From an uncultured bacterium (lineage in GTDB: Bacteria; RBG-13-61-14; CAYWKU01), in NCBI GenBank assembly GCA_964459325.1, contig CAYWKU010000001.1:158040-222039 (forward strand): a DNA stretch of 64,000 bases, read 5' to 3'. Shown here in pieces: positions 1-64,000 of the stretch. A model generated the notes under the pieces. That model saw only the letters and a program-made list of their open reading frames with translations, was not told where the DNA came from and did not search any database. Position 1 is the first letter of the stretch; each line of letters begins with the position of its first letter. Position numbers and translations under genes: made by a program.

Positions 1-125
1 AATGGATGAATCAGGAAGAGAGGGAAGAGGTGAAGAGGGTATTCAACGACTTCGAGTTGGAGCGGGATATTTGACTTAGAAGAAATTTCGGCGGCGTGGG
101 ATATAAACCCACATCTGAATGTGAG

Positions 126-494
126 TTATTCCTCTCCCTCTTTTTCGGAAGTATCCTCGTCGGAAGGGGCTTGTTTTCCGGGAGTCTTCCGACAATACTC
201 TGATTTAAGAGCTTTCATCCGCACATCTTGCCCCGTCTCGTTCCCGACATTTTCGACCCTTATAGCCTCCGACGAGGATTGAGCTTTGACTTCCTTCATG
301 GAAAGGCCGAAATGTGAGCCGATAAGAAACGAGAGCGCTATTATAAGCGCCAGGGCAATAAAGCCGGAACCGATTATGAATCTCTTATGGTGTGTTCCCT
401 CCGCGGCCGGATTGATTGCGCCCGGGAGCGCCCTTCCGACCTTCAAGATTTTTCCGACGCTTTTTCCCGACAGGGAAACTCGCCGATTGTTCAC
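126..494 (-). CDS. hypothetical small membrane protein
   Basis: 122-aa ORF with one hydrophobic helix (GFIALALIIALSFLIG); no recognisable family. Confidence 0.3.
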   Translation of the reverse strand: MNNRRVSLSGKSVGKILKVGRALPGAINPAAEGTHHKRFIIGSGFIALALIIALSFLIGSHFGLSMKEVKAQSSSEAIRVENVGNETGQDVRMKALKSEYCRKTPGKQAPSDEDTSEKEGEE

Positions 495-634
495 TCGATT
501 TATAGCTTCGATGTTTAATCATGATAATGGATAACACAAGTGTCCTTATAGTCTTAATCATGCTTATTTTCCCGGTATTTATCCCGTGATAGCACCGTGC
601 AGCCTCGAGAGGCTCATGTTATCATGAACAAAAA

Positions 635-1648
635 ATGGGCAGTCTACTCAAAATAGGGGACCTGGAGCCGGCTAATAACCTTGTTTCGGCCCCCATGGCC
701 GGGATATCCGACGCCCCGTATCGTTATCTCGCCTCGAAGTGTGGAGCCGGGTTGACTTTCACCGAAATGGCCTCCTCCAGGGGTATGATTCAGGGGGACC
801 CTAAAACCCGGCGCCTGGCGAGTTCGTACCCGGAAGCGAAGCCCTACGCTGTTCAGATTTTCGGAGAAGACCCCGGTATCGTGTCGAGGGCCGCAGGGGT
901 GGCCGCAGCTTTGGGAGCGGACGCAGTGGATTTGAACGCCGCGTGCCCGGTGAAGAAGATAGTCAAAAGCGGAGCGGGCGCGGCGCTTTTGAGGGACCTG
1001 CCGCTTCTGGGACGAATACTTCGAGGGATGAGAAAAGTACTGGATGTGCCCGTGACGGTCAAAATCCGCTCCGGTTGGGACAAGAGCAATCTTTTGGACA
1101 CGCAAGTCGCCCGGTTGGCTCGGGATGAAGGGGCGGATGCGATTTCCCTGCATCCCCGCGCCGCATCTCAGGGGTTTTCAGGAAGCGCGGACTGGGTGCG
1201 TATTGCCGGAGTGGTGCAGGCCGTTCCGGATATACCTGTGATTGCCAGCGGCGATATAACCGGCCCCGCCTCGGCTCTCGATGTTATCAAGAGGACGGGC
1301 GCCGCCGGAGTGATGATAGGCCGGGCGGCGATGGGAAATCCCTTTATTTTCCGGGAAACAGCGGCGGCGCTGGAAGGAAAATCGCTTCCCCCTGCACCTG
1401 ATTATGCCGAAAGATGCCGTGTGGCGCTGGAACATTTCGACCTGATGCTCGCCTGGTATGACCGTCGGAACGCCGTGGCCTTGTGGAGGAAGCACCTTTG
1501 CTGGTACGTTAAGGGTGTAGCCGATGCGGCCAGGTTGAGGGAGGAAGTTTTCAGGGTGTGGGACGAGAGCAAGCTGCGCCTGATGACCCTTGATTTTTTC
1601 AATATGAAGGAGGAAGACATCGCTGAAAAAAGGAGTGTGACGGTTTGA
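635..1648 (+). CDS. dusB: tRNA-dihydrouridine synthase (Dus family, DusB-like)
   Basis: N-terminal PMAGISDAPYR motif and TIM-barrel Dus signature (CPVKKIV, KIRSGWD); 337 aa; ATGA overlap with the next gene. Confidence 0.85.
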   Translation: MGSLLKIGDLEPANNLVSAPMAGISDAPYRYLASKCGAGLTFTEMASSRGMIQGDPKTRRLASSYPEAKPYAVQIFGEDPGIVSRAAGVAAALGADAVDLNAACPVKKIVKSGAGAALLRDLPLLGRILRGMRKVLDVPVTVKIRSGWDKSNLLDTQVARLARDEGADAISLHPRAASQGFSGSADWVRIAGVVQAVPDIPVIASGDITGPASALDVIKRTGAAGVMIGRAAMGNPFIFRETAAALEGKSLPPAPDYAERCRVALEHFDLMLAWYDRRNAVALWRKHLCWYVKGVADAARLREEVFRVWDESKLRLMTLDFFNMKEEDIAEKRSVTV

Positions 1649-3030
1649 ACAACGATTCCAAACCCGGGATACTTATAGCCGTGGCCGACAGCGGGATTCG
1701 CGATTCACTGGTGGATTCTTTAGGCGGCGTTTATGATGTGCGTACCGTGGACAACGCGGCTCACATTCTCGACCTGCTGGAGGAAGGCGCCTACGAGATA
1801 GCTTTCCTGGGGTGGGGAATGCCCGGACTCTCCCTCCCGGAGCTTATGGAGATATTGAGCGATAAGCGGCTTCGGGTGAAAGTGGTGATGGTGGCGGGCG
1901 AGGCCGAAAAGCATCTCAGGGCCGATGCAATAGACGCCGGCGCCGAAGCGGTGTTGGTATCGCCCTTCGACCCGCGCGAGGCCGTTGCTGTCGCTCAGAA
2001 GCTCACGCGTCGCGGCGAAGAGCTTGCTTTCGTTAAAAATTACATCGAAAGGGAAAAAGCGCGCCTTCTCGAGTATCTCGGGGTTATTGACCAGCCCGTA
2101 AAAGTGGCCGTTGACAGGGCCATGTCTCTGGTGGAAAAAGAGGCTCCCGTGTTGTTCAGGGGGGAGCCCGGCACGGGTAAAGGAATTCTGGCAAAAGCCA
2201 TGACAATGGCCGGGCCGAACCCGCTGGGGCCGTTTGAAGTATTTTCCGCAAGGGGTAAGGAGGAACGGGAGATTGAAAATGCCCTTTTCGGGGGCGGAAG
2301 CGACGCCGGTCATATAGCTAGGGCCAAGGGTGGTGCGATTCTGTTGCACGGTGTAGGGGAGTTGTCCCGGCGACTCCAGGACAGAGTTTACAGGTCAATG
2401 GACTTTTTATGGGGAGAGTTGAGGTTTCTTTTTGCCACCCGTCTTGACCTGCACGGCGCGGTTTTGAGGGACGAGTTTCACGAGGAGTTGTGGAAGGCGG
2501 TGGAAAATAACGTAGTCTCCCTGCCGCCCCTTCGGGAAAGGCCCGGAGCGGTGGAGGAGCTTGCGGTGCGCATTGTAGAGAGGTATTCCGAAAGGATGGG
2601 CTCCGCCGTAACGGAAATACACCCCTCCGCCATGCGGCTATTGGAAGATTACCCGTGGCCGGGAAACCTGGAGGAGTTGGAAAAGGTTTTGGCCCTGGCG
2701 GTAAGCCGTGCTACCGACTCGGTACTTCTTCCCGATGACCTCCCGTTTGTTTCCGCCTCCCGCTCGGCGGGGGAGTTGAGGGACGTTTCGCTGGAGGAGG
2801 CGGTGGCGGCCAAACTGGCGCCACTGGTGGACACGCTGGACGACCTGCCCGAAGGGGAACTTTACCGGCTTATCCAGTCCAAGATGGAGCGCCCCCTTTT
2901 CCAGCTTGTGCTCAAAAAGCTCGGAGGCAACCAGGTAAAGGCCGCCAAGGCTATGGGCATTCACCGGAACACCTTGCGCAAAAAGCTCAGAGAATTGGGC
3001 ATAACTCCGAAGTCCCCGGTTCTCAAGTAA
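1645..3030 (+). CDS. NtrC-family (sigma-54 activator-like) DNA-binding protein with pseudo-receiver and degenerate AAA+ domain plus Fis-type HTH
   Basis: Walker A GEPGTGKG is present. GAFTGA is replaced by SDAGHIA. Walker B DE is replaced by HG (ILLHGVGEL). The receiver phospho-Asp position is Gly (FLGWGMPG). The C-terminal GNQVKAAKAMGIHRNTLRKKLRELGI matches a Fis/NtrC HTH. LPPLRER and WPGN motifs are retained. Confidence 0.75.
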   Translation: MNNDSKPGILIAVADSGIRDSLVDSLGGVYDVRTVDNAAHILDLLEEGAYEIAFLGWGMPGLSLPELMEILSDKRLRVKVVMVAGEAEKHLRADAIDAGAEAVLVSPFDPREAVAVAQKLTRRGEELAFVKNYIEREKARLLEYLGVIDQPVKVAVDRAMSLVEKEAPVLFRGEPGTGKGILAKAMTMAGPNPLGPFEVFSARGKEEREIENALFGGGSDAGHIARAKGGAILLHGVGELSRRLQDRVYRSMDFLWGELRFLFATRLDLHGAVLRDEFHEELWKAVENNVVSLPPLRERPGAVEELAVRIVERYSERMGSAVTEIHPSAMRLLEDYPWPGNLEELEKVLALAVSRATDSVLLPDDLPFVSASRSAGELRDVSLEEAVAAKLAPLVDTLDDLPEGELYRLIQSKMERPLFQLVLKKLGGNQVKAAKAMGIHRNTLRKKLRELGITPKSPVLK

Positions 3031-3082
3031 AATTTTCCGGCTTTGTCTCCGCCGGGGGCGGGGGTGATATGACAGCAGTGGA

Positions 3083-4399
3083 ATGACCGGTTATAAGAAA
3101 TATAAGAGCGCCGAATCCGGTGATTCCTCCCACAGCGGAGGGATTGTGTACGGGGGGTTCGATACAGGGACAGGCCGGTACGACCTTGGAGTGCCCGGGT
3201 TGGTGGCCGAGTGCATAGAGGAGATGTACCACTCCACCGGGGTTGAAGTGGCGCAGCGGGACAGATTGCTCCCGGCGGGGATAATAGCCGGAATAATCCT
3301 GGGCTTCGGTTTCGGTTTTCATCCCGCCGGCATAATTTACGGGCCTATCGGAGCTGCGTTGGGAGTGATATTCGGTGCTGCAGGCGGTTTTGTGGTTGGA
3401 TTGGCGCTTACTACGCTCGGAGAGCCGTGGTTGAAGCCACGGGCGCAGATGCTGCGGCAGGTGAAAAAGGGTAACTTCCGGAGCGCTTTAATGTCCCTCG
3501 GGCGCGCCGGGTTCTGGATATTTCGCGACCGCAATCCTTTCGAAAGGCTGACCCGCCTGCTGGTTTCCCCCCTCGGGTTGGGAAGTCCTGATTTGCCGCC
3601 GGACATAGCCGCCGCAAACCTGGTGGCGGTTGAGGGAGTGTTGGCGGAAAGCGTGGGCGACGTCGAAGAGGCCGTGAATTCATACCTGGCGGCTCTACAT
3701 TTATGGCCTCGACACACCTTTGTACTGGCCAGCGTAATGGAGTTGCTCATAAGGGAGGAAATTTACGACAGGTTGCAGGAGGTAGTCGAGGCCGCACACC
3801 GCTACCTGGACAGGGCAAGAGACCCCAGGTTGGTCAGGGCGGTGAACGACCACCTGGATTCTCTCAAGGACTCCTTTCAAAAGAGGGAAAAGCGCTCCGA
3901 GTTTAAAATGCATGAGCCGGAAATGGCTTATTTAAAGGAAAGGGTGGAAAGGGAGCAACCCTCATGCAACTTGGTTGAAAACCCCGGCAGCCAGATAACC
4001 AACGGCCTTTTGATAGTTGGAAGCTCCGGCGAGGAAAAAACCCTCAAGCTGGCGGCCATGCCGTTTCACCTGCTTCTTTTCCTGGCTGAGGCGATGAAGG
4101 AAAGCGCTCACCGGTATGGGGAAGACTCCTCCCAGGCGGGGTGGGTGAGCATACAGGAGTTGCTGGAAAAACTGCCATGGACCACGCCTAACGTAACCAA
4201 CTCTAACGTTCACAAACTGGTGTACAAAGTGAGAAATCAGATCGAGGACGCGGGTTTGGACAGGAATCTGGTGGAGGAGAACCTCAACGGCTGCTATCGT
4301 TTGAGTACGCCGTCTGAAAAAATCGAAATCCGCAGGTTTGACTCCGGGGTCGATGGCGCCAAACCGGAAGCGGTGACCGAATATGGGTTGAGGAAATGA
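3083..4399 (+). CDS. membrane-anchored protein with glycine-zipper TM segment and C-terminal OmpR/PhoB-type winged-helix DNA-binding domain
   Basis: Gly-rich hydrophobic region AGIIAGIILGFGFGF...GAAGGFVVGLAL. The C-terminus VHKLVYKVRNQIEDAGLD...NGCYRLS resembles the trans_reg_C wing. A 4-bp overlap with the downstream Memo gene. Confidence 0.5.
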   Translation: MTGYKKYKSAESGDSSHSGGIVYGGFDTGTGRYDLGVPGLVAECIEEMYHSTGVEVAQRDRLLPAGIIAGIILGFGFGFHPAGIIYGPIGAALGVIFGAAGGFVVGLALTTLGEPWLKPRAQMLRQVKKGNFRSALMSLGRAGFWIFRDRNPFERLTRLLVSPLGLGSPDLPPDIAAANLVAVEGVLAESVGDVEEAVNSYLAALHLWPRHTFVLASVMELLIREEIYDRLQEVVEAAHRYLDRARDPRLVRAVNDHLDSLKDSFQKREKRSEFKMHEPEMAYLKERVEREQPSCNLVENPGSQITNGLLIVGSSGEEKTLKLAAMPFHLLLFLAEAMKESAHRYGEDSSQAGWVSIQELLEKLPWTTPNVTNSNVHKLVYKVRNQIEDAGLDRNLVEENLNGCYRLSTPSEKIEIRRFDSGVDGAKPEAVTEYGLRK

Positions 4400-5619
4400 G
4401 CGAGGAAGAAAACCCCCGGCTCAGGCCGATTCTGTTTATGAAAACCAAGATGGAGGGCAAGGACTATATCCTCGCTCAGGACCGGACGCGCCAGGCTCAG
4501 CCGGTGTTGTTGCCCTCGGCACTGGAGCCGATTTTACGGCTACTGGACGGAAATCATTCACTCCGGGATATCCAGATGGAGCTTACCCGCGCACAGGGAG
4601 GGCAACTGGTTTCTTTCGACGAAGTAAAAAATATCGTGGAGCAGCTGGACAGCCACATGCTCCTGGACAGCGAGCGTTTCAGGGAGACTCAGGAGCTGGA
4701 GCGAAGGTTCTGGGAAGGGTGCAGGTTGAGGAAACCCTTTCATTCGGGACAGGCGTATCCGGATGACCCGGATGAATTGATGAAGATGCTCGACGGTTTT
4801 TACTCCGGTCTCGACTCCGACCCTGTTATCCGGGAGGGTGAGTTTGTAAGGGGCCTGCTGGCTCCACATATTGACATAAGGAGTGGCGGACCGACGTTCG
4901 CGCGAGCTTACCGGGAGCTTTCGGGCGAGCCGCGCGCCGGGCTTTACGTGATACTGGGAACGGCCCACGATTATACTCCCGGGCCGGTGAGCATAAGCCC
5001 CAAGGATTACCTTACCCCTCTTGGCGTGGCAAGGACGGACAATGATTTCATAGACAGGCTGGCTTGTAAGTATAATCCGGACTGGCTTATGGACGATACT
5101 TCCCATAAGACCGAGCACAGCATAGAATTTCAATTGATTTTCCTCCAGCACCTGTTGGGTTCAGGAGACATGCCGCCGGTTGTGCCGGTGCTGGCGGGAG
5201 GATTTTCCGAGTATGTAGAAGGCGGCTCGAGCCCGGCCGATGACGAGAGAGTCGCTCGCTTCATAGAAGCATTCAAGGAAACTGCCGAAGAAGACGGGCG
5301 GAAGATTACTTACATAGTGGGAGGCGACCTGGCTCACATAGGTCCCCGTTACGGCGATTCACACAAGGTGTTGCCCGATGACATCAAAACGTGTTCGGAA
5401 AAAGACATGCAAATGCTCGAAAAAGCGTGCGAAGGGGCCGAGGAGTTTTTCGAGTGCGTCGCCGGGGAAGGTGACCGACGCAATATATGCGGAATGCCGC
5501 CGCTTTATCTTATGCTAAAGCTGATTGACGGGGCAAAAGGCGAAATCATCAGCAATTCCCACTGGTTCGACGAATCCACCGGGAGCGCCGTTACTTTCGC
5601 CGCCATGGTATATAAATAA
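4396..5619 (+). CDS. MEMO1-family protein (AmmeMemoRadiSam system protein B-like) with an N-terminal extension of about 130 aa
   Basis: Motifs GLLAPHIDIRSGG, VILGTAHD and GGDLAHIGPRYGD are typical of Memo/LigB-type dioxygenase-fold proteins; 407 aa versus about 270 for typical Memo. Confidence 0.7.
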   Translation: MSEEENPRLRPILFMKTKMEGKDYILAQDRTRQAQPVLLPSALEPILRLLDGNHSLRDIQMELTRAQGGQLVSFDEVKNIVEQLDSHMLLDSERFRETQELERRFWEGCRLRKPFHSGQAYPDDPDELMKMLDGFYSGLDSDPVIREGEFVRGLLAPHIDIRSGGPTFARAYRELSGEPRAGLYVILGTAHDYTPGPVSISPKDYLTPLGVARTDNDFIDRLACKYNPDWLMDDTSHKTEHSIEFQLIFLQHLLGSGDMPPVVPVLAGGFSEYVEGGSSPADDERVARFIEAFKETAEEDGRKITYIVGGDLAHIGPRYGDSHKVLPDDIKTCSEKDMQMLEKACEGAEEFFECVAGEGDRRNICGMPPLYLMLKLIDGAKGEIISNSHWFDESTGSAVTFAAMVYK

Positions 5620-5633
5620 AACGGGGCGGGAGT

Positions 5634-6434
5634 TCAGTCCCTGATAATTCTTACCAACTCCTGGGTAAATTCGGGTCTCCCGGGGGTAAGTGCCCCGAAT
5701 TCGGCGATAATTCTGACCGGTCGGTGGGGGGCGGACTTTTGGTACCACACGGTAAACTCCGGCAGCACCCGAGTCAGGAGTTGCCCCAGCATTCCCCTTG
5801 GCTTGACCATGTTTTCCTTATCCACCGCCACCTTTACCTTCCAGGTTTCCAGTTCCTTCCACGGTACTTTCAGGCGTTCCTCTTTTTCCACCTTCACCTT
5901 CACCGCCGTGGGCGTTCCTTCCTGGGTGTAAATATGCAGCGAAGTCTTTTTGCCTTTGGCGAAATTGAAACCGGTTAAAGCAAACGGCACGCTGACCAGG
6001 TGAATAGTATCGGGAGGAAGTTGATAGAAGGAATCACCAAACCACGATTCTTCGTGGTAGTATTTCTTCCCCATAGGCGTATATTTGTCCAGTGTGTAGC
6101 CGAGATGTCGCACAGCTTGGGAGTTTCGGCGGTACTTAAATACCCATACCTGCTTGGCGCCGTCCGAACGGATTTCCCGGCAGGTGTGGATTATTCTCTT
6201 TTCGTCATTCCCGTTTTCTTCGATGGAGAATGAGTGTTCGGAATGAATCAGTTTTGAGGGGGTCAGAAAGCTTTTGCCGTGTATTTTTTCCTTTACCCGG
6301 TAGACATAAGTCTCGTCCGGCGACAGGATAGGTGGAGTCAACGTTTTGACGGAAGTTTCGGGATAAGCGGGGGAAAAAGCGAAAGTAAGGGCCATGACGG
6401 CGGTTATGATTATGCATGCCTGTAGTTTGCTCAT
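5634..6434 (-). CDS. secreted hypothetical protein
   Basis: Start placed at MSKLQACIIITAVMALTFA (signal peptide) with ATGA overlap to the upstream SCP2 gene. The longer ORF to 6596 is a basic-residue artefact. Confidence 0.45.
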   Translation of the reverse strand: MSKLQACIIITAVMALTFAFSPAYPETSVKTLTPPILSPDETYVYRVKEKIHGKSFLTPSKLIHSEHSFSIEENGNDEKRIIHTCREIRSDGAKQVWVFKYRRNSQAVRHLGYTLDKYTPMGKKYYHEESWFGDSFYQLPPDTIHLVSVPFALTGFNFAKGKKTSLHIYTQEGTPTAVKVKVEKEERLKVPWKELETWKVKVAVDKENMVKPRGMLGQLLTRVLPEFTVWYQKSAPHRPVRIIAEFGALTPGRPEFTQELVRIIRD

Positions 6435-7051
6435 GAAGCCCGGTGCGTCCAGTCGCCGATAAGTATACTGCCGATTTCCATTGCGAATCTTATGTCGCCC
6501 ACCATGTTGATTTTTCCGGACATGAAAGCGCTCTGAGGGTTGAGCTCCCCTTTTCTCATGGCGGAAGCGTCTTCTTCGTTTATGGAAATGACGCAATCAG
6601 GCTCGGTATGGACTTGTTCCCCGAAAACAGCCGTAATGCCCCAGTCGCCCTTGTCGGGATTTGTCAGCACAAATTTTATGGAGCCGTTTTTGGTTTTCAG
6701 TTTCTCCACGGTTTCCTGGGAGATAAACTCGGTCACCCCCTCGTCGGTATCACCCGGCAGGCGGAATTTAAATCCCCTTTCACCGGTTATAGAACTTCGC
6801 CAGTCTTTTGTGTCCTGCACGATTTTTACGACGCAGTCCGGATTTTCACCCGGTGTACATTTCATCTCATCTCCGTTGAAAGCGATACTCCAGGCGCCAC
6901 CTTCTTCCCCTTCCAGCCTGAAGGTTATACAGGTTTTGATTGGTTTTGTGCCGGCGGGCAGGTTGGCCTTGTTTTCGCGGAAAGTTTCCGGCAATAGCTC
7001 GGTAAAAAAATGCTCCGGCGTTATATCCGGTGGTATCGTTTTGTCATTCAT
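6431..7051 (-). CDS. SCP2 sterol-carrier-like domain protein
   Basis: 206 aa; the C-terminus MSGKINMVGDIRFAMEIG resembles the SCP2 fold. Confidence 0.4.
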   Translation of the reverse strand: MNDKTIPPDITPEHFFTELLPETFRENKANLPAGTKPIKTCITFRLEGEEGGAWSIAFNGDEMKCTPGENPDCVVKIVQDTKDWRSSITGERGFKFRLPGDTDEGVTEFISQETVEKLKTKNGSIKFVLTNPDKGDWGITAVFGEQVHTEPDCVISINEEDASAMRKGELNPQSAFMSGKINMVGDIRFAMEIGSILIGDWTHRAS

Positions 7052-7090
7052 TAGATTTGCTCCGATTAAACGCGGCGCCGAGCGCCCGGT

Positions 7091-8032
7091 TCACGTTCCC
7101 CATTTTTCGTTGAGATATTTTTCGGCGGCCAGGGCCGCCCGGGCTCCTTCTCCCGCCGCTATTACTATCTGGCGGTACTTGGGATTAATCACGTCCCCAG
7201 CGGCGAAAATGCCCGGCACGTTGGTTTGCAAGTCTCCGTCCACTTTGATGAATCCCTTCGAGTCCTTGTCCACGGTGAATCCCAGCCATTCGGATATCGG
7301 CCTGTGTCCAATGTAGATGAAAACGCCTTCGACGGCAAGGTTTCTGGTCTCATGGGTCAGCACATCCTCCAGCTCGATGCCCTCTACCGTCTCGGAACCG
7401 TATATGCTTTTCACAATAGAGTTCCACTGGAAGGAGATTTTTGAATTGGCGAAGGCCTTTTCCTGGTATATTTTCACCGCCCTCAGTTGTTCCCGGCGGT
7501 GGATGATGCAGACTTCCTTCGCGAATTTAGTCAGGTAGAGTGCTTCTTCAATGGCGGAGTTTCCGCCTCCCACGACCGCCACTTTCGCATCCTTGTAGAA
7601 AGGGCCGTCGCAGGTGGCGCAGGCGCTTACCCCGCGCCCCCAGAACTCGTCCTCCCCCGGCACTCCCAGCTTAATCGGAGCCAGGCCGGGCGCCGCTATC
7701 AGCGTCTTACCCCTGATTTCTCCGGCGTCGGTTTCGAGTATTTTCATGCCACCTTCCACCCGAACGCCTTTGACATCGGCGTTTTTTATCTGGCCGCCGA
7801 ACTCGGTCGCCTGGTCCCTGAATCGCGTGGAGAGCTCGAATGCTTCCACTCCGCCGGGAAAGCCCGGGTAATTTTCAACCCGCTCGGTATAAGCCACGTT
7901 GCCGCCCATCATGCCCTTTTCAATAATCAAAGATTTGAGGAGCGACCTCGAGTTGTAAATTGAAGCAGTCACGCCGGCGGGACCGCCGCCCACTATCATT
8001 ACATCCCATATGGTTTCCGTCGCATCGCTCAT
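7091..8032 (-). CDS. trxB: thioredoxin-disulfide reductase
   Basis: FAD site GGGPAGVTASIY, redox CATCDG motif and NADPH site VVGGGNSAIEEALYL. Confidence 0.9.
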   Translation of the reverse strand: MSDATETIWDVMIVGGGPAGVTASIYNSRSLLKSLIIEKGMMGGNVAYTERVENYPGFPGGVEAFELSTRFRDQATEFGGQIKNADVKGVRVEGGMKILETDAGEIRGKTLIAAPGLAPIKLGVPGEDEFWGRGVSACATCDGPFYKDAKVAVVGGGNSAIEEALYLTKFAKEVCIIHRREQLRAVKIYQEKAFANSKISFQWNSIVKSIYGSETVEGIELEDVLTHETRNLAVEGVFIYIGHRPISEWLGFTVDKDSKGFIKVDGDLQTNVPGIFAAGDVINPKYRQIVIAAGEGARAALAAEKYLNEKWGT

Positions 8033-8071
8033 TTTCCTTACGCTCCTATTGATAGAGATTTAACCCGCGTT

Positions 8072-8671
8072 TCAGGCGGTTTCTAAATTTTCGAGCATGG
8101 ATTGAGCTTTCCGATAGGCCGACTCGAGCGCTTCCGGATGCTTTTTCACCGCACCTTTTTCATCGAGGCGGTTGTAGAAAATTTCGTCGGTGTTATCGAT
8201 TTCCAGGACATCGTAAAAGTATCTCATGGTCAGCCTTATGGAATCGAACATCTTATCGCTGCGCGAGCCTCCCACTGCTATGCAGATTCCCGCGCTGTTT
8301 TGTTTGCCTTTAGGCCTGTTGGTCAGGTTGAGCACGTATTTGCGTGCCCACAGGGTCTGGCAGCGGTCTATGACCATTTTAGCCCATGCGGATACACTCA
8401 TAAAATATATGGGCGTGGCGAAAATGAGCAAGTCGGAGTCGAGCATTTTTTCCATGAGCGGCGGGAAGTCGTCGTTTATCGCGCAAACCCCCTTCTTCTC
8501 GCAATAACCGCATGCCCGACACGGGGATATGTTCCGCTCGTACACCCTCACGTACTCCACTCCCGCCCCGGACTTACGTGCTCCCTGCATGGCCTGCTTT
8601 GCCAAGAGGTCGGAGTTTCCGTCCTTGCGGGGACTCGAGCTTATCACCAGGGTTTTCAAATGATAAACCAT
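8072..8671 (-). CDS. iron-sulfur flavoprotein / NADPH-dependent FMN reductase family
   Basis: Flavodoxin-like N-terminus LVISSSPRKDGNS with a Cys cluster CRACGYCEKKGVC. Confidence 0.65.
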   Translation of the reverse strand: MVYHLKTLVISSSPRKDGNSDLLAKQAMQGARKSGAGVEYVRVYERNISPCRACGYCEKKGVCAINDDFPPLMEKMLDSDLLIFATPIYFMSVSAWAKMVIDRCQTLWARKYVLNLTNRPKGKQNSAGICIAVGGSRSDKMFDSIRLTMRYFYDVLEIDNTDEIFYNRLDEKGAVKKHPEALESAYRKAQSMLENLETA

Positions 8672-8679
8672 GTCGTTCC

Positions 8680-11262
8680 TTATAATTGAGAAATTTCTTC
8701 CTCTACCTTCGCTGAAGGGGTAACGCTTACCACCCCGGCGCCACCATTAACAGTTATGATGTCACCGGTCCTTATACAGTTGCAAGCACCCTGTACGCAA
8801 GCTACGCAAGGCAGACCGAAAGCTCTGGAAATGAGACCGATTCCGGATACGAAGCTGCCGGTTTCCGACACCATGGCTCCCGCCACGCCCGCCAGGGGAT
8901 ACATGGCGGAGTTCATCCCGGGAAGGACGGCGACCTGCCCTTGCCCGAGATTCCGAATATCCTCCGGTTTCCGGATTACGCGGGCGGAACCGGTGTATTC
9001 CCCGGAGCATACCCCAATGCCGTGAAGAGTGATTTCAGCCGGGCGAGTCGTTTCCGGCTCCCGAAGCCGTTGGTTTTCGTTAATATCGACCTGGCGCAGG
9101 TTGTTGAATTCTTCCCTTCTCCGGTTTACAAGCTCCTCAGGCGCTGTGCTCAACACCTCCAGGGAAAGCAGCTTTTTAATCTCTTCCAGGCGGAGAAAAA
9201 ATACGTCGCTATCGGAAGCGATTTCGTTCCTCGCCCGGAATCTTCTGCCGGTTTCCAGCAGCATTTTTCGGAGGGTTAAAGCAGCTTCGGCGATGCTTTT
9301 GTCGAGCTTTTGTGTCGAGCTTTCGGAAGCTCGGGCTTTTTCCAGGCAGTGCTTCAGTCCTTTGCTTGCGAAAAACCCCGTACTTTTGGTTGTTTCCCGG
9401 TAATTTTCGGCGGCCCGTGCCGAAGCGGTGTTCATCCTGGTTGTGGGGTCGGTTATTTCTCCGTTTTTCGCCATCATGACAATCATGGCCGCCGGCTCTT
9501 GCGATTGCTCCTTCCACCCGCCACGAGCGCATTCAAGTATTCCCGAAGATAAGTAGCCGTACTTATTGAGAAATTCTACGAGCCGCCTGTTGAAAAGCTC
9601 GCCTCCTTCCACTCGTAGCGCAAACAACTGGATTTCCTGCCAACCGGTAAGTTCTTCCATTTTTTCCGGAATTCGTCCTATTGATTCCGCCAGCCTTCCC
9701 AGCTTCCACGTATCCCTTGTCAGGGCTTTTCCCAGAGGCGAAGGGGGCAGGGCGGCATGAATTTCAGCAGCGCGGTCGGGGATTTTCGATTCCAGGAGGT
9801 TTCTGAGGGTGGAATGAAGGAGAATCAGGCAAAGCCGGAGTTCGGTGCGGGCGGTTATGAGGGGTTCGATTACGTCTTCTATAACCTCCTCCGTCAGTAA
9901 ATACAGGGCCGCGTCGCTTTTGCCTCTCAAGTCCGTGCGCTCGAGCCGCTTTTTCCGTTGAAGAAGCGCGGGGAGCGTTTTTTCCAACCTTTTGTTGATT
10001 TTACGCGCTGCTTTTCCCGCCCGGAATATCGTCATGAGGTTGCCGATTGTCCCTTTCGGCTTTGCAGGTGCAAGGACATCGTCTTTGAGAGTGGTCTCGG
10101 GCGCGATTTCCGGGTAGATGTTCATCAACTGCGCCAGGTGGTCGGTAAGCTCGGCGGAATTAACGTGCAGCCTGCCGTATAGGTCGGTGAAAAGTTTCAT
10201 GTCGTCGGCAATACGGATACCGGCGTTTTTCATTGCCGAGTGAGCGGCTTTTTCCACAAGGGGCATCATTATGCTTTTAGTGCATGGCGTCATGGGTTCA
10301 TCGGTCATAAATTCCGCCGCCCAATCCAGGCGGGACCATTTCCGCCCGGCATCGTGCTCGCGTGTTTCCGTCATGGGTTTGGCGCCCACTATGTGGAAGT
10401 TGCCTCCCACGGCGCACCAGTTCACGGCCTGAGGCGCTCCCATTTGCTCTTCCACCCGGCCCCCGAACTTTGCTAATGCGCACGCCAGCTCCTCGGTCAG
10501 GCCGGAAGGCCGGGGGCCGGTCAATCGCCTTTCTTCGAGCTGCCAATCGGCACGCGCCACGTGGAATATCTCCGGCTGAGGCCTTTTTCCCGGCGAATTA
10601 TCCGTAACGCCGCCGGTGGCTTCCAGGACAAGAACGTCGGGATTTCCGGTGGCCGGGTCGGAGGTGTATAACGTGCCGGAAACATCGGCGGGAACCATCC
10701 TTTGCACGATAACAGCCATTCGCGGAGGGCGGTGCAATGCACCCACCCGGGCGAGATACCTCAATGCTTTCGGATTGAACGCCTCCGACCAGATTTTCCT
10801 TATCCCATCGAAGAGGGCATCGTAGCCCTGTATCCCGGGCCGGCATTCGTAAAGGCCGGAGGGGGGAGGCGGTTCGTTTTGATGAAATACCGGGTCGGTG
10901 CGAACTATCACCTCCACGTACGGGTTCCCCTCCCCAAGGTTGGAATAGGCCTGCCGGATATCCTGCTCGATGGGTTCGTTTATTTGAACGGCATTTATGA
11001 GGTCGCTAATTTCGGAGGCAGATTTCGACAGAGAATCTTCATCCAGCGATTCGATTTTCGGGAGTAATTCTTTAACCTTTTCCCAAAATTCGGAGCTTTC
11101 CACGCACCTTTCCCAGGCTGTTGATGTAACCGCGAACCCCTCGGGCACGGGGAATCCGGCTTTTATCAGTGCTCCCAGGGAAGCCGTCTTGCGGCCTGAA
11201 ACGCGGGTGTAGTCGCCGGTCGAAATGTTTTCCAGCGGGACGGTTATGGGCGGCGTTACCAT
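8680..11262 (-). CDS. PEP-utilising-enzyme family protein (rifampin phosphotransferase / PEP synthase-like architecture); swivel-domain His apparently replaced
   Basis: N-terminal PPDK-type ATP-grasp (SLGALIKAGFPVPEGFAVT). 860 aa. The C-terminal mobile domain aligns with GGRTSHAAIIARELGIP as TGSFVSGIGLISRAFGLP, which places His at a Gly. Confidence 0.6.
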   Translation of the reverse strand: MVTPPITVPLENISTGDYTRVSGRKTASLGALIKAGFPVPEGFAVTSTAWERCVESSEFWEKVKELLPKIESLDEDSLSKSASEISDLINAVQINEPIEQDIRQAYSNLGEGNPYVEVIVRTDPVFHQNEPPPPSGLYECRPGIQGYDALFDGIRKIWSEAFNPKALRYLARVGALHRPPRMAVIVQRMVPADVSGTLYTSDPATGNPDVLVLEATGGVTDNSPGKRPQPEIFHVARADWQLEERRLTGPRPSGLTEELACALAKFGGRVEEQMGAPQAVNWCAVGGNFHIVGAKPMTETREHDAGRKWSRLDWAAEFMTDEPMTPCTKSIMMPLVEKAAHSAMKNAGIRIADDMKLFTDLYGRLHVNSAELTDHLAQLMNIYPEIAPETTLKDDVLAPAKPKGTIGNLMTIFRAGKAARKINKRLEKTLPALLQRKKRLERTDLRGKSDAALYLLTEEVIEDVIEPLITARTELRLCLILLHSTLRNLLESKIPDRAAEIHAALPPSPLGKALTRDTWKLGRLAESIGRIPEKMEELTGWQEIQLFALRVEGGELFNRRLVEFLNKYGYLSSGILECARGGWKEQSQEPAAMIVMMAKNGEITDPTTRMNTASARAAENYRETTKSTGFFASKGLKHCLEKARASESSTQKLDKSIAEAALTLRKMLLETGRRFRARNEIASDSDVFFLRLEEIKKLLSLEVLSTAPEELVNRRREEFNNLRQVDINENQRLREPETTRPAEITLHGIGVCSGEYTGSARVIRKPEDIRNLGQGQVAVLPGMNSAMYPLAGVAGAMVSETGSFVSGIGLISRAFGLPCVACVQGACNCIRTGDIITVNGGAGVVSVTPSAKVEEEISQL

Positions 11263-12077
11263 TTATTCCGGAGTTCTCTGAGCGCCAGGAACACGCTTTT
11301 ATCGTCGTCGAATGAGCGGTTGAATTTATCGGAAAGCAACCCCCGTATTTCAGCGGAATCCAGGCGGAAGAACGGGCTGTGCTCGCGCTCGTCGGCCAGG
11401 GAGGTTTCCAGTATTTCTTCGCCGGAAGCCAGAAATTTCGCCTCCTCGAGCTTGCGCTTGGCAGCCGCGTTGCCCGGCTCCACCGAGAGAGCGAATTCCA
11501 GGTTTCTTTTGGCATAATCATGACCCGGGTGGAGCACGGTATCGCCGGGGAGTGTATGTATCTTGTTTTTGAAGCTTTCGTACAATTGCTCGGGGTTGCC
11601 GCCGAAGCGGGGGTTGCCGCAGCCGGCGACGAAAACGGTGTCTCCCGAGAACAGATGGGGTTGCCCGTCGGAGGGCTTGAACAGAAGGCATATGCTGCCC
11701 TGGGTATGGCCCGGAGTGTGTATTACCTGGACGGACATGCCGTCCACGTTGATGTTGCGGCCTTCGGAAAGCGGCTTCGGTTCTCCGTGTATGGTCACCC
11801 GGTCGGGGTCGTGGGCATAGAGCTTCGCCCCGGTTCGCCTGACCAGTTCCGAGTTTCCGCCGGTGTGGTCGGGATGGCCGTGGGTGTTGATGAGGGCGGC
11901 TATTTTTCCCAGACCGGCTTCGGAAACGGCTTCCATGATGTCGCCGGCGTCGACGGGGTCAATCGCCGCACACTGCTTGCCTTCTCCCGCTGAAAGAACA
12001 TAGCTCTGGTTGTCCGACCCCGCCGGTATTCTCAAAACAATCATTTCTTCTCCTCCTGAATCATTAGAAAGTATCAC
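11256..12077 (-). CDS. MBL-fold metallo-hydrolase (hydroxyacylglutathione hydrolase-like)
   Basis: HxHxDH motif INTHGHPDHTGGN; 7-bp overlap with the downstream PEP-utilising gene. Confidence 0.8.
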   Translation of the reverse strand: MILSNDSGGEEMIVLRIPAGSDNQSYVLSAGEGKQCAAIDPVDAGDIMEAVSEAGLGKIAALINTHGHPDHTGGNSELVRRTGAKLYAHDPDRVTIHGEPKPLSEGRNINVDGMSVQVIHTPGHTQGSICLLFKPSDGQPHLFSGDTVFVAGCGNPRFGGNPEQLYESFKNKIHTLPGDTVLHPGHDYAKRNLEFALSVEPGNAAAKRKLEEAKFLASGEEILETSLADEREHSPFFRLDSAEIRGLLSDKFNRSFDDDKSVFLALRELRNKW

Positions 12078-12149
12078 GATGAAGGCTTCTTTTCAATTTT
12101 CTTAAGTGTGGAGGGTCAGCTTTAAAGGCCGCTGCAGAATTGATTATGC

Positions 12150-12244
12150 CGTAACGCCCGGACGGGCAAATAGGGGTTGCTTAAAATCAAGCACTTACAA
12201 GATGCCACCGAGCCATACGGCCTGTCAGGGACGGTGGCGTTACG
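12150..12244. repeat. Repeat B copy 1 (CGTAACGCC...GGCGTTACG element, 95 bp) nested inside a longer inverted repeat (12127-12270)
   Basis: Shares the CGTAACGCCCGGACGGGCAAA 5' end, the CTTACAAG core and the GGCGTTACG 3' end with the copy at 20366-20441. Internal stem CCACCG/CGGTGG. Confidence 0.7.
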
Positions 12245-12449
12245 TTCTTTATATTCTGCAACGGCCTCTGGTCCTTTAAATCCCGGTTTTCTCAGCGGCA
12301 GTTGTCAACATGTGCATAATTCGCGACGGTTAATTATGAGATAATAGCACCCTAATGCGATTTTAAGCATCTTACTTATGTTATTGTCCGTTGACGGAAC
12401 GGTGATGCGTTAATAAGTTTATTTTAAACGCTTTTTGGGGAGTTGAATA

Positions 12450-12920
12450 ATGTCGGAGGTACGAAAGAGGCTTGAGTCTATGGGGATTGAGTTACCGGAG
12501 ATGAGCGCTCCGGTGGCTTCATACGCCCCGTATGCCGTGGTCGGCAATATGGTATTTATAAGCGGAGTGCTTCCGTTCAAGGAGGGGAAATTGCTCCATA
12601 TCGGAAAAGTAGGGGCAAGGGCAGGGGATGCCGTTTCCTTCGAGCAGGCTCAATCCGCCGCCCGCCAATGTACGATAAACGCGCTCGCTTCGCTGGAAGC
12701 TGCCGTCGGGGACCTGGATAAGGTCAAGCGCATAGTCCGGCTGGAGGGGTACGTGGCTTCGGAGCCGGGGTTCACCGACCAGCACAAGGTCATGAACGCC
12801 GCAAGTGAGCTTGTGGCCGGGGTTTTCGGGGAAAAGGGGGTGCATTCCCGGATAGCGGTCGGGGTGGCCGCGCTTCCGTTGGGCGCTCCCGTGGAGATTG
12901 CCGTAATTGCCGAAATCTGA
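12450..12920 (+). CDS. ridA: RidA/YjgF family enamine-imine deaminase
   Basis: 156 aa with a typical YjgF fold sequence (VFISGVLPF...RIAVGVAALPLGAPVEIAVIA). Confidence 0.7.
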   Translation: MSEVRKRLESMGIELPEMSAPVASYAPYAVVGNMVFISGVLPFKEGKLLHIGKVGARAGDAVSFEQAQSAARQCTINALASLEAAVGDLDKVKRIVRLEGYVASEPGFTDQHKVMNAASELVAGVFGEKGVHSRIAVGVAALPLGAPVEIAVIAEI

Positions 12921-13024
12921 ATGAAATTTTACCGAATTCTTTACATTCAGTATTTATATTGAAGAATCGGTAAGTATTGTGTATGATATTGAGGAGTCCT
13001 CGTGTGAGTTCCAGTATAGAAAAA

Positions 13025-14164
13025 ATGAATAAAGAATTTGATGTTATGGAGATGTATTCGTCCGAATTCAAGGAAAAATGCGAGGCCGTCGCAAGCGCAC
13101 CCGGCAGGGTAAATCTTATCGGGGAACATACCGACTACAACAAGGGTTTTGTCCTCCCCATGGCGGTGGAGCGGAGGGTATGGGCGGCGGGCAAGCCGGC
13201 TTCGGGTGATGTTGTCGAGGTGGCAAGCGCCGATATGCCGGGGCATTTCATGGCCGAAAAAGGGCTCAAACGCACCCGGACGTGGGCCGATTATCCCCTC
13301 GGGGTGATATGGGCGCTCAGGGAGGAAGGCTGGAAAATCCCGGGCGTGAAAATTTACTACCGGGGAAACGTGCCCCTCGGCGGGGGTCTGTCAAGCTCCG
13401 CGGCCATTGAGGTCGCTACCGCTCAACTGCTGAAGGGGCTTTTCAACCTGCCCATATCGGCCCGGCAAATGGCTCTGACCTGCCAGTTGGCCGAAAACCA
13501 GTTCGTGGGCATGAAATGCGGCGCCATGGACCAGATGGCCTCGGCTCTCGGAGAAAAGGACAGGGCACTGCATATCGATTGCAGGGACTTGAAATTCCAA
13601 ACGGTGCCGCTGAAAATCGACGACCACAAGGTGGTGATAATCAACAGCGGCGTTAAAAGAGAGCTTGCCGCAAGCGAGTACAACAAGCGCCGAAACGAAT
13701 GCGAAGAGGCCGCGAAAAAACTCGGGGTCAAAAGCCTGCGGCGTGTTTCATCAAAAGATATGGATAAAATCGAGGCCCTGCCGGAGCCTCTGAGCCGGCG
13801 CGCACGGCACGTGGTGACGGAAAATGAAAGGGTCGGGCGGGCCGTGGATTGCGTTTCCGGTGGCGACCTCGAGGAGTTCGGCGAACTGATGAACGCGAGC
13901 CACTCAAGCTTGAGGGACGATTATGAAGTCAGCGTCCCGGAGCTGGATTTCCTGGTGGATGAGTGCAATAAAGTCAAAGGGGTGCTGGGAGCGAGGCTTA
14001 CCGGAGCGGGCTTCGGAGGATGTATAGTAGTGCTGGCTCACAAGGACTCGATACCGACGATAGAAAAGAAAATCCTTGGCGGCTACAGGAAAAAGTTCCC
14101 GAGCGAGCCTTCCCTCATGACCACCAACCCGGCCGACGGGGCCAGGGTCGAAGAGTTGATGTGA
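13025..14164 (+). CDS. galK: galactokinase
   Basis: GHMP kinase motifs APGRVNLIGEHTDYNKGFVLPMA and PLGGGLSSSAA. Start chosen at MNKEF; the upstream in-frame codons are not conserved. Confidence 0.85.
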   Translation: MNKEFDVMEMYSSEFKEKCEAVASAPGRVNLIGEHTDYNKGFVLPMAVERRVWAAGKPASGDVVEVASADMPGHFMAEKGLKRTRTWADYPLGVIWALREEGWKIPGVKIYYRGNVPLGGGLSSSAAIEVATAQLLKGLFNLPISARQMALTCQLAENQFVGMKCGAMDQMASALGEKDRALHIDCRDLKFQTVPLKIDDHKVVIINSGVKRELAASEYNKRRNECEEAAKKLGVKSLRRVSSKDMDKIEALPEPLSRRARHVVTENERVGRAVDCVSGGDLEEFGELMNASHSSLRDDYEVSVPELDFLVDECNKVKGVLGARLTGAGFGGCIVVLAHKDSIPTIEKKILGGYRKKFPSEPSLMTTNPADGARVEELM

Positions 14165-14182
14165 AGGGGAGCGTTGTCCCCG

Positions 14183-14200
14183 CCTACTGCTGCCTACCCC
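14183..14200. repeat. left direct repeat (CCTACTGCTGCCTACCCC) flanking the cassette island
   Basis: Matches 16089-16106 (CCTTACTGCTGTCTACCC), which forms the 3' end of the CDS 16091-16669. Confidence 0.6.
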
Positions 14201-14201
14201 C

Positions 14202-14317
14202 GGGTGGCCCGGACGTTATACGTCCGGGTTGTCCGGCAGGACAACAAGAAATAATGATGTACTAAGTCCGAGGGTATCAAATTTCCGACCCTACACGGGT
14301 GTTTACCCGTGCCATCC
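14202..14317. repeat. Repeat A copy 1 (GGGTGGC - hairpin ... hairpin - GCCATCC)
   Basis: Perfect palindrome CCCGGACGT-TAT-ACGTCCGGG at 14208-14228; terminal hairpin CACGGGTGTTTACCCGTG. Confidence 0.7.
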
Positions 14318-14445
14318 TAATGGTATCCAAACATCACAGAGCTGACATTCTGTTTAACGGATTTGCTCTTGACAATCATTCTTGTGCTGTGATAAGTTCA
14401 CAAAAATTTAAATAAAGAACAGATAGCCGCCAATAGGAGGGGGAA

Positions 14446-14676
14446 ATGAAAGAAATAAAAGTTATATTGAGCTTTCTGCTAATCTTGGCTATTTGTGGTT
14501 GCGCTTCCAAGGCTTATCAATCCGCCAGAAACAAAGACACGGTGGAAGCCTATAAAGAATTCCTCGAAAAATATCCCGACTCAAAGTTTACCTCAGAAGC
14601 AAAAGCCAGACGTGAAGAACTATACTTTCAAAAACCCTATGGGAAAGGGAACTATTGTAATTGCCAAAAATTTTAG
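14446..14676 (+). CDS. small lipoprotein with TPR-like motif (possibly the N-terminal part of a frameshifted gene)
   Basis: Signal peptide plus lipobox LAICGC. AYKEFLEKYPDSKFTSEAKA resembles a YbgF/CpoB-type TPR. Ends in an A5T4 homopolymer tract. Confidence 0.4.
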   Translation: MKEIKVILSFLLILAICGCASKAYQSARNKDTVEAYKEFLEKYPDSKFTSEAKARREELYFQKPYGKGNYCNCQKF

Positions 14677-15088
14677 CTTAAACAAAGTGAATTTTGGTTT
14701 TCCGTATCATGGATATCAAAGAGCTGAACTTTGGTTAAGGAATCACCCAAGATGGGGAACAGATGTTATGCTGCTCGTAAAAAGAGGTCAATATGATTGT
14801 GACATAATAAATGGATGTTCGTTGGCGGTTCGGTTTGATGAGGAAAATATATGGTGGTGTGAAGCACAGCAGCCGAAATCGGGAAGTAGTAATGTTTTAT
14901 TTTTGTCTCGGCCTGTTGCCTTCCTTTCAAGCCTACCGGCCCATAAAAAACTGCGTATTGAAGCCGCTTTCTATCAAGAAGGAAATCGTACTTTCGAATT
15001 TAATATACATGGTTTTGACCTATTCCGGTTGTGCTTGGGGGAAAAGAACGCTCAGCTCGTAAGGGAGCTTATTATAGACAAAAAGTAG
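14495..15088 (+). CDS. hypothetical protein (a +1 frame relative to 14446-14676; possibly the downstream part of the same gene)
   Basis: 197-aa ORF with AT-rich codon usage and no family recognised. Overlaps the lipoprotein ORF. Confidence 0.35.
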   Translation: MVALPRLINPPETKTRWKPIKNSSKNIPTQSLPQKQKPDVKNYTFKNPMGKGTIVIAKNFSLNKVNFGFPYHGYQRAELWLRNHPRWGTDVMLLVKRGQYDCDIINGCSLAVRFDEENIWWCEAQQPKSGSSNVLFLSRPVAFLSSLPAHKKLRIEAAFYQEGNRTFEFNIHGFDLFRLCLGEKNAQLVRELIIDKK

Positions 15089-15097
15089 GCGAGGGCG

Positions 15098-15250
15098 GGG
15101 TGGCCCGGACGTTATACGTCCGGGTCCGAAGGACAAGAAACGTTGCAGACAACCGGGGGTTTCTCAACGACCTTCCTCTAAGCTTGAAACTACGGTGGAG
15201 ATGTTTCTTGTTGCAGGCGCAACACAGACGCAGTGGCGTCTGTGCCACCC
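15098..15250. repeat. Repeat A copy 2 (153 bp)
   Basis: GGGTGGC + CCCGGACGTTATACGTCCGGG + TCCGAAGG ... TTTCTTGTTGCAGGCGCAAC + hairpin CAGACGCAGTGGCGTCTG + GCCACCC. Confidence 0.7.
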
Positions 15251-15342
15251 GCCCAAGCGGAGATTTGTTGCAGTTTGCAGCATAACAACAACAGTTAATC
15301 TAAAATATTTGAGTGTTTCTGCAAAACGGTAAGGAGGAATTT

Positions 15343-15891
15343 ATGAGTATTCCATTGGATATAGTTAGATTTTTATTTGATATTATAAAAAATCATTACC
15401 ATAAACCCAAATTGGAGTTGGAAGGGGATGAAGCAGCCACTGGCTCCAAAGTTTATGCGCACGTTGTCAAGGTAAGAAACAAAGGCAGAAGTATTGCGAA
15501 AAATTGTGTGGGGGAACTTACGATAGATATATATAAAAATGATATTGCACATATCCCTCAAAATGTTTTAAATGCCAATGGCTATTGTATTCATCAGAAC
15601 AATTTTAGAGCGATAAAAGATGAGGGATTATGCTGGTCTTTCGGCAATAATCCTGACAAAATAATGATAAATCCGCGTACCTATAAGAAACTTGATTTTT
15701 ATCAAGTATATATTGGTAGCCGAGAAATTGATATCCCGAGCGAAAAGGGATTTAAAAAAAAGAGGGTAAAACTGAAGCCCAAGGACTACATGGGTACAAT
15801 AACGGTAAGCGCTGAAAATGCAGAGCCAGTTACAAGAAGCTTCAAAATGATAGTTAAGAAAAACGATGTAGACTATGAATGGATAGATTGA
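15343..15891 (+). CDS. hypothetical protein (cassette ORF, low GC)
   Basis: Strong RBS AAGGAGG 6 nt upstream of the ATG at 15343. Lys/Asn/Ile-rich composition unlike neighbouring genes. Confidence 0.5.
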   Translation: MSIPLDIVRFLFDIIKNHYHKPKLELEGDEAATGSKVYAHVVKVRNKGRSIAKNCVGELTIDIYKNDIAHIPQNVLNANGYCIHQNNFRAIKDEGLCWSFGNNPDKIMINPRTYKKLDFYQVYIGSREIDIPSEKGFKKKRVKLKPKDYMGTITVSAENAEPVTRSFKMIVKKNDVDYEWID

Positions 15892-15907
15892 GCAGATTGA
15901 TAATGGT

Positions 15908-16049
15908 GGGTGGCACGGACAGTATTGTCCGTGTTCCGAAGGGGCAAGAGGATTAATCGTATTGTGTGAGGGGAAGGCGGGGACTCGTCAGCGCCGATAA
16001 TTAGGGAAAAAGATTTCTTGTTGCTTGCGCAACCCGGACGTATAACGTC
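15908..16049. repeat. Repeat A copy 3 (142 bp) with a diverged left hairpin and an inverted right-end palindrome
   Basis: GGGTGGC + CACGGACA-GTAT-TGTCCGTG + TTCCGAAGG ... TTTCTTGTTGCTTGCGCAAC + CCCGGACGTATAACGTCCGGG + GCCACCC. The right end is the exact reverse complement of the copy 1 left end (27 bp). Confidence 0.75.
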
Positions 16050-16090
16050 CGGGCCACCCTGGGCGTTTTATTGTGGTATTTGTACCCCCC

Positions 16091-16669
16091 TTACTGCTGT
16101 CTACCCTCTATCCCGGTTATAAGTACCGACGAGGCTATTGCGAGCCGGCGGTCGAAGAGGTTCTGCATGTCCTGTGAGAAGTCGAGGTTGAGTTTGAGGA
16201 CGAAGGGGTTGAAGTTCTGCTTGAATACGGCCACCGGCCGGGAGTTAATCGTGACCTGGAACTTTTGAGGTATCAGGTTGCTCAAAAACCGCCTGAGAAG
16301 TGCGAGGAACAGGCTGTCTTCGACGATTTTCCCTACTTCCCGGTCATTGTTGTCCAGTATGAGCCATTCGTCCCGGAAGATGGCTTTCAGGCCGCTTCTT
16401 CTCAATGCGCCGACTTTTTCTCCGGTGGTGTTGTCCACCACGTCGTAAGTGGCGGAGATGTCAAGCATTTTGCGCGCCTTTATGGAGAGTATCCGCTCCT
16501 GCTTGCTCTTGTCTCCGAACACCCCGATGTCTTCCTTAAGCTTGAAAGCCTTCAACTCCGAGAAAAACACCAGGTTGCCCTGCGGGTCGTAAATGTGGTA
16601 CGAGCCGCCGAAGATTTTGAATATGGTCCTTCTGACCATGTAGTGGGAATGCCGGAACCTTTCATCCAT
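16091..16669 (-). CDS. hypothetical protein (possible LURP1/Tubby-like fold, DUF567-like)
   Basis: 192 aa; weak resemblance (FKIFGGSYHIYDPQGNLVF). Its last 6 codons lie inside the right direct repeat. Confidence 0.35.
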   Translation of the reverse strand: MDERFRHSHYMVRRTIFKIFGGSYHIYDPQGNLVFFSELKAFKLKEDIGVFGDKSKQERILSIKARKMLDISATYDVVDNTTGEKVGALRRSGLKAIFRDEWLILDNNDREVGKIVEDSLFLALLRRFLSNLIPQKFQVTINSRPVAVFKQNFNPFVLKLNLDFSQDMQNLFDRRLAIASSVLITGIEGRQQ

Positions 16670-17001
16670 TTTCAGCTCCTTTCAATAACCCAATAGTAAT
16701 CGCCCGGTTTTGGTATATGGCCCTTATATCTCAAGGCGGTACTAAAAATACCGCATTCTGGAATTGACATTTTCGGCAAGACAGTAAGCGCACCGGATTG
16801 AAATTAAACACGTGGCGGTACGGATATTTTTTATTTTATGTAACTCTTCCAGGGTTTTATTAAAACCAAACCACCCGGCATTATGATAATTATGGGAACA
16901 CATGAAAATAATTGTTTGTTACTCTACTGCTTATAATTGCCAGAAATCAGTAGACTTTCCGGCATATTGTAAAATTCCATAAGCGTCATCTTTAACCATA
17001 T

Positions 17002-17778
17002 TTATCGCCCATCGACGTAATTCCGGCTCCCATTCAATATTTTTTTTGTCGGGAGAGGAGTGCTTAGATGATGCTTAATCTTATTTTTTATATTTTTTGG
17101 GATAATTGGTTTAATATAATTAATAATTTTTATTCTTTTTAACTTGCGCAAGGAACTAGTAGATTGCCTCCTGCCATCCGATGCATTCTTACGCTTAAAA
17201 ATGTCGGTAAAGTTAAATTCATAATCAACATTTAAAAAACGACAAATATCCGATAATACTGCATGAGGGGCTGCTATAAAATCTTCAAAGAATAGGATTT
17301 TAATTTGTTCATCGGTAAAGTATTTCCTATATTCTGAAATTATATTATAATAAAGACATGATTGAATTAATGATTTGTATTCCGTTACAGCTTTTGAAAA
17401 AACTTTAGGCATTTGTGAATATCCTACAGTTGTGTTTCTAAAATTATGTAAGAAACTGGACTCAATCTTATCAAGTGGATGCCTGACTATGTAAATTAAT
17501 TTCGCATTTGGAAGGTCATTCTTCAATCTTTGTGCAGCCTTTGAATAATACTGTCCAGTGTAACATGTAGATGCGTCGCCTATACATATTTCATTAGAAT
17601 GGTGTTTAAAAAATGATTCGTACCAACTCCATCCCTTGCTGTAATTATAGTCCCTTGAGAAAAAATTTGGCTCTTTTGGCTTGGACATACATACATCGGG
17701 ATGTTGTTGTAATAGACTCCAAATGCTGGTAGTCCCGGCTTTTGCGGCACCTATTATCAAAAAATTTGGCTTTATCAT
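17002..17778 (-). CDS. sulfotransferase family protein
   Basis: PAPS-binding P-loop IIGAAKAGTTS followed by a sulfotransferase-like body. Low GC, AT-rich codons. Start placed at MIKPNF. Confidence 0.7.
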   Translation of the reverse strand: MIKPNFLIIGAAKAGTTSIWSLLQQHPDVCMSKPKEPNFFSRDYNYSKGWSWYESFFKHHSNEICIGDASTCYTGQYYSKAAQRLKNDLPNAKLIYIVRHPLDKIESSFLHNFRNTTVGYSQMPKVFSKAVTEYKSLIQSCLYYNIISEYRKYFTDEQIKILFFEDFIAAPHAVLSDICRFLNVDYEFNFTDIFKRKNASDGRRQSTSSLRKLKRIKIINYIKPIIPKNIKNKIKHHLSTPLPTKKILNGSRNYVDGR

Positions 17779-17895
17779 GGATAGAATTATAACACACATA
17801 GCATGAATTCAGCAAAAGCGAGTCTGGTACTGAAGTCTTTCTTTGAGGGGCTATACCTTATTACCCGTTGGTTGGTGGAAAATAATCGGTGTAGG

Positions 17896-18762
17896 TTATG
17901 GAGAAGACTTGAACTTTTCATCCAGCTCGTACTTTTCCTTAACGCTAATCATCCGGGTGAAATCGTCGAACGTCATCATCTTGTGCTGTATGTCGAAAGT
18001 GTACCCGTGCTCCGGCAGGTGCTCGTAAGTATCGGATAATGCTTTCGGCGCCGCAAACAGGCCTGAGAGGACGTAACCGACGCTGATGAATCCGAATTGG
18101 CGGACTTCTTCGAGTGGCAAGAGAGGCGTTTTGCCGCCCTCTATCATGTTCACCACCAGCGGCCCGGGCACTTCGGCGGCAATCCTTTTCATCACGTCCA
18201 CGCTCTTGGGAGCTTCGATGAAAATCAGGTTCGCTCCCGCTTCCTTGTAGGCGTTGCCTCAGCGGATGGCTTCGTCCAGCCCAAGCGGCTCGCGGCCGTC
18301 TGTGCGGGCGGTGATGGCGACCTGAGCGTCCCCCTTTGCCTCGACGGCGGCCCGTATTTTGGCGATGTGCTCTTCGGCGGGAACCACCGATTTGCCGCGC
18401 ATGTGGCCGCACCTTTTGGGCCAGGTCTGGTCTTCGAGTAGCACGCCCCTCACGCCCATCCGTATAGCTTCTTTGACCATGCGCATAACGTTGAGTGCGC
18501 CGCCGTAGCCGGTGTCGCCGTCCATTACCACCGGGATGTTTACCGCGTTCACCACCCTCCAGGCGGTATCGAGTATTTGCGTCTGGGACATTATGCCGAA
18601 CTCCCGTTCTCCAAGCAGGGAGGCGGCCACTCCGAAGCCGGTCAGCACTACCGACCTGAACCCCGCCCGCTCGGCCAGTTTTGCGCTCAGGGCATCGTAA
18701 ACCCCCGCCACCAGGATAACCTGGTTGTCGCGCACCAAGGGGTGCATTTTCGGCTCAGTCAT
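17896..18762 (-). pseudogene. isocitrate lyase/PEP mutase family (2-methylisocitrate lyase PrpB-like) gene interrupted by an in-frame TGA
   Basis: N-terminal part 18259-18762 and C-terminal part 17896-18201 are in the same frame. A TGA at 18259-18261 sits where PrpB has AIERAQAYVEAGAD (here AIR*GNAYKEAGAN). Confidence 0.65.
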
Positions 18763-18862
18763 CGATTTTCTCCTTCTTTAACCGTCGCTTTACTTTCGGC
18801 CAAGCATATTTTAATTTTCAATGTAACATAAAAGGCACAAAAAATCAGGAGGAAAATAGCGT

Positions 18863-20104
18863 ATGCGGGACGTTTATATTATCGGTGTGGGCATGATTCG
18901 TTTCGGCAAGTACCTGGAGCGGAACATGAAATCGCTGGCCGGGGATGCCGTCGACGCGGCCTTGGAGCATGCCGGCGTGGAGAAAAAGGATATTCAGGTG
19001 GCCGCGGTGGGGAACGCTTACCAGGGTCTGGTGACCGGGCAGGAGTCCATCCGCGGGCAGGTGGTGTTGAGGAGCATGGGGATAGGCGACATCCCGGTCA
19101 CAAACGTGGAAAACGCCTGCGCCTCCAGCTCCACCGCAATGCAGGTGACGTGGATGGACATCGCCCTGGGCCTTCACGACGTCGGCCTGGCTTTGGGGAT
19201 GGAAAAGATGTACATGGAAGACCGCGAAAAGCGCCTGTCGCTGTTCGGCTCCTCCATGGACGTGGAAGTCATGGAAAAAGTTATGGAAATGATAAGAAAG
19301 GCCTCCGGCGGGGGCAAGGATAAATCCTCCGGGGACGACGACCCGAAGAAGCCGAAGAAGCGCTCGGCCTTCATGGACGTTTACGCGGCGGGCGCCAGAA
19401 GCTGGATGGAGCAGTACGGGCTTACACAGCGCCATTTCGCTATGGTGGCTTCCAAGAACCACACCAACGGCTCGCTGAACCCTTACTCGCAGTATCAGAA
19501 GCCCATGACGGTGGAGGATATTCTGGCCGAGCCGGAGGTTTCGTACCCTCTGACGCGGCCAATGTGCTCGCCCATCGGGGACGGCGCGGCGGCGGCCATT
19601 TTGTGCTCCGGCGATTTCCTGAAGAAAATCGGCGCCGAAAAGCCCGTAAAAATTCGTGCGATTACGCTGGGCAGCGGCATGGACAGGCCGCTCGAAGACC
19701 CGGATTTGGGGGTGAGGCTGTCGAAGAGGGCTTACGAGCAGGCGGGGGTCGGGCCGGAAGACGTCGACGTGGCGGAAGTGCACGACGCCAGCGCCTGGAG
19801 CGAGATACGGGCTTATCAGCAGATGGGATTCTGCGAAGAGGGCGAGGGCGGTAAGTTCATCGAAGAAGGCCATTCCTATATCGGGGGCAAGCTGCCGGTC
19901 AACCCCTCGGGCGGGCTGGAATCCAAGGGCCATCCGGTGGGGGCTACGGGAGTGGCGCAGGTTGCCGAGATTGTGTGGCAGCTACGGGGAGAGGCCGGCA
20001 AGCGGCAGGTGGACAACCCGAGGATTGGTATGACCGAAAACGGCGGAGGAAATATCGGAGTGGAAGAGGCCAGCATGGTGATAACCATTCTGGAGAAGGT
20101 TTAG
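18863..20104 (+). CDS. thiolase-domain protein (archaeal/SCP-x type acetyl-CoA acetyltransferase-like)
   Basis: IIGVGMIRFGK start, active-site Cys context NVENACASSSTAMQ and a C-terminal GATG motif. Confidence 0.75.
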   Translation: MRDVYIIGVGMIRFGKYLERNMKSLAGDAVDAALEHAGVEKKDIQVAAVGNAYQGLVTGQESIRGQVVLRSMGIGDIPVTNVENACASSSTAMQVTWMDIALGLHDVGLALGMEKMYMEDREKRLSLFGSSMDVEVMEKVMEMIRKASGGGKDKSSGDDDPKKPKKRSAFMDVYAAGARSWMEQYGLTQRHFAMVASKNHTNGSLNPYSQYQKPMTVEDILAEPEVSYPLTRPMCSPIGDGAAAAILCSGDFLKKIGAEKPVKIRAITLGSGMDRPLEDPDLGVRLSKRAYEQAGVGPEDVDVAEVHDASAWSEIRAYQQMGFCEEGEGGKFIEEGHSYIGGKLPVNPSGGLESKGHPVGATGVAQVAEIVWQLRGEAGKRQVDNPRIGMTENGGGNIGVEEASMVITILEKV

Positions 20105-20221
20105 CCTGCCCCTTAAAATAGATTATGAGAGAGACTAATAGAGGCCGTTGCAAAACAGGCTTCAGGGGGAGAAAAGGCTTTTTTTCTGTAGCTTCCCGAG
20201 AATGTCTTTTCCAGACAAGGG

Positions 20222-20270
20222 GTTTTAACCCCTTGAAATTCAAGGGGCTGAAGCCCCTTGTCCATTCGAG
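20222..20270. repeat. Repeat C copy 1 (GACAAGGGG..CCCCTTGTC palindromic element, two nested hairpins)
   Basis: GACAAGGGGTTTTAACCCCTTG + CAAGGGGCTGAAGCCCCTTGTC, between convergent genes. Confidence 0.6.
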
Positions 20271-20365
20271 GTTCTTTTTCGGCGCGATGAAGGTCGACAC
20301 ATCCCAAACGAAAAAACATAATTCTGCAACAGCCTCTATCAGGGTGTTGAAAAATGCTATTTTTC

Positions 20366-20441
20366 GTAACGCCCGGACGGGCAAAAGGCGCCTTAATAAA
20401 ATCAGCTACTTACAAGTGCCGCCAAGGATGGCGGCGTTACG
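20366..20441. repeat. Repeat B copy 2 (76 bp) nested in the inverted repeat GGGTGTTGAAAAATG...CTTTTTCAACACCC (20342-20463)
   Basis: Same termini and CTTACAAG core as copy 1. The internal stem is GCCGCC/GGCGGC instead of CCACCG/CGGTGG, which is a compensatory change. Confidence 0.7.
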
Positions 20442-20453
20442 TTTCTGACTTTT

Positions 20454-21797
20454 TCAACACCCTGTTAGGGGCACGGCTTCCAGGTCGTAAACGAAGGCGT
20501 CGGTAATTTCGACGGTAAGTCTTTCCCCCGGTTCAAAGTAGTTGTCCGGCAAGTAAATTTCCCCGTCCACTTCCGGAGCGTGGAACACGGAGCGGGCCGC
20601 AATCCGGCCTTCGGCCTCTTCGGAAGGCCCGTCCACCAGCGCCTCGACTCTCTTGCCTACCCAGTCCCGGTTTATTTCCCAGCTTATCTCTTGTTGGAGC
20701 CTCATAATTATGTCGAGTCTTTCGGCTTTTATCCTTTCGGGCACTTGTCCCGGCATGTTGTAAGCGGGAGTGTTTTCTTCCCTGGAGTAAGCGAACGCCC
20801 CCAGCCGCTCCAGCCTCCGGGTGCGCACGAAATCCGCGAGTTGCTCGAATTCGCTTTCGGTTTCACCGGGAAATCCCACCATGACCGTAGTCCTGATGAC
20901 GGCGCCGGGGATTATTCGCCTGATTGTATTTATCGTGTTTTCGAGTTCAACTCGCGAGCCCGGCCTTCCCATTCTTTTAAGCACCGAATCTGCGGCGTGT
21001 TGAACGGGGATATCCACGTAAGGGCAAATGTTCGGGAAGGAGGCGATAGTTTCCAACACATCCTCCTTCAGGTGAGCCGGATGAGAATACATGACCCGTA
21101 TCCATGTGTCGGGTAAGGCGTTTGCCGTTTTTTTCAGCAGGTGCGCCAGTTTTTGTTTTCCATAACGGTCGATGCCGTACATTGCAGTGTCCTGACCGAC
21201 CAGGACTATCTCTTTTGCTCCCATCTCGACCATTTCGGTGGCCTCGGCTATGATGTGGGAGGTGGGTCGGGAGCGGAAGTCGCCTTTTATGGCGGGAATT
21301 GTGCAGTATGCGCAACGATTTTTGCATCCTTCGCTTATTTTTACATAAGAAAACGGTTCGTCCCCCAGACTGCGCCGGGGTTCCTTTCGGGGGAGAAAGC
21401 CTTTTCGGGGCGGTAAAGTGAATCTCCTCTTGTGTTGCAGCGCATTCTCTATTATTCGAGGTAGTTTGCGATAATCGGTGGCCGAAACCCATGCGTCTAC
21501 CCCGGGAAGGGCTTCGCCGATGTCTGTTTCCCCGCGATGCCTTTCGGGCATGCAGCCCGCCACCACCAGGGCTTTAACCTCCCCCCCGTATTTGTGCTCC
21601 TGGAGTTCCACCAGGGTTTCCGCGCTTTCCTCCTCTGCGTCGCGCACAAAGGCGCAGGTAAACAGAAGGGCGACATCGGCGGGGCCGTCGGAGTCGACTA
21701 TGCCGTAGCCTTCCTTTTCCAGCAGGCCGGCTACGGTTTCGGCGTCCGCGCGGTTCTTGGCGCATCCGAGGATGAGAATTTTTACGCTTGCCGCCAT
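20454..21797 (-). CDS. rimO: ribosomal protein S12 methylthiotransferase (MiaB/RimO family radical SAM)
   Basis: N-terminal MTTase domain, radical SAM CKNRCAYC and a C-terminal TRAM-like domain. Confidence 0.8.
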   Translation of the reverse strand: MAASVKILILGCAKNRADAETVAGLLEKEGYGIVDSDGPADVALLFTCAFVRDAEEESAETLVELQEHKYGGEVKALVVAGCMPERHRGETDIGEALPGVDAWVSATDYRKLPRIIENALQHKRRFTLPPRKGFLPRKEPRRSLGDEPFSYVKISEGCKNRCAYCTIPAIKGDFRSRPTSHIIAEATEMVEMGAKEIVLVGQDTAMYGIDRYGKQKLAHLLKKTANALPDTWIRVMYSHPAHLKEDVLETIASFPNICPYVDIPVQHAADSVLKRMGRPGSRVELENTINTIRRIIPGAVIRTTVMVGFPGETESEFEQLADFVRTRRLERLGAFAYSREENTPAYNMPGQVPERIKAERLDIIMRLQQEISWEINRDWVGKRVEALVDGPSEEAEGRIAARSVFHAPEVDGEIYLPDNYFEPGERLTVEITDAFVYDLEAVPLTGC

Positions 21798-21842
21798 AAA
21801 GTTTATTTATAAGGTTTCCGGAAAAGTTTTTCCAGGGGCCGC

Positions 21843-22490
21843 CTAGACGCCCGTTTGGTCTCCGCTGATTCCGTTATGGATTATATGATATAGATGCTCG
21901 GTAATCGGTTCGCTGTTATCGAAATTTACAAAGGGAACTACGTTGGTTTTTTTGAGTATTTTGTACACAACAAAGTATGAGTTGATGGCCCCGAAAACGA
22001 AATATGCGACGTGAATAGGCGAGTTTGCTCTGTCAAACAATCCCGTGTCAATGCCCTCCTGTACGACATCCGTAATTATAGCCATGACCTGAATGAAATA
22101 CCGCTCCAGAACATCCCCCACGTGTGCGAAATTGGAACCCAGCTCCCTCACTATAATTTCGGTAACCTCGGGCTCGGAAATGTAGAATTCTACCGTATAC
22201 TTGACGAATGCCCTGAGCCTTTTATCCGCTCCCTTTTCGTTATACACCCCTTCGCGGAGACGGTTGAGAAATCTTATGTTTGAAATCTCGATAATTTCCT
22301 GAAAAAGGGCCAGCTTTCCGCCGTAGTAATAGCTCACCATTGCCCGGTTGACGCCCGCTTGCTTACAGATAAGGGAGACCGTAGTGCGCTCATAGCCAAA
22401 CTCGGCGAACAGCTTGCGGCTGGCATCCAGTATTCTCGAACGGGGATGCTCCGCTTCTATCGAGTAATCCATATCGGCCATATTTCCCAC
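21843..22490 (-). CDS. TetR family transcriptional regulator
   Basis: HTH TTVSLICKQAGVNRAMVSYYYGGK. Confidence 0.8.
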   Translation of the reverse strand: MGNMADMDYSIEAEHPRSRILDASRKLFAEFGYERTTVSLICKQAGVNRAMVSYYYGGKLALFQEIIEISNIRFLNRLREGVYNEKGADKRLRAFVKYTVEFYISEPEVTEIIVRELGSNFAHVGDVLERYFIQVMAIITDVVQEGIDTGLFDRANSPIHVAYFVFGAINSYFVVYKILKKTNVVPFVNFDNSEPITEHLYHIIHNGISGDQTGV

Positions 22491-23066
22491 TTTAATAGAG
22501 TATTAACATCTCTTTGACCTAAAAGCAATTAAATTTTGTCATTTGACCGATGGTAAAAAAGGAAAAATCGGAAGTACCCCCTATCCCGAACTCCTGGTTA
22601 AAACGCCCAATCAATTCTCCGGCTAGAATAACCCTATTTTACCACAAATGCTACCTTTGGGCTTATAATATGCCGCTTAAGCCGTTGAATTTTTCATCGG
22701 TTTTAGCTCCGGAGGCACAAAAAACCGTTTATTTTTGAAGTGTTAACTATATTTTATTGACATTCGGCTATATCGAAGTTACTCTATAAGAAAATGATAA
22801 ACAAGGTCTTTCAGCCTCGGAGGCCGATGGAAACCATTTAATTTCTGGGAGTTCAGAGAGAAAATTTTTCCTGTTTCAAACCAAGGTGAGCCTGTTGTGC
22901 TCTTGTAACTATTCCGGCAAGGGCGTGGAGTTCCTGTAATTTCGCTCACTTATATATTCCCCTTGCAGGAAGGGCTGAAGATTAAATCCGGTAGGCGCCC
23001 GGATAAGGCTATTAGTGAGTTAATGCAAAGTTTATCGAAGGAGAACAATTTAAACTGGTGAGTAAA

Positions 23067-23720
23067 ATGTCTTCCAACAAGTCCGCTCAAGCAGTCGAGA
23101 AAAAAACACAAAGCTACAACTGGTACAACGAGATAAATCAGGAAATCAACGAGTTTTTAAGGCTGGTCATCAGGCACAAGCGTCGGGGCGCCGTGCTGGA
23201 TATAGGCGAGGGCGAAGGCAAGTACGCCATCTATTTCGCCAGGCACGGATTTGAAGGCCACGGCATACACAACTCCTCGGAGGCTATAAAGAGGGCGCGC
23301 GCTTTCGCTTCCAAAACAGGAGTCAACGAAAGCACCCATTTCAGGGTGGGCGATGTTTTCGAATTGCCGTATCCAAGGCGATTTTTCGACGTGGTGGTGG
23401 ATTTCGGATGCCTCCATCACATCAGAAAAGGAGAATGGGACCGCTACTTCGAAAGCGTACTGTCGGTGATGAAAGATGAGGCCCTTTACAGCCTTACCGT
23501 GTATAACCTGAAGGACAGGCACGTGACCGGCCGCAAGCGCAATTACGTGGTGCATCAGGGCCACTACGATTACTTCTTCGGAAAAAAGGAGCTGCGCGAG
23601 TTATTGGAGCCTTTCTTCGAGATATTCAAAATCAGCGAAGAGTCGGTGTCAACCCCGGATGGCGAGAGCCATTGCTATTATCACGTCCACATGAAAAGGT
23701 TGCCGCCCGAGGAAGATTAG
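23067..23720 (+). CDS. class I SAM-dependent methyltransferase
   Basis: Motif I VLDIGEGEGKYAIYFARHG. RBS GGTGAG upstream of the ATG at 23067. Confidence 0.7.
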   Translation: MSSNKSAQAVEKKTQSYNWYNEINQEINEFLRLVIRHKRRGAVLDIGEGEGKYAIYFARHGFEGHGIHNSSEAIKRARAFASKTGVNESTHFRVGDVFELPYPRRFFDVVVDFGCLHHIRKGEWDRYFESVLSVMKDEALYSLTVYNLKDRHVTGRKRNYVVHQGHYDYFFGKKELRELLEPFFEIFKISEESVSTPDGESHCYYHVHMKRLPPEED

Positions 23721-23789
23721 CCTTCGGAAAACACCTATACATAGCGAAATAAATTCATGCGTATGGAGCATCCGGAAACCGAGATTTTC

Positions 23790-23940
23790 CCCGGGCTGAA
23801 ACCCGGGGCTTAAATATACATTTGACTGCTTCCTGCACTGAAGTGCAGGGTTTCCGGTTCCCGGGAAACCCCGGCTTTTAAGCCGGGGAGTTTCACATTT
23901 ACCTTTAAGCCCCGGATTTTAATCCGGGGTGTTGTGCGCT
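23790..23940. repeat. cluster of five stem-loops; three share the CCCCGG-N8-CCGGGG form
   Basis: 23790-23809, 23845-23860, 23859-23882, 23880-23899 and 23921-23940, between convergent genes. Confidence 0.6.
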
Positions 23941-23977
23941 TATTGCGCCGTGTATAAAAGCCCCGAAATTCGTGTAC

Positions 23978-25426
23978 TTAACGCCCGGGACGGTAAAGCC
24001 TGCGCCACACGACCGCCAGGAATGGAACAAGCAAAACGAGTATTATATCGGCGCCCGGTATCTCGGCCTCCCGGTAATTGCCGACTGCGCAGCCTCCGCT
24101 CAAACCCTCTTCACCGCCTACCGTGGGGAATCGGTTTACCGTAACCAGTGAAGCGGCGGTATAGCCGGAAACCAGCCCGTCCGAGGGGGTGACCTCCAGC
24201 AGGTAATATCCCGGCAAATCGGGAGTAAACGATGTGCATTCGCCGGAGGTCGAATCCAATACGGCAGAAGAACTCTCAGGTTTAACTTTAAGCTCCCATG
24301 AGTAGGTAATTTGGTCGCCGTCCGAGTCGCGGCCTTGTGCGCAGACGGTCTTTTTTCTCAGAGCCGTCGCCGACGATGAGTCTACGCTTACGTTAGGGGC
24401 CGTATTTGCAGGGTCATTCACTTGAATGGCCCCGTAGGCCATACCCGCCTTGTTGTCGGGATTGATAACCATCAGGTCGTAGCCCCCGACGCTTCCCGTG
24501 AGGTCCAGCTTCATTCCGAACTGCGAGTAATCGGCGAACGAAGTCACGCCGGCCGCAGGGTCGGCCACGGGGGCGTCGTTTTGGTACACGTCAACCTCGA
24601 TGTTATTAACGCCGTCGGTTTCGATGAATCCGTGCCCTTCGACCTGAATTCCGTTCATAACCGACCCCTGGCTTCCTATGACTTTGTCCCTGAATTGTGA
24701 GTCCCCCGAAACTTTAAAACCCGTCACTTGCGGCGCTGGAATGTCGGAGGCGGTTTCCGGGTACAAAAATCTCAACCCGTCAATATCGTCCCGGTGCAGG
24801 GTCGCCGCTCGAACCGTGCCCGGTCTTATAATGCCGAACATGGTTGAGTGGGAGTAAGTTTCGTCATAAAGGTCGTGCAGCATGCACACGTGCCCCAGCT
24901 CGTGAACGAGCACGCTCAAAAGGTCGATTTCCGCGGTGGTCGGAAAACCTTCCAGGCTCCAGTTGAAATTCACACCGTTTATCTGCACGTCGGTTTCCGT
25001 CACTTCGCCGGTATAGCTGTCGAAATTCGGGCTGACCCAGTATGTTATCGCCAGCGCGTATTCGGTCCAATGCCAGTGATTGCTGTCCGATATCCATATA
25101 ACGGAATTGTATCCGTCGTTTTTACATGATATGCCGCCGTTGCACGAAGTGCTCCCGGCGTTCTGAAAACCGATTGCGGCGCCCTCCACCGAGCTCCAGA
25201 TTTCCATGGCTTCGTTCAGAAGAACATCTGTGCCGGCGGGCGCCGATTGTAAGTCGTGGTTTATTTCCAATGGCGCCGGCGGGTCGCCGGGGGAGGGCTT
25301 CAGCCCTCCCGCCGTGGGTCTCCATGCGGGCACGTCCTCGCCGGTTCTCCATATTTGCCAGGCCGATGCCTGGGAATATATCAGCGTAATGCACAACGCT
25401 ATTGCGGCGATACGGAGCGTCTTCAT
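23978..25426 (-). CDS. secreted zinc metalloprotease (HExxH metzincin-like) with PKD-like domain and a C-terminal hydrophobic anchor plus basic tail
   Basis: Signal peptide. VHELGHVCMLHD plus an STMF Met-turn-like segment. ITYSWELKV is PKD-like. C-terminus ADIILVLLVPFLAVVWRRLYRPGR. Confidence 0.65.
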   Translation of the reverse strand: MKTLRIAAIALCITLIYSQASAWQIWRTGEDVPAWRPTAGGLKPSPGDPPAPLEINHDLQSAPAGTDVLLNEAMEIWSSVEGAAIGFQNAGSTSCNGGISCKNDGYNSVIWISDSNHWHWTEYALAITYWVSPNFDSYTGEVTETDVQINGVNFNWSLEGFPTTAEIDLLSVLVHELGHVCMLHDLYDETYSHSTMFGIIRPGTVRAATLHRDDIDGLRFLYPETASDIPAPQVTGFKVSGDSQFRDKVIGSQGSVMNGIQVEGHGFIETDGVNNIEVDVYQNDAPVADPAAGVTSFADYSQFGMKLDLTGSVGGYDLMVINPDNKAGMAYGAIQVNDPANTAPNVSVDSSSATALRKKTVCAQGRDSDGDQITYSWELKVKPESSSAVLDSTSGECTSFTPDLPGYYLLEVTPSDGLVSGYTAASLVTVNRFPTVGGEEGLSGGCAVGNYREAEIPGADIILVLLVPFLAVVWRRLYRPGR

Positions 25427-25947
25427 TCCGTTTCTCCGTTGCCGGGAGCGTTTTTGCGCACGGCGATAATGCGTTTGCGGGCGGCATCGAAGGTCATGCC
25501 GGGAGATTTTCCCCCGCCCGGCTTGTGCGATATGACCCTCCTGCCGGTGTCTTTTTCCACACGTGTGGGGTAATAGCCCTGGTTGAATCCCGTCAGGCGG
25601 TAAGTGTGCCCGGATACCTTATCCAGCATAAGAAGGTAGGTTCGGCCGATTTGCAGATGAACCGCACCGGCCACGTGGAGACGCTCGTTGCCCGGTTCGA
25701 GCAGGTAAATCGTCTCCGGCGCCGGGTTCCCCGCTATAAATTTCTCCACCTGCACTTTCAGCAGGGTGTGAGGATAGCCTTTCCAGTTAATATCCGTATC
25801 ATCGAGCGGAGTTGCGATAACAATCAAATCCGCCCGGCGGGCCTGCCGGTTGAAGTCCATCTCCACCACTACGGTGGCAAGCGTTACTGATGCGGACATA
25901 AGCACAAAAAGTAAAATCGAAAGTAAATACCTGGCCATTTTTCGCAT
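25423..25947 (-). CDS. secreted hypothetical protein (co-operonic with the metalloprotease)
   Basis: Signal peptide LLSILLFVLMSASVTLA; 4-bp overlap with the downstream gene. Confidence 0.45.
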   Translation of the reverse strand: MRKMARYLLSILLFVLMSASVTLATVVVEMDFNRQARRADLIVIATPLDDTDINWKGYPHTLLKVQVEKFIAGNPAPETIYLLEPGNERLHVAGAVHLQIGRTYLLMLDKVSGHTYRLTGFNQGYYPTRVEKDTGRRVISHKPGGGKSPGMTFDAARKRIIAVRKNAPGNGETE

Positions 25948-25999
25948 CCTTTCATTAAAAAAGTAGCATCGCGGCCCTCCGGGCGCAATTTAAGGCATA

Positions 26000-26824
26000 C
26001 TAAGTATGATTGCCGACGGTATGTTTGGCTATTATCCGCCTGAACATCTCCACCAGCCCCTGTGCCAGGAGGTAGGCGCCGCGGGCCTCGAGGTTGGATT
26101 CGATGGTGCGGTCGAAAAACAACCTGAATTCGGACTCGAACTTGCCTTCAGCCGGCCAGTAGCAGAAGAGAAAAGGAACTTTTGGGAGAGGATGGAGTAA
26201 GGACATGTGGGGCGCCGTGGGATATTCCGCGTGATACTCGCGACCGAACAGGTCAAGTATGTCGAGAAAAAGCTCCGTATGTTTATCGGCCATATCGTGA
26301 AATGCCTTATGGCAGCGGTGGGCATAGAAGTGGGCCCAGTCCCTTGCTTCCTTTAGTTCTTTGAATACCGTCCATTCCTCGACCGGGTCTTTTCCCGCGC
26401 CGAACAGGACGTATTGCAATAATGACACATGTATCCAGTGGTTGACGTGACATATGGTATGCAGCTCTCCCTCCTTGTCCAGCTCGAAGGGTTTACCCAG
26501 GCACCTTATCATAATCCCGCCATTTTTGATTTCCCCGCCCAATCTTTCGGCGGCTTCGGTGAAATCGACGTTACGTACCTGTCCCTTCAGCTCCTTGACT
26601 AACTGCTCCGCGCTGGTTTCTTCCGAAGCCTTTTCCTCGGCTAATTCGTTATTTATGCGCTCGATTATTTCCTCATCGAGGTACGGGCAGTCGCGGGGGT
26701 CTTTCTGTCCCCGGGAAACCAGTTGAGCGAAAGCCATACACGTGGACACACCGCATTCTCTACAATTAGTCCGGGGAGTGTGTTTCAATATGTACGGTGC
26801 GCTCAGGGTTACTTTCTGTTCCAT
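26000..26824 (-). CDS. Fe-S domain (C-x2-C-x4-C-x16-C, PF04060-like) protein, DUF3786-like
   Basis: N-terminal CRECGVSTCMAFAQLVSRGQKDPRDC matches the RnfB/CFeSP N-terminal Fe-S motif. Confidence 0.55.
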   Translation of the reverse strand: MEQKVTLSAPYILKHTPRTNCRECGVSTCMAFAQLVSRGQKDPRDCPYLDEEIIERINNELAEEKASEETSAEQLVKELKGQVRNVDFTEAAERLGGEIKNGGIMIRCLGKPFELDKEGELHTICHVNHWIHVSLLQYVLFGAGKDPVEEWTVFKELKEARDWAHFYAHRCHKAFHDMADKHTELFLDILDLFGREYHAEYPTAPHMSLLHPLPKVPFLFCYWPAEGKFESEFRLFFDRTIESNLEARGAYLLAQGLVEMFRRIIAKHTVGNHT

Positions 26825-26927
26825 GGTGTCACTCTCGAGTGTTTCAAATTAAATATCCATGTTTCAAGATTTGTATTTTAGACGAAGTTGTCAAGAAAAA
26901 AGATTCGAGTCGGGTTTTTACGAAAGC

Positions 26928-28364
26928 TTAAGGTTTTTCTTCCCGCGCCTGCTGCTTTTTCTTCTTGATGAGGGCTTCGAAAGCCTGCGGAATCCGGGGC
27001 GCCAGTATGAGCAGGTCGGATATATCGGTGGGCGCATCCTGCCCGTCGCCGTTATCGCCGTAAAGAATGTTTACAACCTTGCCCTTGAAAAGGATGGGTA
27101 TAAGGAACGCGCTGCGAGGTTTTTCCCCGCCCGTCAGCTTTAGAAAACGTTCGTTGAGCGGCGTATTCGGTATCGAGCCCAGGTAAAAGGACATGGAATC
27201 GTGCACCGTCTGGAAAATGCCGGGCGAGTTCAGGGGAATCATTATCCCCTGTACCGTCCGGGTGTTAAGCGAGCCTCCCAGTCCGTCCCAGCCCATCGCT
27301 ATACCGCTGCGGGTAATAAACAGCGCCGCTCGCTTGAAGTAACTCAATGCGAACCGCAGCACCACGTTGCTCAACTCCTCCCGGTCGGTAACTTCGTTGA
27401 GCTTTTCCATCGTTTGTGACGGGGAGAGGGCTTCCTGCACTTTCCAGGCTTCCTCTTCCGCCTCCTCTTCAATCTCCTCATCGGAAGGGGCAACCAGCGG
27501 CTCGGAGACTATATCCTCCAAGTCGAGTATTTCCTCCTCCGCCTCGTGAGGAGCGGCTTCCGCTTTTTCAGTCTCTTGAGCCTCCTGCGGCGGAGGTGTA
27601 GCGGCTTTTTCATGAGATTCGGGTGGTGGAGGAGGTTGAGTATCGGGAGCCGGGGGCGGGTGGGCTGGCGCCTGAGGTTGTGCCGGGGTTTCTTGTGCGG
27701 GTGCTGAAGTGGATTCAGCAGCTTCTCCTTCGACCAGCCCCTGCGAGCGGTTGTATTCGTTGAGAAGCTTTTCAAAGTCTTCCTGTGAGGAAAGGTCTTC
27801 CTTGAGCTCGAAATCCAGTCCCTTTATGTCCGGATGCTCCTTCGGGGGCGGTTTTGACCCCTGCTTTTGTGGGGAAGCGCCGGAAGGTTTACGCTTCAAT
27901 ACTTTTGAGGCCAGGTGCTTGTACCGGTGGTCCCGGGGGATGCCGTAGTATTTCTCCCGCAGGGTCTGCACTACTATCTCGGGAGATACGTAAGGCTTGA
28001 TGCGCTTGCCGGTGGCGAATTGTATCTCGTCGAAAGCGTTCACGTCGGCGGGGTCGCTCATGAGCAGACTGATGGAATTGCCGTCCAGCGCCAGGGGCAC
28101 TACTTCGTGTTTGGCCGCCAGTTTCCTTCCGAGCAGCTTGACCACTTCCGGTTGCGGGGGCCTGAGGCGGAACGGGTTGATAGTGGGGCAGTTATGCTTT
28201 TTGGAAAGCGCCTTGCTCAACAGGCCCAGGCTGACGTATCCCAGCTCCAGGAGATTAGTCCCCAGTCTGCCCCCGAAAATAACCTGGTTCTGAACCGCTT
28301 CCTCGAGCTGAGCGGACTTCACCACTCCCGCGGAAAGGAGCATTTTGCCCAGGGTAGCTTTCAT
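26928..28364 (-). CDS. T2SS-E N-terminal (MshEN/GspE_N) domain protein with an acidic, Pro-rich linker and a C-terminal uncharacterised domain
   Basis: LLSAGVVKSAQLEEAVQNQ...LGYVSLGLLSKAL and LPLALDGNSISLLMSDPADVNAFDEIQFATG match GspE_N. Roughly 150 aa of low complexity. Confidence 0.6.
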   Translation of the reverse strand: MKATLGKMLLSAGVVKSAQLEEAVQNQVIFGGRLGTNLLELGYVSLGLLSKALSKKHNCPTINPFRLRPPQPEVVKLLGRKLAAKHEVVPLALDGNSISLLMSDPADVNAFDEIQFATGKRIKPYVSPEIVVQTLREKYYGIPRDHRYKHLASKVLKRKPSGASPQKQGSKPPPKEHPDIKGLDFELKEDLSSQEDFEKLLNEYNRSQGLVEGEAAESTSAPAQETPAQPQAPAHPPPAPDTQPPPPPESHEKAATPPPQEAQETEKAEAAPHEAEEEILDLEDIVSEPLVAPSDEEIEEEAEEEAWKVQEALSPSQTMEKLNEVTDREELSNVVLRFALSYFKRAALFITRSGIAMGWDGLGGSLNTRTVQGIMIPLNSPGIFQTVHDSMSFYLGSIPNTPLNERFLKLTGGEKPRSAFLIPILFKGKVVNILYGDNGDGQDAPTDISDLLILAPRIPQAFEALIKKKKQQAREEKP

Positions 28365-28948
28365 TTTTTCTTCTTGAGGTCTTGTTTGGCTTTCTCGATT
28401 CCTTCATTCACAGCGTCCAGCGGCACGCCGGAGCGCATAGCTTCCCTGTCGATGCCGTCCTCCAAATATTTCCGGGCCTTTTCCAATTCGGACTTGAATC
28501 CCTGCAATTTGTTAAAACACTCTGCGGAGGCTTGCTGGTTTTTGATAGTGGGCATAAGAAGCGATTGCCTCCTCAACTCGTTGCATTTCGGCTCCAGGTC
28601 GGCAATCCGGTTCTCGAGGTCCTGCACCCTCATGTAAGCGCTGTAAGCTTTTTCTTTCCATTCGGTGTAGGTTTTGCTTTTTTGAGGCTTTTGTTCATGA
28701 GGTGGAGGCGGAGGCGTTGCCGCTGCGCCGCCTTCGCCTGTAGCGGTGTCACTTTTGCCCTTTATTACCACTTTTTGAGCCTTGTCTTTGTACTTTGACG
28801 GTACCTGGTTCTTGTATTCCACGTAGTGTATGTTCCCTTTTTCATCCACCCATTTCCAGAGCACCGTTTCGGCCAGCGCCGAGGTGGACAGCACGAGGAA
28901 TACCGCCGCCAGGAATGATATTAATAGAAAACCTGCTTTTCTGTTCAT
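28361..28948 (-). CDS. DUF4124 domain periplasmic protein
   Basis: Signal peptide plus WKWVDEKGNIHY signature and a coiled-coil C-terminus; 4-bp overlap. Confidence 0.6.
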   Translation of the reverse strand: MNRKAGFLLISFLAAVFLVLSTSALAETVLWKWVDEKGNIHYVEYKNQVPSKYKDKAQKVVIKGKSDTATGEGGAAATPPPPPHEQKPQKSKTYTEWKEKAYSAYMRVQDLENRIADLEPKCNELRRQSLLMPTIKNQQASAECFNKLQGFKSELEKARKYLEDGIDREAMRSGVPLDAVNEGIEKAKQDLKKKK

Positions 28949-29092
28949 CGCAATTTCCCCCGCGTCTTGAAATCTCGGATTCTCACGCCTGATGGTAGAT
29001 GTTAGAGGCCAAAAAGCAACCGCGATTTTCGTGTGTTCTTACCTCTGAAGTGGCGGTATTTCCGGAGCGAGCCCTCAGCGCGGCCTCTCGGT

Positions 29093-30259
29093 TCATTTCA
29101 ATTCGCCCGTCGGAGGTCTCATCCTGAATTTCTGCAGTATTTCATGGAACTTGCGCAAATCCAGGGGCCGTTGTCGGCTGAAAAAAAGGTGGCGGGGGCA
29201 TTTGCAATCCGAGGAGCCGAAACCCTCCGGTCCACGGACAAAAGCCTCGGCCAATTCCGACGCGATATTGCATTCCAGCCGCGAAGATGACCGGAGCGGC
29301 AGGGCGGTAACCTCGTCGGATACCGCCCGCAGGGGGTCTATGTGCCAGTGCATGCGTTTGCGAATTCGCACGTGCCTGTTGATGCGGGCGTCGAGGTTTT
29401 TTATGGCCGAGCCGACGTATATGTGCCATCCCTTCTCGAAAGTCACCTTACCGAGGCTCCCGACCTCGATGCTGCGATTTCTTTTGAGGTGTAGCAACAA
29501 AATATATGCTCCGCCGTCGCGGGCTTCGCGGTCAATGTGTTCCCAGGGTATTTTTACCCTTTTTACGTTGGGCTTCAGTTTGAGCGACTGCGTCCACTCC
29601 ACCGATACCGGAAGCGCTCTCACCCTGTGTCGCACGTCCAGCAGCTTTCGGCTGAAAGCGAGGTCGGTGTGAAAGTCCGGCATGAACCATTTTATCCCGG
29701 CGTGGTGAATAACGAACATTACGGCCACTTCAGTACCCTTTTGGGATAATGCCTCCAGCTCAACGAGATGTCGTTTTCCGCGCTCGGTAACCGCGTCGGG
29801 AAACATTGCAACGCCGTTCCCGAACAGGGTGCAGGATTTTACCTCAAGGTACATTTCCTTACCCGCTCTTTCCAACAGGAAGTCGAACCTGCTGCGACCA
29901 TGAGGTATTTCGGCCCTTATAATCCGGGCGCCTTCCATTCCCGGCGCCAGTCCGAGCTCTATAAGTCGCCCGGCGACCCGATTGGTGTAATGAGTGTGCA
30001 GAAAAACGGGCCTGCCGTCGCGCTCGACGGCCATGGCGGTGTAATCGGTGGAGGCGCTTCTTTTGCGGTTGGGCGCCAGATAGAGCTTAGCATCCGGCAA
30101 AAGCAGCTCATGCAGCCGGCCCGGATTGGGTAGGAAAGCCTTTACTTCGCGGCCTTTTCCAAGGGAGGCGTGTACGAGAAAGCGGTTGGGTCTTCTCACA
30201 AACCCGGCGGTAATAATCCGGCCCCAGTCGCCTATGGTCAGCGCTTCTTTATCGGACAA
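29093..30259 (-). CDS. sfsA: SfsA nuclease fused to a C-terminal DUF123 (GIY-YIG-like) domain
   Basis: About 240 aa of SfsA-like sequence, then GAYILLLHL...WHIYVGSA...MHWHIDPL typical of DUF123. Confidence 0.6.
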   Translation of the reverse strand: MSDKEALTIGDWGRIITAGFVRRPNRFLVHASLGKGREVKAFLPNPGRLHELLLPDAKLYLAPNRKRSASTDYTAMAVERDGRPVFLHTHYTNRVAGRLIELGLAPGMEGARIIRAEIPHGRSRFDFLLERAGKEMYLEVKSCTLFGNGVAMFPDAVTERGKRHLVELEALSQKGTEVAVMFVIHHAGIKWFMPDFHTDLAFSRKLLDVRHRVRALPVSVEWTQSLKLKPNVKRVKIPWEHIDREARDGGAYILLLHLKRNRSIEVGSLGKVTFEKGWHIYVGSAIKNLDARINRHVRIRKRMHWHIDPLRAVSDEVTALPLRSSSRLECNIASELAEAFVRGPEGFGSSDCKCPRHLFFSRQRPLDLRKFHEILQKFRMRPPTGELK

Positions 30260-30484
30260 GGTAATGGTAATTGTACATTTTTATGGTTGTTAATGAAACC
30301 GGTGGAGTGTTAATCTGCCGCGGTAAAATGTCTGTCAGGTGGAACGCGCGGCAGGAGTGCCGCGCCTACCATATCAGCAATGGTGGTATCGACATTCCTG
30401 TCGGGCAGGGTGACTTTGATATACACCACCCCTTGAATTATAATCACTATAGGATTAACCTTTCGGCTTTGTGGTCGACACACC

Positions 30485-30558
30485 GGGTGGTTAGCTCAGC
30501 CAGGTAGAGCATCGGACTTTTAATCCGAGGGCCGAGGGTTCGAATCCCTCACCACCCA
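30485..30558 (+). tRNA. tRNA-Lys: tRNA-Lys (anticodon UUU)
   Basis: Cloverleaf with acceptor stem GGGTGGT/ACCACCC, D-arm TAGCTCAGCCAGGTAGAGCA, anticodon loop CTTTTAA and T-arm GGTTCGAATCC. Confidence 0.85.
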
Positions 30559-30645
30559 TCTTTTGAAAAAAAGAAAAGCTTGTTTCACGCCTTGACCTCT
30601 CCCGGCGACGGTGTAACGCAGAGCCCGGATTTTTTCAAGAGGATT

Positions 30646-33561
<2,916 letters not shown>

Positions 33562-33562
<1 letters not shown>

Positions 33563-34701
33563 TATTGACCTCCCGTAAATACCTCGAGCGCTGCTTTCAT
33601 GCCGGCTCCGAGCTCGAACGAATGACCGAACTCGCTCAGGGTTTTTTCCAGCGCGGCGATGGTCATCATTATATTCCAGGAATCGGTGTAACCCATGTGG
33701 GATATACGGAAGATTTTACCCTTGGCCTGAGCCTGCCCGCCGGCGATTGCTATACCCCGCACGTCCCTCATGGTGGAGACTATTTTCTGCCCGTCCATGG
33801 AGCCGCTCTTGACCGCCGTTAATGCGTTCGATGGCGATTCGGGCGCGTAAAGCTCCAGCCCCAGCGCTTTCATGGCCGCGCGGGTTGCGCGGGCGAGCCG
33901 GTCGTGACGGGCGTACATGTTATCGAATCCCTCTTCCTTCATGATTGCCAGCGCTTCCTTCAACCCGATAACCAGGCTTACCGGGGAAGTGTAGGCGCTG
34001 GAGTTGTCCTTAATCTTTTTTACTTCCTTTTTGCAGTCGAAGTAGAACTTGGGGCACTTGCTCTCTTCGGCCATCTTGAGCGCTCTCTCGCTCAGGGCCA
34101 GCATTCCCAGGCCGGGCGGTAGCATGAGGGCCTTCTGGCTGCCGGTAAGCAGCCCGTCTATGCCCCATTCGTCCATGGGAATTTCGAACACGCCCACGCC
34201 GGTAATGCCGTCCACGACGATGGCGGCGTCGTGCTTGTGTGACACTTCCACCAGCTCCTTGACCGGATGCATTACTCCGGTGGAGGTTTCGGTGGCCTGA
34301 GTGTAAACGGCCTTGATGTTCTTTTCTTTGGACAGCACGGAGTCAATCTCTCCGGGGTCCGCCGCTTTGCCCCATTCCACGTCCACGTTAATCGGTTCGA
34401 TACCGTAAGCTTCGCAGATTTCGGCCCATCTTTCTCCGAATTTTCCGCTCCTTATGCACAGCGCCCGGTCGCCGGGGCTGAGCAGGTTGGACACGGAGGC
34501 TTCCATAGCTCCTGTGCCGGTCGAGGCGAAAACCAAAACTTCCTGTTGTGTCTTGAAAAGTTCCTTAAGCCCCGCTCTCACTTCTTCTAGAATCTTTGCG
34601 TATGCGGGGGTTCGATGGTGGATGATAGGCCGGGCCATGGCCAGTTGAACCCGCTCGGGGACCATCGTGGGGCCCGGTGTCATCAGGTAATTTTTTAACA
34701 T
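33562..34701 (-). CDS. class V aminotransferase (phosphoserine / serine-pyruvate aminotransferase-like)
   Basis: Class V fold with PLP-lysine context; adjacent to serA. Confidence 0.7.
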
Positions 34702-34994
34702 TCTTGCCTCCTAAAGCCTCTTTGGGCGCCACTCGAAGGGCACCCTGACAATTTCACAGCAAAACATTTTAATTTTTAATTACGAGTGCGTGAATTGTCA
34801 AGTTGCTGAATTTCACAACAGCGAGGAAAAGCTTTTCTGAATATTTGTTCAGACACGACAAAATCACCGTTTAACCTTACCGTCAAGTTATTTTAGCCGA
34901 TTGATAAAAAATTGCCAGTAAAGTCGGGTTGAACGGAAACTTATCATGTCCGCCGCTGGCGTAAGTTATGAGGGTATAGTATCTTTCGCTTTCG

Positions 34995-36089
34995 ATGTCA
35001 GGGGAAGTGTACAAAAGCGGCAAGTTCTGGCTCGGTATAATCATAAGCGGCGTATTTTTGTACATCGCTTTCCGGGGCATAGATTTCGGGAGGCTGGTTG
35101 AAGTCATCTCGAAGGTCAATCTTTTCTGGGTACTCGCGGGGCTTTTACTGTACCTCATTCACCTGTCGGTCAGGGCATACAGGTGGCGCTACATTTTCCG
35201 GCATGTCAAAAAGGTATCTTTCAGCGGAATGTATCAGGCCACGCTTGTGGGCTATTTTGCCAATAACGTTCTACCCATGCGGCTGGGGGAATTCGGCAGG
35301 GCGGTTTACGTGGGCGAGAAGGAGGGGGTGGATAAGTCCACCGCTCTGGGGACTATCGCCGTGGAGCGGCTTTTCGACGGACTGTCGGCGGTAGGTTTGC
35401 TGGGGGTGACATTTCTGTTGTTTGAATTTCCCCCGGAGCTTGTGGGTAAATGGAGCGGCTACTTTCGCCAGGCGGGAATGGCACTGGGCGGTGTGGGAGT
35501 GTTCGGCCTGCTGGTGATGATTATCATGGTCAGGCGCCGGGAATGGAGCCTGCGCACCCTCGATAAAATACTAGCCTTCCTTCCGGGAAAAATTCGCGAA
35601 AAAATAGGCGGGTTGGCGCATTCGTTCATAGACGGCCTGACTATTCTCTCCAGCCCTCTCGAAGTACTGGTTCTACTGGGATTTTCAGCCGTGGTATGGC
35701 TGACCAATCTATGGCCCGTATGGGCCAGCGGCATGGCGTTCGGAGCGGAGGGGATGCAGTTCACGTTTTCGGACCAGCTTCTTCTGATGAGCGCCGGGGC
35801 GGTGGCGGCTTCCATACCGGCGTCTCCGGGGTTCGTGGGAACTTTCCATTACGCCACAAAGAAGGCGGTGGAAATAGTGCTCATGGTGAAGTTCGCTGAA
35901 GGCGGCTTGGCGGCTACCGGAATCAAGCAAAGCCTCTTTGGCGAATGGGGCCTGAGCTACGCCATACTCATGCACGCGCTATACATAATCACCACCACCA
36001 CCCTCGGCGCGATAATCCTTTCGTGGAGCGGAGTCAAGTTCGGGCGGCTGCAAAAGGAGGCCGCTGAAACCAAAACGGAAGAAGTATAA
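34995..36089 (+). CDS. flippase-like (LPG synthase TM / UPF0104) membrane protein
   Basis: GIDFGRL...RAYRWRYIF...LPMRLGEF motifs; multi-TM. Confidence 0.65.
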   Translation: MSGEVYKSGKFWLGIIISGVFLYIAFRGIDFGRLVEVISKVNLFWVLAGLLLYLIHLSVRAYRWRYIFRHVKKVSFSGMYQATLVGYFANNVLPMRLGEFGRAVYVGEKEGVDKSTALGTIAVERLFDGLSAVGLLGVTFLLFEFPPELVGKWSGYFRQAGMALGGVGVFGLLVMIIMVRRREWSLRTLDKILAFLPGKIREKIGGLAHSFIDGLTILSSPLEVLVLLGFSAVVWLTNLWPVWASGMAFGAEGMQFTFSDQLLLMSAGAVAASIPASPGFVGTFHYATKKAVEIVLMVKFAEGGLAATGIKQSLFGEWGLSYAILMHALYIITTTTLGAIILSWSGVKFGRLQKEAAETKTEEV

Positions 36090-36199
36090 TGTGGCAGGCC
36101 CGGCACCCCTGCCGGGCAAGTAAATCGATGCGCGACGAGAGTGCGCACCTGCCATTTGATTGGTCATTTTGGGACAACAATCCTTAAGGAGGTTTCACA

Positions 36200-37222
36200 A
36201 TGAGCCCGAAATTAAAACCCGGTGATGATGTTCTGGAGTTTCACCGCGAGTGCCTGGTGGCGGACCTTCACGCCGATACGTGGCTGTGGAATTACATATT
36301 CGGTTACAACATCCGCAAAAGGCATCGCTCGTACCTGCCCCGGAATCCATTTTTCAACCACATAGATATTCCCCGGGCCATAGAAGGCGGGCTGAACCTG
36401 ACGGGGCAAGGGGTGGTGGTTCATCCGCGCCGCCCTCACAAGTGCTTTGCCCGGGGCAGCGCCATGATAAACCGAATACTCAAGGGGATTACCCGCAATT
36501 CCGGCAAGCTGGAGCTGGTGCTAACCGAGTGGGAGGCGCGGGATGCCGTAAAGCGGGGTAAAATCGGAGTTTTTATAGGCATAGAAGGCGCTCATATACT
36601 TTCCGGAAAAATGGAGGCGGTGGAGCATTTCCGGGCGAAAGGGGCAAGTTACTTCACATTGGGCCATTTCAGCGAAAATGAAGCAGTCTACAGCTCAAAC
36701 GACACCGCCAACGCCGATAAGCCCCTGAAACCTTTCGGAAAAGAACTGGTAAGGGAGCTGGAAAGAAACCGGATGATGGTGGACATCGCTCACGTGGCGC
36801 CCGGTTGTTTCCGGGATGTTATGAAACTCGTAACCCGGCCCGTAATCGCCAGCCATATCGGTATGAAGGCGGTTCATAATCACTGGAGAAACCTTGACAA
36901 CGAGCAGGTGAAGGCTGTGGCCGAAAGCGGCGGGGTGATAGGCATCATCTTCCAGCCGGCTTTTCTTACCAATCGCCTGTGGAAATGTTCCCTGGATACC
37001 GTGGTGGCGCATATAGAGCATTGCATGGAAGTGGCGGGTGAAGACCACGTGGCCCTGGGCAGCGATTTCGACGGCGCCATAACCACCCCGGAAGGCCTGG
37101 AGGACATAACCGGTCTCCCGAACCTGACTCAGCGACTTATCGACAGGGGACACTCCCGGGAGACTCTGAAGAAACTGTTAGGCGAAAATTTCCTGAGAGT
37201 TTTCGGGGAAGTTTGCGGTTGA
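36200..37222 (+). CDS. membrane dipeptidase (peptidase M19)
   Basis: HADTWLWN, GIEGAHIL and LGSDFDG motifs. Confidence 0.75.
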   Translation: MSPKLKPGDDVLEFHRECLVADLHADTWLWNYIFGYNIRKRHRSYLPRNPFFNHIDIPRAIEGGLNLTGQGVVVHPRRPHKCFARGSAMINRILKGITRNSGKLELVLTEWEARDAVKRGKIGVFIGIEGAHILSGKMEAVEHFRAKGASYFTLGHFSENEAVYSSNDTANADKPLKPFGKELVRELERNRMMVDIAHVAPGCFRDVMKLVTRPVIASHIGMKAVHNHWRNLDNEQVKAVAESGGVIGIIFQPAFLTNRLWKCSLDTVVAHIEHCMEVAGEDHVALGSDFDGAITTPEGLEDITGLPNLTQRLIDRGHSRETLKKLLGENFLRVFGEVCG

Positions 37223-37225
37223 CGG

Positions 37226-39496
37226 TCAGCGCAGCACCGTTGCGGCGCCCGTAGGAATTGTTCGCCATACCCACTTCAAATCCTCCGGGGGCAACTCGAT
37301 GGCCACGTAGTCTATGGCTTTATCCGGCACGAGTGGACTGTGGCGGCCGTGAATCACAAGACCGCCGCCCAGGTAAAGCGCATATTGGCCGATGAGTCCG
37401 TTCTGAACCCTGTCGGCGCCCAGAGGGCCGGGTGCCTCTTTATCCTGCTCGCGATACATCCAGTCCGGTTTGTACCAGGGCGGATTGGTCATCCGCTTTT
37501 TAACCAGCAAAGTGCCCCGGGGCATTTTAAATTTCTCCGCGGCCTCCGGGTACGATTTCGAAAAGCAAGGCCCCACAAGCTTTACATCAAGAGCTCTTAC
37601 AACCTTGTCGCCTCTCTTAATCCAACCTCTTTCGTTCTCCAGGTCGAGAACCAGGTGTTCGGCCCCGAGAGCGGCGGACCTTTTGCGCAGCATAAGGAAC
37701 GACTTCAGGGTCATGAGATTTTTCTTTTTGGGGTTCGGCGCGTTATTGCCGGGGAAGTATGCGCCGCCTTTGAACAGATAAACCCGGGCGCCTTTGGATG
37801 TGTGCCTGTGAAGGGTGTTCATGTCTTTCGCCGACACCCTTATACTTCCCGGCAAGGCCGTTTTTCCGGCCAAATCCGGCGGATGAATACGTATGCCCGC
37901 TCCCAAATCCAGCGTGTTTTCGGTAGCTTCTCCCTTCAGGAAGTTTTTACGCAACTCTCCGAAGGGCTCGGATAGGGACGAACCCAGAAACGCCCATTCC
38001 GGGGGGAACCACGCGGGGGAAACCTTTTTGTCCCTGATTTCAAGGATGCCGCTGGGAACGGAGTAGATAGCATCGAGCCCCTCGGGGCATGAAGGAGCCG
38101 GTTTTCCCTTTTTAATCGTTATTCTTTTCAGTATTATTTTGCCCCGGTTGAGCATCATCGATTCGTTGGCCACGTCCGCCGCGATGTATAAATCGTCGGA
38201 AGTCAACGGTTTCGACACGGCGGCGATGCGGCTCCATCGCTGCTCCAGGCTCAAAACTTCCCGCTCCAGGCTTCTTATTTGATTTTTGAGACCTTCCAGG
38301 CTCGAGAATTCGGTTGTCGGGGAGGCTATCGAGGAATAAGTATGGCCATCCTCTCTCCCGGATGAAAGGCGCGGAATTCCTCTCGATGCGTAAACCTGTT
38401 TCCGTGGCGGGATTATCACCTCGTTGCGCGGCAATTGCAGGAATGCGGATATGTTGCCGATTGCATTGCCGTAGCGGTCTCGCATCCACCGGGCGGGACT
38501 ACCCCTTACGTCCATGTGAATGAACGGGCCGTGCACGGAATTTTGAGGGTATGCGCCGAGCCCTCCCTGAAGGCCGTCATCGAATAAGCCGCTGTTTTTC
38601 ATGTGGTCTATAAGCTTGTATAGCAGCAGCGCATCCCGGAGTTCCTCTTTGCCGTCCCCGTCGAGGTCGTCCATCCAGTTGGGGCTTCCGGTATCGTCCA
38701 CGTACATATCCAGGGCGCATCCGTACTGGTGGCGGCTGAACTCCGCCTGCCCGGCGCCGGTGTTCCGGGCGGGAGGACGGAACGCGCTCAAGAACTTGAG
38801 CCGGGTTTTCATCAGGCCCCTGGCCTTGAGCTCCCTGGTTACGATTTCCAGCTTGAGCGCCAGTTTTTCGTTTACTATAGTGTACTTGGGCCAGCCGGAA
38901 TAGCCGTGTGGCAGAAAATCGCCCAGCCTGTAATTTTCGGTGATGTGGACGTTTTTGTCCTTGCGCGTCACCTTCATGAAGCCCTCCGGGTACTGGTAAT
39001 GAGGGCTGTTGTTCATGGCGGCCGGGTCGGGGTAGGGGCCTATGTAAAAGCCGTTGAGCCTGTAATTTTCCATGCTTTCAAAAGGTTCCAGCACGAATAC
39101 CTGTATCGTGGCTTCATATTTTTTATCATTGTGATATGCTATAACTTCGACAGGGTATCTTCCGGGTTTCCGGGGAGGCGTATACAATCTCTTAAGCCTC
39201 TTAAGCCCCGACCCTGAAAGATGGCCGGAATCGACCGACCAGCGGAGGTTGGTTACCCGGACGTAAGGCGTTATTTTTATCGGAAGAGCTTCGTCGGGTA
39301 ATACCCTGGCAAAGAAAGTATTGGAGGCTACGGTAATGTCCGCTGTTTTTAGGGTACACCAGGAGTTTGCCGGAACCGGGTCGGCGGCGCGGGAGGTAAG
39401 AGCCATGAAAATAAATAGAAATACCACCCCTCCCGCGTATGTGATGCGCGATTTTGACATTACACTTCCCTTAGTATTTCCTAATAAGGATAGCAA
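37226..39496 (-). CDS. secreted peptidoglycan peptidase: M15/DUF882-like domain plus a C-terminal YkuD (L,D-transpeptidase)-like domain lacking the canonical Cys
   Basis: RHQYGCALDM and VHGPFIHMDVRG are DUF882-like. The C-terminal GPLG...LVIHG...IPTGAATVL is YkuD-like, but the SHGC position reads DYVAIEL. Confidence 0.55.
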   Translation of the reverse strand: MLSLLGNTKGSVMSKSRITYAGGVVFLFIFMALTSRAADPVPANSWCTLKTADITVASNTFFARVLPDEALPIKITPYVRVTNLRWSVDSGHLSGSGLKRLKRLYTPPRKPGRYPVEVIAYHNDKKYEATIQVFVLEPFESMENYRLNGFYIGPYPDPAAMNNSPHYQYPEGFMKVTRKDKNVHITENYRLGDFLPHGYSGWPKYTIVNEKLALKLEIVTRELKARGLMKTRLKFLSAFRPPARNTGAGQAEFSRHQYGCALDMYVDDTGSPNWMDDLDGDGKEELRDALLLYKLIDHMKNSGLFDDGLQGGLGAYPQNSVHGPFIHMDVRGSPARWMRDRYGNAIGNISAFLQLPRNEVIIPPRKQVYASRGIPRLSSGREDGHTYSSIASPTTEFSSLEGLKNQIRSLEREVLSLEQRWSRIAAVSKPLTSDDLYIAADVANESMMLNRGKIILKRITIKKGKPAPSCPEGLDAIYSVPSGILEIRDKKVSPAWFPPEWAFLGSSLSEPFGELRKNFLKGEATENTLDLGAGIRIHPPDLAGKTALPGSIRVSAKDMNTLHRHTSKGARVYLFKGGAYFPGNNAPNPKKKNLMTLKSFLMLRKRSAALGAEHLVLDLENERGWIKRGDKVVRALDVKLVGPCFSKSYPEAAEKFKMPRGTLLVKKRMTNPPWYKPDWMYREQDKEAPGPLGADRVQNGLIGQYALYLGGGLVIHGRHSPLVPDKAIDYVAIELPPEDLKWVWRTIPTGAATVLR

Positions 39497-39501
39497 TTTC
39501 T

Positions 39502-41532
39502 ATGCCTGTGTCAATTAAAGCTGGTCAGCAGAAGGGCAAGGAATCCAGGGATTTTGGCCCCGCAGGCCGTGTTTATAAGTTTGCACCGGCCATTGTGTTC
39601 GTTTTGGCCGTGGCGTTGAGGGTGTGGCACGTTTTTTCTATTTCCGGCGATGACCCGGCTTTTTCCTCCCCGATTATGGATTCCCTGTGGCACGTCCAAT
39701 GGGCTCGGGCGGTGGCTCTTGGGCTGTGGGAGCCGGAAGTCTTTTTCCGGGCGCCCCTTTACCCGTTTTTCCTTGCCGGGGCATTCAAAGTTTTCGGTTT
39801 CGGTTACCTGGTTCCTAGGCTCGTGCAGGCTGCAGTCGGCGGCGTGACCTGCGTTTTAATATGGCGGCTGGGCCGGGAGCTTGCGGGCCGTTCCGCAGGG
39901 TTGGCGGCGGGCGTTATAGCGGCGATTTATGCCCCTTTTATATGTTTTGATGCCGAGTTTTTAATCCCGGTCATATTCATTCCGTTGACGGTTGCCTCCC
40001 TGCTTTTGCTGATAAGCGTTACTCGTAAGTGGAGTGAAGGCCGCTCGCCGTGGCTTATGGCGGGTATTGCCGGTTTTGTGGCCGGTTTGGCGTCCATAGC
40101 GCGACCCAACCTTCTGGCTCTGGTTCCCGGGGCGCTTTTGTTTTTCATATGGATGCTTCCCGGGTGGAAGCGGCGTTTAAGCGTCTTTGCCGTCTGGCTC
40201 GCCCTGTTCATGGCGCCGGTGGGAGCGGTTACGGGGTACAACGCGGCCCTCGGGGGCGGTCTGGTGCCGGTAGCCAGCCAGGGCGGCATAAACTTCTGGA
40301 TAGGAAACAACCCCCGCGCCGACGGCAAGACCGCCATGGCGCCGGGTCACATGGGCGGTTCCGGGTCGGCTATGAGCATGTATGAGGACAGCATCCGTAA
40401 AAGCGCAGAAAGGGTGGCCGAAAGGAGGCTGGGAAGGCAACTGAACCCCGCTCAATTGTCGAATTACTGGTTCGGGCAGGGGCTTAAGTTCGTAAAGGAA
40501 AATCCCGTTAAATGGATGAAACTTACTGTTAAAAAAGCTTATTTCCTGATTAACGGCTACGAGTTGCCTTCCAACAGGGATATTTATTCGCTCCGGAAAT
40601 GGTCACCGGTTCTCGGGGTGCTTTTGTGGAAGAGGCCGCTGGGCTTTCCTTTCGGGTTGCTGTTGCCGCTTGCCGTGGCGGGGTTGTTGTACGCCTGGCG
40701 GAATCCGAGCGTCAGCGCGGCCGCTCACCGACTGATGATAATATATGTTGTGATTTACGGCGCCGGGGCGGTAGCCTTTTTTGTCACCGGGCGGCACCGT
40801 TTGCCTATTGTGCCCGCCCTGATACCTCACGCGGCGCTGGCGGTTTCGCTTATCCCGGCGGGTATTTCCACCACCCGGAAGATGCAGATGAAAAGGCCGC
40901 TGGCGGCTTCCGTTGCCATGATAGGCTTCGGTGTCATGCTTGCATTATGCAACGCCGACTACTTCAACGCCCGGGACGTGCCCATGCGCGAGCACCACAT
41001 GAACATGGGCTCGCTCTATACAAACCAGGGGAGGCATGAAGAAGCCCTGGAAGAATACAAGGCGGCGCTGGAGGAGGAGCCGAAGCTTGTGCGCGCCCAA
41101 TTCAACATCGGCGCCGTGAAGTTGCTGATGGGTGACATGGAGGCGGCAAAGCGGGATTTGAGAAAAGCTATCGAGATGAACCCACGATTCGTGGACGCAT
41201 GGGTGCATCTTGGTAACGTCTACTTCCGGCAGAATCGGTTGGAGCGTGCCGAGGCGTTATATCAGAAGGCCCTTTCAATCAACCCGGGGCATCCGCTCGG
41301 CCACTACAACCTCGCGCTTCTTTACAGGCGGATGGGCAAGAGGGAGAAGTATATTAATCACGTGGTGATGGCCAACCGGGCCGACCCCGAGTTCGTGCCC
41401 GCCAACCTGGCGCTGGCTAAGCTTTTGATAGAACGCGGGCGTTACGATGAAGCGAGGGGGCATATAAAAAGGGTGTTGCGTATCGACCCGCAACACCCCG
41501 GTGCTCAAAAACTTCAAGAAATGTTGCCTTAG
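39502..41532 (+). CDS. GT-C fold glycosyltransferase (ArnT/PMT family) with C-terminal TPR repeats
   Basis: Multi-TM N-terminal half with an ArnT-like loop, and a C-terminal TPR (AWVHLGNVYFRQNRLERAEALYQKAL). Confidence 0.7.
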   Translation: MPVSIKAGQQKGKESRDFGPAGRVYKFAPAIVFVLAVALRVWHVFSISGDDPAFSSPIMDSLWHVQWARAVALGLWEPEVFFRAPLYPFFLAGAFKVFGFGYLVPRLVQAAVGGVTCVLIWRLGRELAGRSAGLAAGVIAAIYAPFICFDAEFLIPVIFIPLTVASLLLLISVTRKWSEGRSPWLMAGIAGFVAGLASIARPNLLALVPGALLFFIWMLPGWKRRLSVFAVWLALFMAPVGAVTGYNAALGGGLVPVASQGGINFWIGNNPRADGKTAMAPGHMGGSGSAMSMYEDSIRKSAERVAERRLGRQLNPAQLSNYWFGQGLKFVKENPVKWMKLTVKKAYFLINGYELPSNRDIYSLRKWSPVLGVLLWKRPLGFPFGLLLPLAVAGLLYAWRNPSVSAAAHRLMIIYVVIYGAGAVAFFVTGRHRLPIVPALIPHAALAVSLIPAGISTTRKMQMKRPLAASVAMIGFGVMLALCNADYFNARDVPMREHHMNMGSLYTNQGRHEEALEEYKAALEEEPKLVRAQFNIGAVKLLMGDMEAAKRDLRKAIEMNPRFVDAWVHLGNVYFRQNRLERAEALYQKALSINPGHPLGHYNLALLYRRMGKREKYINHVVMANRADPEFVPANLALAKLLIERGRYDEARGHIKRVLRIDPQHPGAQKLQEMLP

Positions 41533-41544
41533 TAGTAGCCGGGC

Positions 41545-42204
41545 TTACATGAGTATAAGCTTATAAGGGGTAATCTGGACTCCCCCGATGTTTACCGGCT
41601 CCGCCTGCGCGAACTGGAGACTCTCCATGCTTTTGACGGCTTCGTGCGCCTCCGGGGTCAGCCTCACCTCCAGCTCTCCCTCCACGGCCTCTCCCAGCCG
41701 CGAGGCCATGATGGCCTGTTCGCCGAAAACCTGGCTCTCGGTGACTATCATTCTGCCGGTTCCGATGCCGAGGCATACGGCCAGCTTTGTTCCGTCGGAC
41801 TGCTTGCTGTTATGCTCCTCGAAAGCCCGGCTCAAGGCCCTTGCGGCCATCACTGCGTCCATGGTTTTGTCGAATGTGACCACCAGGCTGTCCAGTTCGG
41901 CCCGGAGCACATTTCCGCTCAGGGTGCTCAGGATTGGTTTCGATATTTCGTGAGCTTTTTCCACCATGCTCAGGGCAATGACCGTGCCTTTTTCGCGGGT
42001 CAGTTCCAGGAAGCTGGAAAAATCGCTCACCATGACCGTGCAATCCCTGCCGAACTCGGAGTCTATCCGGCTCGCGGCGCTTTGCGGGTCGGTCTGGCTG
42101 GAAGCGATTTGGTTTAACAGTTCCTTCAGCCGACTGCTCATGATTACATTACCTCCCTTTTTTGCGCCAATACCATGAAAAATATCGTCAAAAACCGATG
42201 GCAT
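41545..42204 (-). CDS. class III nucleotidyl cyclase homology domain protein
   Basis: TVMVSDFSSF...LAVCLGIGTGRMIV resembles the CHD; start may be the internal MSSRLKE. Confidence 0.45.
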   Translation of the reverse strand: MPSVFDDIFHGIGAKKGGNVIMSSRLKELLNQIASSQTDPQSAASRIDSEFGRDCTVMVSDFSSFLELTREKGTVIALSMVEKAHEISKPILSTLSGNVLRAELDSLVVTFDKTMDAVMAARALSRAFEEHNSKQSDGTKLAVCLGIGTGRMIVTESQVFGEQAIMASRLGEAVEGELEVRLTPEAHEAVKSMESLQFAQAEPVNIGGVQITPYKLILM

Positions 42205-42458
42205 AGTACCACAAGGCGGGCGCCCGAGTCAAACGAGCTTGATGCCAAACGGCAGGTGCGGCACTCTTGCCGCGCGTTCCACGGTGTCCCCTGGTTCGTA
42301 CGACAAGAGTGTCGGGCCTACCATGCCTACCTGGCGTCGTGAGCTTGTCCCGGGGTAAGTCGGCTGGTATCATAAATTGAAATGCAGTTTGCCCGGATAA
42401 GATATGCAAGAACGGGAAAAGGGTTTTGTCTGTTTTTACAGGTGAATTCGCTCTTAAG

Positions 42459-42496
42459 CCGCCGGTTGGCTCCTTCTCCCGGCGGTATTTTTTTTG
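42459..42496 (+). terminator. intrinsic-terminator-like hairpin plus U-tract located 22 nt upstream of the 42519 start codon (candidate attenuator or riboswitch expression platform)
   Basis: CCGCCGG-(13-nt loop)-CCGGCGG followed by TATTTTTTTT. Confidence 0.5.
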
Positions 42497-42518
42497 AGCC
42501 GGTGGGGAGCGCGAAAAA

Positions 42519-43262
42519 ATGAACCCCGTCTATCACCTTCAATGGGGATGGGCCGCCGGACATATCGGCAAGCATGACCGCCGCGAGCGCCGCCTGCTGA
42601 TGCTGGCCGCCGTAAGCGCCGACCTGGACGGAATTTTCATCTGGAGCCGCGAGCTTTTTGAGCGGGTGCACCACACCTTCGGCCATAACATTTTCTACGG
42701 CGTAATAATCGGGGTGATTATGGCCGCTTTCGCAAAAAGCGGGCGAAGGGTCAAAATTTTTCTCTTGAGCTACCTGATGGCGCTGCTGGGGCCTGTAACC
42801 GACCTTATAACCGCCCCCGAGTGGCCCATACCGCTTTTCTGGCCGTTCTCGAAAAAGGCTTATTACTTGACGGAAATGCTCAATATCAGCGCCCAGTCGG
42901 TTCCGGCGTGGAACTTTGCCTTGGAGAAGGTGGTGCAGATAGCGCTTATGGTCTTTCTACTGGGGTGCACCGTTTACATATACATTAAATTCCGCAGAAC
43001 CTTCCTGGAGCTTATCAGCGCAAAGCTGGACTGGTTTTTAACGGACTTTGCAATACTGCCGTTCAAGTTCCGGTGCGATGTGGCCGATTGCGACAATCGG
43101 GCCCATTACAGATGTTGGGACACCGATTCGGTGCGGTGCATCGAGCATTGCGTCATAAACCGGGATTTGACCATAACCTGCGGCGGGGAGGGCGCACCTA
43201 CCGCTTCACAAGACCCCTCAGGCTCTTCCGATACGGAGCGCGGGCCACCCCGTTCTCCGTGA
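42519..43262 (+). CDS. membrane-bound metal-dependent hydrolase (DUF457/YdjM-like) with a Cys-rich C-terminus
   Basis: HxxFGH motif [12 protein letters not shown] and several TM helices. The 3' end overlaps mtnA on the opposite strand, so the true end is uncertain. Confidence 0.5.
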
Positions 43263-44238
43263 CGATGGCGGTGACGTATTTGGCGGGAGTAACGTCGAAG
43301 GCCGGGTTCTCCACTTTCACACCGTCCGGCGCTATAACTTTCCCGAAAACCTGGGTTACTTCCTTCGGGTCGCGCTCTTCGATGGGGCATTCGGCTTCAG
43401 ACGGGCATTCCAGGTCTATGGTGCTGGTGGGGGCCGCCACGTAGAAGGGGATGTTGTGCACTTTCGCCAGCACGGCCACTCCGTAAGTGCCGATTTTGTT
43501 GGCCACGTCGCCGTTGGCCATGGTGCGGTCGGTTCCCACCACCACCGCGTCTATAACGCCCTTTTTCATGAAATGAGCCGCCATGTTGTCGGTTATGAGG
43601 GTCACGTCGATGCCGTCTTTCATCAGCTCCCACGTGGTCAACCGTGCTCCCTGCAGAAACGGGCGGGTTTCGTCGGCGAAAACCCTGACGTCCTTGCCGG
43701 CTTCCTTTGCGGCGCGTATCACGCCGAGAGCAGTGCCGTAATCGGCGGTGGCCAGCGCTCCGGCGTTGCAATGGGTGAGCACGGTACATTTTTTCGGCAA
43801 AAGCTTCGCCCCGTGCCGCCCCATGCTCTCGCAGACCTCGACATCTTCGCGGTGGATTTTGCGGGCCTCCTTTTCCATTGCCTCGGCTATTTGTTTCGGC
43901 GTGCGGTCTCCATTTTCGTCCGCGATTTTCATCATCCGCTCCAGCGCCCAGAAGAGATTGACGGCGGTGGGGCGGGTTCCGGCGAGGTGTTTGCGGGCCT
44001 TTTCGAGATTTTTGCGGAATTTTTTCCCGTCCAGACCGGCACAGTTCCTGGCCGTTTGAGCCATGCCGTATGCCGCCGCCACGCCGATGGCCGGAGCGCC
44101 GCGTATTACCATGGTCTTGATGGCGCGGCCCACTTCCCTGTAATTCTTATAGTGGTTGTACACTTCCCGGGCGGGCAGCTTGCGCTGGTCTATCATAATC
44201 ACTTCACCGTTTTTGTAATCGATGGTTCTGAAACTCAA
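43198..44238 (-). CDS. mtnA: S-methyl-5-thioribose-1-phosphate isomerase
   Basis: eIF-2B/MtnA family: [15 protein letters not shown] and CNAGALAT. Confidence 0.85.
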
Positions 44239-44354
44239 TTGTCCCCTCCCTCAGTGGATTTAACTTGAATAAATTAACCCGGATTCGGCATTTTGCAATA
44301 AAAAACCCGCGGGCAGCGCCCACGGGTCAAGCGAGCCTTTTGGGTTAAATGAAA

Positions 44355-44876
44355 CTATTCTACCTCAACAGTAGGACCGGTGCCAAGGATGTAAGTTTCT
44401 TTATACTGTGCGCTACCTTCACCGGAAGTCATCATTTGTAGTTTTCCGCTTCGGTTGGAAAAACCGTAGATTGTGAACTTAAGGCTGCCTTTTTCTGATA
44501 TGGTCATAACGAACGGCGCATCAGTACGGTAAATATCTAGGCCGCCCTCCTCAATCATGACCATAAGTATCATTTCAGCCTTATTTTTATCTATGGTGAG
44601 GAAGCCTCCGTTTTCAAGTACCTTTTTTCCCACAGCAGTTGCAACCAGCCCGCCCTCGGATTCCCTGAGACCTGCACCCACTTCCACGTAAATCGTTTTG
44701 TCTTTTACGTCTGAGAAGTTAGCTCCTTCCAGAGCCCGGTTAACGCTCATGGCAAAGACCATGGAGCCGGTGGCGCTTACAGCCGCGCTTCTTGGTGGCA
44801 CGAAGTATCGCTGTGTGCATGCAGTTGCAAGCAACATGGTAAAGAACATTGCTACAATTAAGGCTTTTTTGGACAT
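44355..44876 (-). CDS. lipoprotein, uncharacterised
   Basis: Signal peptide plus lipobox LLATAC. Confidence 0.5.
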   Translation of the reverse strand: MSKKALIVAMFFTMLLATACTQRYFVPPRSAAVSATGSMVFAMSVNRALEGANFSDVKDKTIYVEVGAGLRESEGGLVATAVGKKVLENGGFLTIDKNKAEMILMVMIEEGGLDIYRTDAPFVMTISEKGSLKFTIYGFSNRSGKLQMMTSGEGSAQYKETYILGTGPTVEVE

Positions 44877-44926
44877 TTCCCCTCCTTTTCATCCAAAGTT
44901 AATTTCGGAAAAGGCCGCTTAACAAA

Positions 44927-45916
44927 CTAAGGAAAAGACTTAAAAATTTTAATAGCCAGATTGTTGACGCAGGAGCGTAACTTCCTGCTATCGTTTACCT
45001 GATCGTTAGTTGTCAGAACTACTTTACCGGAAGATATGTCAATTACCCTTATGTCCATCTCCACAATATTGGACAGCTTGCTTACGCTTCCTGTAACGAT
45101 AAGTTCGGCGTTTAACAACCTGCCCATCTCGATGGCCTTCTTTTCCGAAAACATGCCGTGCTGGCTTAAGGCAAGTTCCTTTATGATTTTATCCAGATGC
45201 TGCCTTTCCACCAGGTCGAAACGTTGAGTGTGAGCCAGAGCGGTGGTTAAGAAAGCAGCGGCAGCTTCGCCGAAGCCTTCTTTGCGTGCCTGGCTGGTTG
45301 CGTCCTGGAAAGGAATTACCGCTGCTGTTATTTTTGGATTTTCTCCGGAATATTGGGGCAGTTGAGTAACCTCGTACGCTTCGGCGCATATGCTTTGCAG
45401 CTTGCTTGATAAAGTTTCAACGCACTTGGTCTGGCTTGTTTTTATTAATCTTTTCTTGGAGCCGGAACTGGCATGGGTAAGGCTGGCCAGTCCGTCTACC
45501 CGTCCTGAAAGCAAGGTGGCGCCGGTTTTTACATTGATCAGGGTTACATTCGCAGTGGTTTTAGTGTACATGGTAACAGGTCCGAAACCACCCTTTGTCT
45601 TACTCATGGACGGCGATACTTGCACGTGCATTTTATAATCCGCATTGGGGTCGCTTTGACGGATTTCTTTAAATATCTGGAAGGCTATCAAGCGTGTCTT
45701 CAGTATTTTCTCAAAGGAGGCCTTTTCGTCGGAATCGCTTCCCGTGACTTCCAATTGTAAAATTTTGTTGGGGAAAATAGTGCCGGAAGTTTTAAGAGAA
45801 GTCTTGTCTGTTCGGACTTCCTCCAAAGAAGCGGCGAATCCGGGCTGGGCGGAAAAGAAAATGACCAGAAAGAGCAGAATTCCACATGAGAAATTGTATT
45901 GCTTTTTATCGACCAT
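44927..45916 (-). CDS. CsgG-like (curli production/assembly family) periplasmic lipoprotein-like protein with a Ser/Thr-rich N-terminal region
   Basis: The C-terminal half IPFQDAT...RFDLVERQHLDKIIKELALSQHG...LLNAELIVTGSVSKL matches the CsgG family. Confidence 0.55.
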   Translation of the reverse strand: MVDKKQYNFSCGILLFLVIFFSAQPGFAASLEEVRTDKTSLKTSGTIFPNKILQLEVTGSDSDEKASFEKILKTRLIAFQIFKEIRQSDPNADYKMHVQVSPSMSKTKGGFGPVTMYTKTTANVTLINVKTGATLLSGRVDGLASLTHASSGSKKRLIKTSQTKCVETLSSKLQSICAEAYEVTQLPQYSGENPKITAAVIPFQDATSQARKEGFGEAAAAFLTTALAHTQRFDLVERQHLDKIIKELALSQHGMFSEKKAIEMGRLLNAELIVTGSVSKLSNIVEMDIRVIDISSGKVVLTTNDQVNDSRKLRSCVNNLAIKIFKSFP

Positions 45917-45970
45917 TTTAAACTTCCTATCTCATTTAATTTGAAAGATCAAAGTAAGTTTGTAGTTGGA

Positions 45971-46567
45971 TTACCAACAAACTCCGGTTTTTATGAGAAA
46001 CATCGGTGAATTGAATTTCACTTCATCCTCATAGTCGCCACCATCAAATTTGGCCCAATGATAGCTTATTTCCGGCCCTATATAAAAATGCTCAACTGGG
46101 TAAATATTCGCTCCTATAGCTCCGCGAATTCCTAATGCAAATGAATCGTTTGGTTCATACTTAAGGTAATAGCTCCCCACGCCCAACTCTCCGTAAGGGT
46201 TAAATTTATTTAAAACTTTCAGGGTATATCGACCGGAAACCACGAGGTAACCTTGTGTCCAGTCGTCAGTTTTGCGGTGGTCCTCTGAAAATGAACCGCG
46301 CGATGCTCCCAGTTGCGCTCCTATACCTGCTTTTACAGGGCCAAAATCAGAATTGTATCCTAGATGCAATATCTCCCAAACAAAGCCCGGGTCAGAGTCG
46401 CCCGGGTCAGAGTCATATTCTTTGCTGTCGAATTTCATGTCCGGCACTTGAATACCAAGGCCAGTACCCATATAGAATTCTCCAGATGCCCTCACATTGT
46501 TGGTTACCAGGAGTACTGAAACGAATACCAAAACAACGGCCGATAACCGTGCTTTTATCATAATCAC
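45971..46567 (-). CDS. outer-membrane beta-barrel protein (OmpA-like small barrel)
   Basis: Signal peptide, alternating hydrophobic strands and a C-terminal aromatic residue. Confidence 0.6.
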   Translation of the reverse strand: MIMIKARLSAVVLVFVSVLLVTNNVRASGEFYMGTGLGIQVPDMKFDSKEYDSDPGDSDPGFVWEILHLGYNSDFGPVKAGIGAQLGASRGSFSEDHRKTDDWTQGYLVVSGRYTLKVLNKFNPYGELGVGSYYLKYEPNDSFALGIRGAIGANIYPVEHFYIGPEISYHWAKFDGGDYEDEVKFNSPMFLIKTGVCW

Positions 46568-46698
46568 TTACCCCTTTCACGTATTAGATTCCTTTATTAA
46601 CACATAAAGTGCTTGATTGTCAATACGTATGGATTTGTTATATTATGCTGACGATATGAGTAATAAAAAATCGACCTGTTTTTCAGGAGGGAAAAGCC

Positions 46699-47235
46699 AT
46701 GGAAATATCGGTCGGCTACTCGAAGATATTCCTGAAGAAGGGCGATATCACCAAAGAGAAGGTCGGTGCGGTGGTGAACGCCGCCAACAAGTCTCTCCTC
46801 GGCGGGGGAGGGGTGGACGGCGCCATCCACAGCGCCGGTGGCTCAGCGATACTTGATGAGTGTCGAAAATTAAACGGCTGCGAAACCGGGGACGCCAAAA
46901 TAACCACCGGCGGCAAATTGCCGGCTAAGCATGTCATACACACCGTAGGCCCGGTGTGGGGCGGAGGTAAAACCGGCGAGGAGGACAAGCTGGCGAGCGC
47001 TTACCGCCGCAGCATGGAGGTGGCAAGCGAAAACGGAGTAAAAACGGTGGCTTTTCCTTCCATTAGCACCGGCGCTTACAGGTTTCCCATCGACAGGGCG
47101 GCAAGGATAGCCCTGAAAACTGTCGCGGATTATCTCGAAAAACATTCCGACATCGGGTCGGTGACTTTCGTCCTCTTTTCCGAGCGGGACTTGGAAGTGT
47201 ACACCCAGGCGGCCAAAGAAGAACTGGGGGCTTGA
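46699..47235 (+). CDS. macro domain protein (O-acetyl-ADP-ribose deacetylase-like)
   Basis: VNAANKSLLGGGGVDGAIH signature. Confidence 0.85.
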   Translation: MEISVGYSKIFLKKGDITKEKVGAVVNAANKSLLGGGGVDGAIHSAGGSAILDECRKLNGCETGDAKITTGGKLPAKHVIHTVGPVWGGGKTGEEDKLASAYRRSMEVASENGVKTVAFPSISTGAYRFPIDRAARIALKTVADYLEKHSDIGSVTFVLFSERDLEVYTQAAKEELGA

Positions 47236-47272
47236 CGCGCCCTTGGTCTCGCGGGGCGCACGCCGTGTACCC

Positions 47273-50167
47273 CTACAAGATTTCGAGTCGCAGTGTGACT
47301 ATTTTCGCCGGAGGCAGCTCCAGAGCGGCTTCGCGGGGGCCGGAGCGCTTCAGGTGATTATCCGGAACCGGGTTGCCCATCAAGTCGGCTTCCGAGAACT
47401 CCCCGAAGCAATCGGCTATCGAAATTCGCGACGTTTGATGCTCGTCGGTTGTGTTGTAAATCCGGACACATAGCGCCTTCGAGCCGTCGGGAGCCGGTTG
47501 CAGGGCCCCTATCTCGACCGCCGGGTTATCCGACGTTACGGGCGATATGCTTAAAGGCGAATCACCGCCACCTGCTATCTTGAAGGTGCGGGGCGGATGT
47601 CTGTATGCGTGAGCTTTGACCGGCAGGTCGGCTTGTTGCCACGTTCCGTTGTAGGTAGTAAAGGCAAACTCGCATACCTGCGGTCCCGGGCATTGAGCCC
47701 CGGGGGTTTCGAGCGGAGGCCCGGCGTGGCCGGTTCTCAGAGTGAGGTCGTCCCGCGATAGCATTCCGGTGCATCTGGCCAAAGTCAGCGCCAGGGCCGT
47801 GCCGCTTTCCCCCGGCACGGCCTCTATTTCCGGCAATCCCCTGTTGAACAGAGCTATCCCGTAATCTTCCGATTCCAGAGCGGCGAACCCCTTGTGAGGG
47901 CCGTAACCGACCTCGGCCTCCGGTCCCACCAGCAGGGATATTATGTCGTTGGGGTCGGGCTTGCGAGGCTCGGGGGTTACGTTGGCTTTCCGCCGGACAA
48001 CCTCGAACGACGACTCGCAAATCAGCTCCTCGGCGGTAAACGGCGCCTCGAAAAGCACGCGGAGCCGATGGTCTTCGGCGGTGTTGTCGAAGCTTGTGCG
48101 GAATTCGACCCACGGAACATGCGCGTACAGAACTATATCGGTGGTCAGGTTCAGATTTACGGTTTTGCGCGAGCGGGAGGCTTTTTTGCGGTCATATTTT
48201 GCGGGTATCCGGTACGCGGATTTTATCCGCATGCACGCCGCGACCGGGCCGCTGTAAAGTGTTCGGCAGCTCGATTTCTGCGGTTTGGTGACGGGAATAT
48301 CGCCGCTTACCGGCTCGAAGTTGTATTCGTCGCCCCGGTCGCCTTCGTCAAAGAACTTGAGGGCCTTGTCCCAAGCGCGTCCGGTTATCGAATCCGTTAT
48401 TTCAACCGAGCCGTCATCTTTTGCGATAACCTTGTAAAATTCGTTACTTATGAAGTTTTCCCCGGCCCCGATTGAATTGTCGGGTTCGGTTTTGTTCTTT
48501 ACTATGCGGAAAGCCTCCATCGAGAAGGGCGCTTGCTCCTCTATCACCGCCGCAGCAATCGTTTTCGGCTCCTTCACGACCTGCACGTTGACCCAGCTGG
48601 CGTCGCTTTTTGCTATGGATTTCTTGAGTTTTTCCTTGGTGTGTTCAATGTCCAAGCCGGCGGGGTAATCTCCTATCCCCACCGTAAGCCTCATTCCGTG
48701 GCCGTGCTTTTTCGTTTCCGCCCGGACGACGTAACCGCCGAGCATTTCTTCCTCCATCAGCACCATGCCCAGGGCCAGGTCGGCGGCGATTGCGGGCACG
48801 TCAACGCTCGCCATCACCCGTCCGGGGTCGGATTTTTCGATAATCTCGAGCGGGTATGTTTTTCCGTCCGGCGTCGTGAGGGCGGCATTTTTCGGAAGTC
48901 GGCTTTCGATTTCGAAGGTCAGCGGGGTCGGAGACGAATCTCCCGCGGGCTTCCAGACGCCCAGCCATTGGCCCCTGCCCGTTTTAAACTTTTTTCCGAT
49001 GTGTTCTGAGGCTTCATTGAATACGCGCTTTGCCACCGTTTCGGCCTTGTTGTAGCGGGTTTCCATCTCGGCGTGCACTTCGTCGACGCTGCAACCGCAT
49101 ATGGAGTCGTGGGGATGGTTTTGCAGCAGCAGCTTCCAGGCGTAATCAAGGAAATCGCGCCAATCGGCCCCGCCGAGCGCCCATGCCCACGCCGCCAGCG
49201 GCTCGGCGAACCTTTCCAGTAATCCGGTGACTGTGAAGTCGCGCTTTTTGAGATACATCCGGGCGGAAGCGACGCCCGGCAGCACCGGCGCGTAGTGAGC
49301 ATCTCTCAGCTCCCCTTCAGCCGTCGGCAGCGCGGAGCTTTCCGCCTTCAACCTCTCGAAGTACTCGCCCAACGTGGACAGGCGGGCTTCCCATCCCTCC
49401 AGCCCCTCGACGGCCTTTTGCAGCCTTTTGTGCAAGCCGGCCTGCGGCTGCTGGTGGTCGGCGCCTGCCATAAGCAGCCACATGGGGCCTTCGGCGAACC
49501 TTGACATAGTGGCGGCGCCGGTGAACACGAGCCGAGCCCGCACCGCTTCCGGCTCGGGGGGAAGGTTGAAACCGCTCGAGTAGCCCAGCGGCAGTAGCCC
49601 GGCGAAGACTTCCGACGAGTCCGGTCCGCGCCATGCAAAGCCGCATTTGTCGATGTGGACCGGGACGCCGCGCCACAGGAGGGCTTCGTTGATGCCCAGC
49701 CCTTTAAGTATTTGCGGCAGTTGCCCTATGTGGCCGAACATGTCCGGCAGGTAAGCCACCGGGGAAGGTTCGCCCCATCGGCTGGCGATTTTCAGGCCGC
49801 GCTGAAAGTTGCGTACAATGGCTTCTCCGCTCGGAAGAAACTCGTCGGGCAGAACGTACCAGGGGCCGACCTGGATTCGGCCCGAGCTTACCAGTTGCCG
49901 CAAACTTTCCGACGGGCCGCGTATTTCCTCGTAATCCTCGATGGCGATTGTCTGGCCGTCCAGGTGGAAGGTGTCGAGGGGGTCGGATTCGAGGTTGCGG
50001 AGTAGAGTGTCCACCAGCTTCACCAGCCTCATCCGAAAGGCTTCGAAGGGCAAATACCATTCCCTGTCCCAGTGGCTGTGGGGAACGACCATCACGATAT
50101 TGGATACATTTTCGTCCATCTCGACGCCTCCGGGGCATATTTTAGAATCCGGGAGGGGGTTTGTCAT
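47273..50167 (-). CDS. glycoside hydrolase family 38 (alpha-mannosidase / mannosylglycerate hydrolase-like)
   Basis: VVPHSHWDREW N-terminal GH38 motif; 964 aa. Confidence 0.8.
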   Translation of the reverse strand: MTNPLPDSKICPGGVEMDENVSNIVMVVPHSHWDREWYLPFEAFRMRLVKLVDTLLRNLESDPLDTFHLDGQTIAIEDYEEIRGPSESLRQLVSSGRIQVGPWYVLPDEFLPSGEAIVRNFQRGLKIASRWGEPSPVAYLPDMFGHIGQLPQILKGLGINEALLWRGVPVHIDKCGFAWRGPDSSEVFAGLLPLGYSSGFNLPPEPEAVRARLVFTGAATMSRFAEGPMWLLMAGADHQQPQAGLHKRLQKAVEGLEGWEARLSTLGEYFERLKAESSALPTAEGELRDAHYAPVLPGVASARMYLKKRDFTVTGLLERFAEPLAAWAWALGGADWRDFLDYAWKLLLQNHPHDSICGCSVDEVHAEMETRYNKAETVAKRVFNEASEHIGKKFKTGRGQWLGVWKPAGDSSPTPLTFEIESRLPKNAALTTPDGKTYPLEIIEKSDPGRVMASVDVPAIAADLALGMVLMEEEMLGGYVVRAETKKHGHGMRLTVGIGDYPAGLDIEHTKEKLKKSIAKSDASWVNVQVVKEPKTIAAAVIEEQAPFSMEAFRIVKNKTEPDNSIGAGENFISNEFYKVIAKDDGSVEITDSITGRAWDKALKFFDEGDRGDEYNFEPVSGDIPVTKPQKSSCRTLYSGPVAACMRIKSAYRIPAKYDRKKASRSRKTVNLNLTTDIVLYAHVPWVEFRTSFDNTAEDHRLRVLFEAPFTAEELICESSFEVVRRKANVTPEPRKPDPNDIISLLVGPEAEVGYGPHKGFAALESEDYGIALFNRGLPEIEAVPGESGTALALTLARCTGMLSRDDLTLRTGHAGPPLETPGAQCPGPQVCEFAFTTYNGTWQQADLPVKAHAYRHPPRTFKIAGGGDSPLSISPVTSDNPAVEIGALQPAPDGSKALCVRIYNTTDEHQTSRISIADCFGEFSEADLMGNPVPDNHLKRSGPREAALELPPAKIVTLRLEIL

Positions 50168-50392
50168 TTTAAGGGATGATAAGTTTATATGCGTGCTTTT
50201 TTGAGGTATGGCCTTTATGAGCTAAATGACCGGAAATAGCGCCTGTGTCTGTCGGGTGAATGAAACTGCCCGAGCCGGGTGAAATTCCGGGGTTAAGTTT
50301 CTCGTTGTCTGCCGCCGGGAGGAGTTACGCGACCCGGACGGGACCGCCGCCGAGACTAGCTTGCAGCGCCCGGGGCGTTGTCGATGAGAAAT

Positions 50393-51955
50393 TTATTTGT
50401 GATTCCGTTGGTTGTTTAATTTGAGTCTACTCTTGAGAGTTCCTGTAGTTTTATGCTCTTGATAGGGCATAATCTTTAGTTGTTTGTTGGAGACTTTTAT
50501 TACTCCGCTTTTCCAATTTTTGAGACTCAACAAGAAAGTTTCGAACGCTGCGCCGATTTTGAAAAAGTGGGTGCTTGACCTGAATATGGCCCGGAAAAAT
50601 TGCTTGTTTTTGGGGTACATTCTGATAATGTTATAAACTCTCCAGGGCCTGAAATAAAATCGCCGGTAAGCGCTCCTGATTACTTTTTTTAAATCTACGA
50701 ATCCGTTGGCGGCCGTTTGGTAGACCGGTTTCCGGTAATGCAAGCTGGGCAGATTTTCTTCGTTAAATTCGTAGTCGGGATAGTTTTGTTTGACGATGTC
50801 GAAGAGCTCCGTTCTCGGGTAAGCCAATACCGAAAAGAACAATGCTCTGAGCGCTTTGCTCTTTATGGCGAATTTTATGGTTTCTTCCATCTCCTCGGGC
50901 GTTTCGGAAGGGAATCCGAGCATGAAAAAAGCAGAGGGAATGATGCCCGCGTTGTATGCTTTTTCCATGTTTTCCCTTACTTTTTCCACATCCAGGTTCT
51001 TTTTCATCATTTTCTGCAGCCTCGGAGTGACCGTTTCCACGGCGAAGACCATACAATAGGTGCCGGCTTGCGCCAGGAGCCGGATAAGCTCGTCGTCCAG
51101 CCTGTCTCCTCTCACCCCGTTGGGAAAGGCCAGCTTTATATCTATGCCGGAGCGAATGATTTCCCTGCAAATCTCTTTGGCCGTGTCCAGGTCGTAGTTG
51201 AAAATATCGTCGAAAAAATGAATTTCTTTTACTCCATAATCCCTGTTTAAAGCCCGGATTTCGTCCACCACGTTTTCAACGCTCCTGGCCCTGAAGCGCT
51301 TTCCGAAAATTTTATGGCAGTAAACGCACTTATAAGGACAGCCCCTGCTGGTCATTATAGGCATGTAAGGAGACTTGGCCAGGAAGGAGTTCATACTTAC
51401 CGTTTTGTCGTATGCCTTGATGTCTATGAGGTCCCATGCGGGATGGGGAATGCTGTCCATATCCGTGATAAAAGGACGGGGAGGATTTATAACATGCTCG
51501 CCATTGCTGCTGTAGGCGAGCCCCCGGATGTCGGTCCAGTCCTTTCCGGATTGAAGGCGGTCTAAAAGTTCGACGAAAGTTTCCTCGCCTTCTCCCACCA
51601 CGACAGCGTCCGGCTCGGGCTTGTTCAGCACATGGTCGGTGAAAAAAGTGGCGTGAGGGCCGCCTACTACTATGAAGGCCGACGGCAAAATACTCTTGGT
51701 CAGGGACATTATATTATACAGTCCGGGCGCTTCGACGGTCAGGACGCTGAAACCTACAACGTCGGGGTTATAGCTTTGGAGTAGCCGCTTATATTGGGCT
51801 ACCGAATGCATGCTGGCGCGCATATGAATGAGCTTCACCTCGGGGGGCGGGCTGACCCATTGACGGGCCGCGGAGGCCAGGTACATGGCTCCGAGAGGAG
51901 GGGTTACGCCAGCAGCCTCAACATACCACAAAGGGCGAACAAGTAATAATTTCAT
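50393..51955 (-). CDS. B12-binding domain radical SAM protein
   Basis: N-terminal B12-binding Rossmann domain plus radical SAM SRGCPYKCVYC. Start set at MKLLLVRP; the ORF extends to 52138, but the upstream codons look non-coding. Confidence 0.75.
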   Translation of the reverse strand: MKLLLVRPLWYVEAAGVTPPLGAMYLASAARQWVSPPPEVKLIHMRASMHSVAQYKRLLQSYNPDVVGFSVLTVEAPGLYNIMSLTKSILPSAFIVVGGPHATFFTDHVLNKPEPDAVVVGEGEETFVELLDRLQSGKDWTDIRGLAYSSNGEHVINPPRPFITDMDSIPHPAWDLIDIKAYDKTVSMNSFLAKSPYMPIMTSRGCPYKCVYCHKIFGKRFRARSVENVVDEIRALNRDYGVKEIHFFDDIFNYDLDTAKEICREIIRSGIDIKLAFPNGVRGDRLDDELIRLLAQAGTYCMVFAVETVTPRLQKMMKKNLDVEKVRENMEKAYNAGIIPSAFFMLGFPSETPEEMEETIKFAIKSKALRALFFSVLAYPRTELFDIVKQNYPDYEFNEENLPSLHYRKPVYQTAANGFVDLKKVIRSAYRRFYFRPWRVYNIIRMYPKNKQFFRAIFRSSTHFFKIGAAFETFLLSLKNWKSGVIKVSNKQLKIMPYQEHKTTGTLKSRLKLNNQRNHK

Positions 51956-52111
51956 GGGACTGAATTTTACCAATTTTACCAACCAAAAGTCAACCCCCTT
52001 TTTCTGATTAAATTTTGTGCAATTCATGTCTGGTTGTCCTTCAAAAATAAGTAATAAGTAACCAAAATGGCTAATTGCACTACCTATTAAAGGTTTACTT
52101 GCGTTCATTAC

Positions 52112-52146
52112 TGTCCAAAATAACCCGAAAATAGCCATTTTGGACG
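52112..52146. promoter_or_regulatory. operator-like inverted repeat TGTCCAAAAT-N15-ATTTTGGACG
   Basis: 10-bp arms. A related site CTGTCCAA-N14-TTGGACAG lies at 52350-52379 and a half-site at 52217-52226, in the divergent region. Confidence 0.5.
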
Positions 52147-52282
52147 GGTTAAGTCCCTGATTTTATTAGAGTATGCAAATAATCCAAAAACCTGGTTCAC
52201 TCTGTGTGGCATATGCTGTCCAAAATAGGAGGTCATAGCAAATTCCTGCGATTTCATTCAAAAAACTTCTCGAAAAGCCCCG

Positions 52283-52306
52283 GACAAGGGGCTTAAGCCC
52301 CTTGTC
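52283..52306. repeat. Repeat C copy 2 (perfect 24-bp palindrome GACAAGGGGCTTAAGCCCCTTGTC)
   Basis: Identical core to the copies at 20222-20270 and 58682-58706. Confidence 0.7.
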
Positions 52307-52645
52307 TGTTCTCCTTGTGAAAAATGCTCATGCTCGAAACAGGGATATGCTGTCCAATTACAAAACCGTTTTTGGACAGGTATGACTTGCGTTGGGGTAT
52401 AATTTATGTGTTAACCGAATATAATACCAATAGTATTTAATCCTCTAAGTTATTGTTTTTATTCGGAGAAACAAAATTTCCGCGCCAATTCCCGGCAGAG
52501 ACGGAGTTTCTAATAATTAATGGGGAGGTGGCAAGGGAGGAAACCGGGGGAGGTCCGGCGGGTTTGTGTACCTTGTTCGGCGGTCACTGCCGTGCTAGCT
52601 TATTTTCGTTGCGAATCAGTGAAAAAACAGGTGGGAGTATAAAGA

Positions 52646-53445
52646 TGAAACGACTGGTGGTTTTCACTTTAGCTTCGGCGGTTATTATGTGTTCCGTTGC
52701 GGCCGACCAGCTTACGGGCCGGGAAATACTTGATAAGGCGATGAAAAGATACCGGGGCGACAACTCCGTGCTCACGGTTTTGCTTTCAAAGGCAAAAATC
52801 GATAACCCCGATGACAAAAAGGAGTTTGAAATAACCACTTACCGACAGGTAAGGCCCGAGGTGTTAAAAGCCCTGATAGCGGTCAGAAGAGCCGAAAAGC
52901 GGGACAAAAAACCCATACTGTTTCTGGTATGGGATTGGAAGAGTTCCGAAAAAAAGGACCGGTTATGGTACTGCCTCCCTTCGCTCGGGAATTACCACAA
53001 GGTATCCATAGAAAAGGGGGAAAAGATGACCGCCCGCTACGGGTTCAGCATCGAGGACATGAAAGTCCGCGACCTGGACAGGGCCGACCACGAATTGAAA
53101 GGTTTGGTCGAATATGAGGGGGAAAAGGTCTACAAGGTTGTAAGCGTTCCTCATCATCCAAAGGAGGAGGGTTTTAAGAAGGTGGTGTCCATGATACGCC
53201 CCGGCAACTGGACCGCCGCTCTCGTCAAGTATATCGACCCGGCAGGCGACCCCTGGAAGATATTGCGCGTACACGAGGTGAAGAAGGTGGACGGAATCTG
53301 GACGGAAATGAGGGGCAGGCACGAGGATTACGAGCACAATTACATGGTGGATTTCGAGGTGCAAAAGGTGAGATACAACCTTACGCTATCCCCGAAGCTT
53401 TTCGTGTTTACCGAACCTCCTTACGGGATTATCGAAGGGAGCTGA
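52646..53445 (+). CDS. LolA-like outer-membrane lipoprotein-sorting family protein
   Basis: Start at MKRLVVF with RBS GGTGGGAG and a signal peptide. The body resembles the LolA-like fold (DUF4292/LolA_like). Confidence 0.5.
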
Positions 53446-53448
53446 CTC

Positions 53449-54261
53449 TTGCGCTCGGATGCCGGACCGGACACGGAGCGGGTCTCTTACAAAAGGCCGG
53501 TGTTGGAGGATTTTATCGAGGAGACCATACCTCCCGTAAACTACCTGGACACCGAGTTTTTCTTCAAAAGGGTGACCAGTGATGTGCTCGGATTCATTCG
53601 CCCCGAGTACGGCCCGGTGGTGTTGGATGTTGCAGCGGGCATGGGTATCGATTCCTCGATATTGAGCGGAAGGGGGTTCAAGGTGATTTCCCTGGAGCCG
53701 ATGCGCTCTCTGGTGCAATACTCGCTCTTTCATCATGCCGAAAAGGGTAATTACTCCTCACACTTGAGGGGCTACGCCGAGGAAATACCGCTTAAAGACC
53801 GCAGTGTTGACCAGGTTTTGTGCAAGGGCAGCCTGGACCACTTCCTCGACCCCCGGGCATCGTTGATGGAAATGCGCCGGGTGCTCAAGCCGGGGGGCAG
53901 GCTGGTGGCGGCGGTGGCGAACTACGACAGCCTGAGCTGCTATTTGTCCAAGTTCGCATGTTGGGTGAACGAGAAGCGCTACGGTACGCCGCAGGACGGA
54001 GAGGGCCGGGCTCATCACGAAATACCCTCCGACCACGTAACCAGGTTCAACGTAAAAGTGGCCAGGCAACTGGTGGGAGAATTTTACAAAATTGTCAGGG
54101 TGGTGGGCGTAGGTCTGTTATGGGGCACGCCGAAGTTGAATCTGATGTGGGAGAGGGCGCCCCGTAATGTGGCCGAAAAGTTTCTTGAGGTTATTTATTC
54201 CATAGCCCGCCCCTTTCCACAGATGGCGGACATGACCGTGCTCGAGTGTGTAAAAGCGTAG
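53449..54261 (+). CDS. class I SAM-dependent methyltransferase
   Basis: VLDVAAGMGIDSSIL motif I and LKPGGRLV motif; TTG start inferred. Confidence 0.65.
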   Translation: MRSDAGPDTERVSYKRPVLEDFIEETIPPVNYLDTEFFFKRVTSDVLGFIRPEYGPVVLDVAAGMGIDSSILSGRGFKVISLEPMRSLVQYSLFHHAEKGNYSSHLRGYAEEIPLKDRSVDQVLCKGSLDHFLDPRASLMEMRRVLKPGGRLVAAVANYDSLSCYLSKFACWVNEKRYGTPQDGEGRAHHEIPSDHVTRFNVKVARQLVGEFYKIVRVVGVGLLWGTPKLNLMWERAPRNVAEKFLEVIYSIARPFPQMADMTVLECVKA

Positions 54262-54264
54262 CTT

Positions 54265-54984
54265 ATGATAATCCCCTACAAGGATATAAACCCCACCCGG
54301 CGCACGCCCGTGGTTACCGTTACCCTTATAGTGCTCAATGCCCTTGTGTTTCTTTTTATGACCATGGGGGCTGCCGCGAACCCCCATTTTTATCAGCATG
54401 TTATACGCGAGTACGGCCTCATTCCCGCCCACTTTTTTTCCGATAAGCTGTTCGAGCTGGGGGTAGCGCTTCCTGTTGTTTTCAAGCCGTTTACGGCCAT
54501 GTTTCTGCACGGCGGCCTCTTCCATGTGGCGGGCAACATGCTGTACCTGTGGATATTCGGCAACAACGTCGAAGATTACCTCGGCCATTTCAAGTTCATA
54601 CTTTTTTATTTACTTACCGGCATAATAGCGGCGGTTTCTTTCATGGTGATTGAATACGACAGCACGGTGCCCATGGTGGGCGCCAGCGGCGCCGTGGCGG
54701 GAGTTATGGGCGCGTATCTGATGTTGTGGCCCCATGCCCGTGTGAGGACTTTCCTGTTCCTGTTCATCTTCATAACCATCATCGAGATTCCGGCGGTTTT
54801 GCTGTTGGGAGTATGGATTTTCATACAGGTCATGAACGGCATGGCCGCCTGCAGCGCCGGTGGCGGCACGGGAGTGGCGTGGTTCGCTCACGTAGGGGGA
54901 TTTATCGCCGGGTTGGGGATTATCCGGTGGAGCATGAAAAGACGCGGCATGAAAAGAAGCCCCCGGGTGAGAATAATTCGTTGA
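54265..54984 (+). CDS. rhomboid family intramembrane serine protease
   Basis: GASGAVAGVMGAY (catalytic Ser context) and a downstream AHVGGFIAG segment carrying His; 6 TM helices. Confidence 0.8.
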   Translation: MIIPYKDINPTRRTPVVTVTLIVLNALVFLFMTMGAAANPHFYQHVIREYGLIPAHFFSDKLFELGVALPVVFKPFTAMFLHGGLFHVAGNMLYLWIFGNNVEDYLGHFKFILFYLLTGIIAAVSFMVIEYDSTVPMVGASGAVAGVMGAYLMLWPHARVRTFLFLFIFITIIEIPAVLLLGVWIFIQVMNGMAACSAGGGTGVAWFAHVGGFIAGLGIIRWSMKRRGMKRSPRVRIIR

Positions 54985-55029
54985 AAATCCTTGAAAAATC
55001 GCTTGCTTTAGTCTACTTTTACTTCCGAA

Positions 55030-56394
55030 ATGGATAGAATCGCCAGATTCTTCGGCTTCCGCGAGGCGGGTACCACCTTCCGCACCGAAACAGTGGCCGG
55101 GGTTACCACCTTCATGACCATGGCCTACATCATCTTCGTTAATCCCAGCATCCTCGCCAATCCGCAAGGTTCCGGCATGTCCTTCGAGGGGGTGCTCATT
55201 GCCACCTGTGTCGCCAGCTTCCTCGCTACCCTGCTTATCGGCCTTTATGCCAACTATCCCATAGCCGCCGCGCCGGGCATGGGGCTTAACGCTTTCTTGA
55301 GTTTTGTTATATGCGGCTCTATGGGGGTGCCGTGGCAGGCGGCGCTGGGCATGGTCTTGATAAGTGGAGCTATTTTCGCGGTTCTCACCGTAGCGGGCGT
55401 GTGGGAGAAGGTCATAGACGCGGTGCCCCAGTCCCTGAAATATGCCACCGCATGTGGAATCGGCGCTTTCATCGCCTTCATCGGCTTCCAGCACGCGGGC
55501 CTGGTTGAAAAGGACCCGGTCACTTTCGTAACCTTCGGCGATTTGACCTCACTCCGTACCCTGCTTTCCATAGGCGGCCTGGTGCTTACAGTGGCCCTGA
55601 TAGCGAGGAATATTAAAGGAGCCATACTGATAGGGGTGATTGTCACCGGCATTGCCGGTTTCGCGATGGGTACAATCGAGCTGGTTCAGCCGGAAGCCGC
55701 GAAACAGGGCACATTCTTCCGGGTGGAAATTCTGGAGACTCTCAAAATCTGGAAGCATCCGAATTTCATAGCCCCCATACTTATACTTCTGTTTTTCGAC
55801 ATGTTCGATACGGTGGGAACTCTCATCGGTGTCGGCGAACAGGCGGGCCTGATGGTGGATGGCCGCCTCCCGCGCGGTCGCCAGGCGCTTTTGAGTGACG
55901 CCCTGGGCACTTGCGTGGGCGCCGCTCTGGGCACCAGCACGGTTACAAGTTACATCGAAAGCGCCAGCGGAGTGAGCGAAGGCGGGCGGACGGGGTTTTC
56001 CAACGTGATAACCGCCCTTTTGTTCCTGGCGGTGCTCGGACTGTTCCTTCTGGCGAGGGCTATGGGGATGGGAACTCTGGCGGAGGGGGGAGCGGAGCTG
56101 GCGCCGATAACCGCTCCGGCCCTGATAGTCGTGGGCACACTGATGATGGCCAACATCGCCAGAATACCGTGGGATGATTTCACCGAGGCGTTTCCGGCGT
56201 TCCTGGTCATTATCCTGATGCCGCTCACCTACAATATCTCCACCGGCCTGGCCGCCGGCTTTATCACCTATCCGTTGCTCAAACTCTTCCGGGGCGAGGG
56301 CAGTAAGGTACATGTTCTGATGTATGTGCTGGGCGGGCTTATATTGGCCGGATATATTTTCGTAAGCGTCTATCGAGCGATTGCAGGCTCATAG
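55030..56394 (+). CDS. NCS2 family purine permease (AzgA/PbuG-like)
   Basis: Typical N-terminus TEVVAGVTTFMTMAYIIFVNP. Confidence 0.8.
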   Translation: MDRIARFFGFREAGTTFRTETVAGVTTFMTMAYIIFVNPSILANPQGSGMSFEGVLIATCVASFLATLLIGLYANYPIAAAPGMGLNAFLSFVICGSMGVPWQAALGMVLISGAIFAVLTVAGVWEKVIDAVPQSLKYATACGIGAFIAFIGFQHAGLVEKDPVTFVTFGDLTSLRTLLSIGGLVLTVALIARNIKGAILIGVIVTGIAGFAMGTIELVQPEAAKQGTFFRVEILETLKIWKHPNFIAPILILLFFDMFDTVGTLIGVGEQAGLMVDGRLPRGRQALLSDALGTCVGAALGTSTVTSYIESASGVSEGGRTGFSNVITALLFLAVLGLFLLARAMGMGTLAEGGAELAPITAPALIVVGTLMMANIARIPWDDFTEAFPAFLVIILMPLTYNISTGLAAGFITYPLLKLFRGEGSKVHVLMYVLGGLILAGYIFVSVYRAIAGS

Positions 56395-56411
56395 GGGAAG
56401 GATTCACAACC

Positions 56412-56942
56412 ATGGAAGAGAACTCCCGCAGAGACAGGTTGCCCCTGCGGTTGAGAATCAAATATGTGACGGTGGACCAGTTTTTGATTGATTACACCGA
56501 GAACATACGAAAAGGTGGGAGCTTTGTCCGCACCGGCAAGCCTTTGCCTCCCGGCACACGGCTGCACCTGGAGCTGGAAGTGGCGGGGGTGCCGGTATTT
56601 ATAAAGTTGAGAGGGCGGGTGGCATGGATTAACCACCCGAGGGGAGAATGGCACCGCCCCAACCTTCCGCCCGGCATGGGAATTCTTTTCTTTTTTGCCG
56701 ACGAATCGTCGAAAAACCTGCTGGAAAACCTGGTTACCCGTCTTGAAAAAGCGCCAGAATCGCGGGAAAAGAGAATAAGCCCCGAGTATCTGGCGGAGTT
56801 GATAAGGAAGCTCCGGCCGGATATCCGCCAACTGGTAAAAGAAAAAGGCGACGAAAGCGACTTGCTTGGACACCAGATTCGTCATATACTTAATGACGAG
56901 GAGAGTGATGACTCTCCAGAGGTGAAGGATGAGCAAGGGTAA
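56412..56942 (+). CDS. PilZ domain protein
   Basis: RxxxR (RRDRLPLRLR) and D/N-x-S-x-x-G (TENIRKGGSF) c-di-GMP-binding motifs. Confidence 0.7.
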   Translation: MEENSRRDRLPLRLRIKYVTVDQFLIDYTENIRKGGSFVRTGKPLPPGTRLHLELEVAGVPVFIKLRGRVAWINHPRGEWHRPNLPPGMGILFFFADESSKNLLENLVTRLEKAPESREKRISPEYLAELIRKLRPDIRQLVKEKGDESDLLGHQIRHILNDEESDDSPEVKDEQG

Positions 56943-57666
56943 AGTGCTTATAGTGGACGATACCGCCACTTATCGGCAGATGCTGGGCGACGCGCTGGTA
57001 GAAGCCGATTACGAGGTGGATTACGCTAAAGACGGACTGGAGGCGTTGGACAAGCTCAAAGAACAACTCGCCTCTATCGACCTGGTAGTGCTTGACCTTC
57101 TAATGCCCAAGATGCTCGGGTTCGACGTGCTCAAGGAAGTGCGTCGGATGGAGGGCGGCGACAACCTGGCGGTAATGGTTATCTCCGGCCTCTTCAAAAG
57201 CATGGATGATTTGAAACAGGTCAGGAACCTGGGCGCTGTGGGGTTTATAGACAAGGATTGGAGCCTCGAGGACGTGGTGGCCCGGATTGATAATTACCTG
57301 CATCCCCAGTGGGAGGACAAGTTTGTAAATCAGGCCAAGGCCTCCTATCTGGTTTCTTACAAAGTCGGCGAAAAGCCCTACTCGGCGTATACGCACAGCA
57401 TCGGCCCGGACGGAATTTACATCAACACAACGGAAGTAGGCCCGCCCGGCGCGGAGGTAAAGGTCAGGTTCAGGCTGGATGAGCAGGGCGAAACCATCGA
57501 GGCCCAAGGCAGAATATCACTGGTGGTCACCGAGACGGAAACCTCCGGCAAATGGAAACTTCCCCCCGGTATTGCCGTCGAGTTTACCGAGATAACCCCC
57601 GAGCACAAAACTGCGATTGAAGAGTGTATGAAGAAGCTCTCCGGCGATTCGGCGGGCACAGCCTGA
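56929..57666 (+). CDS. response-regulator receiver domain protein with a C-terminal PilZ-like domain
   Basis: REC: VLIVDDTATYR...VLDLLMPKMLG...GFIDK. The C-terminal beta-rich region IGPDGIYINTTE..VEF is PilZ-like; 14-bp overlap. Confidence 0.65.
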   Translation: MSKGKVLIVDDTATYRQMLGDALVEADYEVDYAKDGLEALDKLKEQLASIDLVVLDLLMPKMLGFDVLKEVRRMEGGDNLAVMVISGLFKSMDDLKQVRNLGAVGFIDKDWSLEDVVARIDNYLHPQWEDKFVNQAKASYLVSYKVGEKPYSAYTHSIGPDGIYINTTEVGPPGAEVKVRFRLDEQGETIEAQGRISLVVTETETSGKWKLPPGIAVEFTEITPEHKTAIEECMKKLSGDSAGTA

Positions 57667-57723
57667 ACACATCCCGATAAAATATCCCGGAAATTTTGAT
57701 GTAAAAGGCGGGCGCCCCGGACG

Positions 57724-58497
57724 CTAGAGTTTTTCTTTCACCAGGTCCGCAATCGGCGGAAGCACTTCCGACGCCTCCCCATGTATTACTACGTCGGCGA
57801 ACTGGTCCATCATGGTGGGAGCGAGGTTGATTATTACCAGCGAAGCTCCCGCGTGCTTTGCGTAAACCGGCATGGAAGCCGCCGGTTGCACCACCAGGCT
57901 CGAGCCTACCACGATAAACAAATCCGATGCCCGGCTTTTCTCGAAAGCCTCGCGGGTTTCCTTCTCCGGCATGGGCTCTCCGAACAGGACAGAGGCGCTT
58001 TTGAGCATGCCGCCGCATACGGAGCACTCGGGTATTTCCTCCCCCGCCTCCAACCTTTGCTGTATTTCGTCGCGACTGAACCTGGCGTTACACTCCATGC
58101 ACAACACCCACTGAGCGTTACCGTGTAGCTCGATGACCTTGGCGCTGCCCGCCGCCTGGTGAAGGTTGTCCACGTTCTGGGTGATTACACAGTCCACCTT
58201 TCCCAGTTTTCCCAGCTCGCTCATGGCCAGGTGAGCGGGATTGGGCAAGGCATTGAACATTCCGGTGGTTTCCTTGAACATGCGCCATCTTTTGCGGCGG
58301 TTTTCTTCGCTGGAAATGAATTTCTGGTAAGTAAAATCCTCCGGATTATACCGGCTCCATATACCCCCCGGGCTTCGAAAATCCGGTATCCCGCTGGCCA
58401 CGCTCACTCCGGCCCCCGTAAAAAATAAGCAAGCTTCGCTTTTCACTATGAGGTCGGAAACAAACTCGGAAGGGTCATCTGTCTTCTCATAGGACAT
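57724..58497 (-). CDS. NAD-dependent protein deacylase (Sir2 family)
   Basis: GAGVSVASGIPDFR, a CxxC...CxxC zinc ribbon and QNVDNLH. Confidence 0.85.
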   Translation of the reverse strand: MSYEKTDDPSEFVSDLIVKSEACLFFTGAGVSVASGIPDFRSPGGIWSRYNPEDFTYQKFISSEENRRKRWRMFKETTGMFNALPNPAHLAMSELGKLGKVDCVITQNVDNLHQAAGSAKVIELHGNAQWVLCMECNARFSRDEIQQRLEAGEEIPECSVCGGMLKSASVLFGEPMPEKETREAFEKSRASDLFIVVGSSLVVQPAASMPVYAKHAGASLVIINLAPTMMDQFADVVIHGEASEVLPPIADLVKEKL

Positions 58498-58552
58498 TTC
58501 AATCCCCCACATCCTCAATCATATAAGATGGTGATGATTTGTTCAACAGCGG

Positions 58553-58616
58553 GAAGGGACTTCGTCCCTTCACTCTTCACTGCGGCAGGAGCTTCGCTCC
58601 TGCACCTTTCACTGCG
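58553..58616. repeat. two tandem 32-bp units, each an 8-bp-stem/TTC-loop hairpin followed by ACYYTTCACTGCG
   Basis: GAAGGGAC-TTC-GTCCCTTC + ACTCTTCACTGCG, then GCAGGAGC-TTC-GCTCCTGC + ACCTTTCACTGCG. The stems differ in sequence but the structure is conserved. Confidence 0.65.
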
Positions 58617-58681
58617 CTCACGCTTGGCCTTGCGGATACTCCACTTCCTCGTTTGTTCGCGCAGTAGCATGAGTGAAAAAA

Positions 58682-58706
58682 GACAAGGGGGCTTAAGCCC
58701 CTTATC
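58682..58706. repeat. Repeat C copy 3 (imperfect)
   Basis: GACAAGGGGGCTTAAGCCCCTTATC. Confidence 0.55.
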
Positions 58707-58865
58707 CCATTGCTCGCGCAGATACATTGGTGACAGAGAGAAGAAAAATTTCCTGTACCTTGCGCGGCAATTCGCGGTTAAATCCCATGCGCCCGATGTT
58801 TGACGCTCCCTCCGAAAGTGCAGGCATGTGGACTGCTCCGGGGCGAAGGATTATAATTAACTCCA

Positions 58866-59558
58866 ATGGTTATTGACGGAGCGAGAAACGCAGTAAAACC
58901 CGCACTGGTGCCGGTGGCCTTCTTTGACCTCGACGACACCATCATCGACACCAAGTCCGACTGGTTATGGGCCAAGTGGCGAGCTACACGCGGTCTGAAG
59001 GGCTGGGTGGAAATGGCCTTACTTATAATGATGTACAGGGATTACAATCATGGCAGGTTGAAAGTAGAAAGGCTGATACGGTACCAGTTGTATCGCGTCG
59101 GCAAGAAAAGTCCGATAGCTTTCAGAGCGCTCGCTCTCAAGTTCTTCATAGAAAAAGGGGAAGCGCACATTTACAAGGACGCCATCAGGATAATTCAGGC
59201 TCAAAAGGAAGCGGGGAGCAGGGTGGTAATGATTACCGCTCAGCACGACATAATAGCTACTCATTTCGCTCAAAGGTTGGGCATGGACGACCTCATCGCC
59301 AACCACGTCCTGGTGAAAAACAACAGGTTCACAGATACCGTAAAGCCTTATTGCTACCGCGAGGGAAAGGTTCACTGGGCCAAAAGGTATGCCCGGACCG
59401 TCGGTGTGAACCTTTCCGAATGCGCCTTCTACTCCGATAGCATCAACGATGTTCCTCTCCTGGAAGAAGTGGGTAAACCGGTTGCGGTTAACCCCGATGC
59501 CATGCTGGAAACTTACGCCCGCCAGAGGGAGTGGTTGGCAGTATCATTTGGGGAATAG
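58866..59558 (+). CDS. HAD-IB family hydrolase
   Basis: DxD motif AFFDLDDTII; about 230 aa. Confidence 0.7.
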   Translation: MVIDGARNAVKPALVPVAFFDLDDTIIDTKSDWLWAKWRATRGLKGWVEMALLIMMYRDYNHGRLKVERLIRYQLYRVGKKSPIAFRALALKFFIEKGEAHIYKDAIRIIQAQKEAGSRVVMITAQHDIIATHFAQRLGMDDLIANHVLVKNNRFTDTVKPYCYREGKVHWAKRYARTVGVNLSECAFYSDSINDVPLLEEVGKPVAVNPDAMLETYARQREWLAVSFGE

Positions 59559-59579
59559 AACGGCGCCCCCGCCTCGGAT

Positions 59580-60773
59580 TCAGTCCACGTATTTGTAGCG
59601 GTTCAACTTATCCAGCAGTTTCGGCGGCACTTCCCGGGTGTCGGGTCTCCAGGTGATTTCAGGCAGACCGCCCCGCAATTTCGCAGCCGCCGACATGGTC
59701 GGGTCGGTCGGAACCTTTTTTATGTCTACCTCGGGGAAGTCCTGGGCCTTCTCCGCCTGTTCCTTTCCCCAACCGGTCTTGACTACGAACTTGTTCACCC
59801 GGGTGGCCGGCAGTTTTCGCGGGTCTTTGAGCCGGGCGAACGTCGAGGTTTCGTTCTCGTAGTTGTACAGGTACCACGCAGTGGCGGCCACGTCATGAGC
59901 GGTCAGATTCTCGCTCGCGATAACCAGTCCCGGGTCGGGCTTGGTAACGTAACCCTTGTCCGGGCCGTAAGTGGAAAGCACTTGATTGGCCACCGAAAGC
60001 GTCAGCCTCAGCTTCTTGTCGAATACCGGCGACGAATGAACTTCCACTACCTTCTCGAAAAAAGTCGCCGCGTCGCGATGAAGCTCGAGGCGGCTGTCGT
60101 GCCGCAGCCACCCGACGGCGGCCTTGTAACCGAGGGTTAGCCCGGCTATGGCATGGCTTCCGACGCGTGGAAGCAGCACCACGTGGTCGGCTTCCTTCAG
60201 GATGTTCGGCAGCATGAAGCCGTCCTTCCAGTGCCCGCCCGAGCCGATGCTCTCGGAGAAGTAATCATTGTAAGGCCCTTCTTCGGGGTAAAAGACTTCA
60301 GCGCCGCCGTCAATGGCTGCCTGGTATAAGTGATTGTTTTTCATGAGCTTTCGGGTGGAGCCTTCCAGTCCTTCGGATGACCGGCGTATATGTTCCACCC
60401 CCGCCTGGTCAACCACCACCACCCGGCCCGCTCCTTTTTCCTTCAATAGGGAGGCCATCGCTTTTAGGCCGGCGGGGTGAGTGACGGCGGGATAGGGTTG
60501 CCCCGAGTTGCAAACGGGTTTGATTACCACCGTGTCGCCTTTCCCGAGCCATCCGAAATCGGTAGTCGCCAGCGCCACCCGCCTTACGGCTTCCTCCACT
60601 GCGGAATCGTCGGCTTTCGGGCCCAGCGCCGTAACGTGCACCGGGTAGTTGGCCGGACTTTGCTTCGCGAACAGCTTGGCGCCCGGCAGAAGCGACAGCG
60701 CCAGGGTCGCCGTGGCGCCCGTTCCGATGAAATCCCTGCGGGACAGGCGGTACCGTATTTTATCGTCGCTCAT
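59580..60773 (-). CDS. DUF362 domain protein with twin-arginine signal
   Basis: RRDFIGTGATATLAL Tat motif, plus GDTVVIKPVCN and VVVDQAG typical of DUF362. Confidence 0.6.
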   Translation of the reverse strand: MSDDKIRYRLSRRDFIGTGATATLALSLLPGAKLFAKQSPANYPVHVTALGPKADDSAVEEAVRRVALATTDFGWLGKGDTVVIKPVCNSGQPYPAVTHPAGLKAMASLLKEKGAGRVVVVDQAGVEHIRRSSEGLEGSTRKLMKNNHLYQAAIDGGAEVFYPEEGPYNDYFSESIGSGGHWKDGFMLPNILKEADHVVLLPRVGSHAIAGLTLGYKAAVGWLRHDSRLELHRDAATFFEKVVEVHSSPVFDKKLRLTLSVANQVLSTYGPDKGYVTKPDPGLVIASENLTAHDVAATAWYLYNYENETSTFARLKDPRKLPATRVNKFVVKTGWGKEQAEKAQDFPEVDIKKVPTDPTMSAAAKLRGGLPEITWRPDTREVPPKLLDKLNRYKYVD

Positions 60774-60870
60774 AAAGTGCCCCCTTATTAAGGTTAGTGA
60801 CCACTAAGCAGGATAAACCAGAATATGGAAATATTCAATGTTTTCGATGCGGAAGCCGGGGTGAACGGTT

Positions 60871-63090
60871 TTACTTTCCAATCGCTCCCCTTTTCGCTTC
60901 CTTTCGTATGTACAACACTCCGGCGGTCCCCAGGGCCACTACCAGCAGGGCGGTGATGTGCATGGAAGTAGTAACGCCCCACAACGGTATTAACAGTGTC
61001 GGGATAAAAAGGGCCGCCAGCGCGCCGCCTGCCAGGTCGGCGAAATTGAGAAGTCCTCCCAGTTTACCCGCTTCATGCTGGACATTTTCGCGGGATAAGG
61101 CGCCCAAACCAAAAAAGATACCGGCGGCAAAGGAAATAACAAATAGGTCAAGAACTAAAAGTGAAATCTCCAAAAAGGAATCGGGATTTTCCGCATAATT
61201 TACCAAAAAAACTAATCCGAGAAAGAGAAGTAAGAGCATTCGGCGCATTTCGATATTTTTCATTCGGTAGCTTACGGTGGTACCCAAGCTTACCCCGACC
61301 ATGTATAAAGTCACCAACAGGCCGATGTAGCCGTATAAAGCGCCGAGGCCGACTTGCACCAGGTATATGGCTGCCATCTCGAAGGCCATTCCCGCGAAGC
61401 CGACAATCATCACCATGGGAATTACGGCCCAAGGCCGGGTGCCTTTTCTGAAGGCGGTGAACTGTGCCGCAAGGAGGAGGACCAGAATTCCCATAAGGGG
61501 TAGCGGCTTCAACGCCCCCCTGATGCTCTCCAGGCCGCCTCCTCCCGCGTAAAACCGGCTCAGCCAAACACCCGTCAGGTAGGCGTATCCCGCCGGGCGG
61601 TTATCGGTGTTGACCGTTCCTCCGGGGGTTTCTTTGATTGCCCGGCGGTATGAGCTGAAGCGGTGCTCGGTGAGGTCGTAGCGCAGCTTTTCGGGCCTGA
61701 AATACTCACCTTTCAGGCCGAGAGAGTTCATATTTTGGATTATTTCCCCGGCGTCTTGCGGAAGCTCGTTGAAAATGGACGCCGCGTGGTAAAACCTGCC
61801 CAGTGGATACACTTCGATTCGCGGGAAGTGGCTCTTCAGCGCCTTCCTTATCGATTTTAAAAACAGCGCCTGCTTGTCGCTTATGTAGTTGGCATACTCC
61901 CCGACGGCGAAAATCAGGGTACCGTTGTCGGAAATCAGGCGGCTGGTTTCCTTGAAAAACTCGCGGGTATAATACCGGTTCTGTGCCAGTGTTTGAGGGT
62001 CTCCCACCTCCAGCACCACCAGGTCGAACGATTTCGGCTCCGCGTTGCGAATGAACCTCCTGCCGTCCACTACATGAAGCCTTACCCGGTCGTCATTCCA
62101 CACATCGGACGGTATGCGCTTTTCCATTTCGATGGCCTTGGGGTCTATCTGGCAGTAGTCCAGCCTTTCGACGGGGCCGTCCAGGAGCTTGGCGCCGACG
62201 GTAGTCAGTCCGCCTCCTACCAGAAGCACATCTTCCGCATCCGGGGTAGTGGAAAGGGCGAGGTAGGCCATTGTTTCATCCGAAGGGCCGCCCGGCCAGG
62301 TCAGGGCGGGGGAGCCGTTGATGAACAGGTTATATTCATTATCCCTTTCGGTCATCATCAGGTGTGAGTAGCGGGAATCTTCTTCCGCCACCGACGGATA
62401 CCCGGGCCACGCCAGTCGGTGGGAAAGCCGGGTCGAGTAGGGGGTGAATATTAGTGCCAAAGCGGCAACCGCCAGGGCCGCCCAGCCGGCGCTTCTTCGG
62501 AAGTCTTTGCCCGAATCCAGGGCCAACCCGGCGGCGGCGATGGCGGGTATCACGAATATGGCCCGGTCGGCGCTGAGCACCGGCAGCAGCAATCCTCCGG
62601 CCACAAGACCTCCCAGGCCCGCTCCGAGGGCGTCCCACAGGTAAGTCCGGGCCACCGCCGTGCCGGGGCTTTCCTGCCCCAGCCGGCATCCCACTGCGAA
62701 AGCGGCTCCCGTGCACAGGCAGATGGGCGCCAGCGCCGGCACTAAAAACAGAAAGGACTTGCCCGGGCTTACCAGCACGGCGGGGGCGACGCCGAGGATT
62801 TGTTTTGCGCCGCTGATGATGTAATGGGTCACCGGCAAAAGCACCGCTCCCGCCCCGAGAAGCAGCTTCATCCGGCCCCGGGCTTCGCCACGTATGTAGC
62901 CTCCCGCCAGCGAGCCGACGCCCATCCAAGCGGTCCACGAAAACAGAATCGGGCCTACGACCATTTCGTTGCCCGAGAATATCACCATCCCGGAGCGCAG
63001 GATGACCACCTGGGAGCCGATGGCGATGAATCCCATTAAAAACCACAGGTGAGCTACAATTTCCGACGGCTTTTTCGCTGTGTCGCTCAT
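60871..63090 (-). CDS. membrane-embedded spermidine synthase-like (polyamine aminopropyltransferase) fusion protein
   Basis: Central VLLVGGGLTTVG...DYCQIDP...VVDGRRF...DLVVLEVGDP SpeE-like domain flanked by multi-TM regions; first ATG at 63090. Confidence 0.65.
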   Translation of the reverse strand: MSDTAKKPSEIVAHLWFLMGFIAIGSQVVILRSGMVIFSGNEMVVGPILFSWTAWMGVGSLAGGYIRGEARGRMKLLLGAGAVLLPVTHYIISGAKQILGVAPAVLVSPGKSFLFLVPALAPICLCTGAAFAVGCRLGQESPGTAVARTYLWDALGAGLGGLVAGGLLLPVLSADRAIFVIPAIAAAGLALDSGKDFRRSAGWAALAVAALALIFTPYSTRLSHRLAWPGYPSVAEEDSRYSHLMMTERDNEYNLFINGSPALTWPGGPSDETMAYLALSTTPDAEDVLLVGGGLTTVGAKLLDGPVERLDYCQIDPKAIEMEKRIPSDVWNDDRVRLHVVDGRRFIRNAEPKSFDLVVLEVGDPQTLAQNRYYTREFFKETSRLISDNGTLIFAVGEYANYISDKQALFLKSIRKALKSHFPRIEVYPLGRFYHAASIFNELPQDAGEIIQNMNSLGLKGEYFRPEKLRYDLTEHRFSSYRRAIKETPGGTVNTDNRPAGYAYLTGVWLSRFYAGGGGLESIRGALKPLPLMGILVLLLAAQFTAFRKGTRPWAVIPMVMIVGFAGMAFEMAAIYLVQVGLGALYGYIGLLVTLYMVGVSLGTTVSYRMKNIEMRRMLLLLFLGLVFLVNYAENPDSFLEISLLVLDLFVISFAAGIFFGLGALSRENVQHEAGKLGGLLNFADLAGGALAALFIPTLLIPLWGVTTSMHITALLVVALGTAGVLYIRKEAKRGAIGK

Positions 63091-63234
63091 ACCCGGCAAA
63101 TTAAAACATTTTCTGTGCAAATAACAACCGCAAACCCCCGGCGGGAAAACGGTAAATGGCCTTTTGGAAAAGCCCTTTAAAATGGGTTACGATTTAGTCA
63201 CTTTTACCGATTAAGAGGTAAGCGGGAAAAGGAA

Positions 63235-64000
63235 TGATGAATAACGGCCTGAAAGACGCAGGCGGGGATCGGTCATGGTTGCTGTGCGCGGCATTCTGCG
63301 CGTTCTACCTTGCCCTTGCAATCTACACGTCCCCTCATTACGGAATTACCTGGGACCAGGCGCTGCAGGATTGGTACTTTGCCGAAAGAAACCTGCGGTA
63401 CCTGTTGACTTTCAACAAAGCCTGGCTCGATTTCAGCCGGGAAGTATCTTTCGCCATGGGCGGCTCACATCCGATTTTGTCTCACAACGATTCTCCTTAC
63501 ATAACCATGCACTTTGGTAACCTCCTGTCATCGGCGGGATGCTACCTGTTTTTCGTCAAGCTGGATATGCTGGGGGCAATTGAAGCTCACCAGGTACCCA
63601 ACTTTCTGCTCATGGCGGCGGCGCTCGCCGTCATGTTCGTCTTTGTCCGGAAAAACTTCGGGACGGCGGCGGCATTAATATCGTTGTTCGCAATAGCCTT
63701 TCAGCCCCGTTTCTGGGCTCATGCACATTTCAACACTAAGGATTTTCCTTACGCCTGCATGATGGTCTTTACCATGCTGGCCGTCCGGAGAGCCATACCG
63801 GACCGCAGGGCCTTATGGATGATTTCGGGGGCGATTCTGCTGGGTTTGGCCGGAGCCACCAAGCCCAACGCGGCGCTTATTCCGGCGATAGTTTTTGTCT
63901 GGTTTCTACTGGCCCGGAAGGATGAGACTTATCGCTCGCGCGTGAAAGACTCAAAGCAAGGCAGTGGCAGCGGGCGGGGTTTTGTGGGTGCGCTGATGGT
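63235..64000 (+). CDS. polytopic membrane protein, partial (runs off the window end); possibly an ArnT/PMT-like glycosyltransferase
   Basis: Open frame from the ATG at 63235 with RBS AAGAGG, no stop to the end of the window, several hydrophobic helices. Not in the ORF track because it is unterminated. Confidence 0.4.

Follow-up and report, generated by a model that had tools for sequence, protein, structure and literature searches.

What does an MshEN domain act on when no pilus or secretion ATPase is attached to it, and which of the genes beside it share its task? MshEN is the second widespread c-di-GMP receptor module after PilZ, and to our knowledge nearly all that is understood of its function comes from fusions to pilus or secretion ATPases and to NfrB-type glycosyltransferases. 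In the window, by which we mean the whole 64-kb stretch of DNA from an uncultured bacterium analysed here, five co-directional minus-strand genes encode a DUF4124 protein, an MshEN/GAF-like protein, an FeS/DUF3786 protein, a 174-aa secreted protein and a metzincin-like protease (Table 1). The preliminary description had grouped the first three (28948..28361, 28364..26928 and 26824..26000, strand and positions that we confirmed) into one operon and suggested a c-di-GMP- or redox-responsive module. Its domain calls (MshEN, DUF4124, PF04060 and DUF3786) were borne out by profile searches, marginally so for DUF4124.

Table 1 Features of the locus, in coordinates of the window.
Feature	Position	Strand	Basis or remark
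Gene 1, secreted DUF4124 protein, 195 aa	28361..28948	-	PF13511, signal peptide, homologues upstream of MshEN/GAF
Gene 2, MshEN–acidic disordered linker–GAF-like protein, 478 aa, predicted cytoplasmic, no enzymatic domain	26928..28364	-	Profiles, model, Foldseek
Whole MshEN domain, residues 1-150, pLDDT >88	27915..28364	-	AlphaFold model, Foldseek
Tandem 24-residue c-di-GMP-binding motifs (predicted), residues 4-27 and 33-56, 5-residue spacer VIFGG	28197..28355	-	NF053729, column statistics
Disordered acidic Pro-rich linker, residues 155-310	27435..27902	-	AlphaFold model, composition
C-terminal GAF-fold domain (modelled), residues 311-470	26955..27434	-	Foldseek; motifs GW(D)G.G, YGDNG conserved
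Intergenic gap before DUF3786 gene, 103 bp	26825..26927	-	Only in part conserved with L006; no convincing promoter/terminator
Gene 3, FeS(PF04060)+DUF3786 protein, 274 aa	26000..26824	-	PF04060, PF12654; lineage-specific insertion, outside conserved core
[4Fe-4S]-type Cys4 domain, residues 17-48	26681..26776	-	C21, C24, C29, C46; PDB/Foldseek matches
Gene 4, small secreted protein, 174 aa (171 aa from second ATG), no family assigned	25423..25947	-	Always directly 5' of protease
Gene 5, exported metzincin-like zinc protease, 482 aa	23978..25426	-	PF00413, zinc motif, Met-turn

The 478-aa product of gene 2 matched PF05157 (E=3.4e-16, 59.5 bits against a cutoff of 23.1) and the NCBIfam c-di-GMP_motif NF053729 (44.7 bits, cutoff 38), and its modelled MshEN domain matched MshE with c-di-GMP (5htl_B; Foldseek E=1.9e-9, target TM 0.73, 138 columns), with further matches to PilF GSPII domains. 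Like the N-terminal domain of MshE (5HTL) and the GSPII domains of Thermus thermophilus PilF, it combines this fold with the tandem 24-residue motifs and 5-residue spacer by which the c-di-GMP-binding motif was defined (PMC5013675). Each residue found critical in Vibrio cholerae MshE (G11, G40, L10, L54 and L58; PMC5013675) has its equivalent here (G6, G35, L5, L49 and L53), in columns that are 98–100% conserved among 117 family members, the L5 column accepting L, I or F. Q27, the equivalent of Gln32, was invariant in the same 117 proteins, the Leu triads were conserved, and every Gly and hydrophobic position of the motif fitted in residues 4–27 and 33–56, with R33 also present. Unlike MshE and PilF, the protein has Thr (T4) at the Arg9-equivalent and Lys (K56) at the Gln61-equivalent position, and both columns are variable across the family. 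The relaxed form of the motif permits K at the last position, but not T at the first, and changes of Arg9 and Gln32 in MshE shifted affinity less than five-fold (PMC5013675). Judged by these residues, the motif is largely intact, and the 478-aa protein is predicted to bind c-di-GMP, consistent with the receptor role first proposed for it.

MshEN domains are best known from T4P and T2SS ATPases (PMC5013675). No T2SSE ATPase domain was detected in the 478-aa protein by Pfam or NCBIfam, and TIGR02538, whose cutoff is 675 bits, reached 55.6, over residues 5–146 only. An identity as a T2SS/T4P assembly ATPase (GspE/PilB/MshE) was ruled out because the C-terminal T2SSE domain is missing; the protein has instead a 156-aa acidic linker followed by a GAF-fold domain. 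The linker had been described as long, acidic and proline-rich, which its composition confirmed (16% Pro, 24% Asp+Glu, pI 4.3, net charge -25); it was disordered in the AlphaFold model and contained two short motifs that are conserved, (D/E)LxxE(E)(E/D)F at residues 190–197 and E(I/V/F)(L/I)xL at 278–282. The C-terminal domain had been called uncharacterised, and in the Pfam sense it is, since neither GAF nor any other model matched it at E<=10 beyond noise; its fold was recognised by Foldseek. In the model (pLDDT >90 over this domain) it is a highly diverged GAF fold, with matches to the Lcd1 GAF domain (5w10; E=1.5e-7, TM 0.69–0.70) and to 3ci6, 3trc (PtsP GAF), 3oov and 3eea. The likeness to the cAMP-binding domain of Lcd1 (5W10) and to PtsP/EI-Ntr (3CI6, 3TRC) lies in the fold (Foldseek E=1e-7 to 1e-6, target TM about 0.63–0.70), whereas sequence identity was 13–19% and the family carries motifs of its own, GWDG.G and YGDNG. 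Weak GAF_2 matches were found in only 6 of 109 family representatives.

Counted by its C-terminal domain, the MshEN–linker–GAF-like family comprised 2,892 clusters at 50% identity and occurred in at least 267 species genomes, mostly of Desulfuromonadales, Geobacteraceae and Myxococcota; genomes of the Geobacter and Anaeromyxobacter lineages have members. The N-terminal MshEN domain was present in 100 of the 109 sampled representatives, and an added PilZ domain in two. Here MshEN has only a disordered acidic linker and a cryptic GAF-fold domain as fusion partners, which would make this large family a variant among the known c-di-GMP receptors. The family likely includes MXAN_2924 of Myxococcus xanthus, a predicted c-di-GMP-binding MshEN protein (PMC5013675 Supplementary Table 3): its N-terminal 74 residues, the fragment over which the comparison was made, carry the family signature (LG..., QLIYGGRLGSNLVEL) and showed 42–57% identity to family members (E about 1e-17). 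FrgA (MXAN_1130) was also considered as a characterised relative and rejected, as its architecture is MshEN-UNK-HEAT and its N-terminus matched no family member. A literature search yielded no functional study of MshEN+GAF proteins, MXAN_2924 or DUF3786.

The start of the MshEN gene (28364) overlaps the stop of the DUF4124 gene (28361) in an ATGA, so that the translational coupling noted earlier was seen. The 195-aa DUF4124 protein begins with a Sec-type signal peptide (residues 1–26, ending ALA|E), followed by the DUF4124 motif (WKWVDEKGNIHYVE), a PPPPP-containing spacer and a charged helical C-terminal domain (residues 95–195) with two conserved Cys; the middle segment contains 17.6% Pro, and 39% of the C-terminal 101 aa are charged. 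PF13511 matched at 22.6 bits against a cutoff of 22, which makes the DUF4124 call marginal, and among orthologues the match was unmarked in L003 and weak in L001 and L006. The order of segments resembles that of TfpC (NGO0783) of Neisseria gonorrhoeae, a DUF4124 type IV pilus stabilising factor that keeps pili extended and is made up of a Sec signal, the DUF4124 region, a segment rich in Pro and a charged coiled coil at the C terminus (PMC7593972). In these features the 195-aa protein is TfpC-like in layout, a likeness drawn from sequence features. It has no pilus genes nearby, and its partner would be a cytoplasmic MshEN protein, a pairing not described for TfpC.

The two most distal genes of the locus also overlap in an ATGA (174-aa gene end at 25423, protease start at 25426). 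A word-index homologue search with the 174-aa protein, limited in reach by the index, recovered only itself and its counterpart in L006, the 82% relative. The 482-aa protease matched PF00413 at 25.8 bits (cutoff 24) and the myxosortase-dependent metalloprotease model NF041905 far under its cutoff (E=1.3e-8). Its zinc motif is HELGHVCMLHD, and orthologues keep HExxHx5D, with Asp and no Gly, versus the HExxHxxGxxH of M10; the protein further contains the Met-turn S(T/V)M(F/Y)G and a PKD-like domain, and its C terminus is a GGC–TM helix–RR tail resembling a sorting tag. The rhomboid gene of the window was rejected as a rhombosortase (29.9 bits, cutoff 84). Periplasmic proteolysis controlled by c-di-GMP is known from LapD/LapG, and the linkage of a c-di-GMP receptor gene to an exported protease gene is similar here, by analogy only: there is no transmembrane receptor, the receptor and protease families differ, and no adhesin substrate was identified.

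The 274-aa product of gene 3 joins two domains, matching PF04060 (E=1.9e-12, 47.1 bits, cutoff 23) and PF12654 (DUF3786; E=5.7e-31, 107.8 bits, profile positions 1–176 of 176). The predicted C-x2-C-x4-C-x16-C cluster was confirmed as C21, C24, C29 and C46, which are invariant in 92 homologues. The Cys4 domain shares its motif and a roughly 50-residue fold with RnfB and with the N-terminal [4Fe-4S] domain of the corrinoid/iron-sulfur protein (CFeSP) large subunit AcsC/CdhE (2h9a_A, E=5.4e-8; 2ycl_A, Foldseek rmsd 1.3 A over 46 residues, 43% identity). Unlike AcsC/CdhE, the remainder of the protein is DUF3786, with no TIM-barrel or B12 domain, and this part had no PDB fold match (best E>0.8). 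An identity as CFeSP large subunit or RnfB failed, as scores were far below cutoffs (NF003195, 51.9 bits against 306; TIGR01944, 24.6 against 68.7) and the match was confined to residues 8–74.

To which of these genes the MshEN gene belongs was indicated by gene order in related genomes. The order DUF4124–MshEN/GAF–small secreted protein–metzincin, with no DUF3786 gene in between, recurred in at least five further lineages at 51–72% identity. The whole four-gene block was found in the window, L006, L001/8/96 and L003/93; loci L094 and L098 (MshEN/GAF–p17x–M10) and L099 (DUF4124–MshEN/GAF–p17x) were cut by contig ends, and L092, L101 and L157 kept the DUF4124–MshEN/GAF pair alone. A DUF4124 homologue lay immediately 5' of the MshEN/GAF gene in L001, L003, L006, L092, L099, L101 and L157. 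Intergenic distances within the block were short or overlapping, while the genes outside it differed among the loci. By this comparison the evolutionary core consists of four genes, encoding the DUF4124, MshEN/GAF-like and small secreted proteins and the metzincin protease. The protease pair is co-directional, as had been noted, yet it is not merely downstream, since the conserved order ties it to the MshEN gene.

The same comparison bears on the grouping proposed initially, that the DUF4124, MshEN and FeS/DUF3786 genes form one c-di-GMP/redox operon in which the Fe-S protein gives redox input or output to the receptor. This order recurs in L006 (82% identity) and in an assembly of the same organism from an independent read set, all three genes point the same way, no terminator was predicted between them, and GC3 of the DUF3786 gene (63%) is like that of its neighbours (60–67%). 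However, within the block the DUF3786 gene occurred only in the window and L006; it was missing at the same position from L001/L008/L096, L003/L093, L094, L098 and L099, and no DUF3786 gene was found in the flanks of about 150 other MshEN/GAF loci. Three DUF3786 homologues that were inspected (39–52% identity) were solitary, and their unrelated surroundings held neither an MshEN nor a DUF4124 nor a protease gene. In the window, the DUF3786 gene is set off from the MshEN gene by 103 bp and from the 174-aa gene by 52 bp, whereas the conserved pairs overlap, and in an NJ tree (160 columns, no support values) the window and L006 were nested within the clade of block-bearing loci, which implies a single gain. 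No mobile-element repeats or deviant composition were found around the gene. The three-gene operon is thus largely refuted by the gene-order test and has become very improbable, and with DUF3786 limited to two loci and its homologues alone elsewhere, the redox-responsive reading has no comparative support. The DUF3786 gene appears to be a later gain, a passenger in the block rather than part of its core.

The four-gene order could itself be incidental, with the MshEN/GAF protein acting as a general c-di-GMP effector on targets encoded elsewhere and its neighbours kept by descent and functionally unlinked. The family is widespread, and outside the clade of the window its neighbours vary (AOR, M23, DUF362, Lgt/M14, GT2, acyl-CoA dehydrogenase): no neighbour was common to more than 10 of 80 clustered species loci, those sampled were metabolically unrelated, and none of about 115 more distant loci with enough flank had the DUF4124, 174-aa or protease neighbours. 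The general function of the family therefore cannot hinge on the block neighbours. Moreover, L092 lost or never had the protease pair, the products belong to different compartments, and conservation within one clade could be partly due to shared descent. Yet the block survives to 51% identity while both flanks change, the window, L001 and L006 all retain the ATGA overlap between DUF4124 and MshEN genes, and the gap to the next gene is 31–48 bp in L001 and L003; we regard incidental synteny as unlikely, though the most serious competitor. Less probable still is a type IV pilus or type II secretion accessory, in which the TfpC-like protein would act as stabiliser, the MshEN/GAF protein as a c-di-GMP regulator docking on a machine encoded elsewhere, and the protease as a processor of pilins or surface substrates. 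Such a role would accord with the shared TfpC layout, with the closest structural matches being MshE and PilF from the machines where MshEN is most familiar, and with the requirement of N. gonorrhoeae pili for a zinc metalloprotease, Mpg (PMC7593972). But Mpg is an M23 peptidase and not a metzincin, the DUF4124 score is marginal and TfpC was compared by description only, the receptor has no T2SSE domain, and no pil or gsp genes were found in the 64-kb window or in the flanks of related loci.

We favour, at about even chances, a c-di-GMP-binding adaptor that is made together with a surface protease pair and a periplasmic protein of TfpC-like layout, with DUF3786 as a passenger. The MshEN/GAF-like protein would be a receptor with no catalytic output domain, binding c-di-GMP by an N-terminal four-helix bundle built of the tandem motifs; the signal would pass to the diverged GAF-fold domain, the two conserved linker motifs or both, which may serve as partner-binding surfaces. 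In this clade the receptor would be co-produced with three exported proteins and translationally coupled to the TfpC-like one, and its likely output would be c-di-GMP-dependent control of the cell envelope or surface, for example surface proteolysis or stabilisation of a surface structure. The FeS/DUF3786 gene would have entered the block in the ancestor that the window organism shares with its nearest relative, keeping a redox or cofactor role of its own. Against this adaptor proposal, the receptor is cytoplasmic, the three conserved neighbours are exported, and the block encodes no transmembrane link. The block may be co-transcribed. No terminator-like site was predicted on the minus strand between 23500 and 30600, and promoter and terminator counts there equalled the shuffled-sequence expectation, so the scan is uninformative on operon structure.

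If MshEN/GAF-like proteins are adaptors, they would explain part of the unexplained c-di-GMP output of metal-reducing and social bacteria, and their clade-specific link to a TfpC-like protein and a surface protease offers a concrete, testable target. A bolder reading, which we consider improbable, is that they make up a large and so far unrecognised class of c-di-GMP adaptors lacking enzymatic domains, spread over Desulfobacterota, Myxococcota and neighbouring phyla, and that in this clade the adaptor reads cytoplasmic c-di-GMP as half of a trans-envelope circuit governing the export, anchoring or activity of the TfpC-like factor and the surface metzincin with its sorting tag. If true, c-di-GMP would act on surface proteolysis or on the stability of surface structures by a new route, one that differs from LapD/LapG and from the pilus ATPases. 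For annotation, DUF3786 should not be given a c-di-GMP-related function from this neighbourhood. Rfam searches at the gathering threshold and at a permissive E-value detected nothing but a tRNA, and neither a c-di-GMP riboswitch nor a leader; the same genome also codes for PilZ and REC-PilZ proteins as further c-di-GMP receptors.

The locus is an MshEN domain fused to a cryptic GAF domain, within a clade-specific envelope gene block. The preliminary description had read the sequence accurately: the three minus-strand ORFs in 26000-28948, their domain matches, the cysteine motif and the coupling of genes 1 and 2 were all recovered, the start of gene 2 lying within the stop codon of gene 1 (ATGA). 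The gene 1 protein begins with a Sec-type signal peptide (ending ALA, before E), followed by a short DUF4124 motif, a PPPPP-containing spacer and a 101-residue C-terminal domain (39% charged) that bears CxxLRR…C. The NCBI model NF053729, which matched gene 2, is specific for the c-di-GMP-binding MshE-type motif. Gene 3 lies 103 bp after gene 2 and 52 bp before the 174-aa gene, and its product has the cysteine pattern C21-x2-C24-x4-C29-x16-C46.

Genes of the locus and the immediately downstream genes
Feature	Coordinates	Strand	Remarks
Gene 1, DUF4124 protein, 195 aa	28948..28361	-	PF13511 22.6 bits, cutoff 22
Gene 2, MshEN/GAF protein, 478 aa	28364..26928	-	PF05157 E=3.4e-16; NF053729 44.7 bits, cutoff 38
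Gene 3, FeS/DUF3786 protein, 274 aa	26824..26000	-	PF04060 E=1.9e-12; DUF3786 full-length E=5.7e-31
Secreted protein, no family, 174 aa	25947..25423	-	Downstream of gene 3
Metzincin-like protease, 482 aa	25426..23978	-	ATGA overlap with 174-aa gene

An AlphaFold2 model of the MshEN/GAF protein, built from an alignment of 117 homologues, was confident for residues 1-150 (pLDDT >88) and 311-470 (pLDDT >90), with a disordered linker at 155-310 (16% Pro, 24% Asp+Glu, pI 4.3). Within this otherwise variable linker, two short motifs were conserved, (D/E)LxxE(E)(E/D)F and E(I/V/F)(L/I)xL. In Foldseek searches of the PDB, the N-terminal domain matched c-di-GMP-bound MshE (5htl, E=1.9e-9) and the GSPII domains of PilF. 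The C-terminal domain, previously described as uncharacterised, had no match among Pfam models, but its predicted structure matched the GAF domains of Lcd1 (5w10, E=1.5e-7, TM ~0.7) and PtsP (3ci6, 3trc), and we therefore regard it as a cryptic GAF fold. No ATPase or other output domain was found in the protein with Pfam and NCBIfam models.

The putative ligand site was judged against the motif and mutagenesis of MshE, in which substitution of G11 or G40 abolishes c-di-GMP binding and changes of charged residues have effects of less than 5-fold (PMC5013675). The equivalents of both glycines (G6 and G35), of the leucine-triad residues L10, L54 and L58 (L5, L49 and L53) and of Gln32 (Q27) are present in the window protein. 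Across the 117 family members, G6, G35 and Q27 were invariant or nearly so, leucine occupied the L49 and L53 positions in 115, and the L5 position was always hydrophobic (L/I/F). The Arg9-equivalent position is Thr in the window protein and variable in the family, and Lys stands at the Gln61-equivalent position, where family members have K, Q or R. Since the critical glycines and leucines are kept and charged-residue changes cost MshE less than 5-fold, the MshEN domain likely binds c-di-GMP. Further c-di-GMP receptors are encoded 28 kb from the locus, namely a stand-alone PilZ protein (56412-56942, +; TIGR02266 'gmx' paralogue family, 72.6 bits, cutoff 68.7) and, in an overlapping gene, a REC-PilZ protein (56929-57666, +). 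The TIGR02266 family is of the Geobacter/Myxococcus type, and the presence of these two proteins indicates that the organism uses c-di-GMP and belongs to the deltaproteobacterial type.

Full-length homologues of the MshEN/GAF protein number in the hundreds, all annotated as hypothetical. When each GTDB species was represented by one genome and scanned with a sequence pattern, at least 267 loci encoding the protein emerged. Most belong to Desulfuromonadales, Geobacteraceae, Anaeromyxobacteraceae, Myxococcales and unclassified 'Deltaproteobacteria'; a few are from Nitrospirota and Omnitrophota. An exhaustive HMMER search (E<=1e-3) queried with just the C-terminal domain found it in 2,892 clusters at 50% identity; among the matches listed, it almost always lay at or close to the C-terminus. 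Of 109 sampled representatives, 100 had MshEN at the N-terminus, six gave weak GAF_2 matches, and in two the GAF-like domain was followed by PilZ. The GAF-like domain is thus coupled almost exclusively to c-di-GMP-binding modules, which is our main argument that it would serve a c-di-GMP adaptor as its output or as the part that binds partners. Two family members, P0231 (583 aa) and P0235 (491 aa), have the order MshEN – GAF-like – PilZ, with two different c-di-GMP-binding modules on either side of the cryptic GAF. The MshEN–linker–GAF-like architecture is absent from the domain-architecture table of PMC5013675. The same study predicted c-di-GMP binding by M. xanthus MXAN_2924, whose N-terminal 74 residues, the only fragment considered here, bear the family's N-terminal signature. 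Among characterised MshEN proteins, only FrgA has an unknown domain; it proved unrelated to the family and was rejected as a relative.

Gene contexts were gathered for 170 loci and scanned with HMMs made from the window's neighbour genes. The nearest relative, L006 (82% identity), carries all five genes as in the window. Loci L001, L008 and L096 (59%) and L003 and L093 (51%) have DUF4124 – MshEN/GAF – a 171-187-aa protein – a protease of ~490-500 aa, without DUF3786, the genes overlapping or separated by 31-48 bp. The same junctions were visible on the shorter contigs L094, L098 and L099, and the DUF4124–MshEN/GAF junction in L101 and L157; L092 (50%) kept only this pair. The block is flanked by purA/serA in the window and L006; in L001 the flanks hold genes for an fn3 protein and URO-D, and in L003 a restriction-modification-like gene of type ISP (N6_Mtase/Type_ISP_C) and one for an acetyltransferase. 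Below ~48% identity, ~115 loci had enough flank to be judged; none carried any of the block neighbours, and their contexts were heterogeneous. When the GAF-like domains were compared in an NJ tree, the window and L006 were nested in the block-bearing clade with L003 basal, which implies that the four-gene block was ancestral to the clade and that the DUF3786 gene was gained once, in the lineage of the window and L006. L003 (contig k141_1764841) has, ~3.6 kb downstream of its block, a gene for a REC–MshEN protein (11657-11967), so that this neighbourhood holds a second MshEN-type receptor.

The first ~50 residues of the FeS/DUF3786 protein are homologous to the [4Fe-4S] N-terminal domain of the large subunit of the corrinoid/iron-sulfur protein, CFeSP (2h9a, E=5.4e-8; 2ycl superposition, rmsd 1.3 A, 43% identity), and NCBIfam scores rejected membership of CFeSP or RnfB. 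The DUF3786 body was modelled confidently (pLDDT 93.8), with no PDB fold match in Foldseek. Three DUF3786 homologues (39-52% identity) are solitary genes beside unrelated functions. No repeats or compositional anomaly were found at the inserted gene. In the 103-bp region upstream, a direct heptamer repeat, TTGAAAC (minus strand, 26841-26847 and 26861-26867, 20 nt apart), is not conserved in L006; TTGACAACTTCGTCTAAAATACAAATC, further upstream, is partly conserved there.

The other block products appear to be exported. The protease has the sequence HELGHVCMLHD (HExxHx5D plus Met-turn across orthologues), a PKD-like domain and, at its C-terminus, GGC(G)C followed by a hydrophobic helix and then a basic tail, an arrangement resembling MYXO-CTERM-type sorting tags. 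A rhomboid-family protease of the window (54265-54984, +) was rejected as the rhombosortase for this tag (TIGR03902, 29.9 bits against an 84-bit cutoff). The 174-aa protein was conserved in six lineages, with no relatives detected beyond them. The layout of the DUF4124 protein resembles the one described for N. gonorrhoeae TfpC, a periplasmic factor that maintains type IV pili in their extended state (PMC7593972). Directly after the protease stop, non-coding 23788-23976 gave weak, sub-threshold Rfam matches on both strands (NrsZ, HgcC, anti-hemB; E 0.02-0.3), probably reflecting chance or a structured 3' end.

The best-supported reading, to which as a whole we give about an even chance, is that the MshEN/GAF protein binds c-di-GMP and acts as an adaptor without an enzymatic domain. 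In this clade, it would be made together with a TfpC-like periplasmic protein via translational coupling and co-expressed with the secreted protein and the surface metzincin-like protease; the FeS/DUF3786 gene would be a passenger inserted into the block. Of this reading, the analysis shows the folds, the motifs and how the gene order is distributed; ligand binding, the adaptor role, co-transcription and a connection with the exported proteins are inferred. The protein could also be a general c-di-GMP effector whose neighbours are incidental, which we consider rather unlikely. The heterogeneous contexts of the ~115 more distant loci speak for it; the recurrence of the block between different flanking genes speaks against it.

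An accessory module for pili or secretion seems improbable. The 64-kb window contains no pilus or secretion genes. Least credible is the three-gene c-di-GMP or redox operon of the preliminary description. Its likely c-di-GMP receptor was supported, but its three-gene unit was not, as the order DUF4124–MshEN–DUF3786 was confined to the window and L006. The adaptor reading, with its inferred mechanism, fits known c-di-GMP signalling logic throughout, and for a large, uncharacterised family the block supplies a testable hypothesis.

Between purA and the DUF4124 gene, the window contains a single ORF in which SfsA, with OB and nuclease domains, is joined to DUF123/GIY-YIG (29093-30259, -), and a tRNA (30485-30558, +). 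Since in L006 only a tRNA separates purA from the DUF4124 gene, the SfsA–DUF123 gene seems to be a second insertion specific to this lineage, bordering the block on its upstream side. A stretch at ~14000-18000 (GC 41-43%, window mean 54%), with three ~190-aa ORFs lacking Pfam/NCBIfam matches and a sulfotransferase, may have been acquired horizontally as an island. Other ORFs without such matches, 173-438 aa long, lie at 3083-4399 (+), 41545-42204 (-) and 44355-44876 (-), and the 173-aa ORF adjoins genes for a CsgG/LpoB-like lipoprotein and an outer-membrane beta-barrel (44927-46567).
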